A stretch of 50,092 nucleotides of DNA, taken from assembly GCA_000708835.1 (NCBI GenBank), contig DF237593.1, positions 1-50,092 of the forward strand, given 5' to 3'. Each line of letters begins with the position of its first letter. Positions within the stretch are counted from its first letter, which is position 1. Under the pieces are notes generated by a model. It saw only the letters and a list, made by a program, of their open reading frames with translations. It did not search any database and was not told the DNA's origin. Origin of the DNA: Klebsormidium nitens. Taxonomy: Eukaryota; Plantae; Klebsormidiophyceae. Of the stretch, positions 1 to 50,092 are shown one piece after another. A program made the position numbers and the translations under genes.

Positions 1-799
1 GGTGATCCGGTGGCTTTTCTAGTTCAATACACCTGGGCCTACTCCCTCAAGATTGTGGCAGACCCCAGCGCAAAATTCCGCTGGAAAATATTTTGGAGCG
101 ATACATATGTAATGGTCGATAATGGTACTTTTTAGCAGGTAACACTAGGTCTGCCGGAAGGATAAAACGTTTCATAATTAACTTTTCGGCGTCGAAGGTG
201 CCGAAATCAAATAGCAGTACGGTATTTCCAAATCAGCTTTCTGGCTACGTCGTACCTATTAGATGTTGAATTCTGAGTCGGTATACCGATTCTGAGTGGG
301 TCGGCTGTGGCACCTCATCCGAGCAGCGGCCGCGCCTGCTTGAAAACAAGCGGCACGCGCGCCTCTACTGCTTTTTTGACCTCTGTCAAACTTTGGGTGC
401 ATTTAATTTCAGGTCCCAATATGACGATGTGGTACAGACATTTCATCAAAATTCTGCAGTAGAAAGCGGCTTCTACTTGCGGAGGTTCTTGTGGCGACGA
501 TCGGCGTTTTCTGGAACTCACATCGAGGAAATCGAGGAAAAGTTGAAATTATACGCTGATACATAAACCAAGGGCTATTATTACTCCAATTTTCCGAATG
601 CGAAAAATCAATGCCAAAATGTTGCGGACTCGGTGTGAGCTGTGAAGAAGCGTGCAAGATCCGCAAGAAGCAAAGAAAGCAACTTCAACTTCAAGTTCAA
701 GTTCAAGCAAGACAAATTGGGCTTCAGAGCTTGAATCCACTGTCCGCTCTGGCAGCCGCCTTCTTACGGGGCCCTCGTTGGCCGTATGAGCAGCCATCC

Positions 800-3700
800 A
801 TGGCTATTGCAGCCTTTATTCCTACAGCAAGCAGCACTTTTTGCTCAAGCGCTGGCCTGCACATTGGTTCAACTAGCGCTTGGCCACACACATGGTTTTC
901 CCCCTTCCAAAGCTTTCCGTCTTTTCTTGCACCGTATGGGACCATCAATAGAGAGAAGGATGTAGTGGAGGATCGGCTGCAGAAAGGGCGAAGCCGAACA
1001 GCCCCTGCAAGAAAGCCCACGGAGATCTCAGCAGTTGGCAACCAAGTGGTTGCAGAGTTGGAATTGCCACAACAAGTAGACTCGGCAAATGCTCTTGAGC
1101 TACCACCAGCTATTGAATCCACCCCGCTTCTTCATTCCTCAAAAGACAGCCATCTGTCCACGACAACCTGTGCCAAGTCTGGCAGTAATTCCCCAGCCCT
1201 GTTGGTTAACGGGTGTCAGCATTCAGAACGACGCGTTGCCAGAAGGGGAATGCTGTCATTACTGGGGCTGGGAGCTGTAGGGGAAGCTGGAAAAGCTATT
1301 GCTGGCCCGTTCATTTTTGATCCTCGGTGAGAATTGGCACTGATGAAATGGTGGTGTGGTTGCAGTAGCCATATTTCAACCACATATTGACTTGGTACTA
1401 ACATTCATGTCGGTGGATTCAACCAGAATTCTAGCAGTAAAAGTGAATGGGGCTATTGTGGAGCCTTGCTTTATGTGAGGAAGTTTGTACATGTAAAGTA
1501 ATGGCATCCTGTGAGTCATTTTCAAGCTGTTTGCAATCGTAAGAAGGCCATGAAACAAACGTGAACACATTCAACGCCAACAAGGGCCTTTCTGCACGAA
1601 TTCGATTCCATGTCTAGCACAAGGTCACCCTATCAGTCAAGCAAGTCCTGTTGTTCAATCCTCTTGAGGAGAGTGATAGTTGTGCCTTACAGACATCGTT
1701 CAACATGAAGTCTGGCCACCAGCTTGCAAGCTTTCACGGAGAGTCAGACTCATAGCTGCCGATTACCAAGATTTCAAGCTTGTCTGCAGCTATTGTCACC
1801 TTCTCTTTCACCATCTTTTGTTTTCTCAGTGCCAACGTTGACCTGACGCCATCCGGGTTCAGAGTGTGCTTTCCTTGTGAATCTCAAGGGTGCAACTTTC
1901 AGAAGAGAAGCTCGAGCTTCAAGGGGTTCCAGCGTCTGTCTCAAATACCACCCTGCGCAGTTATACAACACAAGCATGAGTCTCTGGGCTGTACCAATGA
2001 CTGAGCCACACAGTACGCAATAAATTGTTGCACTCATTCAACTTCATTGCACAAAAAAAACTCCAGGAATTGTCAACAAATCCAAGCCTGCTATACATGG
2101 AGCCATCACTGGCTATTTTCATCCCAAGCTTTTTCGTGTGACTTGGAAGACAACGGTCGTAAACAGGATGGAGCAGAATCCTGTGGTGGCTTGGATTTGC
2201 GACTTGATTGATATGCTCCCCTCTGCAGAGCAGCCCTCTGCAGTGATGGCCGCTTCAGTACCGATGAGTCAGGGTGCATCTTTGCCAATCAGCGGCTCTT
2301 CTACCGCGCTGGACGAGAGATCTATATAGAGCAGGTAAGCTTTGAAATTGGGAAGGTTCGCTCTTTTCAAAGACAGTCTGGTCTCTCATTTCGAATCGGT
2401 AGAGGGAAAGAGAATCTAAGCAAACAAGGCTGTGAGCGAGGTACAGTAACAGTCTGTTGTAAACCCCTCAAAAAGCAAGAAAGTACAAGCGGCGACGGGT
2501 GCAACTTCTGAGACTTGTCTGGCTCCGAATCTCTGTGACAAAGGGTGTTCACAGCTACTTCCCTCTGCTGATAGCTTCTCTTGTGGCCCGCTCATCTCTC
2601 AACTCTCGGCTGACCAGAGTTCCTGTTATTGGTGAACAAAAACAAGTTACGACATTTATTGCGGCCCTCAATTTCTGCAGTTATATGCTCACCATTTTGA
2701 CAGCAAAAGCATCGAATCACAAAAATCACATTATCCTTCCTCACCCTCCAAGGGAAGAGATAAAAACGCAGGTCGGAAGTATCAATGAAGCAAGGCGTTG
2801 AAATGTGCTACTTTACTTGCTAGGGGGTTGCTAGTAACACGCTCATTTCTTCACACAGAGGTTTGGCCAGAAAGGGAGCCGCTCCACAGGCGCTGCCGTA
2901 TGGGAAGCCAATCTAGTACTGACTAGGTACGTCTTTAGCCGCTCTCCGTTGACTTTTCTTGGCCAAAGAGCTCGGAGCCTGATCTTGAGGACATGCGACT
3001 TCAACGGTTCAATCGGAACTCCCCTGCCGAATTCTGCTTCGTAGGGAAGGTTTATGCCGTTCAACTCCCGCTCTATCTCTTACGTGACGGAACGTCAAGT
3101 GGCACAGGTCGGACCTTTGCGCAAATTTTGGTCGAGGAAAACCCACTCTCATTTGCAACCTGCTTCTGGCCACGTTTGCAGGTATATGGAGACGCTCACG
3201 CCGTCGTACTGGAAGCGGAAACGGGTGATCGAACTAGGCACGGGCACGGGTTTCGCCGCCATCACCGCCGCCATGCTGGGTGCTGCAGACGTGACTGCGA
3301 CCGATGGGGACGACAGGTGCTTGTTTCTCTAGGTACCTGCTTCTGGTTCCCGTTCCTAACCTCCTTTCTTCTCGGCTGTCGTTGCGCGGATTACAGATCA
3401 GTTGAGACTGACCTTAAGACGATCTTGAGAACCAGACTGTCTTTAGCCGCTCTCGCCACTGGATTCAGAACTATTCGCGGTGGGCTCTTTTCCATTAAGC
3501 ACTATCCTTAGTGTTTTTATCATTGATACCATTTCAGCCTCTCGATATTTCAACGATTCCTGAATTCATAGGTCTCGCAGTATCTTTAAAGATAGCTTTT
3601 GTATGGTCAAGGAGATTGTTTACATAAGTGAAGGTGCCGCACTCCGCTATTGGCATGTATGTCCGGCCGCCGTTATGCTGCCCACTTCGAAAGGTGCCCG

Positions 3701-6325
3701 TCGGAAATTTCTGACGCGAGTCCCTCTCTGAAAAGAATGCGGTCTCTGTGGTCTTTAAGGGCACTTATGGTAGGATTATAGTGAAAGCTGCGACTTCTCA
3801 GGAGTCGATGCCAAAAGCAGGAAGGATCTTCCGGGAACCAAAAAGCTAGTCGGGGATTTGTATATTTTTTGGAGACGCAGCATCAATTGGGCTGTACGAT
3901 TGTACGATTTTGAAGCACCCAGTAAAGCCACCTCCTTTCGTATAGTCGCTCTTGGAGCCGGCAAGTGAAGCTCGCTGCCGTTCTTTGCTGAGGGCAAACC
4001 TGATCTCAGCATATCTATTGATGTCAGTCAGATGATTGCCCCGTTGATTGCAACAGTGGACTTCTACCTTAATGCACTTTGGCAAGTCTTTTGAAGAATG
4101 AGGCGAGGGCGTAGCCGCCCTTGTGAAACTTTCGCTTAAAACCCACATGCAACCTGGCCCCGAAGCTGACACTGCGAAAGAGACGCCAAAGGGTGCCTGC
4201 CAACTGAGTTTCCGACGGTGTCTCCATTTTGCAGGGTGCTGGAACTGGCTGCCAAGAACTTCGAAGCCAACGAGGCAGCTTTCGGATCCGACTTGTCGAC
4301 CTACTTGGCGCAGCTGCGATGGGGGAGCAGTCGAGACGAACTTGAAGAGGCGGGGATACGACCGACGTATGACGTCATTGTCGGCGCCGATCTGGTGAGC
4401 TGTGACGGTGCGCGGCGTCATAAGTGCCCGGCTTTGCCGCTATTCAGACCGTTATTCGCTTTAGAAGCTGCCAGGGGGTCTGTGAGCTAACCTCTCGTTT
4501 GCCAAAGGTGTCAAAGCAAATGTGAGAGCCCTTCGGAATGTGGCGTCACCCGTCCAAAGCTTGCCACGCTGCACGCTCTTGCAACAATCTGAACAGTGCT
4601 CGTTCCGACACCCCGAGGGTCCGTTTGCAAGAGTCGTTCTCGAGAGCTTTCACGAGACGGCCTAAGGCTCGAGAAACTTGAGTGGTTCTAATGGGCGCTG
4701 CAGCATGCGTAACGGGTGCGATTTACATGGGACAGCGGGGGGGCAAAATGGACCCAAGATCAGTTCGCTTTGATACTCAGTTATCAAGACGCATTTGTTT
4801 TTCGCTCTGCCTCAATGGGGATCCGAGCTTGAAAGCGAATGCGACTTTCGACTGACTGCTGTGACCACTGCTTGAAGACCTACTACAAGGACAACATCTA
4901 TCCGCTCGTCGTCACGTTGGCCGATCTCAGGTAGGGAGCCTTCTACAGCTCGTTTCGGAACCCTCGTGGGGGGATAGCGCGGTCTTGCTTCTCGTTCTCA
5001 TCCACGGCACTTACAAGGCTTTTACAGATGGCGCTGTAATCGGTGCGTAAAAGAAAACAGAATGCGTGAGACTCAGAAAGGTTGCTTTCAAGTGCGCTTC
5101 CATTTGAAATTTTGGAAGAGTCGCATCCAGTTTGAGAGCAGGCTCTGACAATAATTGACATGCTATTGTCAATTCTTTTCTCGTCCCTCGGCGAGCACAC
5201 TAGCTCCGTCCATACAGAGGCTGTGTGCGGTGACCTTTCAGCTCCTGTGGGCTCGCCCTATTATCTGGGCGGCAGACGGAGACAAAAGCAGATGGTGCTA
5301 AGATGTTCAAAGGGTTGTATTGTTTTTCTGCTCGCGAGAAAGTATACCATTATTGATAAACCCTTCACTATGTAGAGCCCCGAGAGTGCGATAGGGTTGA
5401 TCCGACGGTTTCCTCACACACATGAGAGTACTGCTGACAATATGAAGCCGTCTTTGCAGTTCTCCGGATACCGACATCTTCTTGGCGCACAAGCAGCGGC
5501 AGGAGGAGAACGAAACGTACTTGCACGAGCAGCTGGCGACCTTTTTCGACTGGGAGGTGAGTGCACGGTCGCCCGTTTTCTGGATGTACGAACTAGAGGC
5601 GCGGGTTTGTGATTCGTCCCGTCGCTGGTGAAGCGCATCCTGGCAGTTGACTGCCTGCGTCGTAGAGCTTGGTGTTGGGTTGCGGGTTAGGGAAAACGTC
5701 GCCTCTTACTCCAACTGTCCGCGGTTTGCAACCGAAGCGGTCGACAGAGGCGCTGCCGATGCCCCGGTTTCACGATGGTGCATGCCGGGACATCGAGCCG
5801 GGATGGGTTGGATAAGCGGTGTTTTGGACGGGCGGGCTCCTTGTTCGGGTCGTTGATTGGCATATCACGAGCATTTCTCACCGTTGCTCTTCGGCCACTC
5901 GCTTGTATCTCGTTGGAGTAGACGTGAGGTGTAAGGGTTCTGTAAGGCAGTTTAGTTGCCGTTCACTGTCCTGACACGCCTTGGGCGTTGGAGCATCCAG
6001 GCTGCACTCCGAGAGCTCATTGCCCATGGTTGGGGAGTGACAATATTGCAAACAGCGTCATATGATCAAGTCACTGGTCTGTGCGGTGCCGCCTTATTTC
6101 GGAGGCACTTTCAAACCAAGGTCAGCAGGTCATGTTCGGACCTTGCTGAGGTCAGTCGCATTTGCTCAACTCGACCATCTTTATAGATGCGTACGCGCAT
6201 TTTCAAACAGCCCTCATATTGGTTATTGTCTTGCTTTTGTCCAGGAGATTCGAGGAAACGAAAGGGGGCTAAGTTGGGGCAAAGATCATCCGAGCGTTGT
6301 GATTCTACGGCTACGTAAGCGGTGA
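800..6325 (+). CDS. METTL21/Methyltransf_16-family SAM-dependent (protein-lysine) methyltransferase with N-terminal plastid/Tat-like targeting region; 8 exons: 800-1326, 2229-2334, 2859-2926, 3182-3316, 4235-4394, 4878-4930, 5460-5556, 6245-6325
   Basis: All junctions are GT..AG with matching phases. The spliced product contains STGAAVWEANLVL, motif I RVIELGTGTGFAAI, VTATDG, LRWG, YDVIVGADLTY (DxxY) and IFLAHKQR, which are hallmarks of this family. The start could alternatively be ATG 611. Confidence 0.85.
1241..1303 (+). other. Putative twin-arginine (Tat) thylakoid transfer peptide RRGMLSLLGLGAVGEAGKAIA
   Basis: RR-x-hydrophobic motif, Gly/Leu/Ala-rich core, a basic residue near the C-terminal end and an A-x-A cleavage site. 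It is preceded by a Ser/Ala-rich N-terminus (MAIAAFIPTASSTFCSSAG). Confidence 0.5.
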
Positions 6326-7140
6326 CCTGTTGACTGAACTGCTTGATCAGATTGATTGATGCAAATCGCATGGAACAACGGAAGTTCGGACGTCTTGAAT
6401 TTATATCCTCTTAACATGCTATCAACATGACTTGCATGTTCATGTTGCAAGCCCATGGCAGCACACGTGCTGTATTCTTGTGGTACTTTGACTTACATTC
6501 CATGATCTGGCAGACTACCAGTGGGTTGAGAAAGCTATATACTAGGATCGCTTCGACAGAGCATTAAGCTTTGTTCGACGCGTCCATGTTCAAAGATGTA
6601 GTAGCGACGTCGATCCCCGCCAGAACTTCCGGCCCTGCCTGATTTTACTTGATCGATATCGACACTGGCAGATCACACTGAGTACGTCACGCGAAACGCT
6701 GTTGTGCTTGGCATCGAGCTGCTCACTTGCATGTGAGGCTTGCACTCAAATTTGTCAATGACGCCGTGCGGTGTACTACTGAAAGCCGCAGTTGCACGCA
6801 TGCTGTTCATACCCTGATCGTTTCGATCGGCTTGTATAGTCAATATCGTACTTTATCTCTTCTCGATAATCCAGTCCTGTAAATCCAACTTGCATGCAAC
6901 AAAGCAGCTTGCATCCTTGGATAGATTTTCCTGTCTACATGTCTACTAGTAAGCAAGAAAACCGCGGCCATAACCATCATTCGTTCTAAGATCTTTAAGC
7001 CCTGAAAGAGTCGTCGTTGACGAGCGTACCCGCATGTCATAAACATCCGTACAATACTATGCGACTTTGAGTCTAAGTTGCATCAATAGACTACAAGTCC
7101 AACAGGCTTGTGACTCTCAAATCCAAAATTAATTATCTAT

Positions 7141-8469
7141 CTAACCAAACAACCGTATCACTGTGCCGATAGCTTTGTTGCAAATGGGGCATCTTTTTCT
7201 GTCCTTACGGACTTTGCGCCCACACTCGAAGCACATCCGGTGCCCACATGGCACAAGAGCAGCATCCTTTGGCTTTGCAAAGCAAATGCAACAGTTCGCC
7301 CCTTCAGGCTGAAGCGCCATGTGCGTGTTGCTTCTTAGATGTTGGTCCAGGAAGGCCTGTGAGGTGAAGGTGATGCCGCACGGAGCACAGTGATGAGTGT
7401 GTAAGGGAGAACTTAAGTGCTGTTGGAGGGAGGTCGGGGTGGCAAACTCTCGGTTGCACTCTTCACAGCGGTGAACATGTGCTGGGGAACTCTGGTGCTG
7501 ACGAAGGGCTTGTTTTGAATCAAACGTCCTATCACACTTGTTGCAAGAAAAGACTGGGGTGTTATGGGCGGAGGACGTCTTAAGATGCTGCTGCAGTGCT
7601 TGCTCCGTATCAAATTCACGGTCGCAAGATTCACAATAGGCAAGGGGGTGGAACTCGTCCCAATGCTCCTCCAAGGCAGCTTCACCAATGCACTCAACCC
7701 CGCACTCTTCACAAGCTATGACTCTGTGTTCGGGGGATTCCCTAAGGTGGTGTTGTAGCTCTTCTGCAGTGTCAAACTCAAGATCGCAGGGTTCACAATA
7801 GGGATCAGGATGAAAAAGGTCCATGTGCTCCCCTAAGGCTTCCGCGCCAAAGCAGCGCGCCCCACACTCTTCGCAGGGCAGGATGACATGAACCGTTGCT
7901 TCTCTCAGGTGCTGCTGCAAAGCTGCCTCCGTATTGAACTCCAAGTCGCAGTCTTCGCACCAGAACACCGGGTGGAACTTCTCCATGTGCCTGTCCAGCG
8001 CTGCTACGCCCACACATTCTACTCGGCATACAGCACAATTGTACACCCTATGCACCGAGGACTCTTTCAGGTGCTGTTGCAGTGCCGCATTTGTGCCAAA
8101 CTCTCGGTCGCAAGGCACGCAGTAGGGAAGGGGGTGGTTTGAGTCCATGTGCTCCTCCAGGGCCGCTCCGCCCTTGCATTGAGTGCCGCACTCCGCACAT
8201 GCTGCAACTCTGTGGATTGGTGACTCTCTAAGGTGCTGCTGCAAGGCCCCGTCTGAGTTGAATTTCCGGTCACATAGCTCGCAGTAGGATTGGGGGTGGT
8301 ACAAGGCAAGGTGGTTCTCCAGGGCTGCCGCACCCGCGCTCTCAAAACCACACTCATTACAAGCATAAACCCTGTGGACAGGAGAGGAGTGCAGATGCTG
8401 CTGCAGAGCGCCATCTGTGCCAAACTCCCGGTGGCATTGCTGGCAGTAAGAAGAGCGAGAGTCCCACAT
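7141..8469 (-). CDS. Intronless 442-aa protein with 14 tandem C2H2 zinc fingers and a C-terminal C3HC4 RING (putative E3 ubiquitin ligase)
   Basis: Repeats of CxxC-x12-H-x4-6-H (e.g. CDREFGTNAALQQHLKESSVH). C-terminus is CCICFAKPKDAALVPCGHRMCFECGRKVRKDRKRCPICNKAIGTVIRLF (IAP/zf-C3HC4_3-like RING). Confidence 0.92.
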   Translation of the reverse strand: MWDSRSSYCQQCHREFGTDGALQQHLHSSPVHRVYACNECGFESAGAAALENHLALYHPQSYCELCDRKFNSDGALQQHLRESPIHRVAACAECGTQCKGGAALEEHMDSNHPLPYCVPCDREFGTNAALQQHLKESSVHRVYNCAVCRVECVGVAALDRHMEKFHPVFWCEDCDLEFNTEAALQQHLREATVHVILPCEECGARCFGAEALGEHMDLFHPDPYCEPCDLEFDTAEELQHHLRESPEHRVIACEECGVECIGEAALEEHWDEFHPLAYCESCDREFDTEQALQQHLKTSSAHNTPVFSCNKCDRTFDSKQALRQHQSSPAHVHRCEECNREFATPTSLQQHLSSPLHTHHCAPCGITFTSQAFLDQHLRSNTHMALQPEGANCCICFAKPKDAALVPCGHRMCFECGRKVRKDRKRCPICNKAIGTVIRLFG

Positions 8470-8830
8470 CCTCGTTTCAACTGCTGATTTGGCGGCCCCA
8501 CGCCAACTTCCTTTTATATTTTAAAAGGCAGTTCTGCCTACACCAAGAACCGTTTATTGCCTAGACCAACAATGCTATTTTAGAGGCCAACCAGCTTCGT
8601 TCACATTCTTTGGAGTGGAAGCCCCAGCAGATAAAATTCATGCCACGCAGTGCGCTGGCACGCTGGCAGTTAGGATCACAGAAGCTGGTAAACAGACTAA
8701 ACCATCAGGGGTGCAATGCTGACACGGATCAGAATGAGCATGGTAGGTTCTTTCCATGTCTCCTCCAAAGTCGGATCCTCATGCGCCCCTACCTACAAGC
8801 TAGGTATCTTACCTAAAACAATTTTGTGTA

Positions 8831-9139
8831 CCGTAGTGGAAAGGTATGAAGCCGAAAAAATAAATAATTGTTTACCATTCGGCAAGTTACATTACCTGTT
8901 TTTCATTCGGCAAGTGGTTTTTCGGATTTGGTAAATAATTGCTCAATTGCGGTCGGATTCTCAAAATTATAGCCGGGCAGCCTCATTGACGCTGGTATGG
9001 GGCAAAAAAGCCCTCGGGGAGAGCTACCGAGCACATTCGGATTCAGGGTCGAATTCACAAATTAAATCGGTTAAACAGGTCGTATTCGATTAAATAATTA
9101 CCATTTTGAACCATTCGGCTTCATACCTTTCCACTACGG
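8831..9139. mobile_element. MITE A, Tc1/mariner(pogo)-type non-autonomous element, 309 bp
   Basis: Perfect 26-bp terminal inverted repeats CCGTAGTGGAAAGGTATGAAGCCGAA (8831-8856 and 9114-9139), flanked by TA on both sides (8829-8830, 9140-9141). AT-rich interior with no ORF. Confidence 0.88.
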
Positions 9140-9148
9140 TATTTAATA

Positions 9149-10002
9149 CAGTGATGTCAGTGTCGCAAGTAGGACAAAGTACACTATTATATTAGTGTCT
9201 CCGGTCGACCTGTCAGAGAAAATACTCACATGGCGTCAATCTGTGCAGGCATTGGCTACTGGTCTGACATGCGTCAGAGCAATCTGTTTGCTTGATCCGG
9301 GACTCCGGTCCATCTTTGACCGGGCACCGGGACGGTACCGGGCTGCTTCCCGGTCTGTGGATTGTATGTTAGCTACTACCTACTCCCGTTATCCGGAGTC
9401 CGGTTAAACGTAAGTTGATAACAGACCGTATTTAATGGTCTGTAGCACGGTATGTACGGACTCCAGGAAACCCATTGTCTGGTTTCACACGGTTTCAGTA
9501 GTACGGTTAGTCAAATAGTAATTCGGGTCACAATAAGGGTTTATAAGTCTTGGCACAAACGATCGGTCACTTTGCAGTCACAATCACAATCGCAGTCAGT
9601 GTCTACCTTCCGTGCGGTGTCAAAGTCACGTATTACAAAATAATACGGTTCACTTACGAAAATGGTTTACCGATAGGTTCGAATTGTCACAATTACAGTC
9701 ACAGTTACTATTACGGTCACAATAACAGTCACAGTCACAGTCACAGTCACAGTCATAGTCACCGGATCACCGTCTTTTAACCTGGTTAACACAGGCAGGT
9801 TAACTCCACCCGTTAGCGGTCGTCCAGCTACCCGGCCAGCAACTTTAAGTGCCCGGGGGACGCTGTGCGGGTGTGGTACCGACCGGCCAGCTTCACAGGT
9901 CTGTTCATTTATGGTCGCGGCGCGGGAAGGTATTAACACATAAAATTTATCGGAGACACTAATATAACAGTGTAGATTGTCCCTTTTGCGTCAGTGTCAC
10001 TG
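9149..10002. mobile_element. MITE B, Tc1/mariner-type non-autonomous element, 854 bp
   Basis: Imperfect ~55-bp TIRs beginning CAGTGA and sharing GGACAA..TACACT.TTATATTAGTGTCTCCG. TA flanks at 9147-9148 and 10003-10004. Confidence 0.75.
9726..9761 (+). repeat. (CAGTCA)n hexamer microsatellite inside MITE B
   Basis: CAGTCA x5 plus TAGTCA, with degenerate copies at about 9575-9600 and 9695-9725. Confidence 0.9.
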
Positions 10003-10165
10003 TAAGACATTTCTAACATTTATTGACGCTAAGTTTTGACTCGCGATGAGATTCAACCGGCGGAGCCGGCCGCGAGTATGTCCGCGGGCGCGGATCGCCG
10101 CCCATCTCAAGCAGGGTTTGGAGATGTTGACGTGCCGCCCCTGAATCATAAAGAGCAGGCCGCTC

Positions 10166-10214
10166 ATTGGCTGTTACCAGCTGAGGTGGCGAACCAATCC
10201 CCGCCAATTTGAAT
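10166..10214 (+). promoter_or_regulatory. Candidate cell-cycle promoter module of the TCX gene: CCAAT boxes plus CDE-like CCCCG, 4-nt spacer and CHR TTTGAA
   Basis: ATTGG at 10166-10170, CCAAT at 10194-10198, then CCCCG-CCAA-TTTGAAT at 10199-10214. A 5' UTR splice donor (CAG|GTATGC, 10273/10274) follows, and an acceptor at 10973 precedes ATG 10991. Confidence 0.45.
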
Positions 10215-10990
10215 ATGAAATTGCACGGCAACCGCACATTGTTTTGGGGGGTTGCATCCAGGGATTCATTCAGGTATGCATCAGACCCCTGGTTTCAAAA
10301 GGCCGAACTCCCGCCAGAAACTACTCGCCGCTCGGTCGGTTTAGGTCGGTTGGTGGTCGGCAGTCCATGTGGCAGACTGCGGGGCCTGATCGGGGCAGCC
10401 TGAGCAGCAATCGACGGCTTGAGCCTGACTGCGAAAAGTGCTTGCCGCCATTTCTCTGAACAGCCAAAAAGAACCGCAAAGCGGTTGCCAGCTGTCAGTA
10501 CGTGTTGCTGGCTCCAGCCTTTTTGAGGCTGCATTTCCTTGGGTGGTGAAAAAGTTGCAGGAGCAGCGAGTCAGGATCATCAGGAACACTTTGCCACTGC
10601 TTTTGGTGGAAGGGGATTGCTACCACAGGCTGTGAGATAGTGTGGAGTCAAATCAAAGGCGGCGCACACTTTGGCGCACATCGGAACCAACATTGGCATC
10701 AGTGCCGACAATTTGATTCGTTTGTTATACCACAGCCGAACTCTGAGGGTTGCTTTACAACAGGAGGCTCTGAGTATATAAGATCAGCATTACGCAAAGC
10801 TCATGCTTCATCAAGAACATCCAAGTCGGCCGCTTTTGCAGAAAGTGTAGTCAAAGATGCGGTGGTGACAACGCCCTATGTAAAACTCGAGCAACTGGGA
10901 GTGGAAAGCAAACCCCGAGATGTGTCAGCAGAGGGGCTGGAGAAGGCTTTGTTGAGCTTGAGGTTACCTGTAGAAGTATTGGCTGACGTC

Positions 10991-13900
10991 ATGGATTCAC
11001 CAGAGAGACGGGCGCCAATAAAGCCAAACTGGGATGGCATCATGGTGAGACTACATCGTACAAAATCTGTTAACGCGTTTCGTCAGATACTTCTTTGGCA
11101 ACATGGCTCTTACTCAAGGACGTTTCTGCTTAATGACTCCTTGCATTGATGGAAGGTAGTTGATCAGGGATGTTGGTCAAAATGGTCACTATTGGCGTGA
11201 ATGTTGACAAGGAATGAGACTGCATGTGCAGTCACTGTATTCTTGCGCTTGTGAGTACATTTTTTTGGCAGGCAATTCGCTCTGTTCAGAGACCGTTGCT
11301 GCTCCTTGAATCCACTTTTGCGGGCGTGCCTTCTTAACACTGTTAACGGCGGCGTCACGATTTTGGACACCTGGAAAGCACAAAGTTGCGTCACAATGTC
11401 AGCTTTCGGCATAAGGATCCGTGCTGAAGAGTGATGGCTGCGTTTGTGGATTTTCGTATCGAAACAATCGGTACCAATTGCGTTTTGGCTCCCTGATAAA
11501 CTTTGATGCTTTGATTTGCGCACCTTACGTGCATGCCTTTCATCAATTGAGATGAAGTCAAAGGTTCTGTTCTTGACTCTCAGGTTTAGTATTGGCTCTC
11601 GCTCTTGCTTGACTATGAAGGCCGCATTCAGGAGAATACTATCGTGGCTTTATGTTTCATATGGTGCCATGAGCAACAGAAGTACTTGTCTGCCGAGCAT
11701 AGAACACTAATGTCTGGTGGCCCATAACACTATTCTTCCCAGGCACATGGAAGCATAACAAGTCGTGTCTGGAAGTGTGGAGAGGGCACTTGCTTGGAAG
11801 CTCACGACTTGCATGTTGGATATGGAGGTATTTTGTCTAGAAAGGAGTGGTCAACTTGGAGCTCCATGTTCCTCCAAAATTGAAGCACACGAGCTGCTCG
11901 TCCAAGAAAATCAATAGTAAGGGAGTCAACAGGGTGCACCTAACCCCGTCAATATTCCTATGTTCCAGAACCAGAGAAGCACTTTCATCTCTCACCGGGG
12001 ACTGCTTGCTCCTGGACCTGTAAACAGACCTCCTTTGACCAAGTATTCAACGAGTGTTTGTATCTCCGCTGGTCTTACATGCGGCCTTTGTTCCCTGCAG
12101 TCATCCCCAGGGAGCGCAGCCTTCATGGACTTGTGCGACACCCTCTCCCCCATCCGACCGGTCCCAACCTTCCATGCAAGCACTTTCAACGAGTTGAACC
12201 AGATCCGGTCCCCAGCGTCGCCCAACTTTCCGACCAGGAGACTGAAGGAGAAACGGTCAGGCTATTTCTGGTTGCAGCTTATGACGGTGTAATGGGATGA
12301 TGAGATAACAAAGAAAGAAAGCACCTATCTTGTCTAGGAGGCGTGTGACTGATGACTGGTTTCATGAAACAAGAGGGAAAGATTGGTGACATGTTCGACA
12401 AGGCAGAAAGTCTGTTTCATCGTTCTTGTCCAAAAGTACCAGCCCTCACATTCCCCTAGCTCCCTAGCAACCGAGCCTGCAGCTTCTTGGAGCATGGGAG
12501 GGTTCGTGCGCATCTGCATATGCTTGTCACACTTTAAAGGGTGCTTCCTTGTTGCAATGAGCATTCTTTGCTCGAGACCAGCAACCCAGCAGAAGTTCCT
12601 GCAAGCTGTGCAGAATCCTTAATGCAGCGTCCCTTCTCGGGGCTTTGCTTTCATTCTCATCCAAGAGCTCTCTCAACACAAGAGCTATGAACCAATCCAA
12701 ACAAATGTTTTTGAACTTCAAGTATGCCTTTGCTGGCTTCGTTCACTTGTCTGGACGTTCAGTCTCTCCCTGTTTAAACCTTTGCAGGTTTGCAAACAGC
12801 TCAGCTGCTGCGCTCCTCCTGGCCGCCACCACCGACGAGGCCCCCAAAACCCCCGGCCTCCTCAAGCGAGAACCGCTGCGCCAGACGTTTGGGCGCAACC
12901 TGAGCCGCATCGGCGACCCGAGCACAGCCTTGTTTGCTGGTCAAAGTGAGGAGGCCCCTGCTTCTGCCGCTGCCAGCAAACAGGTCCTGGTTGTGCAAGA
13001 AGGGGGCAGTGTGGGGGACTGTGAGAGCAAGCTCGCCTTGAAAGGTGCAACGGAGGATCCTGTGGTTGCGGGGGCCAGGTCATTGCCAGCTCAGCAGGGG
13101 CAGCCTAATACTCGCTGCCCACCCCCCAAAACAGAGCACATGGAGGAGGCGACAAAACCTGCCGAAGCAAAGGGCGAAGACCTGGGGGCAAAGCCAGAAT
13201 CTTCAAGGACTGCTGACGATGGTCAGAAGGCAAGCGGCAGCAAAAGGGGGAGGGACGAACCACAGCCGGATGCAGACAATTTGGCCCCTCAGGCTGCTGC
13301 GCCACCGGCTTTCCTCAAGTCTCTGAAAGCTGATTCGGATCTGCCGGCAACTGTTGTCGTCCAGCCTCCAGAAAGCAAGCGGGGGAAAGCAAGTGCATCT
13401 GACCAGGATGCCAAGACAGTCCTTGCAGTCCCAACGCCAAACCCTTACAACCCCTGCTCAACGGTAATCCCTGGTTCACAGCAAGCTAAGGAATCTGTCA
13501 TGCCCCCTATAGCTTCCCCGGTTCCACCGACTAAACTCACAGAGGCCGCTGCTGGACCTTTGGATCAAGAGGCGGAGGAAAAGAAAGCGGAGGGAGGGGC
13601 GACGAGGTCAGGGGCGGAGCAACCAAGTTTGGGCACCCAGCTTCACCGCGAGCTTTCATTTGCTGTGAAGCAGAGCGGGCAAGTGGCTTCTGCTTCTGAG
13701 AGGGCTCTTCAAGCCCAGGAAGTAGCTAGCGAGTCGAAGAGCCAGGCCATCCTGCCGGCACCTGCTGCAATGGAGCTCACCCCTCCGACACCGAAACTCG
13801 CGGCGGCAGTACAGGACAACCCAGAAGTAAGGCCAAGGCAGACAAGGAGCCGGACAATGGAGAAGGGCGAAGGGTCGGGGTCCAAGCAGAGAGCTGGGGG

Positions 13901-16900
13901 CACGGGCATCGTGCTGGGGGTGCTGCCAAAGGGAAAGCGGAGCTTGAGCAACAGGAAAAAGTCGAGGTTTGTCTCGGGAGGAGAGGACTCGAGTGCGGCG
14001 GAGGATGCTGGGGGGTCGTCTGACGACACAGAGAGAACGGTGTCGGCGGATGGAGCAGTTGCAGACGAAGGGGCGCAGAGGCTGCAAACGAGTGTGTGTG
14101 GGGCTGTGGCGGGGGCTGGAATTTTTGGAGAGGATGAGGCGGGATCCAGCCCAAGCAAAGTGGACGGAGGCGCCGGAATAGAAAGTCAGCAAGGGGCCGC
14201 AGAAACGGCTCTGGCGGATACAGAGAGTGTGAAAGAAGCCGGGAAGGCGTTGGGAAGCAGGGAAGACCTTGACGGGCCGGCGAAAGAGACAGGGCTGGTG
14301 CGACAGAGTGCCGTTGCAGTGCTTGAGCCCTGCCAAAAAGCGGCCGAGCCTGAGAGTGCGAGGCATGCTTCTCCCCCCCGGTCAACCGTTTTGCCTCAGC
14401 TCAAGGGAGTCCGGAGCCCCAGGAAGGGGGTGCGCAGGGGCCAGGAGACTCCGCCCAAGGCGCCGGCCAATGCGGCGCCGCCACCTGGCGGCGCCAAGCA
14501 GACAGAGGAGGACGTGGCGCAGCTGCTGGTGGATCTGTCTGAGGGGCGGACGCCGGAGAAGGCGAAACGGCGGCTGATCGGGGAAGAGGCCACGCCGACC
14601 AGCGGCTTGGGGCAGAAACGGATCGCGGTGGAGAGCGCGCCTGCTGCAGCAGAGAAGTTGGAAGGAGGGGTTGCTGGCAGTGGGCGGACGACTCCAATTC
14701 AGGTGGCGACAGCTGTCAAGGTGGAGGCGATTAGTGCAAGTGTGCACGTTGTGTCTGGCCCTGCGGTCAGCTGTGAACCGGCAGCCACCCCCCGGTCTGT
14801 GGTGTTTCAGGACGCCAAGAACGGAACGTCTTCATCGGGTGAGGACACTCGAAGCCTGCTTGCTTGTCCGAGGGGACCTCGCTTGGATCAACGCCTGAGA
14901 AGATGGTGTTTTTGCATCTTGTAGGAACTTGAAATGACGTTAGGGTTAATTGTCGATTGCGTCCTCTTTTCCGGCTCTTGGCTTATAGGTCGTGCAAAGA
15001 GCCTTTGACGCATCTGCCTCTGGAGTGTGCATTGTTAAAGTAACACTGCTGAAACACAGCTGCTTTCAAAAGAGACAGATGCCGGCAAAACGGGCAAGGA
15101 AGACGGACTCGTTCTGTACACTGTTCCTTGTATCCCGTTGGATACCCAACAAGCTCGTGACTGTGCTGCTCAGCCGTTAGTTAGCCACTTCCACTATGTC
15201 GTTCTCCAATCCAGGAGTGTTCCCTGCTAACCAGATCTACTTCGAACGCCCAGGTGCTTTGGGCGGAAACACCGGCCGTGCGCGTCGCCTCGACTTCGAC
15301 GCCGACGCCGCGCGCCGTCAGAGCCTCACCGCCCGACAGGACCCCCGCCTCTCCCTCGAAGCCCAGGGAAGCTGGCCCGGTTTCTCGGCCGTACAGAACT
15401 CCCCAGCCCAGAGCCAAATGTACATCTCGGTCGCCAACGCGAGCTCGACGCCCGGCCCCAGAAACGGAACGCCGCAGTCTGGACAGAACCCCCCAGAAAC
15501 GGTTAAGATGGTGGTTAAACAAGAGGGCGGAGACAACGCCTGGCAGCCAGGACAGAAGCGGGGCGCTACGCCCGAGGGGGAAGGGGAAAGAGCGGCGAAA
15601 CGGGAGAGGGTTTCGTTCTCGGACGGGGTCTACCAGGACGCGAAGGACGCTTCGGACGCAACTGCGGCGGCGCTGTCCGCGGCCATGGGGGCGCTGTCCG
15701 CGTGCAACACGCCTGCCACGTGTCAGCCGACGGTTGGCCGCCCAAATCCGACGCCGGTGCAGGCAAGACCCGCTCAAGCTCCACCCGTGGTCGCCCGGCC
15801 TTCTGGGGGGCCTGTTTGGAAGGCAGGTGGCAACGAGCGAAGCAATCTGGCGGTGACACCTGTCGCCATGCACAACGCTCAGCCTTCCTCCTGGCCCGTT
15901 GCTACTCCTCCTGGAGCCCCCTCAGCCTTCCAGCACGGCAACCCGAGCGTAACGCCGGGGCAGGCGAAGCAGGGCTACGTTACGCCCCCTCCACGCTGCG
16001 CACAGCCGGTCGTCAGGCCTCAGGGTTTGGCCTCGCCCCTCGTGACATCAGCACCCGGGGTGACGTCAGCGGCCGCTCCCTTCAACCCAAACGTCGCCAT
16101 CGTGCCGAAACCCCTGCCCCTGCCCGCCCCGGTACGGGCGGCCAAACCCTTAAACCTCGCGCGCCTCGGGGCTGGGTTAAGCGCCGGGACGGTGGTTAGG
16201 GTAACCCCCGGGGTGGGTCCCGTCCCCCCCGAGCACCACACCCACCTGCCTGGGCCGCAATCGGCGATGCCCGGCCCGACAGGGCCTCCGGGAAAGCGCG
16301 CGAGCTTTCCACCCACGCAGCGCCCGCAGGCGTTCACGAGCACTCGCTTCCCCGGGTACTCGCACTACACGCCCAGTTACCAGAAGGCCCTGCCGCGGCC
16401 GGCGCCGCAGGGTTACGGGGCGGTTTCGATGCCGTTCGGCCAGGCGCAGGGCCCCCCGCCGGGCATGTCGCCCGCGGTCGTGCAGCGGCAGAAGATGGAG
16501 GCGGCGATCGAGCGGAAACCCGCACAGCCGGACCCGTTGAGCGAGCTCCAGTTGGACCTGGACCTGGAGATGGACCTCGTGGTCGTCCACGAGAGCCCGC
16601 CGCAGCAGCCCAAGTGAGTGACGCGGGCCTGCCACGTGTCTGGTTGGCTGACGTCATGGTGACCATGTTGTCTGTGGACCTGGTCGAGGGAGGGAAGCCG
16701 GCGGTGCAGACGAGCCAAATCGGTCTCTGTTTGTTTTAACGGGCCGGTTCGGGCTTGACCATGCCATGTTTAGAACGCAAGCCGTGTTCGATTTTACTTT
16801 GCGCCCCTCGTAGCCACAAACCGTGTGTTCCTTCATATCCTTTAATCTGTGCTTCTTCGAACTTCTGGGAAATTCGTTCGACAATGGGGTCCTGCTCGTA

Positions 16901-19900
16901 TTCCAGGATCTCTCTCCAGTCCTTCCCAGTCATTCGGTATTGTCGGGTTGTGCGGTTTTCACTGATGGGAGCTCTGAAACTTGGTGCGCCTCGTGCAGGA
17001 AACCGGCGGGGACTTGCAAACGGTGCCACTGCAAAAAGTCGCGGTGCCTCAAGCTGTGAGTCCCCCCGTCCTTCCGCTTGCTTAGCAGCCTTCCTGAGGT
17101 CGCCTCTGCCGTCGAAGGTTGCTGTGTTAGCGAGCTATCTAACCGCTCTGCCCATCGTCCGAGCGCCACGTTGGCGAACCTACTGTGGCACAAACAGGCT
17201 GAGCCCTGTCCACAAAATTTAATCGAGAGCTTTTCTAGCTCACCGCTGTTGAAAAGCCTCTTTGAACCCGCCGAGTGCAGTCGCACCCTGCAGTCATGGT
17301 CTGAAAGGGGCCTGCTTGAAACTGTCCACTGATCAAAGTATTTGCCTTGGAGAGGATCCAGCCGAAATCCGCCAAAAACAGAACCAGTCCTCAAATGATC
17401 TTCCAACCCCTTGCAGGTACTGCGAGTGCTTCGCTGCCAACGTATACTGCACAGGCTGCGACTGCTTGGACTGCCAGAACCGGCCCGAATTTGAGGACAT
17501 TGTGATGGCCAAGAAGGAGGAGATCGAGCGCAAGGACCCCCACGCGTTTGCGCCCAAGATCGTTGAGGGCGAGTCGCCCTCCCCCACTGTGAGTATACTG
17601 GTCGCCTTGGAAGGATAGCTTCGTTTTCAGCTCAAGGTTCTGTCTAGTGAAACAGGCGTCAGCAATCTTCAACCGACCTGTGAGGAGATTTTCTGAGAGA
17701 ACCAAACAGAACCTTTCTTCAGCTGCGTTACTTGACGGGTGGGGCTCTTTTTAGTATGTCGGCTGATAGCCGTAATCTTGCCTGCGCGTCTGTCCTATCC
17801 AGCCCTCGCGAGCCCCCCGTTTATGAGCGGTTAAAGAGACACCCTACAGACTGTCGGGGCTTGAACGTTGTTCCTAAGCTTGACCACCCTCCTTTGTACA
17901 ATTTGAAACATCCGTTTGGCGGCTGAGTAGAAGCCCTCGGATCTGTCCTCTGCAGAAAGGCGAGACCCCCGCCTCGGGAAAGCACAAGAAGGGCTGCCAC
18001 TGCAAGAAGTCGATGTGCCAGAAGAAGTACTGCGAGTGCTTCCAGGTACGTCCACTCAATCCCGACAACTTTCGGGACTTATCTCTGAACCATTCCTTTT
18101 TTTTATCCAATACGACACGGGTGTATCTGACTTGACATGCACCGGACGATCGGAATCGGATTAGAAGTGGTGGAATGCTTCTTTGAAGCGGGGGCTGATT
18201 TTGTTGAGGACGGCGGTCTGTCCCAGATGTCCTTGTTAACACAACGTTCTACTTCCTTCAACCTGGCGAATCACGAGTCTCTTCAAACCTGGCGCGCAAA
18301 ACCATATGGATTCATTTCCAAACACTCTGCATCGTTTCCAGAAAGGAAGCCCTAGGTATTTGAAATCATCCAACACGAATACACAACGTTCTCGGACGCA
18401 CGATCCAACTTGCAAACGCCCGGGCCTCGAAAGCCAGAAACGGCCGACAATCAACTTCGCACAAAATGAGAGCGTCTTAGGCCCAATTGCGAGTCGCTCG
18501 AGTCCTCCTCTGGATCTGGCTGATTTTAGGGTCTCAGGTTTCAGGATTCCGGGTCGTAGAAATTGAGGGTCTTGCCTCCGTTCAGTTTGTACCGAACCAA
18601 CGCAAATATGGACCAGAAACGCGATAGCTAGAAGCCAAGACACGTCACATTGAAATCCTAGTCTCATCAGTTTCGTCGTTCGCTTCCAGGCTGGCGTTGC
18701 CTGCACGGACGCGTGTCGCTGCGAGAACTGCGCCAACGAGTTCGGCACGAAGGACAGCCACAGCCACGGCCCGCACTGCGACCACGCCGGGGGGGGCGCC
18801 GTTGAGGCCGCCGGCATGCGCTCGCCTGCAACACCGGGCTTTGGCCACATCAGGTGCGCGGTTCTGAAGATTACTCTTGAAATCTCAGTGTATTGTCTGA
18901 GAGTTTCCCTGCTTTTGGTCCCGAGACAGTGACGTGAGGCTCCCGTCCGATGAGGTCAGGAAGTGATCGTCAAGAGTAGCGACGGCGACGGCGACGGCGT
19001 GCGCTCGCGGATGACTCCGGGCTTCGGCCATATCAGGTGCGGTGTCTTTGTTTCTTTCTCCTTTCCTTCTTTTTTGAGATCTCCTTACTTTCTGCTCTCA
19101 GAAAGGCGACGTCGGGCTCCATTCGGGTCATGTCAGACCGTTTTAATAGCCCTGACGACCCGGCATGCGCTCTCTCTTGCGACGCAAGGCTTGGCCACAT
19201 CAGGTGTGCCATTTTTGGAAGTCCCTAAAAAACCCTTTTGAAACTTCGGTTTGAGACTGTCCCACTTTCTGCTTCGGTTAAAAGCCACACTAACGTGGGT
19301 TGATCATAACGCAACAAGTAGTCTCGACTCGATGGCGCTGTATTTCTTGTCCAAGACAGCTGTGCGTCTCTTCCACAAGCTGACAATAATGGCAGACAGA
19401 TGTATTCAGAAGATCTCTAAAATTCCATGCCGTCTCGCTAGGTCTCCGTCACTCTTGATCCGAAAAGACGCATGTCCGTTGGCCTTATTACCTACGTCAT
19501 CTGGCAGGCCTAGTAGGTACCCCAATTTGTCCGCTTATAACCGCACTCACACGACCCGTCCTGACGTGTGCAGCATCCAGCGCACATTCCCCGGGGGGGG
19601 CAAAATGGTCGCCAAAAAGCAGAGCCTGGACCCCCACGGAGACGAGATTTCCGCCCTGGACTTTCCGCACCATCACCCGACTAAGGAAAAGCGCCCCGAG
19701 ACTCCGCCCAAGCCGGAGCCTGCCACGTCAGCAGCGCCTGGCACGTCAGTGGCGCCGGCCACGTCAGCGGGCGCTGCCACGTCAGCAAAGGGACGGGGCC
19801 GGAAGAAAGACGCGGCGAAGGGCGACCTGAAGACAGTGCGGGAGAACAGGGGCGGCGCCGCCGAGCAGACGTGAGTATGAATGCGCTTCTGGTGTAAAAC

Positions 19901-21439
19901 TCGCCTCGGTGGAATTGCGCTCCTCGGCTTGTGAAGACTCGCGCCTGTCAGATTTCTCGCACTTCGCATCTGGAGTATTCTTTGTCCGCCTAATTTTGTC
20001 TTGTCCTGGTCGAGACAAGGCCTGGTTTGCGTAAAGTTCTGGATCTTCGAAAGTGACCAAGGTTGCCTTGGAATTAGGTGTCGATCGCAGATTGCTTGTT
20101 ATATTGGCAAGAGGGCTTCTCTCCCCTCGAGGCGCGTAGTGAACGGCGAAGCATTGTGGCAATCTGCTTCGCTGTCGAGCCAGATGTCTGGCTACCTTCC
20201 ACAACCTGACGTCTTTTCACAACGTTCGAAAGTCCTCGCGCCTTTCGAACCACAAGCGCACCAACTCGAGGGCAGAACACGACAGACCCCCAAAAATAAG
20301 CCCACAGTGTACGTGTTTCTCACGCCTCCACTTGCCTTCCCTCTTGCAGTTCCTCGGGAGTCTTCCCGAGCATCTCCTCATCCCCTGCGCGCTGGAGCCT
20401 TGCTTCCCCCGACCCCAGCCCGGTGTCCCGGTCCTATCCTATCCCGCCGTCGCCCCCTGACCGTCGCGGCTCAGATACCACGGAGTTTTTACACCTGCCC
20501 GCTTCTCCGTCCCCGAGTTTCGGCTCCGGTCCGCTTCTCCGGACCGGAACCGGAGTGGGCGGAACCCCGCTCTCGCGAGCGAAGGTCAGGTCTACCCCAC
20601 TGGGAGCGGTGATCTGGAATCCGGCGGATATGGCTTCCGATCCGGCGGATCGGCGGAACTCTGGCCAAGGGGTGTACTCGCCTCAGCGAACGCCCGGTGT
20701 CAGCTCTTCGGGGGGGATGCTCAAGCTCTCGAACCTTTCTGGGACTCCCACCCCGAACGCCGTGCCAAATTCGGCACTGGAGAAAGGGGGCGCAAGCGGT
20801 TTGCAGGAGGGAGGCGGGTTTGACACGGGTTACACTAACCCTAGCGCCTTAACCTGTGACGAGAGTGTCGACATGGACGGGCAAGACCCCCTCGCCGAGA
20901 GCTTCTTCATGGAGCCGTGCGACTATGGCGTGGAAGGGGACTTATACACATACGACCCCGGGCAGATGGACCTGCCCGCTTATGGCGAGGACGTATACGG
21001 TGAGGCTCCGAAGGAGAGCGTCCCCGTTTCCCCCCCCCCAAAAACGCAGCGAACCGGCCCCTCGTTTGTGAGTCTGAAGAATCTGTCGGTCGGGAGCGGG
21101 CGGCAGTACAACGAAGATCCAGATGATCCCTCGGCCGCGCTCCTGTCCCCGCAGGACGGGAAGCGCCGGCGGCTTTCAGCGGGGGGCAGGGTTTCGGGGG
21201 AGGCTTTTGTGTCGGCGGACGAAGCGACACCGATCCGGATATCGAAAACGGGTTCACCGACCAAAGTCATGGCCCCCGCGTTTGACTGGGGGGGATCCCC
21301 CGGGCTGGGGCGCATGGCAACCCCCGGGAAGAAGTCGCTGAATTTGTCGATGCTTCCGTCACTGCCTATCCTGCCGGCGCGGTTGAGCGGCGGCGAAGGG
21401 TCGGGATTGGTTGCGCCAGAGAACGTTTCACAAGAGTAG
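10991..21439 (+). CDS. TSO1: TSO1/TCX (tesmin/LIN54-like) CRC-domain protein, DREAM complex DNA-binding subunit, ~1852 aa; exons 10991-11044, 12101-12255, 12788-14838, 15185-16613, 16999-17055, 17417-17588, 17956-18045, 18690-18853, (optional 18977-19036, 19150-19203), 19574-19870, 20350-21439
   Basis: Two CXC domains ([34 protein letters not shown] and [35 protein letters not shown]) joined by the hinge [12 protein letters not shown] (RNPxAFxPK-like). The N-terminus MDSPERR...[11 protein letters not shown] resembles the plant TCX MDTP..LSPIRPV motif. All junctions are phase-compatible; the core exons total 5559 nt. The long exons may hide unrecognised introns. Confidence 0.88.
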
Positions 21440-22891
21440 TGTTTGCATTATGTGTTATTAGCGGCAAGCTGAGTAGCCGAATTCAGGCGCCAGTGAATGC
21501 TGTAGGCATAGGCTTTGGGTGGGGGAGTGTGGGGAAAGGTAGACAGGTATGGTAAGTAGACAGGCGTTGACTGAAATTCCGTTCGTGCGGCGACTGTAAT
21601 GCAGACTCGATCCTGAGCGTCAAAGACCTAGTACGATGCACCTTGTATAATATCTTGTCGCACAGCAAGGATAGACTCGCTCGGTAAAGGAAGTCTGCTG
21701 AGCCGCACAATTTTGGAAGTACCTAGAGCAGATTGCAGACTTTATCACAGGATTACCCGACTCGGTTAAATGGGCCCCTTACCGGGTTATCCTTTACCTG
21801 ATCAGACGCAATTTTACAAAAAGGAGGTGTACGGTACCGTTCGCACACATGCATCTTTTCAATCGGAATCTCGAAGCATTTCCAGGACTGTCGTGAGAAT
21901 CAAGCTCCGCAATGTCCTGATCGCTGTAGTGCTCTTACTTGGCCAGAATTCGCCCTCTACAAAATCCCTCCACACAAGCATCTCCCTTGCAAGTGAAACA
22001 TGAAAGCTGCATACTGCATCTGTCGTCTCCTGATGTCCTCGCTCTATTCGTTACTAGCGTTTTAGTATCACGCTCGGGATGTTGACGACGTTAAATTCAC
22101 TTCAATCCGTTTTCGGCTCGATCGGAGACTGTCACCATGCACCGTTATAGTACATGGCAAAATGGCAGTGGATTTATCCAATAATACGTTCATGCATCAT
22201 GCTTGTAATAGGATCGCGCGCTGCACGAATTCTTAGTCACACGCATGGCAGAGCTAGAATGAATGCACAAATTGATTTGTCGGATGCACGGATGTCACAG
22301 CATGCATGGTCGATAGTGTCAATAGTACGAACATATATGTGCCGGATCGCAGACTGCACATATCAGCTAGTAGGTCGTACTATGAACTGAATGCTCCATT
22401 TCCATCATGGCATAGCGCGATGTTGCGCGATGTTGCGCGGTGTAATTGTCGCGGCGATATTTATGCAACATTTCTAGCTTAAGTTTCAAAATAATATGCG
22501 AAGTGTATATCAGGTGACTTTGCACGCACGTCAGTGATGGCGTTCTTCTCAATGGCTGGAACTTTGTTTTCGGAGGTGGTTTTTCATTAGATGGAAGTTT
22601 GTTTCAAGATATACGTCTTTATGCTTGGCTGTGATCTTTATTAGCACAGTCCTAGCAGATAACGTTCTCGAAATGTGTTCTTCAAAAAGTACGTTATTAC
22701 GCATACTAGACGCATCCTACACATACTACCGCCGAAATTCTCAAAAGGTATTATTAATGTAACTGCGAACCTTCTCCAACGTGGCCCTAAGCTAGCCATG
22801 TTCCGTCAGTGACCTTAAACGAAAGACACGTGTGTCAGTGCCATTCGCTCAATCTTTACCTCTTATCCTGTCTTCTCTCGTGTTGACTCTT

Positions 22892-22936
22892 TGCAACGTG
22901 CCGTTTCTGTGCAACGTGCCGTTTCTGTGCAACGTG
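22892..22936 (+). repeat. 18-bp tandem repeat TGCAACGTGCCGTTTCTG x2.5 in the 3' UTR of the secreted-protein gene
   Basis: Units at 22892-22909 and 22910-22927, partial unit at 22928-22936. Confidence 0.9.
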
Positions 22937-22956
22937 TCGATTTTTATGCAAAGAAT

Positions 22957-25415
22957 CTACAGCGCCATCTTGCGACCGCCCGGTAGGGGCACGTTGAGGG
23001 GCCCCACTCCCTGAGTGACGTTGGAAGTGCCCGAGTTCACAGTGACACTAAAGTACGGTGTGCTGTACTCGATGCGCGCGTTCTCAATCGATCCGGTCAG
23101 CAGGTCACTCTGCTTCTGGCCCTCCGTCTTCTGCAATGATCAGGGGAGTAGTAGTCGAGTTCAGATTACATAGCAAGGCTGGAAAAGTTCGCCCGTTGCT
23201 GACGAAGGTCACCTAAAAGAAGCCAAGCGTAAAGTAGAAAGCTCCTCATGAAGCCAGAAAAGCTGAGCTAAAACCTTCGAGAGGCTCTTGAACTCGAAAC
23301 GGATGGGGTAAGGTGGGCACGAATGCGAAGCGCATCTTTTTGTGGGTGTCTTATTAAGAGTGCTTCCTCTAGGTCCCGGTTCTTATCCCAATTTGGCTCA
23401 AACAGTTCGTGTCAACTTTGTTTTGAGTTATGGCTATGTCAAGTAAGGTCAAGCCCGAGGAAGGGTGGGGTTGCTTGGGAATTGATATTGGATGCGGGTG
23501 GGGAGCATGTAATTGTGGGTTTGGATTTTTGATCTGTTTGTGCTTGGGGAATTGATCAAAGACAACCCAGGTCTGACTCAACACAAAATACCGATATCTA
23601 TCTTGGCTCGACCCAGTCTGACACTGCGTGGGGGATCATGTCGATGAGCTCAAACGCGAAGAGGTCAACAAGAAATGATCCAACTCAATTATAGCTTCGG
23701 TCTCACTCCACATAAAATCGAGACTCGTCTTGGCTCAACTGAACCCGAGATTATAACTTACCTGCGTGGGCATCATGTTGATGAGCTTCAGCGCAAACGC
23801 GTCCACCTGCTGCTCCAGGACAACTAGACCGAGGCGGATGGGCTCGAAGAAGCCGGCGGTGTAGGGGGCGCCGGCCAGGAAGCCCTTGTCGCCGATAACG
23901 ATAGCGAGCAGCTGCTGGTGGACGGCGACAAAGGTCTTGAGCGTGGCGACAATCTTCTGGGCGTCCGCGTCGGGGTAGGTGAAGCCCGCGGGGACGAAGC
24001 CCTGGAGCGTCAGCACCATTTGGACGCTGTTGGCGATGTTGACGAAGCCCTGGGCCAGCTGCAAAAGAGGGAATAGAGACAGTCAACGATCTGACGAGAA
24101 TTTTCGAAGCGCAGTCTGAAAGACGTGACCCGGGGCAGGGGGGGGGGAGGAGAGAGGGAATAGAAACAGTTAACGATCTGACGAGAATTATCGAAGCGCC
24201 ATCTGAAAGACGTAACCAGGGACGAGGGGAGGGGAGACCAGGAGGATAGCGAGTTTAGAGGGGAGCGGAGTGAGGATTTCAGGTGCTCAAAAGGATAATA
24301 GAGGTATACCTCCAATGATTGCGACATGGGTTACTAAGGGCGGCTAACGAGGCGGGGCGGCGGAATGAGAGGCAGTTTGGAAGATTCGATTGGAAGGGTT
24401 TATGAGGTTAAGGACGAGTCGCGAAGAGGGGAGAAGGGGCGGTTCAAGAGATCTGGAAGGGAAACTTGTGTGAGGCGGTTTGTAAGAAGTGGCCAGCTCG
24501 GGGAGGTTAACAAGTGTGGAGGTGGAAGGAGGAAGCGTTTCGTGGCTAGGCATGATGAGGAAAGCTTTCAAAGATCTGGGCAGCCGCGAAGGGAGGGGGC
24601 GAAGGGGCGGTCAGCAGTTTGGAGCATGTGAGAGCCGGTTTGTAAAGATGCTTAGGAAAGGTTTGAAGTCGCGGCAAGCTCCGAAGAAGAGGGTCAAAGA
24701 GAGGGAGAAAGGGCTCGTGCCTGTGGAAAGGGATGTGAAAAGAAGTGGACAAGAGGTCAGAACGAATCAGACTGGTGAGCGAACTGCAGAACAAAAATAA
24801 TTGACCGTACTCCTATGACCAATTGAAGCAAGCTGAATGGGTGTTGAGGAGACCTTATATTGGTTTCGTGGGACATGTTCACACCGTCTTCAGGTCAAAC
24901 GTTTCCGCCAAAATGCTCCGGAAAGCTACTATTACCCGAAGCCACACTGCTGCTCGTTGACCCCTGAATCTGAGATGATATGAAGAAAGGTACCTCCTCC
25001 ACTGGTATTCAAGAGCTCTTTTGAGTCGGTTTCACCCTTACGCAGAATCAAAGGTGGTTTCTCATATTCCTGAAAGAGTTCGTTTTGAACAGCCGTTCAG
25101 TCTATTGCACACGATCAGTGGCCTGAGAGGATTATACTGATCTTGGGGTCTGCTGGAATGGGGTTTGATGGATCACGAAAGGAGAAAAGTCTTAGCAGAA
25201 ACACCTCCAACAGCAGCACTAACCTGGGGAACTTGCTGCTGGAAGTTGGTGGGAGTGAACTGGGCAACGCTTTGGAGCGAGCGGGAAGTGTCGGTCAGCA
25301 TGCCGATCGCGCCCGTCAGCACGTCAGCACCGATGCCCCTGCATGACGTCTGCGCGGAAGCAGACGTCACCGCCAGCACAACGAAGAAGAGAGTGGCCAG
25401 AGCGCGGGGAGCCAT
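22957..25415 (-). CDS. Secreted 220-aa protein resembling the fungal UVI-1 family; exons 25415-25224, 24058-23762, 23130-22957
   Basis: Signal peptide MAPRALATLFFVVLAVTSASA. Three phase-0 exons of 192, 297 and 174 nt with GT-AG introns. Core DADAQKIVATLKTFVAVHQQLLAIVIGDKG...FFEPIRLGLVVLEQQVDAFALKLINMMPTQ matches my recollection of the fungal UVI-1-like pattern F.xVHQ.LL..LIGK.G...EPIR..LV.LE..VD.FA..LI..IPTQ. The gene model is solid; the family call is not database-checked. Confidence 0.75.
24067..24230. repeat. 87-bp tandem duplication covering the branch point/polypyrimidine tract of intron 1 of the secreted-protein gene
   Basis: GAGGGAATAGAGACAGTCAACGATCTGACGAGAATTTTCGAAGCGC at 24067 recurs with a few mismatches at 24154. 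Confidence 0.9.
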
Positions 25416-25709
25416 CGGATCTGCAAAAAGGAGTCAGTGAGATGAGCATTTGAGCATTGCCGGAGCGTGGATTGGTTCTATGACTTGTGGGCTTACTTTT
25501 CGTCCCTTTCTGTTAAGCGCAAGAAGGATTTCAGAAAAGGAAGAGGGACCATTGAGCAGGAGACTAGGATGAAAGCTACGGTTACTTGGAGTACGCAGTG
25601 CTGCGCCGTCAACGCTCGTTTTGAAACGGAAACAAGGACCCAAGCCTGATAACGGTCAGCCCGTAAAGCCCGTTGAGCCCCATACTTTTCTTGAGTAGGA
25701 TTCATCTGA

Positions 25710-25718
25710 TTATATATA
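25710..25718 (-). promoter_or_regulatory. TATA box of the secreted-protein gene
   Basis: Minus-strand TATATATAA about 300 bp upstream of ATG 25415. A 5' UTR intron is suggested by donor GTAACC at 25585 and acceptor TTGCAG just before ATCCG-ATG. Confidence 0.55.
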
Positions 25719-28603
25719 CTTATCATGGAGGAACAAGGAGACCAGTTCTTACACCTTCAGTTCAGTGTCCAACAGAAGAATCCGCTACATAGCAATGCCT
25801 AATGCGCAGGTCAGCTTTTGGCTGTTCTCATAATTCTAAAAGTAGGAAGCTGAAAATGGGCTGGGAAAAATGTAGTGAAGCATACTCTCAAAAGCCAAAT
25901 GGTTCATTGACTTCTGAATTCAAACCTCATGGTTCACACAAGATAGTCCACAAACAAGTTGGTTTAAAACTCCTGAAGAGAAGTCCCTCCATACGTGACA
26001 TTGAAAGATCAACACCACTCTGTCAAAACTCTTAAGGAAGTCTTTACGAGTGCCCCAACGTCAAAAAAGGGAGCTTGTTGTGTGACTGGAAGTAGCCTTG
26101 AATAAACCCGGAACCACTGGAATGAATGCAAGCAGCTGATTAATGATCCGCCAAAGCGTCACGCAGAAGGAACGCAATCAACCGAACTTCAGAAGCACCA
26201 TGCACTGAGTGGGCTCTGAGTATCCCTTGTTTACATTGCATACATTCATCCAACCAGCAGCTCGTCACTGCTACTACTACACACCGTGACCAGCAGCGGC
26301 CTTTTGAACGTCCCTGACCAAAGCCGTCACAGCAGTCATACTGGCTGGCTGAATCAACTCCTTGCAGAACGAAGAACTTCATAAGAGAATGGAATCCGAA
26401 ATTTAAGATGGCAAACGCGCGGGTGTAGATAACAGCCAGGAGAACCAGTAGCACAAAGCCAATCTATAACTAAAAGAGAAAGGAAAAGCCAAAAGAGAAG
26501 TGGTAATCCGAGGCCCACCTCAATTGATGCGGCACGGAGCGGAGACCAATGCAAGCTTTGGAGGCGCTTTGGATTGCTGTGGGGTCGAAGAAGTAGCTCG
26601 ACGCCTGAGAGCTTTGAAGTTGCTTTGGGAAAGTGGAAAGAAGTGAGGATTTGGTTTGGCGCTCGCAGCGTTTTATACTCATCGAGCGGGGCCTTGCGTC
26701 TCACTTTCAGTACTTGAAGTCTCATGAGTCACGTATACAGTCTAGAGACGTCTAGGCTACAGTATAGACATGTACAAACGGGTTGGCACTGGGCTGCAAG
26801 GCGCAAACCCGTGTGCGCTCAGGCGGCTGCACTATCATCATCTGCATTATTATTCGCATCATACGTACCAGTACGTCTTTGACTACCTATGGTAGATTGG
26901 CCGCCAGAATTGTTAAACCAGTCCAGATTCCACACTGCACAGTGTGAGTCTGTGAGTTCAGAGGACAGGGGGAGCGGCACGACTTAGGACGGCGGTCCTG
27001 AGATGAGAGGTAGATCTACCCGACGAATGTATCCAAGGCACGAATCACGGTCCACCAGTGACAAGCCAGTACTACTTCAGCAGCTGCAGCCTGCAACCAC
27101 GTACCTAGTCACACCGATGATTGCTCAGTGGGCGAGCAGTGAGCACTCAGCACTGTGAGTGGCTGAGCAGCTGATTCGGAGACTCAATTCAAAAGAATGC
27201 CACGGTCCACGTGGCAGTGCAGGTTAAACTTGAGTAAACCTTGCAAGGGAGTCGGGACTCGGGAGCGGCGGGACTCGGTACCGTCTACCCTCCGTCTACC
27301 TATTCTATGCTCATCAGAAGAGGCGGCTCCTGAGAGGCTCTTGACAAGCCTGATATATTGTTCCAGCCTTCCAGGCTCAGCCAATCACAGTCCTGGAAAG
27401 CTGGAGCCTGGAACTTTCAAGTTATCTCTCGTACCGGTATTAATGGCTTCCAACGCCGGACGTAGACGCGTCCACGCCTCAAGCATGGTGGACCTTCGAG
27501 TATTACCTCAGAATGACGTACCCAGGTGCATGACTTGGGATGACGTCAGTAAACCGCTAGACCTGCGTAACAGTGACGCCAAACACAGAGCAATCAGCCG
27601 CAATGATGGGACCTTTAATTACTGTGCCCTCACGGTCAAATCCGTGCATGATTTTACGAATGATTGATCGAGCATGGCATCATGCATATCGGCTACGAAT
27701 TGGCTCACGAGACTGGAGCAAACTTGGAATAGTTAGGGCTAGCCGCTACCGGTACTTGCGCACCGCGGTCCGCGAAGCGTCCTTCCAGTCTGACCTGAGG
27801 GAAACCGGTGTTTACCACGAACGCCAAACGTAACCGACCGATTTCGAGGGAAACCTCAGAAACCGACTGGGGGCTGCCCTGTGTTGGTCGGAAAACCGAC
27901 TGATATTATGGGCGTCGGTTTAGTGTTAGTCTTTGGTGTGTTCTTATTGTCCTACTATTGAAGTGGAGAGCTTGTGGTCAAAAACATAGTCGAAGTCGCC
28001 TGAATGGAAGAATATACCTACTTGTTTTCGTCTGCTTCTCTGCTCCATATTAGACCAACACCTCTTCGATTTGGGGGATTGGAGCCTCATTGGAACGGCC
28101 CAGAATACTGGAAAGCGAGTGTTATCCTCTTCTACACCGTATTTGTCCACCAAACCGACTCTGTTCATCTGGGTCGCCGGTTAGCCAGAAGCCCAACTCC
28201 GACCGACTGGTCGTGGGATTCGGCCGACCGCCCTCAAGGTGGCCGGTTTTGCGCCGGGTTCTCAAAAACCTCGTGGTAAATTGTAATCACTGCTGCTGAC
28301 CATGAATCCTGCAAATCGCAACCGAAGATGCGCCACAGCGGCCACACTCTCACACTTTTACTCTTTTACTACCTAGCTTCCCTGTGGCGCTCGTGAGAAG
28401 CGACCCTGTCCAGTCGCGTCCCCGTCGCGTCACGACTTCACGGGCCTGAAACCTAGACGTCGTAAACCCCTCAGCTCAAGGCTCCCAAACTGCACAAGTT
28501 GAAGCACGCAACACAACCCAGATCGAGTTGCGTGCTTCCCCCAAGAGGGTCCCCTGGGCCCTTGCTATTAAAAGCCTCAAGCGGCCTGGGCCCAGGATCG
28601 GCT

Positions 28604-29586
28604 NNNNNNNNNNNNNNNNNNNNNNNNNNNNNNNNNNNNNNNNNNNNNNNNNNNNNNNNNNNNNNNNNNNNNNNNNNNNNNNNNNNNNNNNNNNNNNNNN
28701 NNNNNNNNNNNNNNNNNNNNNNNNNNNNNNNNNNNNNNNNNNNNNNNNNNNNNNNNNNNNNNNNNNNNNNNNNNNNNNNNNNNNNNNNNNNNNNNNNNNN
28801 NNNNNNNNNNNNNNNNNNNNNNNNNNNNNNNNNNNNNNNNNNNNNNNNNNNNNNNNNNNNNNNNNNNNNNNNNNNNNNNNNNNNNNNNNNNNNNNNNNNN
28901 NNNNNNNNNNNNNNNNNNNNNNNNNNNNNNNNNNNNNNNNNNNNNNNNNNNNNNNNNNNNNNNNNNNNNNNNNNNNNNNNNNNNNNNNNNNNNNNNNNNN
29001 NNNNNNNNNNNNNNNNNNNNNNNNNNNNNNNNNNNNNNNNNNNNNNNNNNNNNNNNNNNNNNNNNNNNNNNNNNNNNNNNNNNNNNNNNNNNNNNNNNNN
29101 NNNNNNNNNNNNNNNNNNNNNNNNNNNNNNNNNNNNNNNNNNNNNNNNNNNNNNNNNNNNNNNNNNNNNNNNNNNNNNNNNNNNNNNNNNNNNNNNNNNN
29201 NNNNNNNNNNNNNNNNNNNNNNNNNNNNNNNNNNNNNNNNNNNNNNNNNNNNNNNNNNNNNNNNNNNNNNNNNNNNNNNNNNNNNNNNNNNNNNNNNNNN
29301 NNNNNNNNNNNNNNNNNNNNNNNNNNNNNNNNNNNNNNNNNNNNNNNNNNNNNNNNNNNNNNNNNNNNNNNNNNNNNNNNNNNNNNNNNNNNNNNNNNNN
29401 NNNNNNNNNNNNNNNNNNNNNNNNNNNNNNNNNNNNNNNNNNNNNNNNNNNNNNNNNNNNNNNNNNNNNNNNNNNNNNNNNNNNNNNNNNNNNNNNNNNN
29501 NNNNNNNNNNNNNNNNNNNNNNNNNNNNNNNNNNNNNNNNNNNNNNNNNNNNNNNNNNNNNNNNNNNNNNNNNNNNNNNNNNNNNN
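28604..29586. other. Assembly gap (983 N)
   Basis: Run of N. Confidence 1.
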
Positions 29587-29866
29587 TAAGTAGGGTCTCG
29601 CCTGGGCCCGGAGTTGGGATCATCAGTGATCACGGATGGCAGTACGTACCGTACTACGTTGTCCAGGTTCCAGCCAAGTTGGAGTTGCAATCCGATTCGA
29701 GTTAAAGGTCAATTATGATGATCATGATGATGGTCAGCTGATGGTTCACGAATCTCCACGAGCCTGACGAGCGGGGCCGCGAGCAGCACTATTATTTGGC
29801 ACAGTAATCATGAATTCAATGAGAGGCCTGTCCTGGACCCGGCTAGGTCGCAGAGTCACGGTGAAG

Positions 29867-30078
29867 GTCGCGGACGAAGGTCGCGGACATCGCGGAAAGT
29901 CGCGGAAAGTCGCGAAACGTCGCGGGGGATTGCAAGCATCTAAACATAATAAGTTGCTTCAGAACATGTTTACCAAAGGTTTATAAAGTTGCGGTGAAGG
30001 TCGCGAAGTTCGCATAATAAAGTCGCGGAGCAGTCGCGTAAAGTCGCGCAAAATCGCGGAAAGTCGCGCAACGTCGCA
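29867..30078 (+). repeat. Two clusters of (G/A)TCGCG motifs at 10-bp period, possibly transposon subterminal repeats
   Basis: TCGCG at 29868, 29881, 29890, 29900, 29910, 29920 and at 30001, 30023, 30034, 30044, 30054, 30064. Confidence 0.8.
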
Positions 30079-30829
30079 GGCAACTCTGGCAACTTCCGGG
30101 CCCAGGATAGGCCTAATGAGTTTGCTTCGCTTGCCGCTCTACTAGCTAGGTATCTAGCATTCTGTTGAAGACAGCAAGCGAAAGCGAGTACTTCAGTAAG
30201 AGCCTCTAGTTGGCAAATGTCAGTGAAGTATGATATGACGGCCATCTGCAGCCGTTCTAGCTTCTAGCCACGAAGCCATGCCAAGCTAGTAGGCGGCGAC
30301 TTCGAATGAGCTTCGAATGCCAGAGCTCTACTGAAGGGCTGATCTTCAACAGTTGCTTAGAAGTAATTTACGGACCTACAGGAATTTGTTTGACACGTCC
30401 AGTGGGGGGTTGGGGAGCTCAATGATGTCCAGTGGACTGTTGTACTGTGTACAGCTATCGTACATCGATATAATTGCAATTTGTCTTGGAACAATGAGGT
30501 ATATTCCCCATAGTGCTAGATGAGTTTGCTCTTCAAGCGCGGCCTAGCTACTATATGTGACCTTCTTGTCGAGATCGTGTGCACTGTGCAGCCAGATTTC
30601 CATGATGCCTTGTACATTTTGGATGGGTAAGCCACATGCACAATATTGCAATATCATGAAGATCATAATTCCGGAATTTCGAGCATCAGCACTCAGCAGC
30701 GGCGCTGCCCGGGGCGCGGTCGCCCATCGGACCGTCTACCCATCAGCGCTCAAATTGACGTCACGCTTACACAACCGGATGAATCAGATAGTAACCCAGC
30801 TTTAACTGTGACTGAATTGCGCCGCAGAG

Positions 30830-31330
30830 AAAACCAAGCAGTGTGTGGGGTTCCAGAAGTGCAAACTAGAGTCCACGTTCTCCTAGTTCCACGGGGTCTT
30901 CTGTAGTCATATGCAAATGGCACGTGCTCGACGCTCGAGCATCAAAAGGAATCTTGGCTAACATCTTGAAGCCAAGGGCACGCCTAATAATCACATTGCG
31001 CCACGATCAGGCGTTGGAACCGTCGTCGATCCGGACTTACATGCCTGTGGGGTCAGATCTGGCCGCCGCCATGTGAGCGCAGTATGCGTACGTTGTTCCG
31101 TGAATGCAGGCGCGGCCTGTTGCGACGCGGGAAAGCTGCAAGCTGAGCTATCATTGTCACGCTGAGCTAAAAGTGTAGATAATCTAGCTGGACGCTTCTT
31201 CTCAGTCACATAGCGAGCTGATAACTGATCGAATACATTGCGTTGCTTTGAGGAGCCTGAGTTCAAGAAGATGCTCCATGCATATGATCCATCATCCATG
31301 GCCACAAACAATATATCGAAGCTTGTTCCA
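30830..31330 (+). pseudogene. Possible decayed hAT transposase 5' fragment (BED-finger-like part plus the following conserved segment)
   Basis: Broken frames give AVC...KCK...RNLG*HLEAK (BED-like) and LRCFEEPEFKKMLHAYDP, similar to the hAT consensus L.xVE..GF..LM..L.P. Stops and frameshifts are present. Confidence 0.3.
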
Positions 31331-31668
31331 AGTTTAATTTCAATTGAGCTGCCGGATTGCCGGGATGTTTCTTACAATCGTACTAGTCTCAAAGCTCGGA
31401 TATATCAGTGCAGGAGGCCTCGTTGTGCCCGTTTAATTATAGTGTCAAGACCTTAGACTGGGAAGAGAAATCACAAGGCTGCTCGGTTCAGGTCATGCAT
31501 GACTAGATTGTCTAGCAACTCGAAGAGCTGATATCAAGGCCCGAATCCTACTCTAACCTGAGTACGTTATCAGCTTCGGTAGACTGCTCGACGCGGTGTG
31601 AACTCACTCAAACGACAGAAGCAAACGCGTGCGCGGCTGTTTGATTCCCCTAGGCATGCGACCAGTAA

Positions 31669-34115
31669 TCACGAGGGTTCCAATACAGTTCGGAACGTCA
31701 AGCTCAGCCGGGTTCCTTTCACAGCTTTCCGCTTGGGAACCGCATGCTCCCAGTCTCGCTGCATATTTCCCCGCATCAGTAAGACGTCTCCGTTTCCCAA
31801 GTAAAAACTAAATTTGCTCGTCTCTTCCCCTAGCTCTTTCTCATCCTGCGTTTCTCCCCTCGAACTGATCACATCAACAGCTGACACCTTTTCTCGCTTT
31901 GTTCTTTTTGTCCCATGAGCTGAATCGACTTCTGCGCTGGCCCGCTTGCTTCTGACCTTTCTGCGTACGAGAAAGTCGCGTGACGTTCCGAGACTGAGAG
32001 ACGCGATTGTCGGGGCGATGCCGAACAGCTTCTCGGCGTCCGAATGCCAGGCAACGGACGAGTCGCCGTCCGCGTACCGGTTGATCAGGCAGCTGTTGAA
32101 TGCGTACCCGGGAACCGCCTCGCACACCTGCACAAGCCTGGGCAGTTGTTAGTGACTGTGGCAAATGTGGGCTGCTCGAATCAGTCTGCTAGTGAGCCGG
32201 TCGAGTCGAAGTCGCCGCAAGGAGGGCTTGGGGTCCAGACACTAAAGAATACACTGTGACCCCAGATTGAAAAGGGGTCCCAGCATAGGTATAAATAGGT
32301 CCGAGAAAAGTGAAAGCTTTAAAAAGACTCGAACGGAATCTGTTTCTGGCATGATCCTGAACCACCGAACCAGGGCTCGAAATTGCCACAAAGGCCTTGG
32401 CAGAAGCAGAACGACTTAAAGAGAGACTTCGCTAAGAAGACTCTGGTCACCTGTAAAGCAGCAAAACATACAGGCAGGTTGACGAAGGCAAGCGCGTTAG
32501 CACACAGAAAGCAGCGCGCTACAATAGGAAGGGAATATCTAAACGGTCTTAGAAAGCGGAATGCTGAACCCCAGTGATCGTATCATTTTTCGCATGATTT
32601 TATAACAGCACAGAAGGGACTAGTGCCGGGAGTGGCTCGGATGTGACGGGCAAAGAAACGAGGACACTTGAACGTCCCCAAACCAGGGAAAAGAAACGTG
32701 GCTTAATCGTGCAAATTTCCGGATAGGCAAAAGACGACCTGCTCCGACGTAGACTTGACAAGAGAATTTGGCATAACTCGGATGGAAGCGGGTGGTCAGC
32801 ATATGCAACAAGTGAGACTAGGATTTTTTTAGGGGGACAACTGGATTGTGCTGTCTCAGCCCTCTCAGTTCGTCTCGAACTTCAAATGAGATTCCGCTCT
32901 TCCAAGCTTGTAGACGCCCCTGCTTTTCCAGCGATCCTTATAAGGTGCATCAGCTGGTTCTGTCAATGACAAATCAGTGCTCCAGCCTTAGCTGATTAGT
33001 GACAGAACCGGCATGGGGTGCAGAAAGACGATCCTTGTAACCAACACAAAATCAAACGGTATCAGGACTCAGTTGAGCGCTCACCGCATCTCTGATTGCT
33101 TGTAGCACTGGAAAGTCGTCCCAAATGTGGTACGCGGGTGCATGTCCGCTGTACTTGAGAGGCTTTAACCCCGGGTCCGCGATGTAGAACGTTTCTCTTG
33201 GCTGCGCAGAAAAGGCATGGGCTTCGAATCGTCCGTGAAGGAGAGACCGGCGAAACAAGGCAGACTATTCTCGTAATCGAGGGACCAGGAGTGGGCTACC
33301 TTACTGAAGGCGATTGTGAACTTCACCATGCAGAAACCACAACTAACAAAGATTCTGCAGAATCATCGACTTCTTTAATCATAAATCCTGTTGTCCAGCA
33401 ATTGAGGTATGTCCGCTGAAAACGTCAATCCACAAGATCCTGCCGCCAATCACACCTCTGAAATGATCAAGCTTCATCCGTTGCTGCCAAGGACCCCTCC
33501 GTCAGAGATCGCAGGGACAGGGTTCTTTCAGTCTCAATCTTGAGCATTTTCGCGGTGGCTTCCTCATGAAAGACTGACAAGTAGAGCTGGGACTCAATGT
33601 AATTGGCTTTTGTCCTCTTGTTTGTGTCAGGAGGTCACTCGCATCGGGAGGGCATATCCAGTCAGCATCCGCGCCGTTGTGGCTGCTGATTCTGCCGCGC
33701 AACAAACCCCAAAGATCAATAGTACCTCTGGTCACCAGAGAATTGTGACCCTTCGCTCAAACCTCTGCCTTCTACTACATGCAACAGGACTGACTGCCAC
33801 AACGTTCAACGACTACTGAGCTGCACAACAGCATACCACATAGAAAAATGAGAGCCCTCACAGAAACTTTGTGGATCACACTACTGGCAATAGATTCATC
33901 ACACAGCTGCTCACCTGCAGAGACCTGCGTCCCCTGACAAAGATCTCGGGCCTCTCCCAGGGCAGACTACTATCCAGCGCCTTGAACCATTCATCCGCCT
34001 GGTCTGCTGCAAAGTGGCCCGGCAGATAGGAGATGCTGGACCCGCCCCCTAGGTCCAATTCCTGAGCAGCCCTAGTTGCTGCTGTTGGGGGATCCCTGCG
34101 TGTCTTGGCGGTCAT
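31669..34115 (-). CDS. ALKBH2: ALKBH2-like Fe(II)/2-oxoglutarate DNA demethylase, 258 aa; exons 34115-33915, 33201-33085, 32127-31669
   Basis: LPWERPEIFVRGRRSLQPRET, LKYSG, FNSCLINRYADGDSSVAWHSD (HxD), WEHAVPKR (H) and RLSLTFR (RxxxxxR). Three phase-0 exons. Confidence 0.93.
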
Positions 34116-34896
34116 CGGGCCAATCAGCCTTGTTAGAGGGGTGGAAGCCTTGTCAACCGGGTGTGGACGAGCCTGAGCCGTGGTTGGTGTGCAGATAACA
34201 CGGCGCAGCTGCCTGCGCTACCGCCAGCTTTTTATAAGCTTACCTCTAAGGCGCCGGTACACTTCCTGACGGCCTTCAACACAGCGGTGAGGACCAAGAT
34301 GTTCTCTCCTTATCTAGAAGCTGTGCCCATCAAAAGTGTGGGGTTAGGAAGAAGACCCTCTAGATGTTTACCTCTCCGTTCATCTCTTGCAACATGTTCA
34401 AGTTGTCAATGTCAGCTTGCTTGCAAGCCTGCTTGCTTGCTGCAGCCTGCTAGCCGCTACTAACCGACTTAGCCTGGGAGATAACCCGGTTCCAATGTGT
34501 ACCGGCTGGACAACACCGGCTACAAATCCGGCATATGCTGCCAAAGCCCAAGGCTATTCCGAACCCCACATCGAGAAACGGGCGAAAAGACCGGCACAAC
34601 CTGTCCGCCGCTGGTTACCATCTAACTTTGAAACTTCAGTGCATGGGGCTGTTTGCGCAGAGAATTTGAAAGCCCCATGGGAGAACATGGGAAGCCCAAA
34701 GTCAGCACCAGCTAGCAGTGGCACTTACTGTTCAAAGGTAGGAGCTCTACATGGTAGCAGGGTTATTGGCAGCATTCTGAGCTGCCACACTCCCCTTCAG
34801 CCAAGAGAAGACAGAATTGTTGTCTGATTTTGCTAGCAAGAAGCAATGACATAGCCGCCACCTTTCTGCGCTGTTCTCCTGTTTCATTTTCCAACC

Positions 34897-37800
34897 ATGG
34901 GTACCAAGGCTCTCTTGAGTTTACTCACAAGCGAGCTGCCCTTGCAGTTTGAGCAGTACAAGGCAGGCAGCAAGCGTGTTGGCCTTGTCATCGTTGATGA
35001 AGTGAACGGTTTCGCAACTGTGGGCGCTGGGAGTTGCGTGAGTATCTAATCAAGCTGAATTGCATCATTGGACTGCAACGCCTCAACGTTCTCTTCAAAT
35101 GCTCAGAAGCATGCTGGCCCAGGATCTCTTTTGTCAACCTGTTTGCTGTTCTAGAACACAGAGCTGAGAGGCCAGGATTAAGTCTAACGGAAGAAAAGTC
35201 TTCCCCTCTGTGTAAAGGAAGAAAAAGTCTCCCTTTTGTGGGGAAGAAAAGTATCAAGCTGCTTCAATGGATGTAAAGAAGTTGAAAAGGCTGGTCACAT
35301 TTGGTTCATATGCAAAATGTTTGATGAGCTTTGTCTTGCACCAAGCTTATGAAGACCACTGTGGCTGTATTATTTCTCCTTATGCATGTAGGTTGCGAAT
35401 CCGTGCTGTATCAGCTTGCACCCCTTTTGCATCAGATCTTTCTGGGCTTATAGAGTGAATGGGACCGATTTGACATTTTGGACCTACTCAGACCATTTTC
35501 TTAATGCTGTTAAGATCCTTCTGTTTCGGAACAAGCACCGGTGAATTCTAAAGCACTTCGTTGAGTGAGCAGGTTATTTGGAGACAGCCATCGTATGTGC
35601 TGCTCTTGAAAGAGTTAAGGAACTGGTCTAACCAATCAGCTGGATGTCTAACCTGCTTAGTCTCTGCTACTCTGCACAGTGACCTAAGATCCAAGAACAC
35701 TGAAGGCTGCATCATACCCTGCAGAACACAGTGTAAAGGCAATGGCATCACAGACTACGCCATACAAACAGTCCATAAGCTTTCGACCACTCAGATTTTC
35801 CCTCTATCTTCTGCCAGGCACCCCTCCGACTCAGCCCCCAGATTGACAAAATGATTGACGAGACGGACCGGCTAGCGCGGCACTTCCTCGATCGAGGTTG
35901 GCCCGTTTTGGCGTTCATGGACCGGCACGAAGTTGGGGTGCTTGAGCCCCCTTGGCCGCGGCACTGCGAGAGGGGCAGCGGTGAGGAGGAGTTTGTGCCG
36001 GTGGGTTTTGATTCGTCTAGATCAACCAGTGCTTGTTGAAGTCTAAGTTAAGAGGGTGCTTTGAGCGAACCAGACAGAATTGCATGCCTGCAGTCAGCCA
36101 GTCCTCTTTTCTTGCGGTGTTGAAGCTGTTTAGGCTTCTGAGGTTTCTTGTCTTTTGGACTATCAGGGTTCTGGGCGGATTTCTTCAGGATACAAGTTCT
36201 CAAAGGCGTTGCCGCGTCGGCAATCACATTCATGCAATGTAAAGCCCTACGTCTTCCGACAAGCACACCGCATCCGAAGTGATTCCCGTTGCCGTTTATG
36301 CGATTGGTGTAGTCTCGTGTATCTGGTATCTCTTACGCGGTGTCTTTGTCACCAGTACCATCTTGCTAGCGTTCACTCATATCATTCGTAGCGTGAGTGC
36401 TGACCAGCGGGCCACGAAAATTGAATGCGTCAATTCAAATTTTGCTCGACTGTTTCTTACTGTTTCCTAGTAATATCTTGGTGAAGACCAACGAAAAATG
36501 CTTTCTTGCCCAATTCCAAGGCTCAAAAGCACTGGGGTGCATCGAGCCAAAAGCCTTAGCGTCCTTCGAACTTCCACCCCGTCATCAAATGGCTAATCAC
36601 GTCAGAAGGAACGCAGGAACCAGTTGCCGGATCTGGAGATGCGTAAGCGGCTCCCGTGCAGGCTGTGAAACACCAGCGGACGAGCAGATATTCTGGTTAA
36701 CGCGGACTCTGATTTGCGGTGTCCATACTGTGTGCAGCGTTTGAGATGGTTGGACAATACGAAGTGCGCGAAGATCTACAAGAACTGTGCAGACGGGTTC
36801 TTGGGAGCGTTCCGAAAGGACGGGTCGAACGACTTTGCGAAGTGGGTCAAGGAAAATGCCGTCGAGCACGTGAGTTCGCCTGCCAGTCTCGCTACTCGGT
36901 TAGCGTGGATCGCTCTAACGGGAAAACCAATATGTTTTTCAGAGAACCCGAAACGCTCTTTCAGGCTTCAGAAGGTCAGGATGGTCGTGACACTGTTGCA
37001 TTGGAGCGTTTGTGGCGCAGCGTTTGTGTTTCAAGTCCTGGTCAGAGTACTGGCGATACATCTTCCTTGTTTTTGACATTAAAGTGAGTCTTTCAGACCG
37101 GCGGACACTTACAGTCCTTTTTCTAACCAGACCTTTCTCCTACTTAAACTTCCAGATTTCGATTTCGTGATTCCGTATTGTTCAATCTGGTTTACTGCCT
37201 CGCTCACATTTCTTGGCCGTCAGTCATTCAGAGTCTACGAGTGACTCAGGTTCAATGGAAGCATCATGATCTGGTACGATGGGTATCAGATCAAGGGTCA
37301 CCCGCTTCTGGAATGCGTCAAATTTGTTCCGATCCCGCTCGACTTTTTAGAAGCCAAGTGAAAGCGCCTTTTATCCACCGAGAAGCGTTCCTTCTCGAGC
37401 CCCATCGTCTTGATAAGCAAGAAACGTTGTCAAGAAATCTGTCAGTTTCCACATCGAGTCTTCTCTTCCTTCATCTTTCACCCGTCCCCACTGCCACTTC
37501 CGTATGTTTTCTCGCCGCGCTTCTACCTTCGCCCCTCGTCAGCCTTCCTGTTTACCCCCGTCTCCTATATCCTCCCCTCGATCTGCATGACCAAACACTT
37601 GCGCCGTTTTCACCTTAATGCGATGACAAGGGCAGTCGAGAATCTTCGCTTTATGCAGACTCCTTTTCTACTGTGCTTTCTTCGTCTGCTCACCTTAAAG
37701 CCTTTCGCAAAGAAGTCAACCACCTACTCGGGCGCGGACCTGCGCGCGGGTTTTTCCGTGCTTGGTTTTCCTGTTTCCGTCCACTTCTTCTTCAGCTAGC

Positions 37801-40408
37801 CCGACGGGCAAGCTGTAACGTCAACACTGAGATCCACCGACGTCCCAGAGGCCTGCATGCTGATTAACGGACTCGTCCTAAGTCTTTTTCTCACCCGCCG
37901 GCGCAGATTCTGGTTGTGGGCACGTGCACTGACGTCTGCGTGCTCGACTTTGTCGTCAGCGCCCTCTCCGCCCGCAATCACGGCATGGTGCCCCCCCTCT
38001 CCGAAGTGTTCGTTTACACCGAAGGTTGCGCCACTTCGGACCTGACCCGGGAAGAAGCAGAGAAAGAGGGGACTACTCCTCATCCCCAGGTGCGCGGACC
38101 CGTATGTGGAATGGGGCTCGTGCAGATTCTGGCAGGGTAACGTTCTTAGCAGCAATGAGCCACCACGATCTGTGGGCAATCTTCGAGCATCCCTGCTTTG
38201 GGATCGCCTTTCGTTAGAGTTGCAGGGTTGCACTGAACCGCAAATGTCGAGTGGTTTGCGGTCGTTCCTATCCCCCTGCTCACGTGTCAAAGTATTCGGG
38301 TTCTTCCAAGTCAAAGCACATAACTGTGACATGTCCATAGATCTGCATAGCTTGTAAAACGAACAGAATTTAGATTCGACGTACTTGCCGGCTCACGGCA
38401 TCGGGTAATGACCTCCGTCAGTGTCCGACGAGCGACCATTTGCTGAGGTCCTCTGTTCTTGGCCATACGATTGTCGTACTTTGACGGTAAAGTATGAAAC
38501 TTGAGACGCTCCTCGCTCCTTGCAGGGGCCGACGCATCACATTGGGCTGTACGTGATGTTGATTAGGGGAGCTAAGCTGGTCAACGCAGTCCGATTTGAG
38601 GACATGATCAGTGCATTCCGCCAGGTGAGTAGATGGTCCGCTTTCAAATGGTTACCGTGCTTCTAATCAGCTGGCGTGCAAGTTGCTAAGCACGCCACGA
38701 ATTCAGCAGTCGATCGTCACCTTGGATCTCGACCGAGTTAACATTTGCGCCAAAAGCTAGACCTGGGTCCCGATAAAGACCACCAATCTGCTTTAGGAGC
38801 GCCTCGAGTAAATTGGTACCTCAACGCTTCCAAACCAACATGCAATTGACAGATGTTGGAAACCGTCCCATGGAGGAACGCCCTGACTATCGATTGTGGA
38901 CTTATTCATTCCTTGACCAATAGAGTTCCATGTAGTGGTCGGCTACAACAATGGACCGTAGGCTCGTGAATATCGGACCGTGTCTAGTTTTTGGCAAACC
39001 GTCTGAGTCTGAGCGTATAGCAAGGTTCTAGCTAGATGCCAGGTACCTCCAACGTTCTAGAACGGATGCCCTACTAAGTTGTCGGACCGCAAGTCGTCCA
39101 GCTGGGCGCTACTTGGATCTTGCAACTCTCCAATTGCAGATGGGGCAAAGCTGGGAAGAGAGGATTCGGATCAATGATTGACCCGCGGGCTGCATAAGTA
39201 ACTTGACATTATGTATATATGCGACAATCATGTTCGGGCAACTGCTAGCGCCATGTGATGTGTACATGAGGCTATTCCTTCCAAAATGTCACCGGGCCTG
39301 CTCTCCGCAGGAAATGCGGGAGGGCATACGGGGGATGGAGGAGGATGATGATGACTCACAGCGTGTGACGCGCCTGAGCCTGGATGATGGCGGGGCTCTT
39401 CCGAAGCAGGTAAGCGTTGCAGGTTTTGAGTAGTAAATGAGACAGCGAGAAGCACGTCCCTTGAGGGGCCTACAATCAGGCTGCTCATGACGCGTCGTTC
39501 TTCATGATGTCGGGTTCAAGCGCGCACACTCTTCTTCAGGAAGTACTTTGTCCTCTCAGCGCTGGTGCCTACCGACACTCGGCCCCTTGCGTTTTGTTGC
39601 CACTGCTGGTTAGTCGCACCTGGTGCATCCAGGCAGTCTGAAGAGGCAGGCCCAAGCACTTCTCTCTTTGGACAGGCATCCGGTGCGCCGCAGGAGGACG
39701 TCCAGAAAGCTGCGCTGGCTGCAATAGAAGGTGTCTGGAACCAGCTGAAGCACGCGGACAGTACCATGCGCCGCATCCATGAGACACAGGACGTGTCGGA
39801 GGGCTACCGCCATTACCTGGACGTCATGAAAGAGCCCGGAGGCCAGACTTTCGACTACGAGGTAGCTTCCTTCGTCAACCACACCTTCCCTCGACTTGGA
39901 ATGTCAGTCAGCCACAGGGAGCGAGTTGTACTGCTTGTTGTGCCGTCCAACTGCACAGGGTGGTTGTCCTTGTTGTGCTCATAGGGCGCATGGCTCGCCC
40001 TATCCTGACTAACCACATTCTGGTTGTCTGTTGGTTGAAGCTGTCCCAACGATCGCAAGCAGCTCAAGTTGTGCTCTTGCTCCTGCAGGATGCGCCCCCT
40101 GAGGAGTTCAAGAAGAGGCTGAACATCTTTGCCGGCTGGATTCCGTTCCTGGTTGAACAGCTTAAGGACGACAAGATCAAGGTAAGGTGTCAAAGCTGCG
40201 GTAGGATGGATCAAAGAAGATCATTGCTTCACTTCTTCTGATGGTCGCACCGCAGCATGTTCTGTGGTTCACTGATCGATCTTAAAGTTGCGTTTGTTTA
40301 CTGACATGATTGCTGCCTTCCATGCAGTTCCTTGGAGCGCCTCCGTTCATGGACTACTGTGGTGACTACGACATATGCTGTTTCAGTCAGGAGGAACATG
40401 CTCATTGA
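34897..40408 (+). CDS. NIC1: Plant-type nicotinamidase (isochorismatase fold) with putative C-terminal extension; core exons 34897-35037, 35818-36000, 36738-36869, 37907-38089, 38526-38624; extension exons 39311-39409, 39676-39861, 40089-40181, 40328-40408
   Basis: GLVIVDEVNGFATVGAG (catalytic Asp), WPVLAFMDRH...EPPWPRHC (metal ligands), YKNCADGFLG (Lys), VVGTCTDVCVLDFVVSALSARNHG (Cys) and HHIGLYVMLIRGAKLV closely parallel Arabidopsis NIC1. The core is very secure; joining of the last four exons is inferred from phase-0 GT-AG sites. Confidence 0.88.
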
Positions 40409-42242
40409 GGACCAACAGAAGCAAGACAATCGATGGTGAATGTCAAGGAATCTTAGCTGAGGGCGTCTTTTTATGCTGTACATAAACCACAGAAAGAGGG
40501 AAGGAGTTCAGTGGTTTTTTTCTAAAAGACTGCGGCATGAATACAAACAAGGATTGCGGGCCTAACTTTTCCTTGCAAATTTTTTGATCAAAGAGCAAAC
40601 ATAAGCGGTCTGTACACAAAGGTTGTGTCCAATAAAACCGGTCTGTACAGCAACTTCAGCTGGAATAAATGACATGCTGAGTATCTTTCAAGTTTGTTTC
40701 GCTAGGTATGGTAAAAGCGTCACTCAATATCCCCGCTGTACCATGTATGTGCAAGTACATGGAGTGCTTTTGTGCATGCCAAATTCCATTCTTTGCCATG
40801 TACGGTATTCAAGCTCATGGCACAGTATAATTGGATCTGCATATGAAGATATTGAGCTTTAACGTCCACTTGTGTCCTCCGCACCACGTCCGGCCAACGT
40901 ATATAGAATGTGCTCATGGGTGAAAGGCCTCTTGCACCGCGACAACTTATGCAGAAGGCCCATACTCTGCGCATGAAATAGCGTGGTGGGAAGGATTTGA
41001 AGAGCAGTGATAACCATAGCACCATAGAGCCAACATGATGCAGCTATGTGACGCTTGCGAGCCCGAGTCAATGGAATTACGTTGTGAGACACTAGCAGCT
41101 GCGGAGTTGATCTTCGACATCATGTTGCCAGTGCAATAGACTCTTGACGTAATTGTGCCCCAGTGCGTCTAGCCCAAGCGCTTTTGCATATGCCATTGTT
41201 ATTAAGGGCAGCCCGCGTGCCAATGATGCAGCGTTACACGCCTTTGTGCTTTGCATGGCAGCGCCTTTCAGAGTGGGAAGAGCGTCTTCAAACAATTTGT
41301 TCGAAAGACCGCGTCAGGTGGGTGACGTGAACGCACTGTGGCATCTCTGCCTGTATGAAAGGGGCACGCAACCGGTAGGTAGCTGGAGAGGTCCAGGTGC
41401 CTATTGGAGGTGTATGGATACTTCTCTTAAAGCCCGTGCGTATCAAAGGCATGGGGCGGTGTGCGGGTACAAGGGCATGGCGTAGTCCAAGTTCGAAACT
41501 TCTGACATGGTTTCTTTCGGTATAGCCCAGAGGGCGAAGAAATAGTGTACATGTGGTTGGACGGATTTATCTACGGGTCCTCACCTAACGATCAAGCGTT
41601 CGATTCCTAGCAACAGCACCAACGTCAATTCATTGAACTATCGCCTATCAACTTTTTTAAGACCGTGCATGTTCAATGTATATATGAAGTTCTATTGCTA
41701 AGAATCTGCACTAATCGCGTCAACGGGAGGGGAGGAAGAGGGCCTCCTGTACCCATGTACTATAGGGGGTGCTTCAGAAGAAGTCACAACCGGGCTGACT
41801 AAGTCAAAAGTACTGGCTCCCCCTCCGCTCGTGATCAGCGGGATTAACTAGGGAAGTTGACTACGGGCTAGGTCAGGGGCCGGCTGCTTGCTGAAGTCTT
41901 GGAGTGCTTGTTTTGCGCGCCACCAGTGCATTGAGGGGCTGTAAGACAAATACATAGAAACAAAACATGCATTCGATTGTGTGCGCATGTACTCTGTTAC
42001 AGCCAGACCATATATTGCACTGCTCATGACTCAGTTCTCACCACGCCTTGAGTCCGTTGCAAGAACCGTTAAAAACTCCTCGAGGGTCCATATTGGCTAT
42101 TTTCTTGGCCCGCCTTTTTCGGGGAGAAAAGGTATCCGTGCAACGGAAGGCATGATGTGAACCGCCTGTTGAGAGGTGTTCAATGGTTGACTCAGTTGAT
42201 TTGAAAAAGCGATTCATGTGTTCAGACCTCTGTATCTGTGTT

Positions 42243-43060
42243 TCAGATGTGCATAAGTTGCGTGCGAGTTGTGATTGCTGACAATAAGTAAGGTTGTAGT
42301 GCTTTGTCAATAATGGTCGGGATACGTTTGTCCCAGTGTGTTTCCGAGCGGCCAAGTAAATATGGAAGATATTCTGATGGAGTGAGAGAACAAAGATGTA
42401 ACCAGACAAGACGTGCATTTATTTTAGTAAGCTCAATTTCAATCGATGATTTTAACAGCGTTCGCGCTTCCGAGCCTGTGTAGGCGGTACAAGTTAAAAC
42501 GAAGTGTGTCTCATCTTCGATTTGTTCTTGTGTGCAACACGTGCAGATGCGAAGCGTCATGTACGTGGGGCCATGCGTGTTTTCGTGGTATGATGTGCGT
42601 GCTCGAAGCCCGAGAGATCTTGATCGAAGTGCAAATTTATGTCTGGAGTAAGTACGATCGCCACTTAAATATTGTTCGACTCCGTATTGTTGTTTGATGG
42701 CCATGTAAAACCTCCCAGTTGATTTTGCGGCTGCTGAGATTTGAAGCTTTTGCCAGTCAACGATGACAGCGCGTTTATACGTCATTCTCGACCAAGTATT
42801 TGTGGCGGATAGTCTTACCACGGCGTCGATATTGTTCCAGTAGTTTTCGAGCGAGAGGTAGTGAAGAGCCTGATATGCATAGTGACACCAGCTGGATGAA
42901 GTTGACGCAGTGTGCGGGTTACATCCGTAAACCCTAGCAACGTCGACTGCATTTGCACTACGGTAATCTATCGCAAAGCTCATGAAGGCCCAACGATGAA
43001 CATTATTATTATCTTTAATATGTTTAATGTATAAGACAAGAGCTAATTCACATGTGGACC
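42243..43060 (-). mobile_element. 3' fragment of a non-LTR retrotransposon (LINE) ORF2
   Basis: An open frame of about 270 aa containing SSWCHYAYQALHYLSLENYW and the typical LINE C-terminal zinc-knuckle-like motif RICTCCTQEQIEDETHFVLTCTAY. Stop at 42243. The RT core is not visible. Confidence 0.75.
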
Positions 43061-43131
43061 TATCGAAAGCTGTGCTTCTGCGAGAGTCCTCGGACGTCGG
43101 GTCTAGCCTTGTCGAAGAAGCGTCGTGTATC

Positions 43132-43821
43132 NNNNNNNNNNNNNNNNNNNNNNNNNNNNNNNNNNNNNNNNNNNNNNNNNNNNNNNNNNNNNNNNNNNNN
43201 NNNNNNNNNNNNNNNNNNNNNNNNNNNNNNNNNNNNNNNNNNNNNNNNNNNNNNNNNNNNNNNNNNNNNNNNNNNNNNNNNNNNNNNNNNNNNNNNNNNN
43301 NNNNNNNNNNNNNNNNNNNNNNNNNNNNNNNNNNNNNNNNNNNNNNNNNNNNNNNNNNNNNNNNNNNNNNNNNNNNNNNNNNNNNNNNNNNNNNNNNNNN
43401 NNNNNNNNNNNNNNNNNNNNNNNNNNNNNNNNNNNNNNNNNNNNNNNNNNNNNNNNNNNNNNNNNNNNNNNNNNNNNNNNNNNNNNNNNNNNNNNNNNNN
43501 NNNNNNNNNNNNNNNNNNNNNNNNNNNNNNNNNNNNNNNNNNNNNNNNNNNNNNNNNNNNNNNNNNNNNNNNNNNNNNNNNNNNNNNNNNNNNNNNNNNN
43601 NNNNNNNNNNNNNNNNNNNNNNNNNNNNNNNNNNNNNNNNNNNNNNNNNNNNNNNNNNNNNNNNNNNNNNNNNNNNNNNNNNNNNNNNNNNNNNNNNNNN
43701 NNNNNNNNNNNNNNNNNNNNNNNNNNNNNNNNNNNNNNNNNNNNNNNNNNNNNNNNNNNNNNNNNNNNNNNNNNNNNNNNNNNNNNNNNNNNNNNNNNNN
43801 NNNNNNNNNNNNNNNNNNNNN
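43132..43821. other. Assembly gap (690 N)
   Basis: Run of N between the LINE fragment and the gypsy leader. Confidence 1.
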
Positions 43822-44213
43822 GTGAACACCCTTGAAGTTACTCTAAAGTACAAGAAGTTACTACAGAGACTGCCGAAGAAACCCACGGTTCTTGTCGCGT
43901 TGTGTCAGGCGTGAGGGTTCGCCCCGACTTCCCGTGGGTAGGACGCAGGCTGGTCCCGTGACCCCGGGTTGACCCCGACACACCGTAGGCCGGGTTGTGC
44001 CTGTCTTGGCTTTAGTGGCAGATCAACCGGCTAGGTTGGGGACCCACAGTGCAAGGGGCTGCACTACCCATAACCCGATACCCGGTTGGATTTGTTCCCC
44101 GCCCTGGAGTCACGACGACACAACTTTAGACATTACGGAACCCAGGTTACGAGGCATCTAGTGAACAAGGCACCTCAAACGCACATACTACCGTGGACTT
44201 GAACCAAAGAACC

Positions 44214-47200
44214 ATGGATTCGCTCGCGGCTTTAAGCCATCTACAATTCCTCGAATACGATGGACGGAAGGACCCAAAGGATTGGCTCCGCGCCTTCAAC
44301 AAGTACGCTATTGCATGCGATTGGTCGAATGACAAACGACTGAACATGGCATTTGTCTGCCTCAAAGGCGAAGCTGACAAATGGTTGGAGTCCGAAGAGG
44401 ACACTGAACTATGGACTTGGGAGGAATTCTCCACCAAGCTTACTGAACGATTCTCGCGCTTGCGCTCCAAATTGAACATCATGCATGACTTCGAAAATCG
44501 CAAGCAGCGGAAAGACGAGTCTGCTCGAACTTTTCTCGTGGAACTACGGCACCTCGCATCAAAGCTCCCGGACAAAGTTTCCGACGATGCCCTCCTTTAC
44601 CGATTCATCAACGGGTTGAACCGACCCCTTCAGCAAAGGGTGCATCTGCGCATGCCGCAAACCTTGAAGGAGGCAGAAGAGGCGGCCGATTACTTCGAGG
44701 CAAATGAAGAGAAGTTTGCTAACAACTACACCGAGTCTGCGCGCCCCTTCAACGGACCACGGCGCTTCGATCGCCCAAAGCAGGAGGAACAAAAATCTGG
44801 CATCCCATCGCCGACACCATCCCGTCCTGCCCAGGCCGAGACACGTTCTCAGAACCCTCTCCAAGCTGCCGTTGACGACGTGACCAAAAGGTTAGGAGAC
44901 CTGCGCCTGCTCGCCCAAGGCAGTAACACTTCGGCTGGATCCGCCGGCACGGTCCGCCGCAACCCTCGAATCTGCTACAAATGCGGTAAAGAGGGACACA
45001 TCTCACGCGATTGCCGGGCGGATACTGCTGCCCTAACCGACACCCTCGACGAAGAAGAGGACTGGGCAGCTCGCTACGCTGCCAAACAGGCACAACTGGA
45101 GGCGGAGGAACACGTCAATGTCACGAGCATGGAGGCCTTCTCTGGCAACATGTACGACCCATACATGACCGACACGGCAGCGGCAATGAAGCGAACTCGC
45201 GGTCCAGACGACGAAGACGAGGGTCCCCGCACAAAGCGAACCCCGTTCCCGATGAACCTCCCCAGGCGCACCGACACGCCGATGCCCACAGCGCAGACTC
45301 CGGAAACACCCACTCGCCAGGAGCCACCGAACCCTGCTCCCACTTCGGCTGCCCAGCGCTACCGAGCGGCACAAAACCGTTCCAACATTCCCCGCACCAC
45401 TTATCAAGGAGGACAGCAGTACTCGATCGTGAACCAACTCGGTGCGACGACTGCTAAAATCGACTTCCGAACGCTCTTGGACATCTCACCGAAAGCTCGG
45501 AACGATCTCCTCCGCTATCTCACTGCTGCCGACTCCGGACAGACCGCCTCTCTCAGCGAGACGAACACGGTGGCTATGTCCAACTCGCTCCCAACCCGTT
45601 ACACGGTGGCACGCTGCAAGGTTGACATTTTCAACCAACCCGTCGAGGCCATCCTAGACAGTGGCGCCTCGGCCACCTTGATGGGACAGATGCTGGCCCG
45701 CAAACATGACCTGTTGGACATGCTGCAGCCACCCATATGCAGCTTCCGCACCTCCAGCGGCGACCGTGACGTACCCCTGGGCATTCTGCCCAAGTTTCCC
45801 ATCCGGGTTGGCGAATTCGACATCACGCTGGATGTACACGTTGTCCGAGCATCAAACTATGATCTCCTGCTCGGCAGCGACTTCTTCCATCAAGTCGGCG
45901 CGACTCTGAACTATGTGGACCGCTCCATGCGGTACCGCCTCGACCAGAACCATTACGCCTCAATCCCCATCGCTTTTGACACCTCCACAAGTGTCATGTA
46001 TGCTGAGGCGAGCCCGATGCTCCCCGAACCTGACATGGCAGAAGCCGAACCCCCGGCAGACATCCTACCAATCCAAGAGGAGGACGATACCGTCCCACCT
46101 CTCATCAGCGATGACTCCGATGACGAATCGTATTACGACTCCGAGTCGGACGACGATGAGGCGCCCCCGCCTTTGGTTGGTGAAGATTCGGACGACGACT
46201 ATTACTCTGATGATGAGGACTTTACCCCTCTTCCACAAGCCAACTCCAGCGAACATACCGAGTGCGACCCCGCAGACGACGATCTCCTCGACGAGGTCAC
46301 GGAAGAGTTTGCGGCAACACTCCAAGCCGATTACGCCACCTACAAATTGAACCATCCGCCTGTTCCACCCCCAGACCGCATTCGAACTTGCGGGGAGTGG
46401 AAGGCCTCCATTACGGCGGTCGTCAACTTTGACGAAATCATGGAGAACATTCGCTCCATCCGCCGCGGCGTTGACTTGACGGACGCCCAACGTGACAGCC
46501 TCTTCAAACTCCTCACGGACTTTGAGGGCTCCTTCCAATGGAAAGGCCGTAAGTTCGGCTTCACGGACCTCGTCAAGCACCACATCCGGACTGGCAACGC
46601 GCTCCCAGTCAAACAACGCGCTTACCGCCTCTCTCAAAGAGAGAAAAAGGTGATTGAACAAGCCATCGCGGAAATGCTCCCCGACGACATCATCGAACCC
46701 AGCAATGGCCCGTGGGCCAGCCCACCCATTATAACCGGCAAGAAAGATGGCGGCGACCGCTTTTGCGTTGATCTACGCGCTGTGAACAACCTTACGGAGA
46801 GGGACAGCTATCCTCTTCCTCGCATTGACGACTTGCTCGACACTATTGGCAAGGCATCATGGTTTTCCTCCATCGACCTCAAAAGTGGCTACTGGCAGAT
46901 TGCCTTGGCTGAGGAAGACCGCCCCAAGACAGCATTCATCACACCATGGGGGTTGTACCAATTCAAGGTCATGCCCTTTGGGCTCTGCAATGCGCCCAGT
47001 ACCTTTCAACGACTCATGGACGTCGTCCTTCGACCATACATCGGCAAATTCTGCGCCGTCTACCTGGACGACATTCTCATCTTCAGCAGCACGTACGAGG
47101 AACACCTTGAACACGTCCGCCTTGTCCTCGAGGCCCTCTCCGCTGCCAACCTTCGGATCCACCCAAAGAAGTCCAGCTTTGCACTTCGCGAGACCCTCTT

Positions 47201-50075
47201 TCTGGGACACGTGATTGACGCCGCAGGCTGCCGCCCAGACCCTGATAAGATCAAGTGGGTGAAAGAATTCCGCCCTCCAAGGAACATTACCTTGCTCCGT
47301 GCCTTTCTCGGACTCTGCGGTTACTACCGCCGCTACGTGGCCAACTTCTCTACCAAGGCCGCCCCTCTTACAGCCTTGCTGCGGAAAAACACTCCCTTTG
47401 TCTGGGGCCCTGAACAACAGGAGGCTTTTGAGCTGCTCAAATGGCACCTCACGAACCCTCCCACCCTCGCCCGCCCCGACTTTCTTCGGCCGTTCATCTT
47501 GAAGACCGACTACTCTGGCGTTGGCATTGGAGCTATTCTCGCCCAACACGATGAGGCGTCCGCCGAACACGTCATTGCCTACGCCAGTAAGGCGCTGACC
47601 CCCGCTGAACGCAACTACTCCGTCACCGAAGGCGAATGCCTGGCGGTTGTCTGGGGCATCAAGTACTTCCGCCCCTACTTACATGGTACCCGCTTTACCC
47701 TGGTCACCGACCACCACTCGCTACAGTGGCTCATGAAGAGCCGCGACTTGAACTCCCGGCTCATGCGCTGGTCGCTCAAGCTGCAGGAATACACATTCGA
47801 CATTGAATACCGGCCAGGCCCCCGTCATGCTGACGTGGACGCACTCAGCCGTATTCCGCCCAACCCAAACCCTGATGCCCTCCCTGAACTTTGCGCCTTC
47901 ATGGCTGGAGACGAGGGCGTCTCCCCTCTTAGGGTGGAGGAAAGCAACGCAGGGGAGTACGACGACTTGCCCAGCGAGACTCCTGAGACACGCACCGTAC
48001 CGAGGCACATCCGGTTCGACTCGTCGGATTCTGAGGACGAACCCCAAGAAGGAGACGACGATCCACACATGGAGCAGACAGAGGGCTCCGGAGACATGAA
48101 CATAACCCGTCCAAGACTCGCAGACATCATGGACGATCACTATGTGGTCGATTTCCTACGAGACGGAACGATCCCCACCGTCCTCTCCTCCAAAGAACGC
48201 AGACGTGTTATGAAGCGAGCGAAGAGCTTTGTAATGGAGAACGGAACGCTCCGAACTCGCCCAACCACAAAGCACCCTACCGGACGTGTCATCCCCACCC
48301 TTGAGGAGCGCAAAAGGATCCTAGAGTGGGGACATAAAGGGACGAACCACATGGGCGCCGCCAAACTCGAGAAGCTGGTAGCTGAGCAAAACTATTGGTG
48401 GAGCAACCTTCGCGCAGATTGCGTCCGCACTTGTCAGGACTGCGAGGACTGCCGCATCGCCACCACAGAATTCCGAACGCCCCGCACCGAACTTGAACCC
48501 GTGAAGGTGAAACCCGGGGTAGGCCGTGCCTGGTCCATCGATCTTATGGGCGGCTTTCCAAAAACCGAACGGGGAAATCGACTCGTTATCATCGCCGTTG
48601 AACGACTGACCCGCTGGGTTGAAGCTCGAGCCATCCCGAACAAGAAGCCACCCACCGTTGCACGGTTCATCTTGGAAGAAATCATTGCACGACACACGAT
48701 CCCAGAGGAGATTTCGACCGACCAANNNNNNNNNNNNNNNNNNNNNNNNNNNNNNNNNNNNNNNNNNNNNNNNNNNNNNNNNNNNNNNNNNNNNNNNNNN
48801 NNNNNNNNNNNNNNNNNNNNNNNNNNNNNNNNNNNNNNNNNNNNNNNNNNNNNNNNNNNNNNNNNNNNNNNNNNNNNNNNNNNNNNNNNNNNNNNNNNNN
48901 NNNNNNNNNNNNNNNNNNNNNNNNNNNNNNNNNNNNNNNNNNNNNNNNNNNNNNNNNNNNNNNNNNNNNNNNNNNNNNNNNNNNNNNNNNNNNNNNNNNN
49001 NNNNNNNNNNNNNNNNNNNNNNNNNNNNNNNNNNNNNNNNNNNNNNNNNNNNNNNNNNNNNNNNNNNNNNNNNNNNNNNNNNNNNNNNNNNNNNNNNNNN
49101 NNNNNNNNNNNNNNNNNNNNNNNNNNNNNNNNNNNNNNNNNNNNNNNNNNNNNNNNNNNNNNNNNNNNNNNNNNNNNNNNNNNNNNNNNNNNNNNNNNNN
49201 NNNNNNNNNNNNNNNNNNNNNNNNNNNNNNNNNNNNNNNNNNNNNNNNNNNNNNNNNNNNNNNNNNNNNNNNNNNNNNNNNNNNNNNNNNNNNNNNNNNN
49301 NNNNNNNNNNNNNNNNNNNNNNGGCCGCGAATTTTGGAAGGAAGTACAAGACATTCTGGAAGGATACGGCATCATGCACATCACGACTTCCGCATACCAC
49401 CCCGAGGGGAATGGCCTCTCAGAACGAACCCTACGAACACTCCTACACGGCCTGATGAAGAAGGCAGCACGTGACCCAAAGAATTGGGACCTCGTTTTCC
49501 CTCTGGTACTGATGGGCTACCGGATTAGCGTTCAGGCCAGCGTGGGGCATTGCCCCTTCAAGCTTATGCATGGGCGTGACCCCGTCCTACCTATCTCCTT
49601 CAAGGATTTTGCGCCAGAGCTCGACATCAACGAGGAGGCTGACTGGAGCCTCAACGACACCGCGGAACACCTCGTGCAGACCATGACGACCTTGGAGGAA
49701 TTACACAAAGATGCCCTGAAGAACCTTGAGAAGGCCCAGGAGAAGAACAAGCTTGACTTTAACAGGAGGCATCGCACCTTCGAACACACCAAGGATGGGG
49801 CAAACGCCCCCTTTGCCATTGGAGACTACGTACTAGCCCGAGTGGCCAAGCGAAGCAAGATCCACCCAGACGCGGATAAGGGTACCTATCGAGTTACACG
49901 CTTCACAGGCAAAGGCTGCGTGGAAGTGGAAGACGCAAAAGGAACCAAGTACTCCTACAACATGAACAACGTCGAGCTATATGCCAAGAAGGAAGACGTC
50001 GACGAGGCAGCTCTACAAGACATGCTTAGAGAGGAAGAAGCACCACGAACCGTTTTGGAGGACCAAAACATCTAG
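44214..50075 (+). CDS. Single-frame Gag-Pol polyprotein (about 1750 aa excluding the N run)
   Basis: Gag (WLRAF..YA..CDW, F.NGL), zinc knuckle CYKCGKEGHISRDC (44973-45014), protease AILDSGAS, RT YPLPRIDDLL / YQFKVMPFGLCNAP / YLDD (47061), RNase H TDYSGVGIGAIL..ERNYS.TEGEC..TDH, integrase H..H..C..C, WSIDLMG, STDQ|GREF, GNGLSER and PF.IGD.V. First ATG at 44214; the ORF track starts at GTG 44193. Confidence 0.95.
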   Translation: MDSLAALSHLQFLEYDGRKDPKDWLRAFNKYAIACDWSNDKRLNMAFVCLKGEADKWLESEEDTELWTWEEFSTKLTERFSRLRSKLNIMHDFENRKQRKDESARTFLVELRHLASKLPDKVSDDALLYRFINGLNRPLQQRVHLRMPQTLKEAEEAADYFEANEEKFANNYTESARPFNGPRRFDRPKQEEQKSGIPSPTPSRPAQAETRSQNPLQAAVDDVTKRLGDLRLLAQGSNTSAGSAGTVRRNPRICYKCGKEGHISRDCRADTAALTDTLDEEEDWAARYAAKQAQLEAEEHVNVTSMEAFSGNMYDPYMTDTAAAMKRTRGPDDEDEGPRTKRTPFPMNLPRRTDTPMPTAQTPETPTRQEPPNPAPTSAAQRYRAAQNRSNIPRTTYQGGQQYSIVNQLGATTAKIDFRTLLDISPKARNDLLRYLTAADSGQTASLSETNTVAMSNSLPTRYTVARCKVDIFNQPVEAILDSGASATLMGQMLARKHDLLDMLQPPICSFRTSSGDRDVPLGILPKFPIRVGEFDITLDVHVVRASNYDLLLGSDFFHQVGATLNYVDRSMRYRLDQNHYASIPIAFDTSTSVMYAEASPMLPEPDMAEAEPPADILPIQEEDDTVPPLISDDSDDESYYDSESDDDEAPPPLVGEDSDDDYYSDDEDFTPLPQANSSEHTECDPADDDLLDEVTEEFAATLQADYATYKLNHPPVPPPDRIRTCGEWKASITAVVNFDEIMENIRSIRRGVDLTDAQRDSLFKLLTDFEGSFQWKGRKFGFTDLVKHHIRTGNALPVKQRAYRLSQREKKVIEQAIAEMLPDDIIEPSNGPWASPPIITGKKDGGDRFCVDLRAVNNLTERDSYPLPRIDDLLDTIGKASWFSSIDLKSGYWQIALAEEDRPKTAFITPWGLYQFKVMPFGLCNAPSTFQRLMDVVLRPYIGKFCAVYLDDILIFSSTYEEHLEHVRLVLEALSAANLRIHPKKSSFALRETLFLGHVIDAAGCRPDPDKIKWVKEFRPPRNITLLRAFLGLCGYYRRYVANFSTKAAPLTALLRKNTPFVWGPEQQEAFELLKWHLTNPPTLARPDFLRPFILKTDYSGVGIGAILAQHDEASAEHVIAYASKALTPAERNYSVTEGECLAVVWGIKYFRPYLHGTRFTLVTDHHSLQWLMKSRDLNSRLMRWSLKLQEYTFDIEYRPGPRHADVDALSRIPPNPNPDALPELCAFMAGDEGVSPLRVEESNAGEYDDLPSETPETRTVPRHIRFDSSDSEDEPQEGDDDPHMEQTEGSGDMNITRPRLADIMDDHYVVDFLRDGTIPTVLSSKERRRVMKRAKSFVMENGTLRTRPTTKHPTGRVIPTLEERKRILEWGHKGTNHMGAAKLEKLVAEQNYWWSNLRADCVRTCQDCEDCRIATTEFRTPRTELEPVKVKPGVGRAWSIDLMGGFPKTERGNRLVIIAVERLTRWVEARAIPNKKPPTVARFILEEIIARHTIPEEISTDQXXXXXXXXXXXXXXXXXXXXXXXXXXXXXXXXXXXXXXXXXXXXXXXXXXXXXXXXXXXXXXXXXXXXXXXXXXXXXXXXXXXXXXXXXXXXXXXXXXXXXXXXXXXXXXXXXXXXXXXXXXXXXXXXXXXXXXXXXXXXXXXXXXXXXXXXXXXXXXXXXXXXXXXXXXXXXXXXXXXXXXXXXXXXXXXXXXXXXXXGREFWKEVQDILEGYGIMHITTSAYHPEGNGLSERTLRTLLHGLMKKAARDPKNWDLVFPLVLMGYRISVQASVGHCPFKLMHGRDPVLPISFKDFAPELDINEEADWSLNDTAEHLVQTMTTLEELHKDALKNLEKAQEKNKLDFNRRHRTFEHTKDGANAPFAIGDYVLARVAKRSKIHPDADKGTYRVTRFTGKGCVEVEDAKGTKYSYNMNNVELYAKKEDVDEAALQDMLREEEAPRTVLEDQNI
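48726..49322. other. Assembly gap (597 N) inside the integrase core
   Basis: Run of N; the flanks read TDQ and GREF. Confidence 1.
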
Positions 50076-50085
50076 GGTGGAGGAG
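50074..50085 (+). other. Putative polypurine tract of the gypsy element
   Basis: AGGGTGGAGGAG overlapping and following the pol stop codon. Confidence 0.55.
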
Positions 50086-50092
50086 TCACAGC

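What the first reader, a model, noticed from the sequence alone, without database searches (positions are those of the whole stretch)
800..6325. METTL21-type methyltransferase apparently routed to the thylakoid lumen by a Tat signal
Seen: exon 1 ends RRGMLSLLGLGAVGEAGKAIA-GPFIFDPR and splices in frame (phase 2) to AALCSDGRFSTDESGC and then a complete Methyltransf_16 domain. Known: RR-x-hydrophobic plus AxA is the bipartite signal of lumenal proteins such as PsbP; Tat exports folded, often cofactor-loaded proteins; METTL21-family enzymes are usually cytosolic or nuclear lysine methyltransferases. Inference: this could be a lumenal protein methyltransferase imported with bound SAM, with a Cys pair able to form a lumenal disulfide. 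I know of no established lumenal SAM-dependent protein methylation. Caveat: the RR lies 147 codons after ATG 800, which is long for a transit peptide.
Basis: partly seen in the sequence, partly recalled or inferred. Interest (0 to 1): 0.72.

Follow-up and report, generated by a model that had tools for sequence, protein, structure and literature searches.

The report
Algal methyltransferase with thylakoid-lumen export leader
A Klebsormidium nitens nuclear gene encodes a protein-lysine methyltransferase with a leader that resembles a chloroplast transit peptide followed by a twin-arginine export signal, and many distant algal relatives carry the same signal, so this enzyme family probably works inside the thylakoid lumen, where no methyltransferase is known.

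Summary
RNA contigs from four runs in four studies join exon 1 (ATG 800, ending at 1326) to 2229 and on through the methyltransferase exons. All seven introns are GT..AG, and the product is 408 aa. The window is Klebsormidium nitens. The public model KFL_006440010 starts at Met151, so it lacks the twin arginine and the first 150 residues. A second Klebsormidium-like genome keeps the whole exon-1 reading frame and its ATG, but not Met151. Residues 151-408 are a complete METTL21-type domain (Methyltransf_16, 97 bits) under strong purifying selection (dN/dS about 0.06).

New evidence comes from the relatives. A 98%-supported split puts all 18 rows with RR immediately before a hydrophobic stretch, K. 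nitens included, on one side of the tree. The 65 ordinary leaderless-type METTL21 relatives on the other side have none. The RR leaders fit polar-R-R-x-hydrophobic-hydrophobic. Many sit behind an ER-type signal peptide of secondary-plastid algae (cryptophyte, pelagophyte, dinoflagellate). A cysteine pair follows the leader.

Lumen targeting is therefore well supported in silico, but it has not been shown by experiment. Weak points are KR instead of RR in the nearest relative, a very long leader, and no known SAM supply in the lumen. I found no paper describing such an enzyme. The scan has not reported this on other DNA.

The parts
627..799 (+). 5' untranslated region. RNA contigs reach back to about 627-629. 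It includes an out-of-frame upstream ATG at 786 that opens a 59-codon overlapping frame.
   Evidence: Contig overhangs (the record starts 72-74 nt before 700); ATG list. The upstream ATG is not conserved in L001.
800..1326 (+). Exon 1: the whole leader (residues 1-175 plus 2 bases).
   Evidence: 46% identical over its full length to ORF P0001 of a related genome.
800..949 (+). Residues 1-50: chloroplast transit-peptide-like N-terminus (MA..., 28% Ser/Thr, no acidic and no Lys/Arg residues).
   Evidence: Composition; dN/dS 0.53 against the relative. The targeting function is inferred, not tested.
950..1228 (+). Residues 51-143: charged spacer with no domain. The frame is kept but the amino-acid sequence is unconstrained.
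   Evidence: No Pfam hit. dN/dS 1.03, with all indels against the relative in frame.
1229..1246 (+). RRVARR: two arginine pairs (residues 144-145 and 148-149). The second directly precedes the hydrophobic core.
   Evidence: The relative has RRICKR.
1247..1282 (+). Hydrophobic core GMLSLLGLGAVG (residues 150-161).
   Evidence: Kyte-Doolittle mean 1.72 over 12 residues but only 1.24 over 19, which is too weak and short for a membrane span. pLDDT is below 50 in the model.
1283..1303 (+). c-region EAGKAIA (residues 162-168) with Ala-x-Ala. The predicted thylakoid processing site is after Ala168, before Gly169.
   Evidence: Sequence; identical in the relative. Cleavage is inferred.
2229..2334 (+). 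Exon 2: start of the mature protein, with the only two cysteines of the mature part, Cys180 (2239-2241) and Cys192 (2275-2277).
   Evidence: 35 of 35 residues are identical in the relative.
2859..2926 (+). Exon 3 (RFGQKGSRSTGAAVWEANLVLT).
3182..3316 (+). Exon 4: SAM-binding motif I VIELGTGTG (3225-3251) and the acidic Post-I residue (TATD).
   Evidence: Pfam PrmA and Methyltransf_16 hits on this exon alone; invariant columns.
4235..4394 (+). Exon 5: ends with GADL, the first half of the DxxY motif.
4878..4930 (+). Exon 6: begins TYY, completing D-L-T-Y.
5460..5556 (+). Exon 7.
6245..6325 (+). Exon 8 and the TGA stop (6323-6325).

Best explanation
The gene encodes a 408-residue precursor of a METTL21-type (seven-beta-strand, Methyltransf_16) protein-lysine methyltransferase, and the enzyme is delivered into the thylakoid lumen. 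Proposed path, with each step marked shown or inferred. (1) Translation starts at ATG 800 (shown by comparison with a related genome). (2) The Ser/Thr-rich, acid-free first 50 or so residues act as a stromal transit peptide, followed by a roughly 90-residue unconstrained spacer (inferred from composition and substitution rates). (3) In the stroma the methyltransferase domain folds, and residues 144-168 (RRVARR-GMLSLLGLGAVG-EAGKAIA) act as a twin-arginine signal for the chloroplast Tat translocase (inferred from the motif and from its recurrence in relatives). (4) The thylakoid processing peptidase cuts after AIA168 (inferred). (5) Cys180 and Cys192, the only cysteines of the mature protein, form a disulfide in the oxidising lumen (inferred). 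(6) The mature enzyme of about 240 residues, whose SAM-binding and DxxY motifs are intact and under strong purifying selection, methylates lysines of one or more lumenal proteins (inferred; the substrate and the source of SAM are unknown). K. nitens is the green-lineage member of a group of such enzymes that also occurs in algae with secondary plastids.
For: Transcript: the spliced contigs in three of the four runs link the leader exon to the catalytic exons.

Start codon: ATG 800 and the open frame are conserved in L001, whereas Met151 is not.

Enzyme: Methyltransf_16 at 97 bits. The closest solved structures are METTL21B, D, A and C, at E 5e-18 to 5e-12. The AlphaFold2 model has pLDDT above 90 for residues 41-258 of P0002. 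The mature exons are 95% identical to the relative, with dN/dS 0.056.

Signal: A-R-R-G-M-L, a 12-residue core (KD 1.72), a c-region with Lys, and AIA. The core has pLDDT below 50, so it is not predicted to be part of the fold. Residues 144-175 have dN/dS 0.21.

Family: 17 of 71 leader-bearing cluster representatives have RR within 5 residues before an uncharged hydrophobic run. Composition shuffles give 2.8 +/- 1.6 (maximum 10 in 1000), and K/R-swap shuffles give 9.9 (maximum 16). The KK, KR and RK counts are 0, 0 and 1. All 18 RR rows lie on one side of a 98* split and none lies among the 65 rows on the other side. Twenty-five RR leaders share polar-R-R-x-hydrophobic-hydrophobic, with positions +2 and +3 hydrophobic in 88% and +1 in 32%.

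Plastid context: 21 of 48 sequences on the RR side, against 2 of 58 on the other side, begin with an ER-type signal peptide. Examples include Hemiselmis rufescens P0174 (signal peptide ...ADA|F, then a transit region, then GRRDALLGASAMIVAGAPFAAAA) and P0010 (...GAAA|F ... SRRDLML).

Cysteine pair: 35 of 48 sequences on the RR side have at least 2 Cys before the domain, against 6 of 42 on the other side.
Against: No localisation predictor or experiment was available, so the transit-peptide call rests on composition only.

The RR lies 147 residues from the N-terminus, which is very long for a bipartite leader. Residues 51-143 contain 12% acidic residues and evolve neutrally.

In the nearest relative the arginine pair next to the core is KR. 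The RR it keeps is 5 residues further upstream and is followed by I-C-K-R, which is a poor Tat register.

Several relatives have a hydrophobic/AxA signal with one Arg or none (P0193, P0005, P0070, P0034, and the P0003/P0021 group). These fit Sec rather than Tat.

Some leaders in the P0041/P0175/P0176 group leave almost no room for a transit peptide between the ER signal and the RR.

No SAM pool, SAM transporter or methylated lumenal protein is known. Alban et al. 2014 (PMC3991674) never mention the lumen.

Only a few of the relatives could be given a taxon.
Confidence: 0.52

Rival explanations
1. The enzyme is lumenal but crosses the thylakoid membrane unfolded through the Sec pathway. The arginines are only the positive n-region of an ordinary lumen-targeting signal.
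For: The nearest relative has KR at the proximal pair. Green-looking, GC-rich relatives (P0193, P0005) and several others have a single Arg or none before a hydrophobic/AxA signal. A cysteine pair that is oxidised only after transport suits Sec as well.
Against: RR is strongly preferred over KK, KR and RK before the core across the family (17: 0: 0: 1), in the Tat register. The K. nitens core is weakly hydrophobic and Gly-rich, and the c-region carries Lys; by general knowledge of the pathway both favour Tat and disfavour Sec.
Confidence: 0.14
2. The enzyme is plastid-targeted but not lumenal. The hydrophobic stretch is a membrane tether or a protein-interaction segment, and the catalytic domain faces the stroma, where SAM and known methylated proteins are found.
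For: All plastid protein methyltransferases known so far act in the stroma (PMC3991674). SAM is available there. The h-region through the cysteine-pair segment is almost as conserved between the two Klebsormidium genomes as the enzyme itself, which is unusual for a discarded signal.
Against: The stretch is too short and too weakly hydrophobic for a span (19-residue KD mean 1.24) and is predicted disordered. With the positive charges on its N-terminal side, the C-terminal domain would be on the trans (lumenal) side. The idea explains neither the RR preference, nor the AxA, nor the cysteine pairs that mark this side of the tree.
Confidence: 0.15
3. The protein is not plastidial. Either translation starts internally (Met151, as in the public model), giving a short hydrophobic N-terminus that enters the secretory pathway, or the long leader directs the protein elsewhere, for example to mitochondria.
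For: The public annotation starts at Met151. An out-of-frame ATG at 786 precedes ATG 800. Residues 51-143 evolve neutrally, as untranslated sequence would.
Against: Met151 is Val in the relative, whose own internal Met sits at a different position. A 175-184-codon frame, its ATG and three in-frame indels are conserved in both genomes, with a stop 5 codons upstream of the ATG in the relative. The first 50 residues have dN/dS 0.53. Homologues in secondary algae carry plastid-type leaders, with a signal peptide cleavage site followed by Phe.
Confidence: 0.08

Closest known systems
Human METTL21A, B, C and D (including VCP-KMT and eEF1A-KMT3); Pfam Methyltransf_16; PDB 4qpn, 4lg1, 4lec, 4mtl
   Same: The same fold and motifs: motif I ELGTGTG, the acidic Post-I residue and D-x-x-Y. 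PDB sequence hits have E 5e-18 to 5e-12 over residues 46-254 of P0002. Atlas structure matches to METTL21C/D-named clusters have TM 0.69-0.72.
   Different: Those enzymes are cytosolic or nuclear and have no leader. This protein has a 168-residue leader with a Tat-type signal and a cysteine pair before the domain. It falls on the other side of a 98%-supported split from the leaderless-type relatives.
Thylakoid Tat (delta-pH pathway) passengers such as PsbP (OE23), PsbQ (OE17) and polyphenol oxidase, and the tripartite leaders of cryptophyte phycoerythrin alpha subunits (from general knowledge, not tested here)
   Same: The leader architecture: a stromal targeting part, then polar-R-R-x-hydrophobic-hydrophobic, a weakly hydrophobic core, a basic residue in the c-region, and Ala-x-Ala. 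In secondary algae an ER signal peptide is added in front.
   Different: The passenger is a SAM-dependent methyltransferase, a type of enzyme not known in the lumen. The K. nitens leader, with 147 residues before the RR, is about twice the usual length.
Known plastid protein methyltransferases: PrmA-like (At5g53920), LSMT-like, PPKMT1-3, and the CaMKMT-like candidate (Alban et al. 2014, PMC3991674)
   Same: Nuclear-encoded protein-lysine methyltransferases that are imported, or predicted to be imported, into plastids. PrmA-like and CaMKMT-like are also seven-beta-strand enzymes.
   Different: Those are stromal, soluble enzymes with simple transit peptides, and their known substrates (ribosomal protein L11, ATP synthase beta, aldolases) face the stroma. 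None has a second, lumen-type signal.
Chloroplast Rieske protein PetC (Tat-inserted, natural KR variant, uncleaved signal; from general knowledge)
   Same: It shows that a KR pair, as in the Klebsormidium relative, can still use the thylakoid Tat route and place the C-terminal domain in the lumen.
   Different: The Rieske signal is a true membrane anchor, whereas the core here is short and is followed by AxA.

Membership tests
Methyltransf_16 / METTL21-type seven-beta-strand lysine methyltransferases | Pfam PF10294 match above the gathering score over the whole domain | tested here: met
   97.1 bits against a cut-off of 21, profile positions 10-169 of 174.
Methyltransf_16 / METTL21-type seven-beta-strand lysine methyltransferases | SAM-binding motif I (E/D-x-G-x-G-x-G) and an acidic residue at the end of strand 2 | tested here: met
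   VIELGTGTG and TATD are present. E101, G103, G105 and D125 of P0002 are invariant or nearly so in alignments A1-A3.
Methyltransf_16 / METTL21-type seven-beta-strand lysine methyltransferases | D-x-x-Y/F motif after strand 4 (the lysine-binding site; assignment from general knowledge) | tested here: met
   GADLTYY is present. It aligns with GADIVY of METTL21B, and D181 is nearly invariant.
Methyltransf_16 / METTL21-type seven-beta-strand lysine methyltransferases | Rossmann-like seven-strand fold | tested here: met
   AlphaFold2 model with mean pLDDT 89 and alternating strands and helices. Atlas TM 0.69-0.77 to Methyltransf_16 clusters.
Methyltransf_16 / METTL21-type seven-beta-strand lysine methyltransferases | Lysine methylation activity on a protein substrate | not testable with these tools
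   Needs recombinant enzyme and labelled SAM.
Thylakoid Tat (cpTat) passenger | Twin arginine in the register polar-R-R-x-hydrophobic-hydrophobic directly before the core | tested here: met
   A-R-R-G-M-L at residues 147-152. The same register is seen in 25 related leaders. The nearest relative has K-R-T-V-L, so this is only partly conserved within the genus.
Thylakoid Tat (cpTat) passenger | Short, weakly hydrophobic core followed by a c-region with a basic residue and Ala-x-Ala | tested here: met
   GMLSLLGLGAVG (KD 1.72 over 12 residues, 1.24 over 19), then EAGKAIA|G.
Thylakoid Tat (cpTat) passenger | A preceding stromal transit peptide | tested here: inconclusive
   Residues 1-50 have 28% Ser/Thr and no acidic residue, and start with MA. 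No predictor could be run, and a 93-residue charged spacer follows.
Thylakoid Tat (cpTat) passenger | pH-gradient-dependent, RR-dependent transport of the folded protein, and presence in the lumen | not testable with these tools
   Needs import assays and lumen proteomics.
Proteins of complex (secondary) plastids, for the relatives | ER signal peptide whose cleavage site is followed by Phe or another aromatic residue, then a transit region | tested here: met
   P0174 (Hemiselmis rufescens) ...SIADA|FSP, P0010 ...GAAA|FSA, P0026 ...HALA|FRH. A signal-peptide-like N-terminus occurs in 21 of 48 sequences on the RR side against 2 of 58 on the other side. This was scored by a simple rule of my own, not by a trained predictor.

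The most novel reading that the evidence does not exclude
The thylakoid lumen of many algae, both green-lineage Klebsormidium and algae with red-derived secondary plastids, contains a dedicated SAM-dependent protein-lysine methyltransferase delivered by the Tat pathway. That would mean lumenal proteins are methylated in place and that SAM reaches the lumen, either bound to the folded enzyme during Tat transport or through an unknown thylakoid carrier. The enzyme may have been lost in land plants.
Probability: 0.4. Interest if true: 0.8.

Novelty: new variant of a known kind. Interest (0 to 1): 0.68.

Why it matters
The thylakoid lumen is usually treated as a small compartment with few enzymes and, as far as I know and as far as the library searches show, no SAM-dependent chemistry. 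A conserved, selectively maintained methyltransferase with a lumen-type leader in very different algae would add a new post-translational modification to the compartment that houses water oxidation, plastocyanin/cytochrome c6 electron transfer and photoprotection. It would also raise a concrete question about how SAM gets there. The claim can be tested directly with import assays and lumen proteomics. There is a practical point as well: the public K. nitens gene model is truncated by 150 residues, so any localisation prediction based on it would miss the signal.

Tried and rejected
Pfam on exon 1 alone found no domain; the only hit was a chance FbpC_C hit at E 0.15.

Word-index searches were too insensitive to say anything about land-plant orthologues. 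Exon 1 found only the relative's ORF and the truncated public model. P0002 found 6 proteins. Alignment A2 found 10 proteins.

The prokaryote genome scan gave nothing useful. This scan only sees close relatives, so it says nothing about a cyanobacterial origin.

The top-scoring hits of the exhaustive search (P0008, P0009, P0012-15, P0019) are tandem fusions of 2-6 leaderless methyltransferase domains. They score high only because of the repeated domains and are not close relatives.

Five library searches for a lumenal methyltransferase, lumenal SAM or METTL21 in thylakoids gave no relevant paper. The Synechocystis methylome paper mentions neither the lumen nor PsbO.

I looked for an embedded gene to explain the contigs that keep introns 5 and 6, and found no convincing ORF on either strand.

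The upstream in-frame ATG at 611 was rejected as the start. The contigs begin near 627, and the relative has a stop 5 codons before the conserved ATG.

Searches used exon references or the database protein P0002, which equals residues 151-408. No TargetP, TatP or PredAlgo was available.

Full report
**What is in the sequence**

The window is a Klebsormidium nitens contig. The database protein that matches it is "hypothetical protein KFL_006440010 [Klebsormidium nitens]", on a contig of exactly 50,092 bases.

On the + strand, ATG 800 opens a frame of 175 codons plus two bases, ending at 1326 before GTGAG. The acceptor at 2228/2229 completes an Arg codon and continues AALCSDGRFSTDESGC.

I laid assembled contigs of four public runs from four different studies on 700-6600. 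All four runs contain the 1326/2229 joint and six further joints, and every one is GT..AG. In three of the four runs (X2, X9, X12) single contigs of 1070-1167 nt run from exon 1, across exons 2-4, into exon 5; those of X2 and X12 begin upstream of ATG 800. Spliced joints cannot come from DNA, so these runs are RNA even though their records do not say so.

The gene has eight exons: 800-1326, 2229-2334, 2859-2926, 3182-3316, 4235-4394, 4878-4930, 5460-5556 and 6245-6325. The product is 408 residues.

**Which start codon**

The public model (P0002, 258 aa) begins at Met151, inside RRG-M-LSLL, so it lacks the arginines.

A contig from another sequencing run (L001, Logan SRR23617307) carries the same eight exons, with the mature exons 95% identical (218 of 229 residues). 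There the exon-1 frame is a 184-codon ORF (P0001), 46% identical to the K. nitens leader over its whole length. It has the same ATG context and a stop five codons upstream. Met151 is Val there.

Three indels between the two leaders are all in frame. The in-frame ATG at 611 in K. nitens lies upstream of where the RNA contigs start (about 627) and has no counterpart in the relative. ATG 800 is therefore the start, and the public model is truncated by 150 residues. An out-of-frame ATG at 786 precedes it in K. nitens only.

**The enzyme**

P0002, which equals residues 151-408, matches Pfam Methyltransf_16 at 97 bits over almost the whole profile.

Its closest solved relatives are human METTL21B, D, A and C, at E 5e-18 to 5e-12. 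Motif I (VIELGTGTG), the acidic Post-I residue (TATD) and the D-L-T-Y motif are all present.

An AlphaFold2 model built on an 81-sequence alignment has mean pLDDT 89. Residues 41-258 are above 90. Residues 18-40, the cysteine-pair segment, are near 60. Residues 1-17, the hydrophobic core of the putative signal, are below 50 with no secondary structure. The core is thus not predicted to be part of the fold or a membrane helix.

Against the relative, the mature exons have dN/dS of about 0.056 at dS 0.46, so this is a working protein under strong constraint.

**The leader**

- Residues 1-50 start with MA, are 28% Ser/Thr, and contain no acidic and no Lys/Arg residue. Their dN/dS is 0.53. This looks like a transit peptide, but that is a judgement from composition only.
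- Residues 51-143 are charged, hit no domain, and have dN/dS 1.03 while keeping the frame. They behave as an unconstrained spacer.
- Residues 144-175 have dN/dS 0.21. They read RRVARR-GMLSLLGLGAVG-EAGKAIA-GPFIFDP.

The core is 12 residues with a Kyte-Doolittle mean of 1.72, but the best 19-residue window reaches only 1.24, too low for a membrane span. A-R-R-G-M-L fits the Tat register polar-R-R-x-hydrophobic-hydrophobic. A Lys in the c-region followed by Ala-x-Ala is what thylakoid Tat signals usually show (general knowledge of the pathway).

**Do relatives keep the signal?**

The nearest relative keeps the core and c-region letter for letter but reads GRRICKRTVLSLM. The proximal pair is KR, and the conserved RR sits five residues further upstream. 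KR occurs in natural Tat substrates such as the chloroplast Rieske protein (general knowledge), but this still weakens the case within the genus.

The word-index searches found few relatives, so I ran the exhaustive HMMER search with P0002. It gave 6,738 hits, with the nearest single-domain proteins 45-49% identical.

Reading their N-termini showed the same kind of signal again and again, in sequences that are otherwise unalignable before the domain:

| Protein | Leader segment |
|---|---|
| P0010 | LSRRDLMLPAAAAVLAAGIAGP |
| P0171 | LSRRELFLQLPAVAAAGIVG |
| P0016 | LSRRTVIGVATTLLFPLLP...SYA |
| P0100 | LSRRGLFDAGAMGAGVTWFAMPSQVQA |
| P0017 | QQRRTILSAGLSIAAGN |
| P0174 | VGRRDALLGASAMIVAGAPFAAAA |
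| P0022 | ATRRAAGAALLAAWPAAAARA |
| P0041 | LDRRFFLAVALPGAALA |
| P0091 | ATRRLSLAISLASLVAMPSLPPPVWA |

There are others as well.

**Counts**

Among the 150 best cluster representatives, 71 are single-domain proteins of at most 460 aa that start with Met and have at least 30 residues before the point 55 residues upstream of motif I. Of these, 17 have RR within five residues before an uncharged hydrophobic run of at least 10 residues.

- Shuffling each leader's composition gives 2.8 +/- 1.6 (maximum 10 in 1000 shuffles).
- Permuting only which basic residues are K or R gives 9.9 +/- 1.8 (maximum 16).
- The same test with KK, KR and RK finds 0, 0 and 1.

A general positive n-region would not prefer RR so strictly.

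Aligning 25 such leaders on the RR gives Ser as the commonest residue at -1. Position +1 is mostly polar or small (32% hydrophobic), and positions +2 and +3 are 88% hydrophobic, mostly Leu and Phe. The selection rule required a hydrophobic run nearby, but it did not fix this register.

**Tree**

I built a maximum-likelihood tree of 121 domain sequences (IQ-TREE, quick mode). A split with 98% SH-aLRT support puts 65 rows on one side: 32 short, 26 with non-signal extensions and 7 truncated, with no RR leader among them. On the other side are 56 rows that hold all 18 RR rows, K. nitens included.

The closest neighbours of K. nitens are P0010/P0011, the P0024/P0017 group, and the P0041/22/33/47/175/176 group. 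Nearly all of those with complete N-termini bear RR. The tree is unrooted and many inner branches are weak, so I claim only the split, not an order of events.

**Two more features mark the RR side**

- 21 of 48 Met-start sequences begin with an ER-type signal peptide, against 2 of 58 on the other side. Several have a small-x-small cleavage site followed by Phe, the mark of proteins of complex plastids. The clearest case is Hemiselmis rufescens P0174, with signal peptide ...SIADA|F, a transit stretch, and then the RR signal. This is the tripartite architecture known for lumenal proteins of cryptophytes (general knowledge).
- 35 of 48 sequences have at least two cysteines in the segment just before the domain, against 6 of 42 on the other side. 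Many also have a second pair in a C-terminal tail (C-N-P-G-Y...C), which K. nitens lacks. The mature K. nitens protein has exactly two cysteines, Cys180 and Cys192.

Paired cysteines flanking a domain are what one expects in an oxidising compartment. This is an inference.

The only named taxa among the relatives are Hemiselmis rufescens (cryptophyte), Chrysophaeum taylorii (pelagophyte), Chrysotila carterae (haptophyte, no RR) and Biecheleria cincta (dinoflagellate). Most others come from marine transcriptomes or metagenomes and carry no taxon name.

**What this adds up to**

The most economical reading is that the RR side of the tree is a group of plastid METTL21-type enzymes exported into the thylakoid lumen, mostly by Tat, and that the K. 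nitens gene is its green-lineage member.

Shown here: the transcript, the start codon, the intact and constrained enzyme, the signal-like sequence, and its non-random recurrence in relatives.

Inferred: every step of targeting, cleavage after Ala168, the disulfide, the lysine substrate, and the SAM supply.

**Evidence against**

- The leader is about twice the usual length, and its middle evolves neutrally.
- The nearest relative has KR at the proximal pair.
- Several relatives have a lumen-type signal with one Arg or none: P0193 (SRALAGAAMSAVVGLGSAGAAMA|LP), P0005, P0070, P0034, and the P0003/P0021 group. The destination is therefore better supported than the route.
- Some leaders, such as P0041 and P0175, leave hardly any room for a transit peptide.
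- No lumenal SAM pool is known.

**Rivals**

These are Sec-dependent lumen import, a stromal enzyme tethered by the hydrophobic stretch, and internal initiation or non-plastid targeting. They are weighed in the Rival explanations section of this report.

**Comparison with what is known**

Membership in Methyltransf_16/METTL21 is met on every sequence and fold criterion I could test. Catalytic activity is untested.

Membership among thylakoid Tat passengers is met for the motif, the core and the c-region, inconclusive for the transit peptide, and untestable for transport.

Five full-text searches found no description of a lumenal protein methyltransferase, lumenal SAM or METTL21 in thylakoids. 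The survey of Arabidopsis chloroplast methylation (PMC3991674) lists only stromal-type enzymes and never mentions the lumen. A library search cannot prove absence.

I rate this a new variant of a known kind: a familiar enzyme family with a leader for a compartment where no such chemistry is known.

The scan's own notes hold only this same stretch, plus an unrelated note on a possible Tat-targeted Cu/Zn SOD elsewhere in this genome. I did not use either as evidence. The scan has not reported this enzyme on other DNA.

**Limits**

Everything on the mature part used P0002 or single-exon references. No localisation predictor was available. Taxon labels exist for only a handful of relatives. I could not determine whether land plants have a member.

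Noticed in passing
window 800-1249 compared with the public model KFL_006440010: The public K. nitens gene model starts at Met151 (1250) and omits 150 conserved-frame codons, including both arginine pairs. Localisation predictions made from the deposited protein would miss the leader.
   Followed up: yes
window 4365-4906 and 4901-5486: In all four RNA runs there are contigs that run straight through intron 5 and intron 6, alongside the spliced forms. The other introns are covered only by scattered low-depth pieces or not at all. Retaining intron 5 would end the frame after GADL plus 31 codons. No convincing ORF lies in these introns on either strand.
   Followed up: partly
window 786-962: An out-of-frame upstream ATG lies 14 nt before the start codon and opens a 59-codon overlapping frame. 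It is absent from the related genome, so it is probably not a conserved regulatory uORF.
   Followed up: partly
window 2229 and 2241: A second AG 12 nt downstream (ccctctgcag|tgatgg) would also splice in frame and would delete AALC, including Cys180. Only the 2229 acceptor appears in the contigs.
   Followed up: partly
window 7141-8469 (- strand); L001 6703-7902 (- strand): The downstream neighbour is an intron-free ORF of 442 aa with six zf-C2H2_jaz fingers and a C-terminal RING finger. The related genome has the same neighbour in the same orientation, so the locus is syntenic.
   Followed up: partly
window 28604-29586, 43132-43821, 48726-49322: Three runs of N (assembly gaps) account for the apparent low-GC troughs in the composition profile.
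   Followed up: yes
proteins P0008, P0012-P0015 (relatives, not in the window): Some eukaryotic proteins carry 2-6 tandem METTL21-type domains in one chain of up to 1,923 aa, without targeting leaders. Their origin and meaning are unknown.
   Followed up: partly
proteins P0010, P0022, P0047, P0175, P0176, P0050, P0174 (relatives): Many RR-side relatives end in a short tail with a second conserved cysteine pair (C-N-P-G-Y...C). The K. nitens protein lacks this tail.
   Followed up: no

What the first reader, a model, noticed from the sequence alone, without database searches (positions are those of the whole stretch)
22957..25718. Fungal UVI-1-like secreted protein domesticated in an algal-type genome (candidate fungus-to-alga horizontal transfer)
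Seen: a complete three-exon gene with signal peptide, TATA box, 5' UTR intron, amphipathic helical core and a C-terminal tail with an NVT sequon. Recalled knowledge: the pattern ..LT..S..L......F..I......Y.DADA..IV..L.TFV.VHQ.LL..IG..G.....FFEPIR..LV.LE..VD.FA..LI...PTQ......L.GSI..A...YS matches small secreted fungal proteins of the UVI-1 type (UV-induced in Bipolaris oryzae), which I do not know from land plants. Inference: an acquired extracellular protein that may serve surface, UV or desiccation adaptation in a terrestrial alga. The flanking genes are plant-type and the gene has host-style introns, which argues against contamination.
Basis: partly seen in the sequence, partly recalled or inferred. 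Interest (0 to 1): 0.8.

Follow-up and report, generated by a model that had tools for sequence, protein, structure and literature searches.

The report
Fungal-type secreted lipid-binding gene in Klebsormidium
The land-dwelling green alga Klebsormidium nitens carries a real, selectively maintained gene for a small secreted helical-bundle protein of a family otherwise found in fungi and in mosses and liverworts, so it was most likely picked up from a fungus long ago; this is a good new example of a known kind of event, not a new kind.

Summary
The window is a whole 50,092-base scaffold of Klebsormidium nitens. The three-exon minus-strand model is identical to the annotated protein KFL_006440030 (220 aa).

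- **Family and fold:** The protein belongs to the fungal HsbA/C166 family, whose members some databases name 'UVI-1 protein'. Its predicted fold is the five-helix fatty-acid-binding bundle of Mp1p/Afmp4p.
- **Not contamination:** A related Klebsormidium-like contig has the same gene, with the same intron positions, next to the same TCX neighbour. dN/dS between the two copies is 0.21.
- **Relatives:** All named relatives are Dikarya fungi or bryophytes (Marchantia, Sphagnum; Physcomitrella by Pfam annotation).
- **Placement:** The alga's clade sits on a long branch beside Botryobasidium (Agaricomycetes). It shares with Botryobasidium a rare loop insertion and an IGD motif. One shared origin with the bryophyte genes is not rejected (AU p=0.21).
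- **Expression:** Contigs of three RNA runs showed no expression. A UV or drying role is untested.

The scan had already flagged UVI-1-like genes on four other pieces of this genome. One follow-up there reached a similar conclusion. I could not test those paralogues.

Verdict: a new member of a known kind (fungus-to-streptophyte gene transfer), of moderate interest.

The parts
25224..25415 (-). Coding exon 1 (64 aa): start codon, signal peptide (about residues 1-21, nt 25353-25415) and helix 1 of the domain. GT donor at 25223-25222.
   Evidence: identical to P0062 residues 1-64; 87% nt identity to the orthologue in L002.
24059..25223 (-). Intron 1 (1165 nt, phase 0). It holds an 87-nt tandem duplication at 24066-24234. 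It lies one codon downstream of an intron position shared by the Botryobasidium and Auricularia genes.
   Evidence: fungal intron maps; not alignable with the orthologue's 946-nt intron.
23762..24058 (-). Coding exon 2 (99 aa): core of the C166/HsbA-type domain (helices 2-4), with the clade-specific IGDKG motif and a 4-residue loop insertion.
   Evidence: Pfam PF17615 E=2e-8; big protein search; 89% nt identity to L002; loop and motif count.
23131..23761 (-). Intron 2 (631 nt, phase 0), after the conserved PTQ. It is not shared with the three fungal genes or the Marchantia and Sphagnum genes examined.
22957..23130 (-). Coding exon 3 (57 aa plus stop): helix 5 and a low-confidence C-terminal tail with the NVT sequon (23014-23022).
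   Evidence: 79% nt identity to L002.
25416..25718 (-). Upstream region: an acceptor-like CAG at 25421-25423, 5 nt before the ATG and conserved in the orthologue, and a TATA-like run at 25710-25718. The 5' UTR intron is plausible but unproven.
   Evidence: no RNA contig covers it.
12645..21800 (+). Neighbouring TCX/CXC-domain gene. It is not part of the finding but anchors the locus as algal: it is transcribed in K. nitens RNA runs and is syntenic in the related contig.
   Evidence: Pfam TCR domain; RNA contigs over 20400-21799; L002 synteny.

Best explanation
KFL_006440030 is a genuine nuclear gene of Klebsormidium nitens. It encodes a secreted single-domain protein of about 200 residues after signal-peptide removal. 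The protein belongs to the HsbA superfamily, in the C166/'UVI-1' subfamily. It folds as a five-helix bundle like the fungal Mp1p/Afmp4p ligand-binding domains. Inferred mechanism: outside the cell or in the wall it encloses a fatty-acid-like hydrophobic ligand in the core of the bundle, or it sticks to hydrophobic surfaces as Aspergillus HsbA does. The gene's ancestor came from a Dikarya fungus. The best-supported donor is an Agaricomycete close to Botryobasidium. The transfer predates the split of at least three Klebsormidium-like lineages, and the gene has since been kept by purifying selection with large alga-style introns. Shown here: gene structure, family, fold, synteny, selection, and a distribution limited to fungi and streptophytes. 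Inferred: secretion, ligand binding, direction and donor of the transfer, and independence from the bryophyte genes.
For: Gene and host:
- The model equals annotated P0062.
- Logan DNA contigs of the source sample join the 3' end of TCX to exons 3 and 2 at even depth. RNA contigs of three K. nitens runs match TCX at 100%.
- Contig L002 from another run carries the orthologue with identical GT-AG positions and the same TCX neighbour. Exons are 79-89% identical and the introns cannot be aligned.
- Nei-Gojobori dN=0.09, dS=0.44, ratio 0.21.
- A more distant copy (P0002, 72-74% identical) has exons 2 and 3 joined in contig L001.

Family:
- PF17615 scores 36.6 bits against a cut-off of 36.7. Relatives score 50-216 bits and also hit HsbA PF12296.
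- 53 representative clusters were found. Every one with an organism name is from Pezizomycetes, Agaricomycetes, Marchantia or Sphagnum.

Fold:
- AF2 gives pLDDT 78 and a five-helix bundle over residues 30-186.
- The best PDB matches are Afmp4p and Mp1p LBD1/2 bound to palmitic or arachidonic acid (5ecf_E: TM by target 0.87, rmsd 2.4).
- The best Atlas match is a Basidiomycota HsbA cluster, TM 0.78.

Donor:
- The ML tree puts the alga's clade beside Botryobasidium (97/84) inside a group whose named members are all Agaricomycetes.
- IGD instead of IGK is confined to these two. Their loops are 12 and 10 residues, against 8 in 43 of 49 rows; one other row has 11.

Secretion in plants:
- A Physcomitrella PF17615 protein has hydroxyproline validated by mass spectrometry (bioRxiv 10.1101/2024.03.26.586753).
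Against: - No RNA contig covers the gene in three K. nitens RNA runs, so expression in this species is unproven.
- The Pfam score is a hair under the curated cut-off, and HsbA itself is not hit directly by this protein.
- The alga's clade has a long stem (0.92). Without Botryobasidium it floats with weak support.
- AU tests do not reject joining it to the bryophyte clade (p=0.21) or to P0027 (p=0.17).
- About half of the related clusters have no organism label, so members in other algae or plants could be hidden.
- Ligand binding is inferred from fold only.
Confidence: 0.7

Rival explanations
1. There was one ancient transfer from a fungus into an early streptophyte, shared by Klebsormidium and the bryophytes. 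The gene was later lost in other algae and in vascular plants, and it evolved fast in Klebsormidium. The gene is then vertically inherited within streptophytes, not a separate fungus-to-alga event.
For: The AU test does not reject a single Klebsormidium+bryophyte clade (p=0.21). The alga's clade is a long branch whose position collapses when Botryobasidium is removed. A similar ancestral-transfer-plus-loss history is published for fungal fruit-body lectins in land plants (PMC11906373). The scan notes several further UVI-1-like loci in this genome that may be less diverged (untested).
Against: The free ML tree separates the two plant clades. The bryophyte clade (96/98) lies within a starred 39-row clade (96/90) that also holds Pezizomycete and Serendipita sequences, while the alga's clade sits with Agaricomycetes. 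The IGD motif and a lengthened loop are shared with Botryobasidium, not with the bryophyte sequences. No intron is shared: the Marchantia and Sphagnum domain-coding regions are single exons.
Confidence: 0.25
2. The gene is fungal contamination or a chimeric assembly and does not belong to the alga.
For: The family is otherwise mainly fungal. The scaffold is short (50 kb) with three N gaps. No algal RNA covers the gene.
Against: An independent contig from another run has the same gene beside the same algal TCX gene. Logan contigs of the source reads bridge TCX and the gene at equal depth. The introns are 631 and 1165 nt, against 50-80 nt in the fungal genes examined. The best fungal identity is only about 35-50%. 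GC3 is 0.77-0.91, against 0.59-0.77 for neighbouring genes.
Confidence: 0.02
3. The family is an old eukaryotic one inherited vertically by fungi and plants with massive loss, or it moved from plants to fungi.
For: Many related clusters have no organism label, so the true range is not fully known. Trees here are unrooted.
Against: Named fungal members span Pezizomycetes and many Agaricomycete orders, and a paper held in the library describes HsbA-family proteins in the Mucorales fungus Mucor (title and abstract of PMC13537970). Streptophyte members form at most two tight clades nested among fungal ones. No named hit comes from chlorophytes, vascular plants, animals or protists.
Confidence: 0.05

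Closest known systems
Pfam PF17615 (C166, family of unknown function), including proteins named 'UVI-1 protein' in UniRef (Morchella importuna P0082, Exidia glandulosa P0045)
   Same: Same conserved core (D-x-D-A, TFVxVHQxLL, IGxxG, EPIR, LExxVD, PTQ), the same length of about 170-220 aa, and an N-terminal signal peptide.
   Different: The score is 0.1 bit under Pfam's cut-off. It has IGDKG instead of IGKHG, a 4-residue longer loop, a 35-residue C-terminal tail with an N-glycosylation sequon, and two long introns.
Mp1p ligand-binding domains (Talaromyces marneffei) and Afmp4p (Aspergillus fumigatus), solved with palmitic or arachidonic acid
   Same: Five-helix bundle of the same topology (TM by target up to 0.87, rmsd 2.4 A, Foldseek probability 1.0) and a secreted or cell-wall location.
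   Different: Only 9-15% sequence identity and no sequence-level match to any PDB chain. Ligand binding has not been tested for this protein. Mp1p has two domains plus a Ser/Thr-rich region and a GPI signal (my own knowledge), and neither is seen here.
HsbA, hydrophobic surface binding protein A (Pfam PF12296)
   Same: Relatives of this protein hit PF12296. The Atlas feature and fold searches both put HsbA clusters first.
   Different: This protein itself does not reach E<=0.1 against PF12296. Adsorption to hydrophobic surfaces and recruitment of cutinase are properties of the Aspergillus oryzae protein (my own knowledge) and are not tested here.
Bryophyte members of the same family (Marchantia MPTK1_4g06545 and Mp_4g06550; Sphagnum CY35_12G120700; a Physcomitrella PF17615 protein)
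   Same: Streptophyte genes of a fungal-type family, with a signal peptide, so probably also acquired from fungi.
   Different: They are tandem arrays of 2-7 domains in one polypeptide, encoded without introns in the domain region. They carry the consensus IGKHG and the short loop, and they lie near Pezizomycete and Serendipita sequences in the tree.
Published fungus-to-land-plant transfers such as fungal fruit-body lectins (PMC11906373) and the HGT catalogue in PMC12513842
   Same: The same kind of event: a small secreted or defence-type fungal protein family fixed in early-diverging streptophytes and missing from seed plants.
   Different: I found no mention of this family or this gene in the texts I could search. 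The supplementary lists were not available.

Membership tests
Pfam PF17615 (C166 / 'UVI-1'-type) | Score at or above the curated gathering threshold (36.7 bits) | tested here: inconclusive
   P0062 scores 36.6 bits, E=7e-9. Its close relative P0002 scores 37.3. The Marchantia, Serendipita and P0064 relatives score 50-216.
Pfam PF17615 (C166 / 'UVI-1'-type) | Reciprocal sequence similarity to accepted members over the whole domain | tested here: met
   Exon 2 alone finds 53 clusters. A profile of 43 members covers P0062 residues 1-212 at 185 bits. 4 invariant and 14 nearly invariant columns are shared.
HsbA superfamily (PF12296) | Direct Pfam match | tested here: not met
   There is no PF12296 hit for P0062 at E<=0.1. 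Relatives hit it at 19-65 bits, so the link is transitive only.
Mp1p/Afmp4p-type five-helix lipid-binding fold | Five-helix bundle superposable on solved ligand-binding domains | tested here: met
   AF2 model with pLDDT above 90 for 105 residues. Foldseek gives TM by target 0.72-0.87 at probability 1.0.
Mp1p/Afmp4p-type five-helix lipid-binding fold | Binding of a fatty acid in a central hydrophobic cavity | not testable with these tools
   This needs purified protein (ITC, native MS or a crystal structure).
Secreted protein | Cleavable N-terminal signal peptide; extracellular detection | tested here: inconclusive
   The N-terminus has an n-region, a hydrophobic core and an ASA|Q site, conserved in the orthologue. 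No predictor or proteome data were on hand. A Physcomitrella family member carries hydroxyproline, a mark of the secretory pathway.
Horizontally acquired gene (fungus to streptophyte alga) | Integrated in host DNA and inherited in the host lineage | tested here: met
   Synteny with TCX and identical intron positions in a second Klebsormidium-like contig; dN/dS 0.21.
Horizontally acquired gene (fungus to streptophyte alga) | Recipient clade nested within donor diversity with support; absent from the recipient's other relatives | tested here: inconclusive
   The clade is nested among Agaricomycetes at 97/84 and backed by a shared indel. The placement is unstable without Botryobasidium, and monophyly with bryophytes is not rejected. 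Many hits have no taxon label.

The most novel reading that the evidence does not exclude
Klebsormidium obtained this gene in its own DNA-level transfer from an early Agaricomycete (Botryobasidium/Cantharellales-like), separate from the transfer that seeded the bryophyte genes. Its first intron would be the donor's own intron, slid by one codon and greatly enlarged. That would be a rare case of a basidiomycete gene, intron included, being domesticated by a streptophyte alga. It would also give a relative time link between Agaricomycete and Klebsormidiophyceae history.
Probability: 0.3. Interest if true: 0.6.

Novelty: new member of a known kind. Interest (0 to 1): 0.42.

Why it matters
Streptophyte algae such as Klebsormidium are the models for how green life adapted to land, and gene transfer from soil microbes is thought to have helped. 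This locus adds a well-anchored case with synteny, selection and a known fold. A fungal extracellular lipid- or hydrophobic-surface-binding protein has been taken up by a terrestrial alga. The same family also occurs, in a different architecture, in mosses and liverworts. If the protein handles surface lipids, it bears on how early land algae built water-repellent or protective surfaces. It also shows that the 'family of unknown function' C166 has the Mp1p fatty-acid-binding fold, which gives a direct biochemical test.

Tried and rejected
- **Profile word search:** the search with alignment A1 returned only 6 proteins, because the 8000-candidate limit was hit. It was of no use for the distribution.
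- **Literature:** searches for UVI-1, PF17615, PF12296, HsbA with bryophytes or Klebsormidium, and the gene identifiers gave no paper on this gene or on this family in plants. The only exception was a figure legend on Physcomitrella. One accession-like term was my own guess and means nothing. The supplements of PMC12513842 are not held. One paper reading failed on a too-short term.
- **Solved structures by sequence:** only designed coiled coils at E>0.01.
- **Shared introns as a marker:** intron 1 lies one codon from an Agaricomycete intron. By my rough count such a near-coincidence has a chance of about 0.1, so I treat it as suggestive only.
- **Shared C-terminal tail with P0027 (PLPGGRKM):** the tail is not conserved in the closest orthologue, the organism of P0027 is unknown, and the AU test is neutral. 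Left unexplained.
- **Contig L006 (P0021):** I tried to tell plant from fungus by its neighbours. Nothing diagnostic turned up, only a second C166 gene nearby.
- **Second copy in the window:** none found by a six-frame profile scan.
- **Findings search by sequence:** blank, which means nothing according to the operators.
- **Joined exons:** The exons were searched apart by reference. The full-length protein was used only as the stored database record P0062. dN/dS was summed over separate exon alignments.
Full report
**What is there**

The finding lies on the minus strand. Reading the sequence and its ORFs gives three coding exons:
- 25415-25224 (64 aa, starting with ATG)
- 24058-23762 (99 aa)
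- 23130-22957 (57 aa plus stop)

A word search with a relative then returned the stored record P0062, 'hypothetical protein KFL_006440030 [Klebsormidium nitens]'. It is 220 aa, lies on a contig of 50,092 bases, and its sequence equals the three exons in order.

The N-terminus looks like a signal peptide, and the NVT sequon is at residues 200-202. A TATA-like run lies at 25710-25718. An acceptor-like CAG lies 5 nt before the ATG and is conserved in the orthologue. No RNA was available to prove the 5' UTR intron.

**Is it really the alga's gene?**

- Logan contigs of the probable source sample run from the 3' end of the neighbouring TCX gene through exons 3 and 2 (21217-23997) and onward (from 23984), at even depth.
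- Contigs of three K. nitens RNA runs match the TCX 3' end perfectly but do not cover 21800-26300.
- A 26-kb contig from another run (L002, SRR23617307) carries the orthologue. It has three exons at 87, 89 and 79% nucleotide identity, the same splice positions, a complete 220-aa frame, introns of different length that cannot be aligned, and the TCX gene alongside at 74-89%.
- Summed over the separately aligned exons, dN=0.090, dS=0.44 and dN/dS=0.21.
- A more distant copy (P0002, contig L001, 72-74% protein identity) has exons 2 and 3 joined directly and is preceded by an intron-like acceptor. It is either a partly spliced transcript or a gene without intron 2.

Contamination or chimerism is therefore very unlikely. 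The gene has been kept under purifying selection across at least three Klebsormidium-like lineages. Expression in K. nitens itself remains unshown.

**What family and fold**

- Exon 2 hits Pfam PF17615 (C166, unknown function) at E=2e-8. The full protein scores 36.6 bits against a cut-off of 36.7. Relatives score 50-216 bits and also hit HsbA, PF12296.
- The exhaustive search with exon 2 found 53 representative clusters at E<=0.001.
- Every cluster with an organism name falls into two groups:
  - Fungi: Pyronema, Morchella, Sphaerosporella, Jaapia, Serendipita, Botryobasidium, Auricularia, Exidia, Heliocybe, Trametes, Ganoderma, Cubamyces, Mycena.
  - Bryophytes: Marchantia polymorpha and Sphagnum magellanicum.
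- A Physcomitrella protein annotated with PF17615 carries hydroxyproline validated by mass spectrometry, which marks passage through the secretory pathway (bioRxiv 10.1101/2024.03.26.586753).
- With a 43-sequence alignment, AlphaFold2 gives a five-helix bundle over residues 30-186 (mean pLDDT 78, with 105 residues above 90). The C-terminal tail is disordered.
- Foldseek's best solved matches are Afmp4p and the two ligand-binding domains of Mp1p, crystallised with palmitic or arachidonic acid (TM by target up to 0.87, rmsd 2.4 A). Next come a Drechmeria virulence factor and the small subunit of a Pleurotus laccase-like protein.
- The Atlas fold search puts a Basidiomycota HsbA cluster first, at TM 0.78.
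- No PDB chain is found by sequence.

**How it most likely works**

The signal peptide, the fold and the behaviour of relatives together indicate a secreted or wall-associated protein. It would either enclose a fatty-acid-like ligand in the bundle core or adsorb to hydrophobic surfaces. This is inference from structure. Nothing here tests binding, and nothing links the gene to UV or drying.

**Where it came from**

A maximum-likelihood tree of 69 domains (LG+C20) gives the following:
- The three Klebsormidium-type sequences form a clade (100/99) on a long stem (0.92).
- That clade is sister to Botryobasidium (97/84), within a group whose named members are all Agaricomycetes.
- The Marchantia, Sphagnum and related metagenomic sequences form a separate clade (96/98). 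It lies within a larger starred clade that also holds Pezizomycete and Serendipita sequences.

Two rare characters back the Botryobasidium link:
- IGD instead of IGK occurs only in these four rows.
- The loop after it is 12 residues in the alga and 10 in Botryobasidium, against 8 in 43 of 49 rows. One other row has 11.

The signal is weak, however:
- Without Botryobasidium the alga's clade floats.
- AU tests do not reject uniting it with the bryophyte clade (p=0.21) or with P0027 (p=0.17).

Intron positions give little help:
- Botryobasidium and Auricularia share an intron before K in 'P|KIAxG'. The alga's intron 1 lies one codon later, in the same phase.
- All three fungal genes share an intron after 'LExxVD', which the alga lacks.
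- Intron 2 of the alga is its own.
- The Marchantia and Sphagnum domain regions have no introns.

I conclude that a fungal origin is very likely. A transfer separate from the bryophyte one, from an Agaricomycete, is somewhat more likely than not. A single early streptophyte acquisition remains open.

**Comparison with what is known, and novelty**

Fungus-to-streptophyte transfers of small secreted proteins are well documented, for example fruit-body lectins (PMC11906373) and the large catalogue in PMC12513842. I found no text mentioning this family in plants or this gene, but the catalogues' supplementary lists were not available to me.

Within this scan, UVI-1-like genes were already flagged on four other pieces of the K. 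nitens genome. One follow-up there reached a similar conclusion, with an ascomycete affinity. I could not retrieve those paralogues, so I could not test whether they bridge this gene to the bryophyte clade.

The finding is a sound new member of a known kind. Its added value is the fold assignment for C166 and a well-anchored algal case.

**Limits**

- About half of the related clusters have no organism label.
- Only contigs, not raw reads, were laid for RNA.
- The tree rests on about 180 columns.

Noticed in passing
window 44193-50075 (+): A very long open frame (1960 aa, interrupted only by an N gap) that by eye has a CCHC knuckle, protease, a reverse-transcriptase YxDD motif and integrase. 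It is apparently a young Ty3/gypsy-type retrotransposon at the scaffold end.
   Followed up: no
window 22888-22936 and 24066-24234: An 18-nt tandem repeat (2.7 copies) lies just downstream of the stop codon. An 87-nt tandem duplication (87% match) lies at the 3' end of intron 1.
   Followed up: partly
window 7141-8469 (-): A single-exon ORF of 442 aa with seven JAZ-type C2H2 zinc fingers and a C-terminal RING finger.
   Followed up: partly
window 31669-32133 (-): An exon encoding the C-terminal part of an AlkB-like 2OG-Fe(II) oxygenase (PF13532, E=3e-26).
   Followed up: partly
window about 28.58-29.55 kb, 43.13-43.8 kb, 48.7-49.3 kb: Three runs of N (assembly gaps). None lies between the TCX gene and the finding.
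   Followed up: no
L003 (P0027, run ERR4329568), C-terminus: A family member of unknown organism ends in PLPGGRKMLK, and the K. nitens protein ends in PLPGGRKMAL (8 identical residues, 19 of 24 nt). The closest Klebsormidium orthologue differs at three of these residues.
   Followed up: partly
L009 (Marchantia, P0001) and L010 (Sphagnum, P0093): The bryophyte relatives are tandem arrays of 5 and 7 near-identical domains in one polypeptide. Each is encoded by essentially one exon.
   Followed up: partly
L006 10001-10627 and 14342-14800: Two C166-type genes lie 4 kb apart on a 269-kb ENA metagenome contig of unknown organism.
   Followed up: partly
window 25606-25619 versus L002 2909-2922: A 14-nt stretch upstream of the ATG is present in both orthologues but in opposite orientation. 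It may be chance.
   Followed up: no
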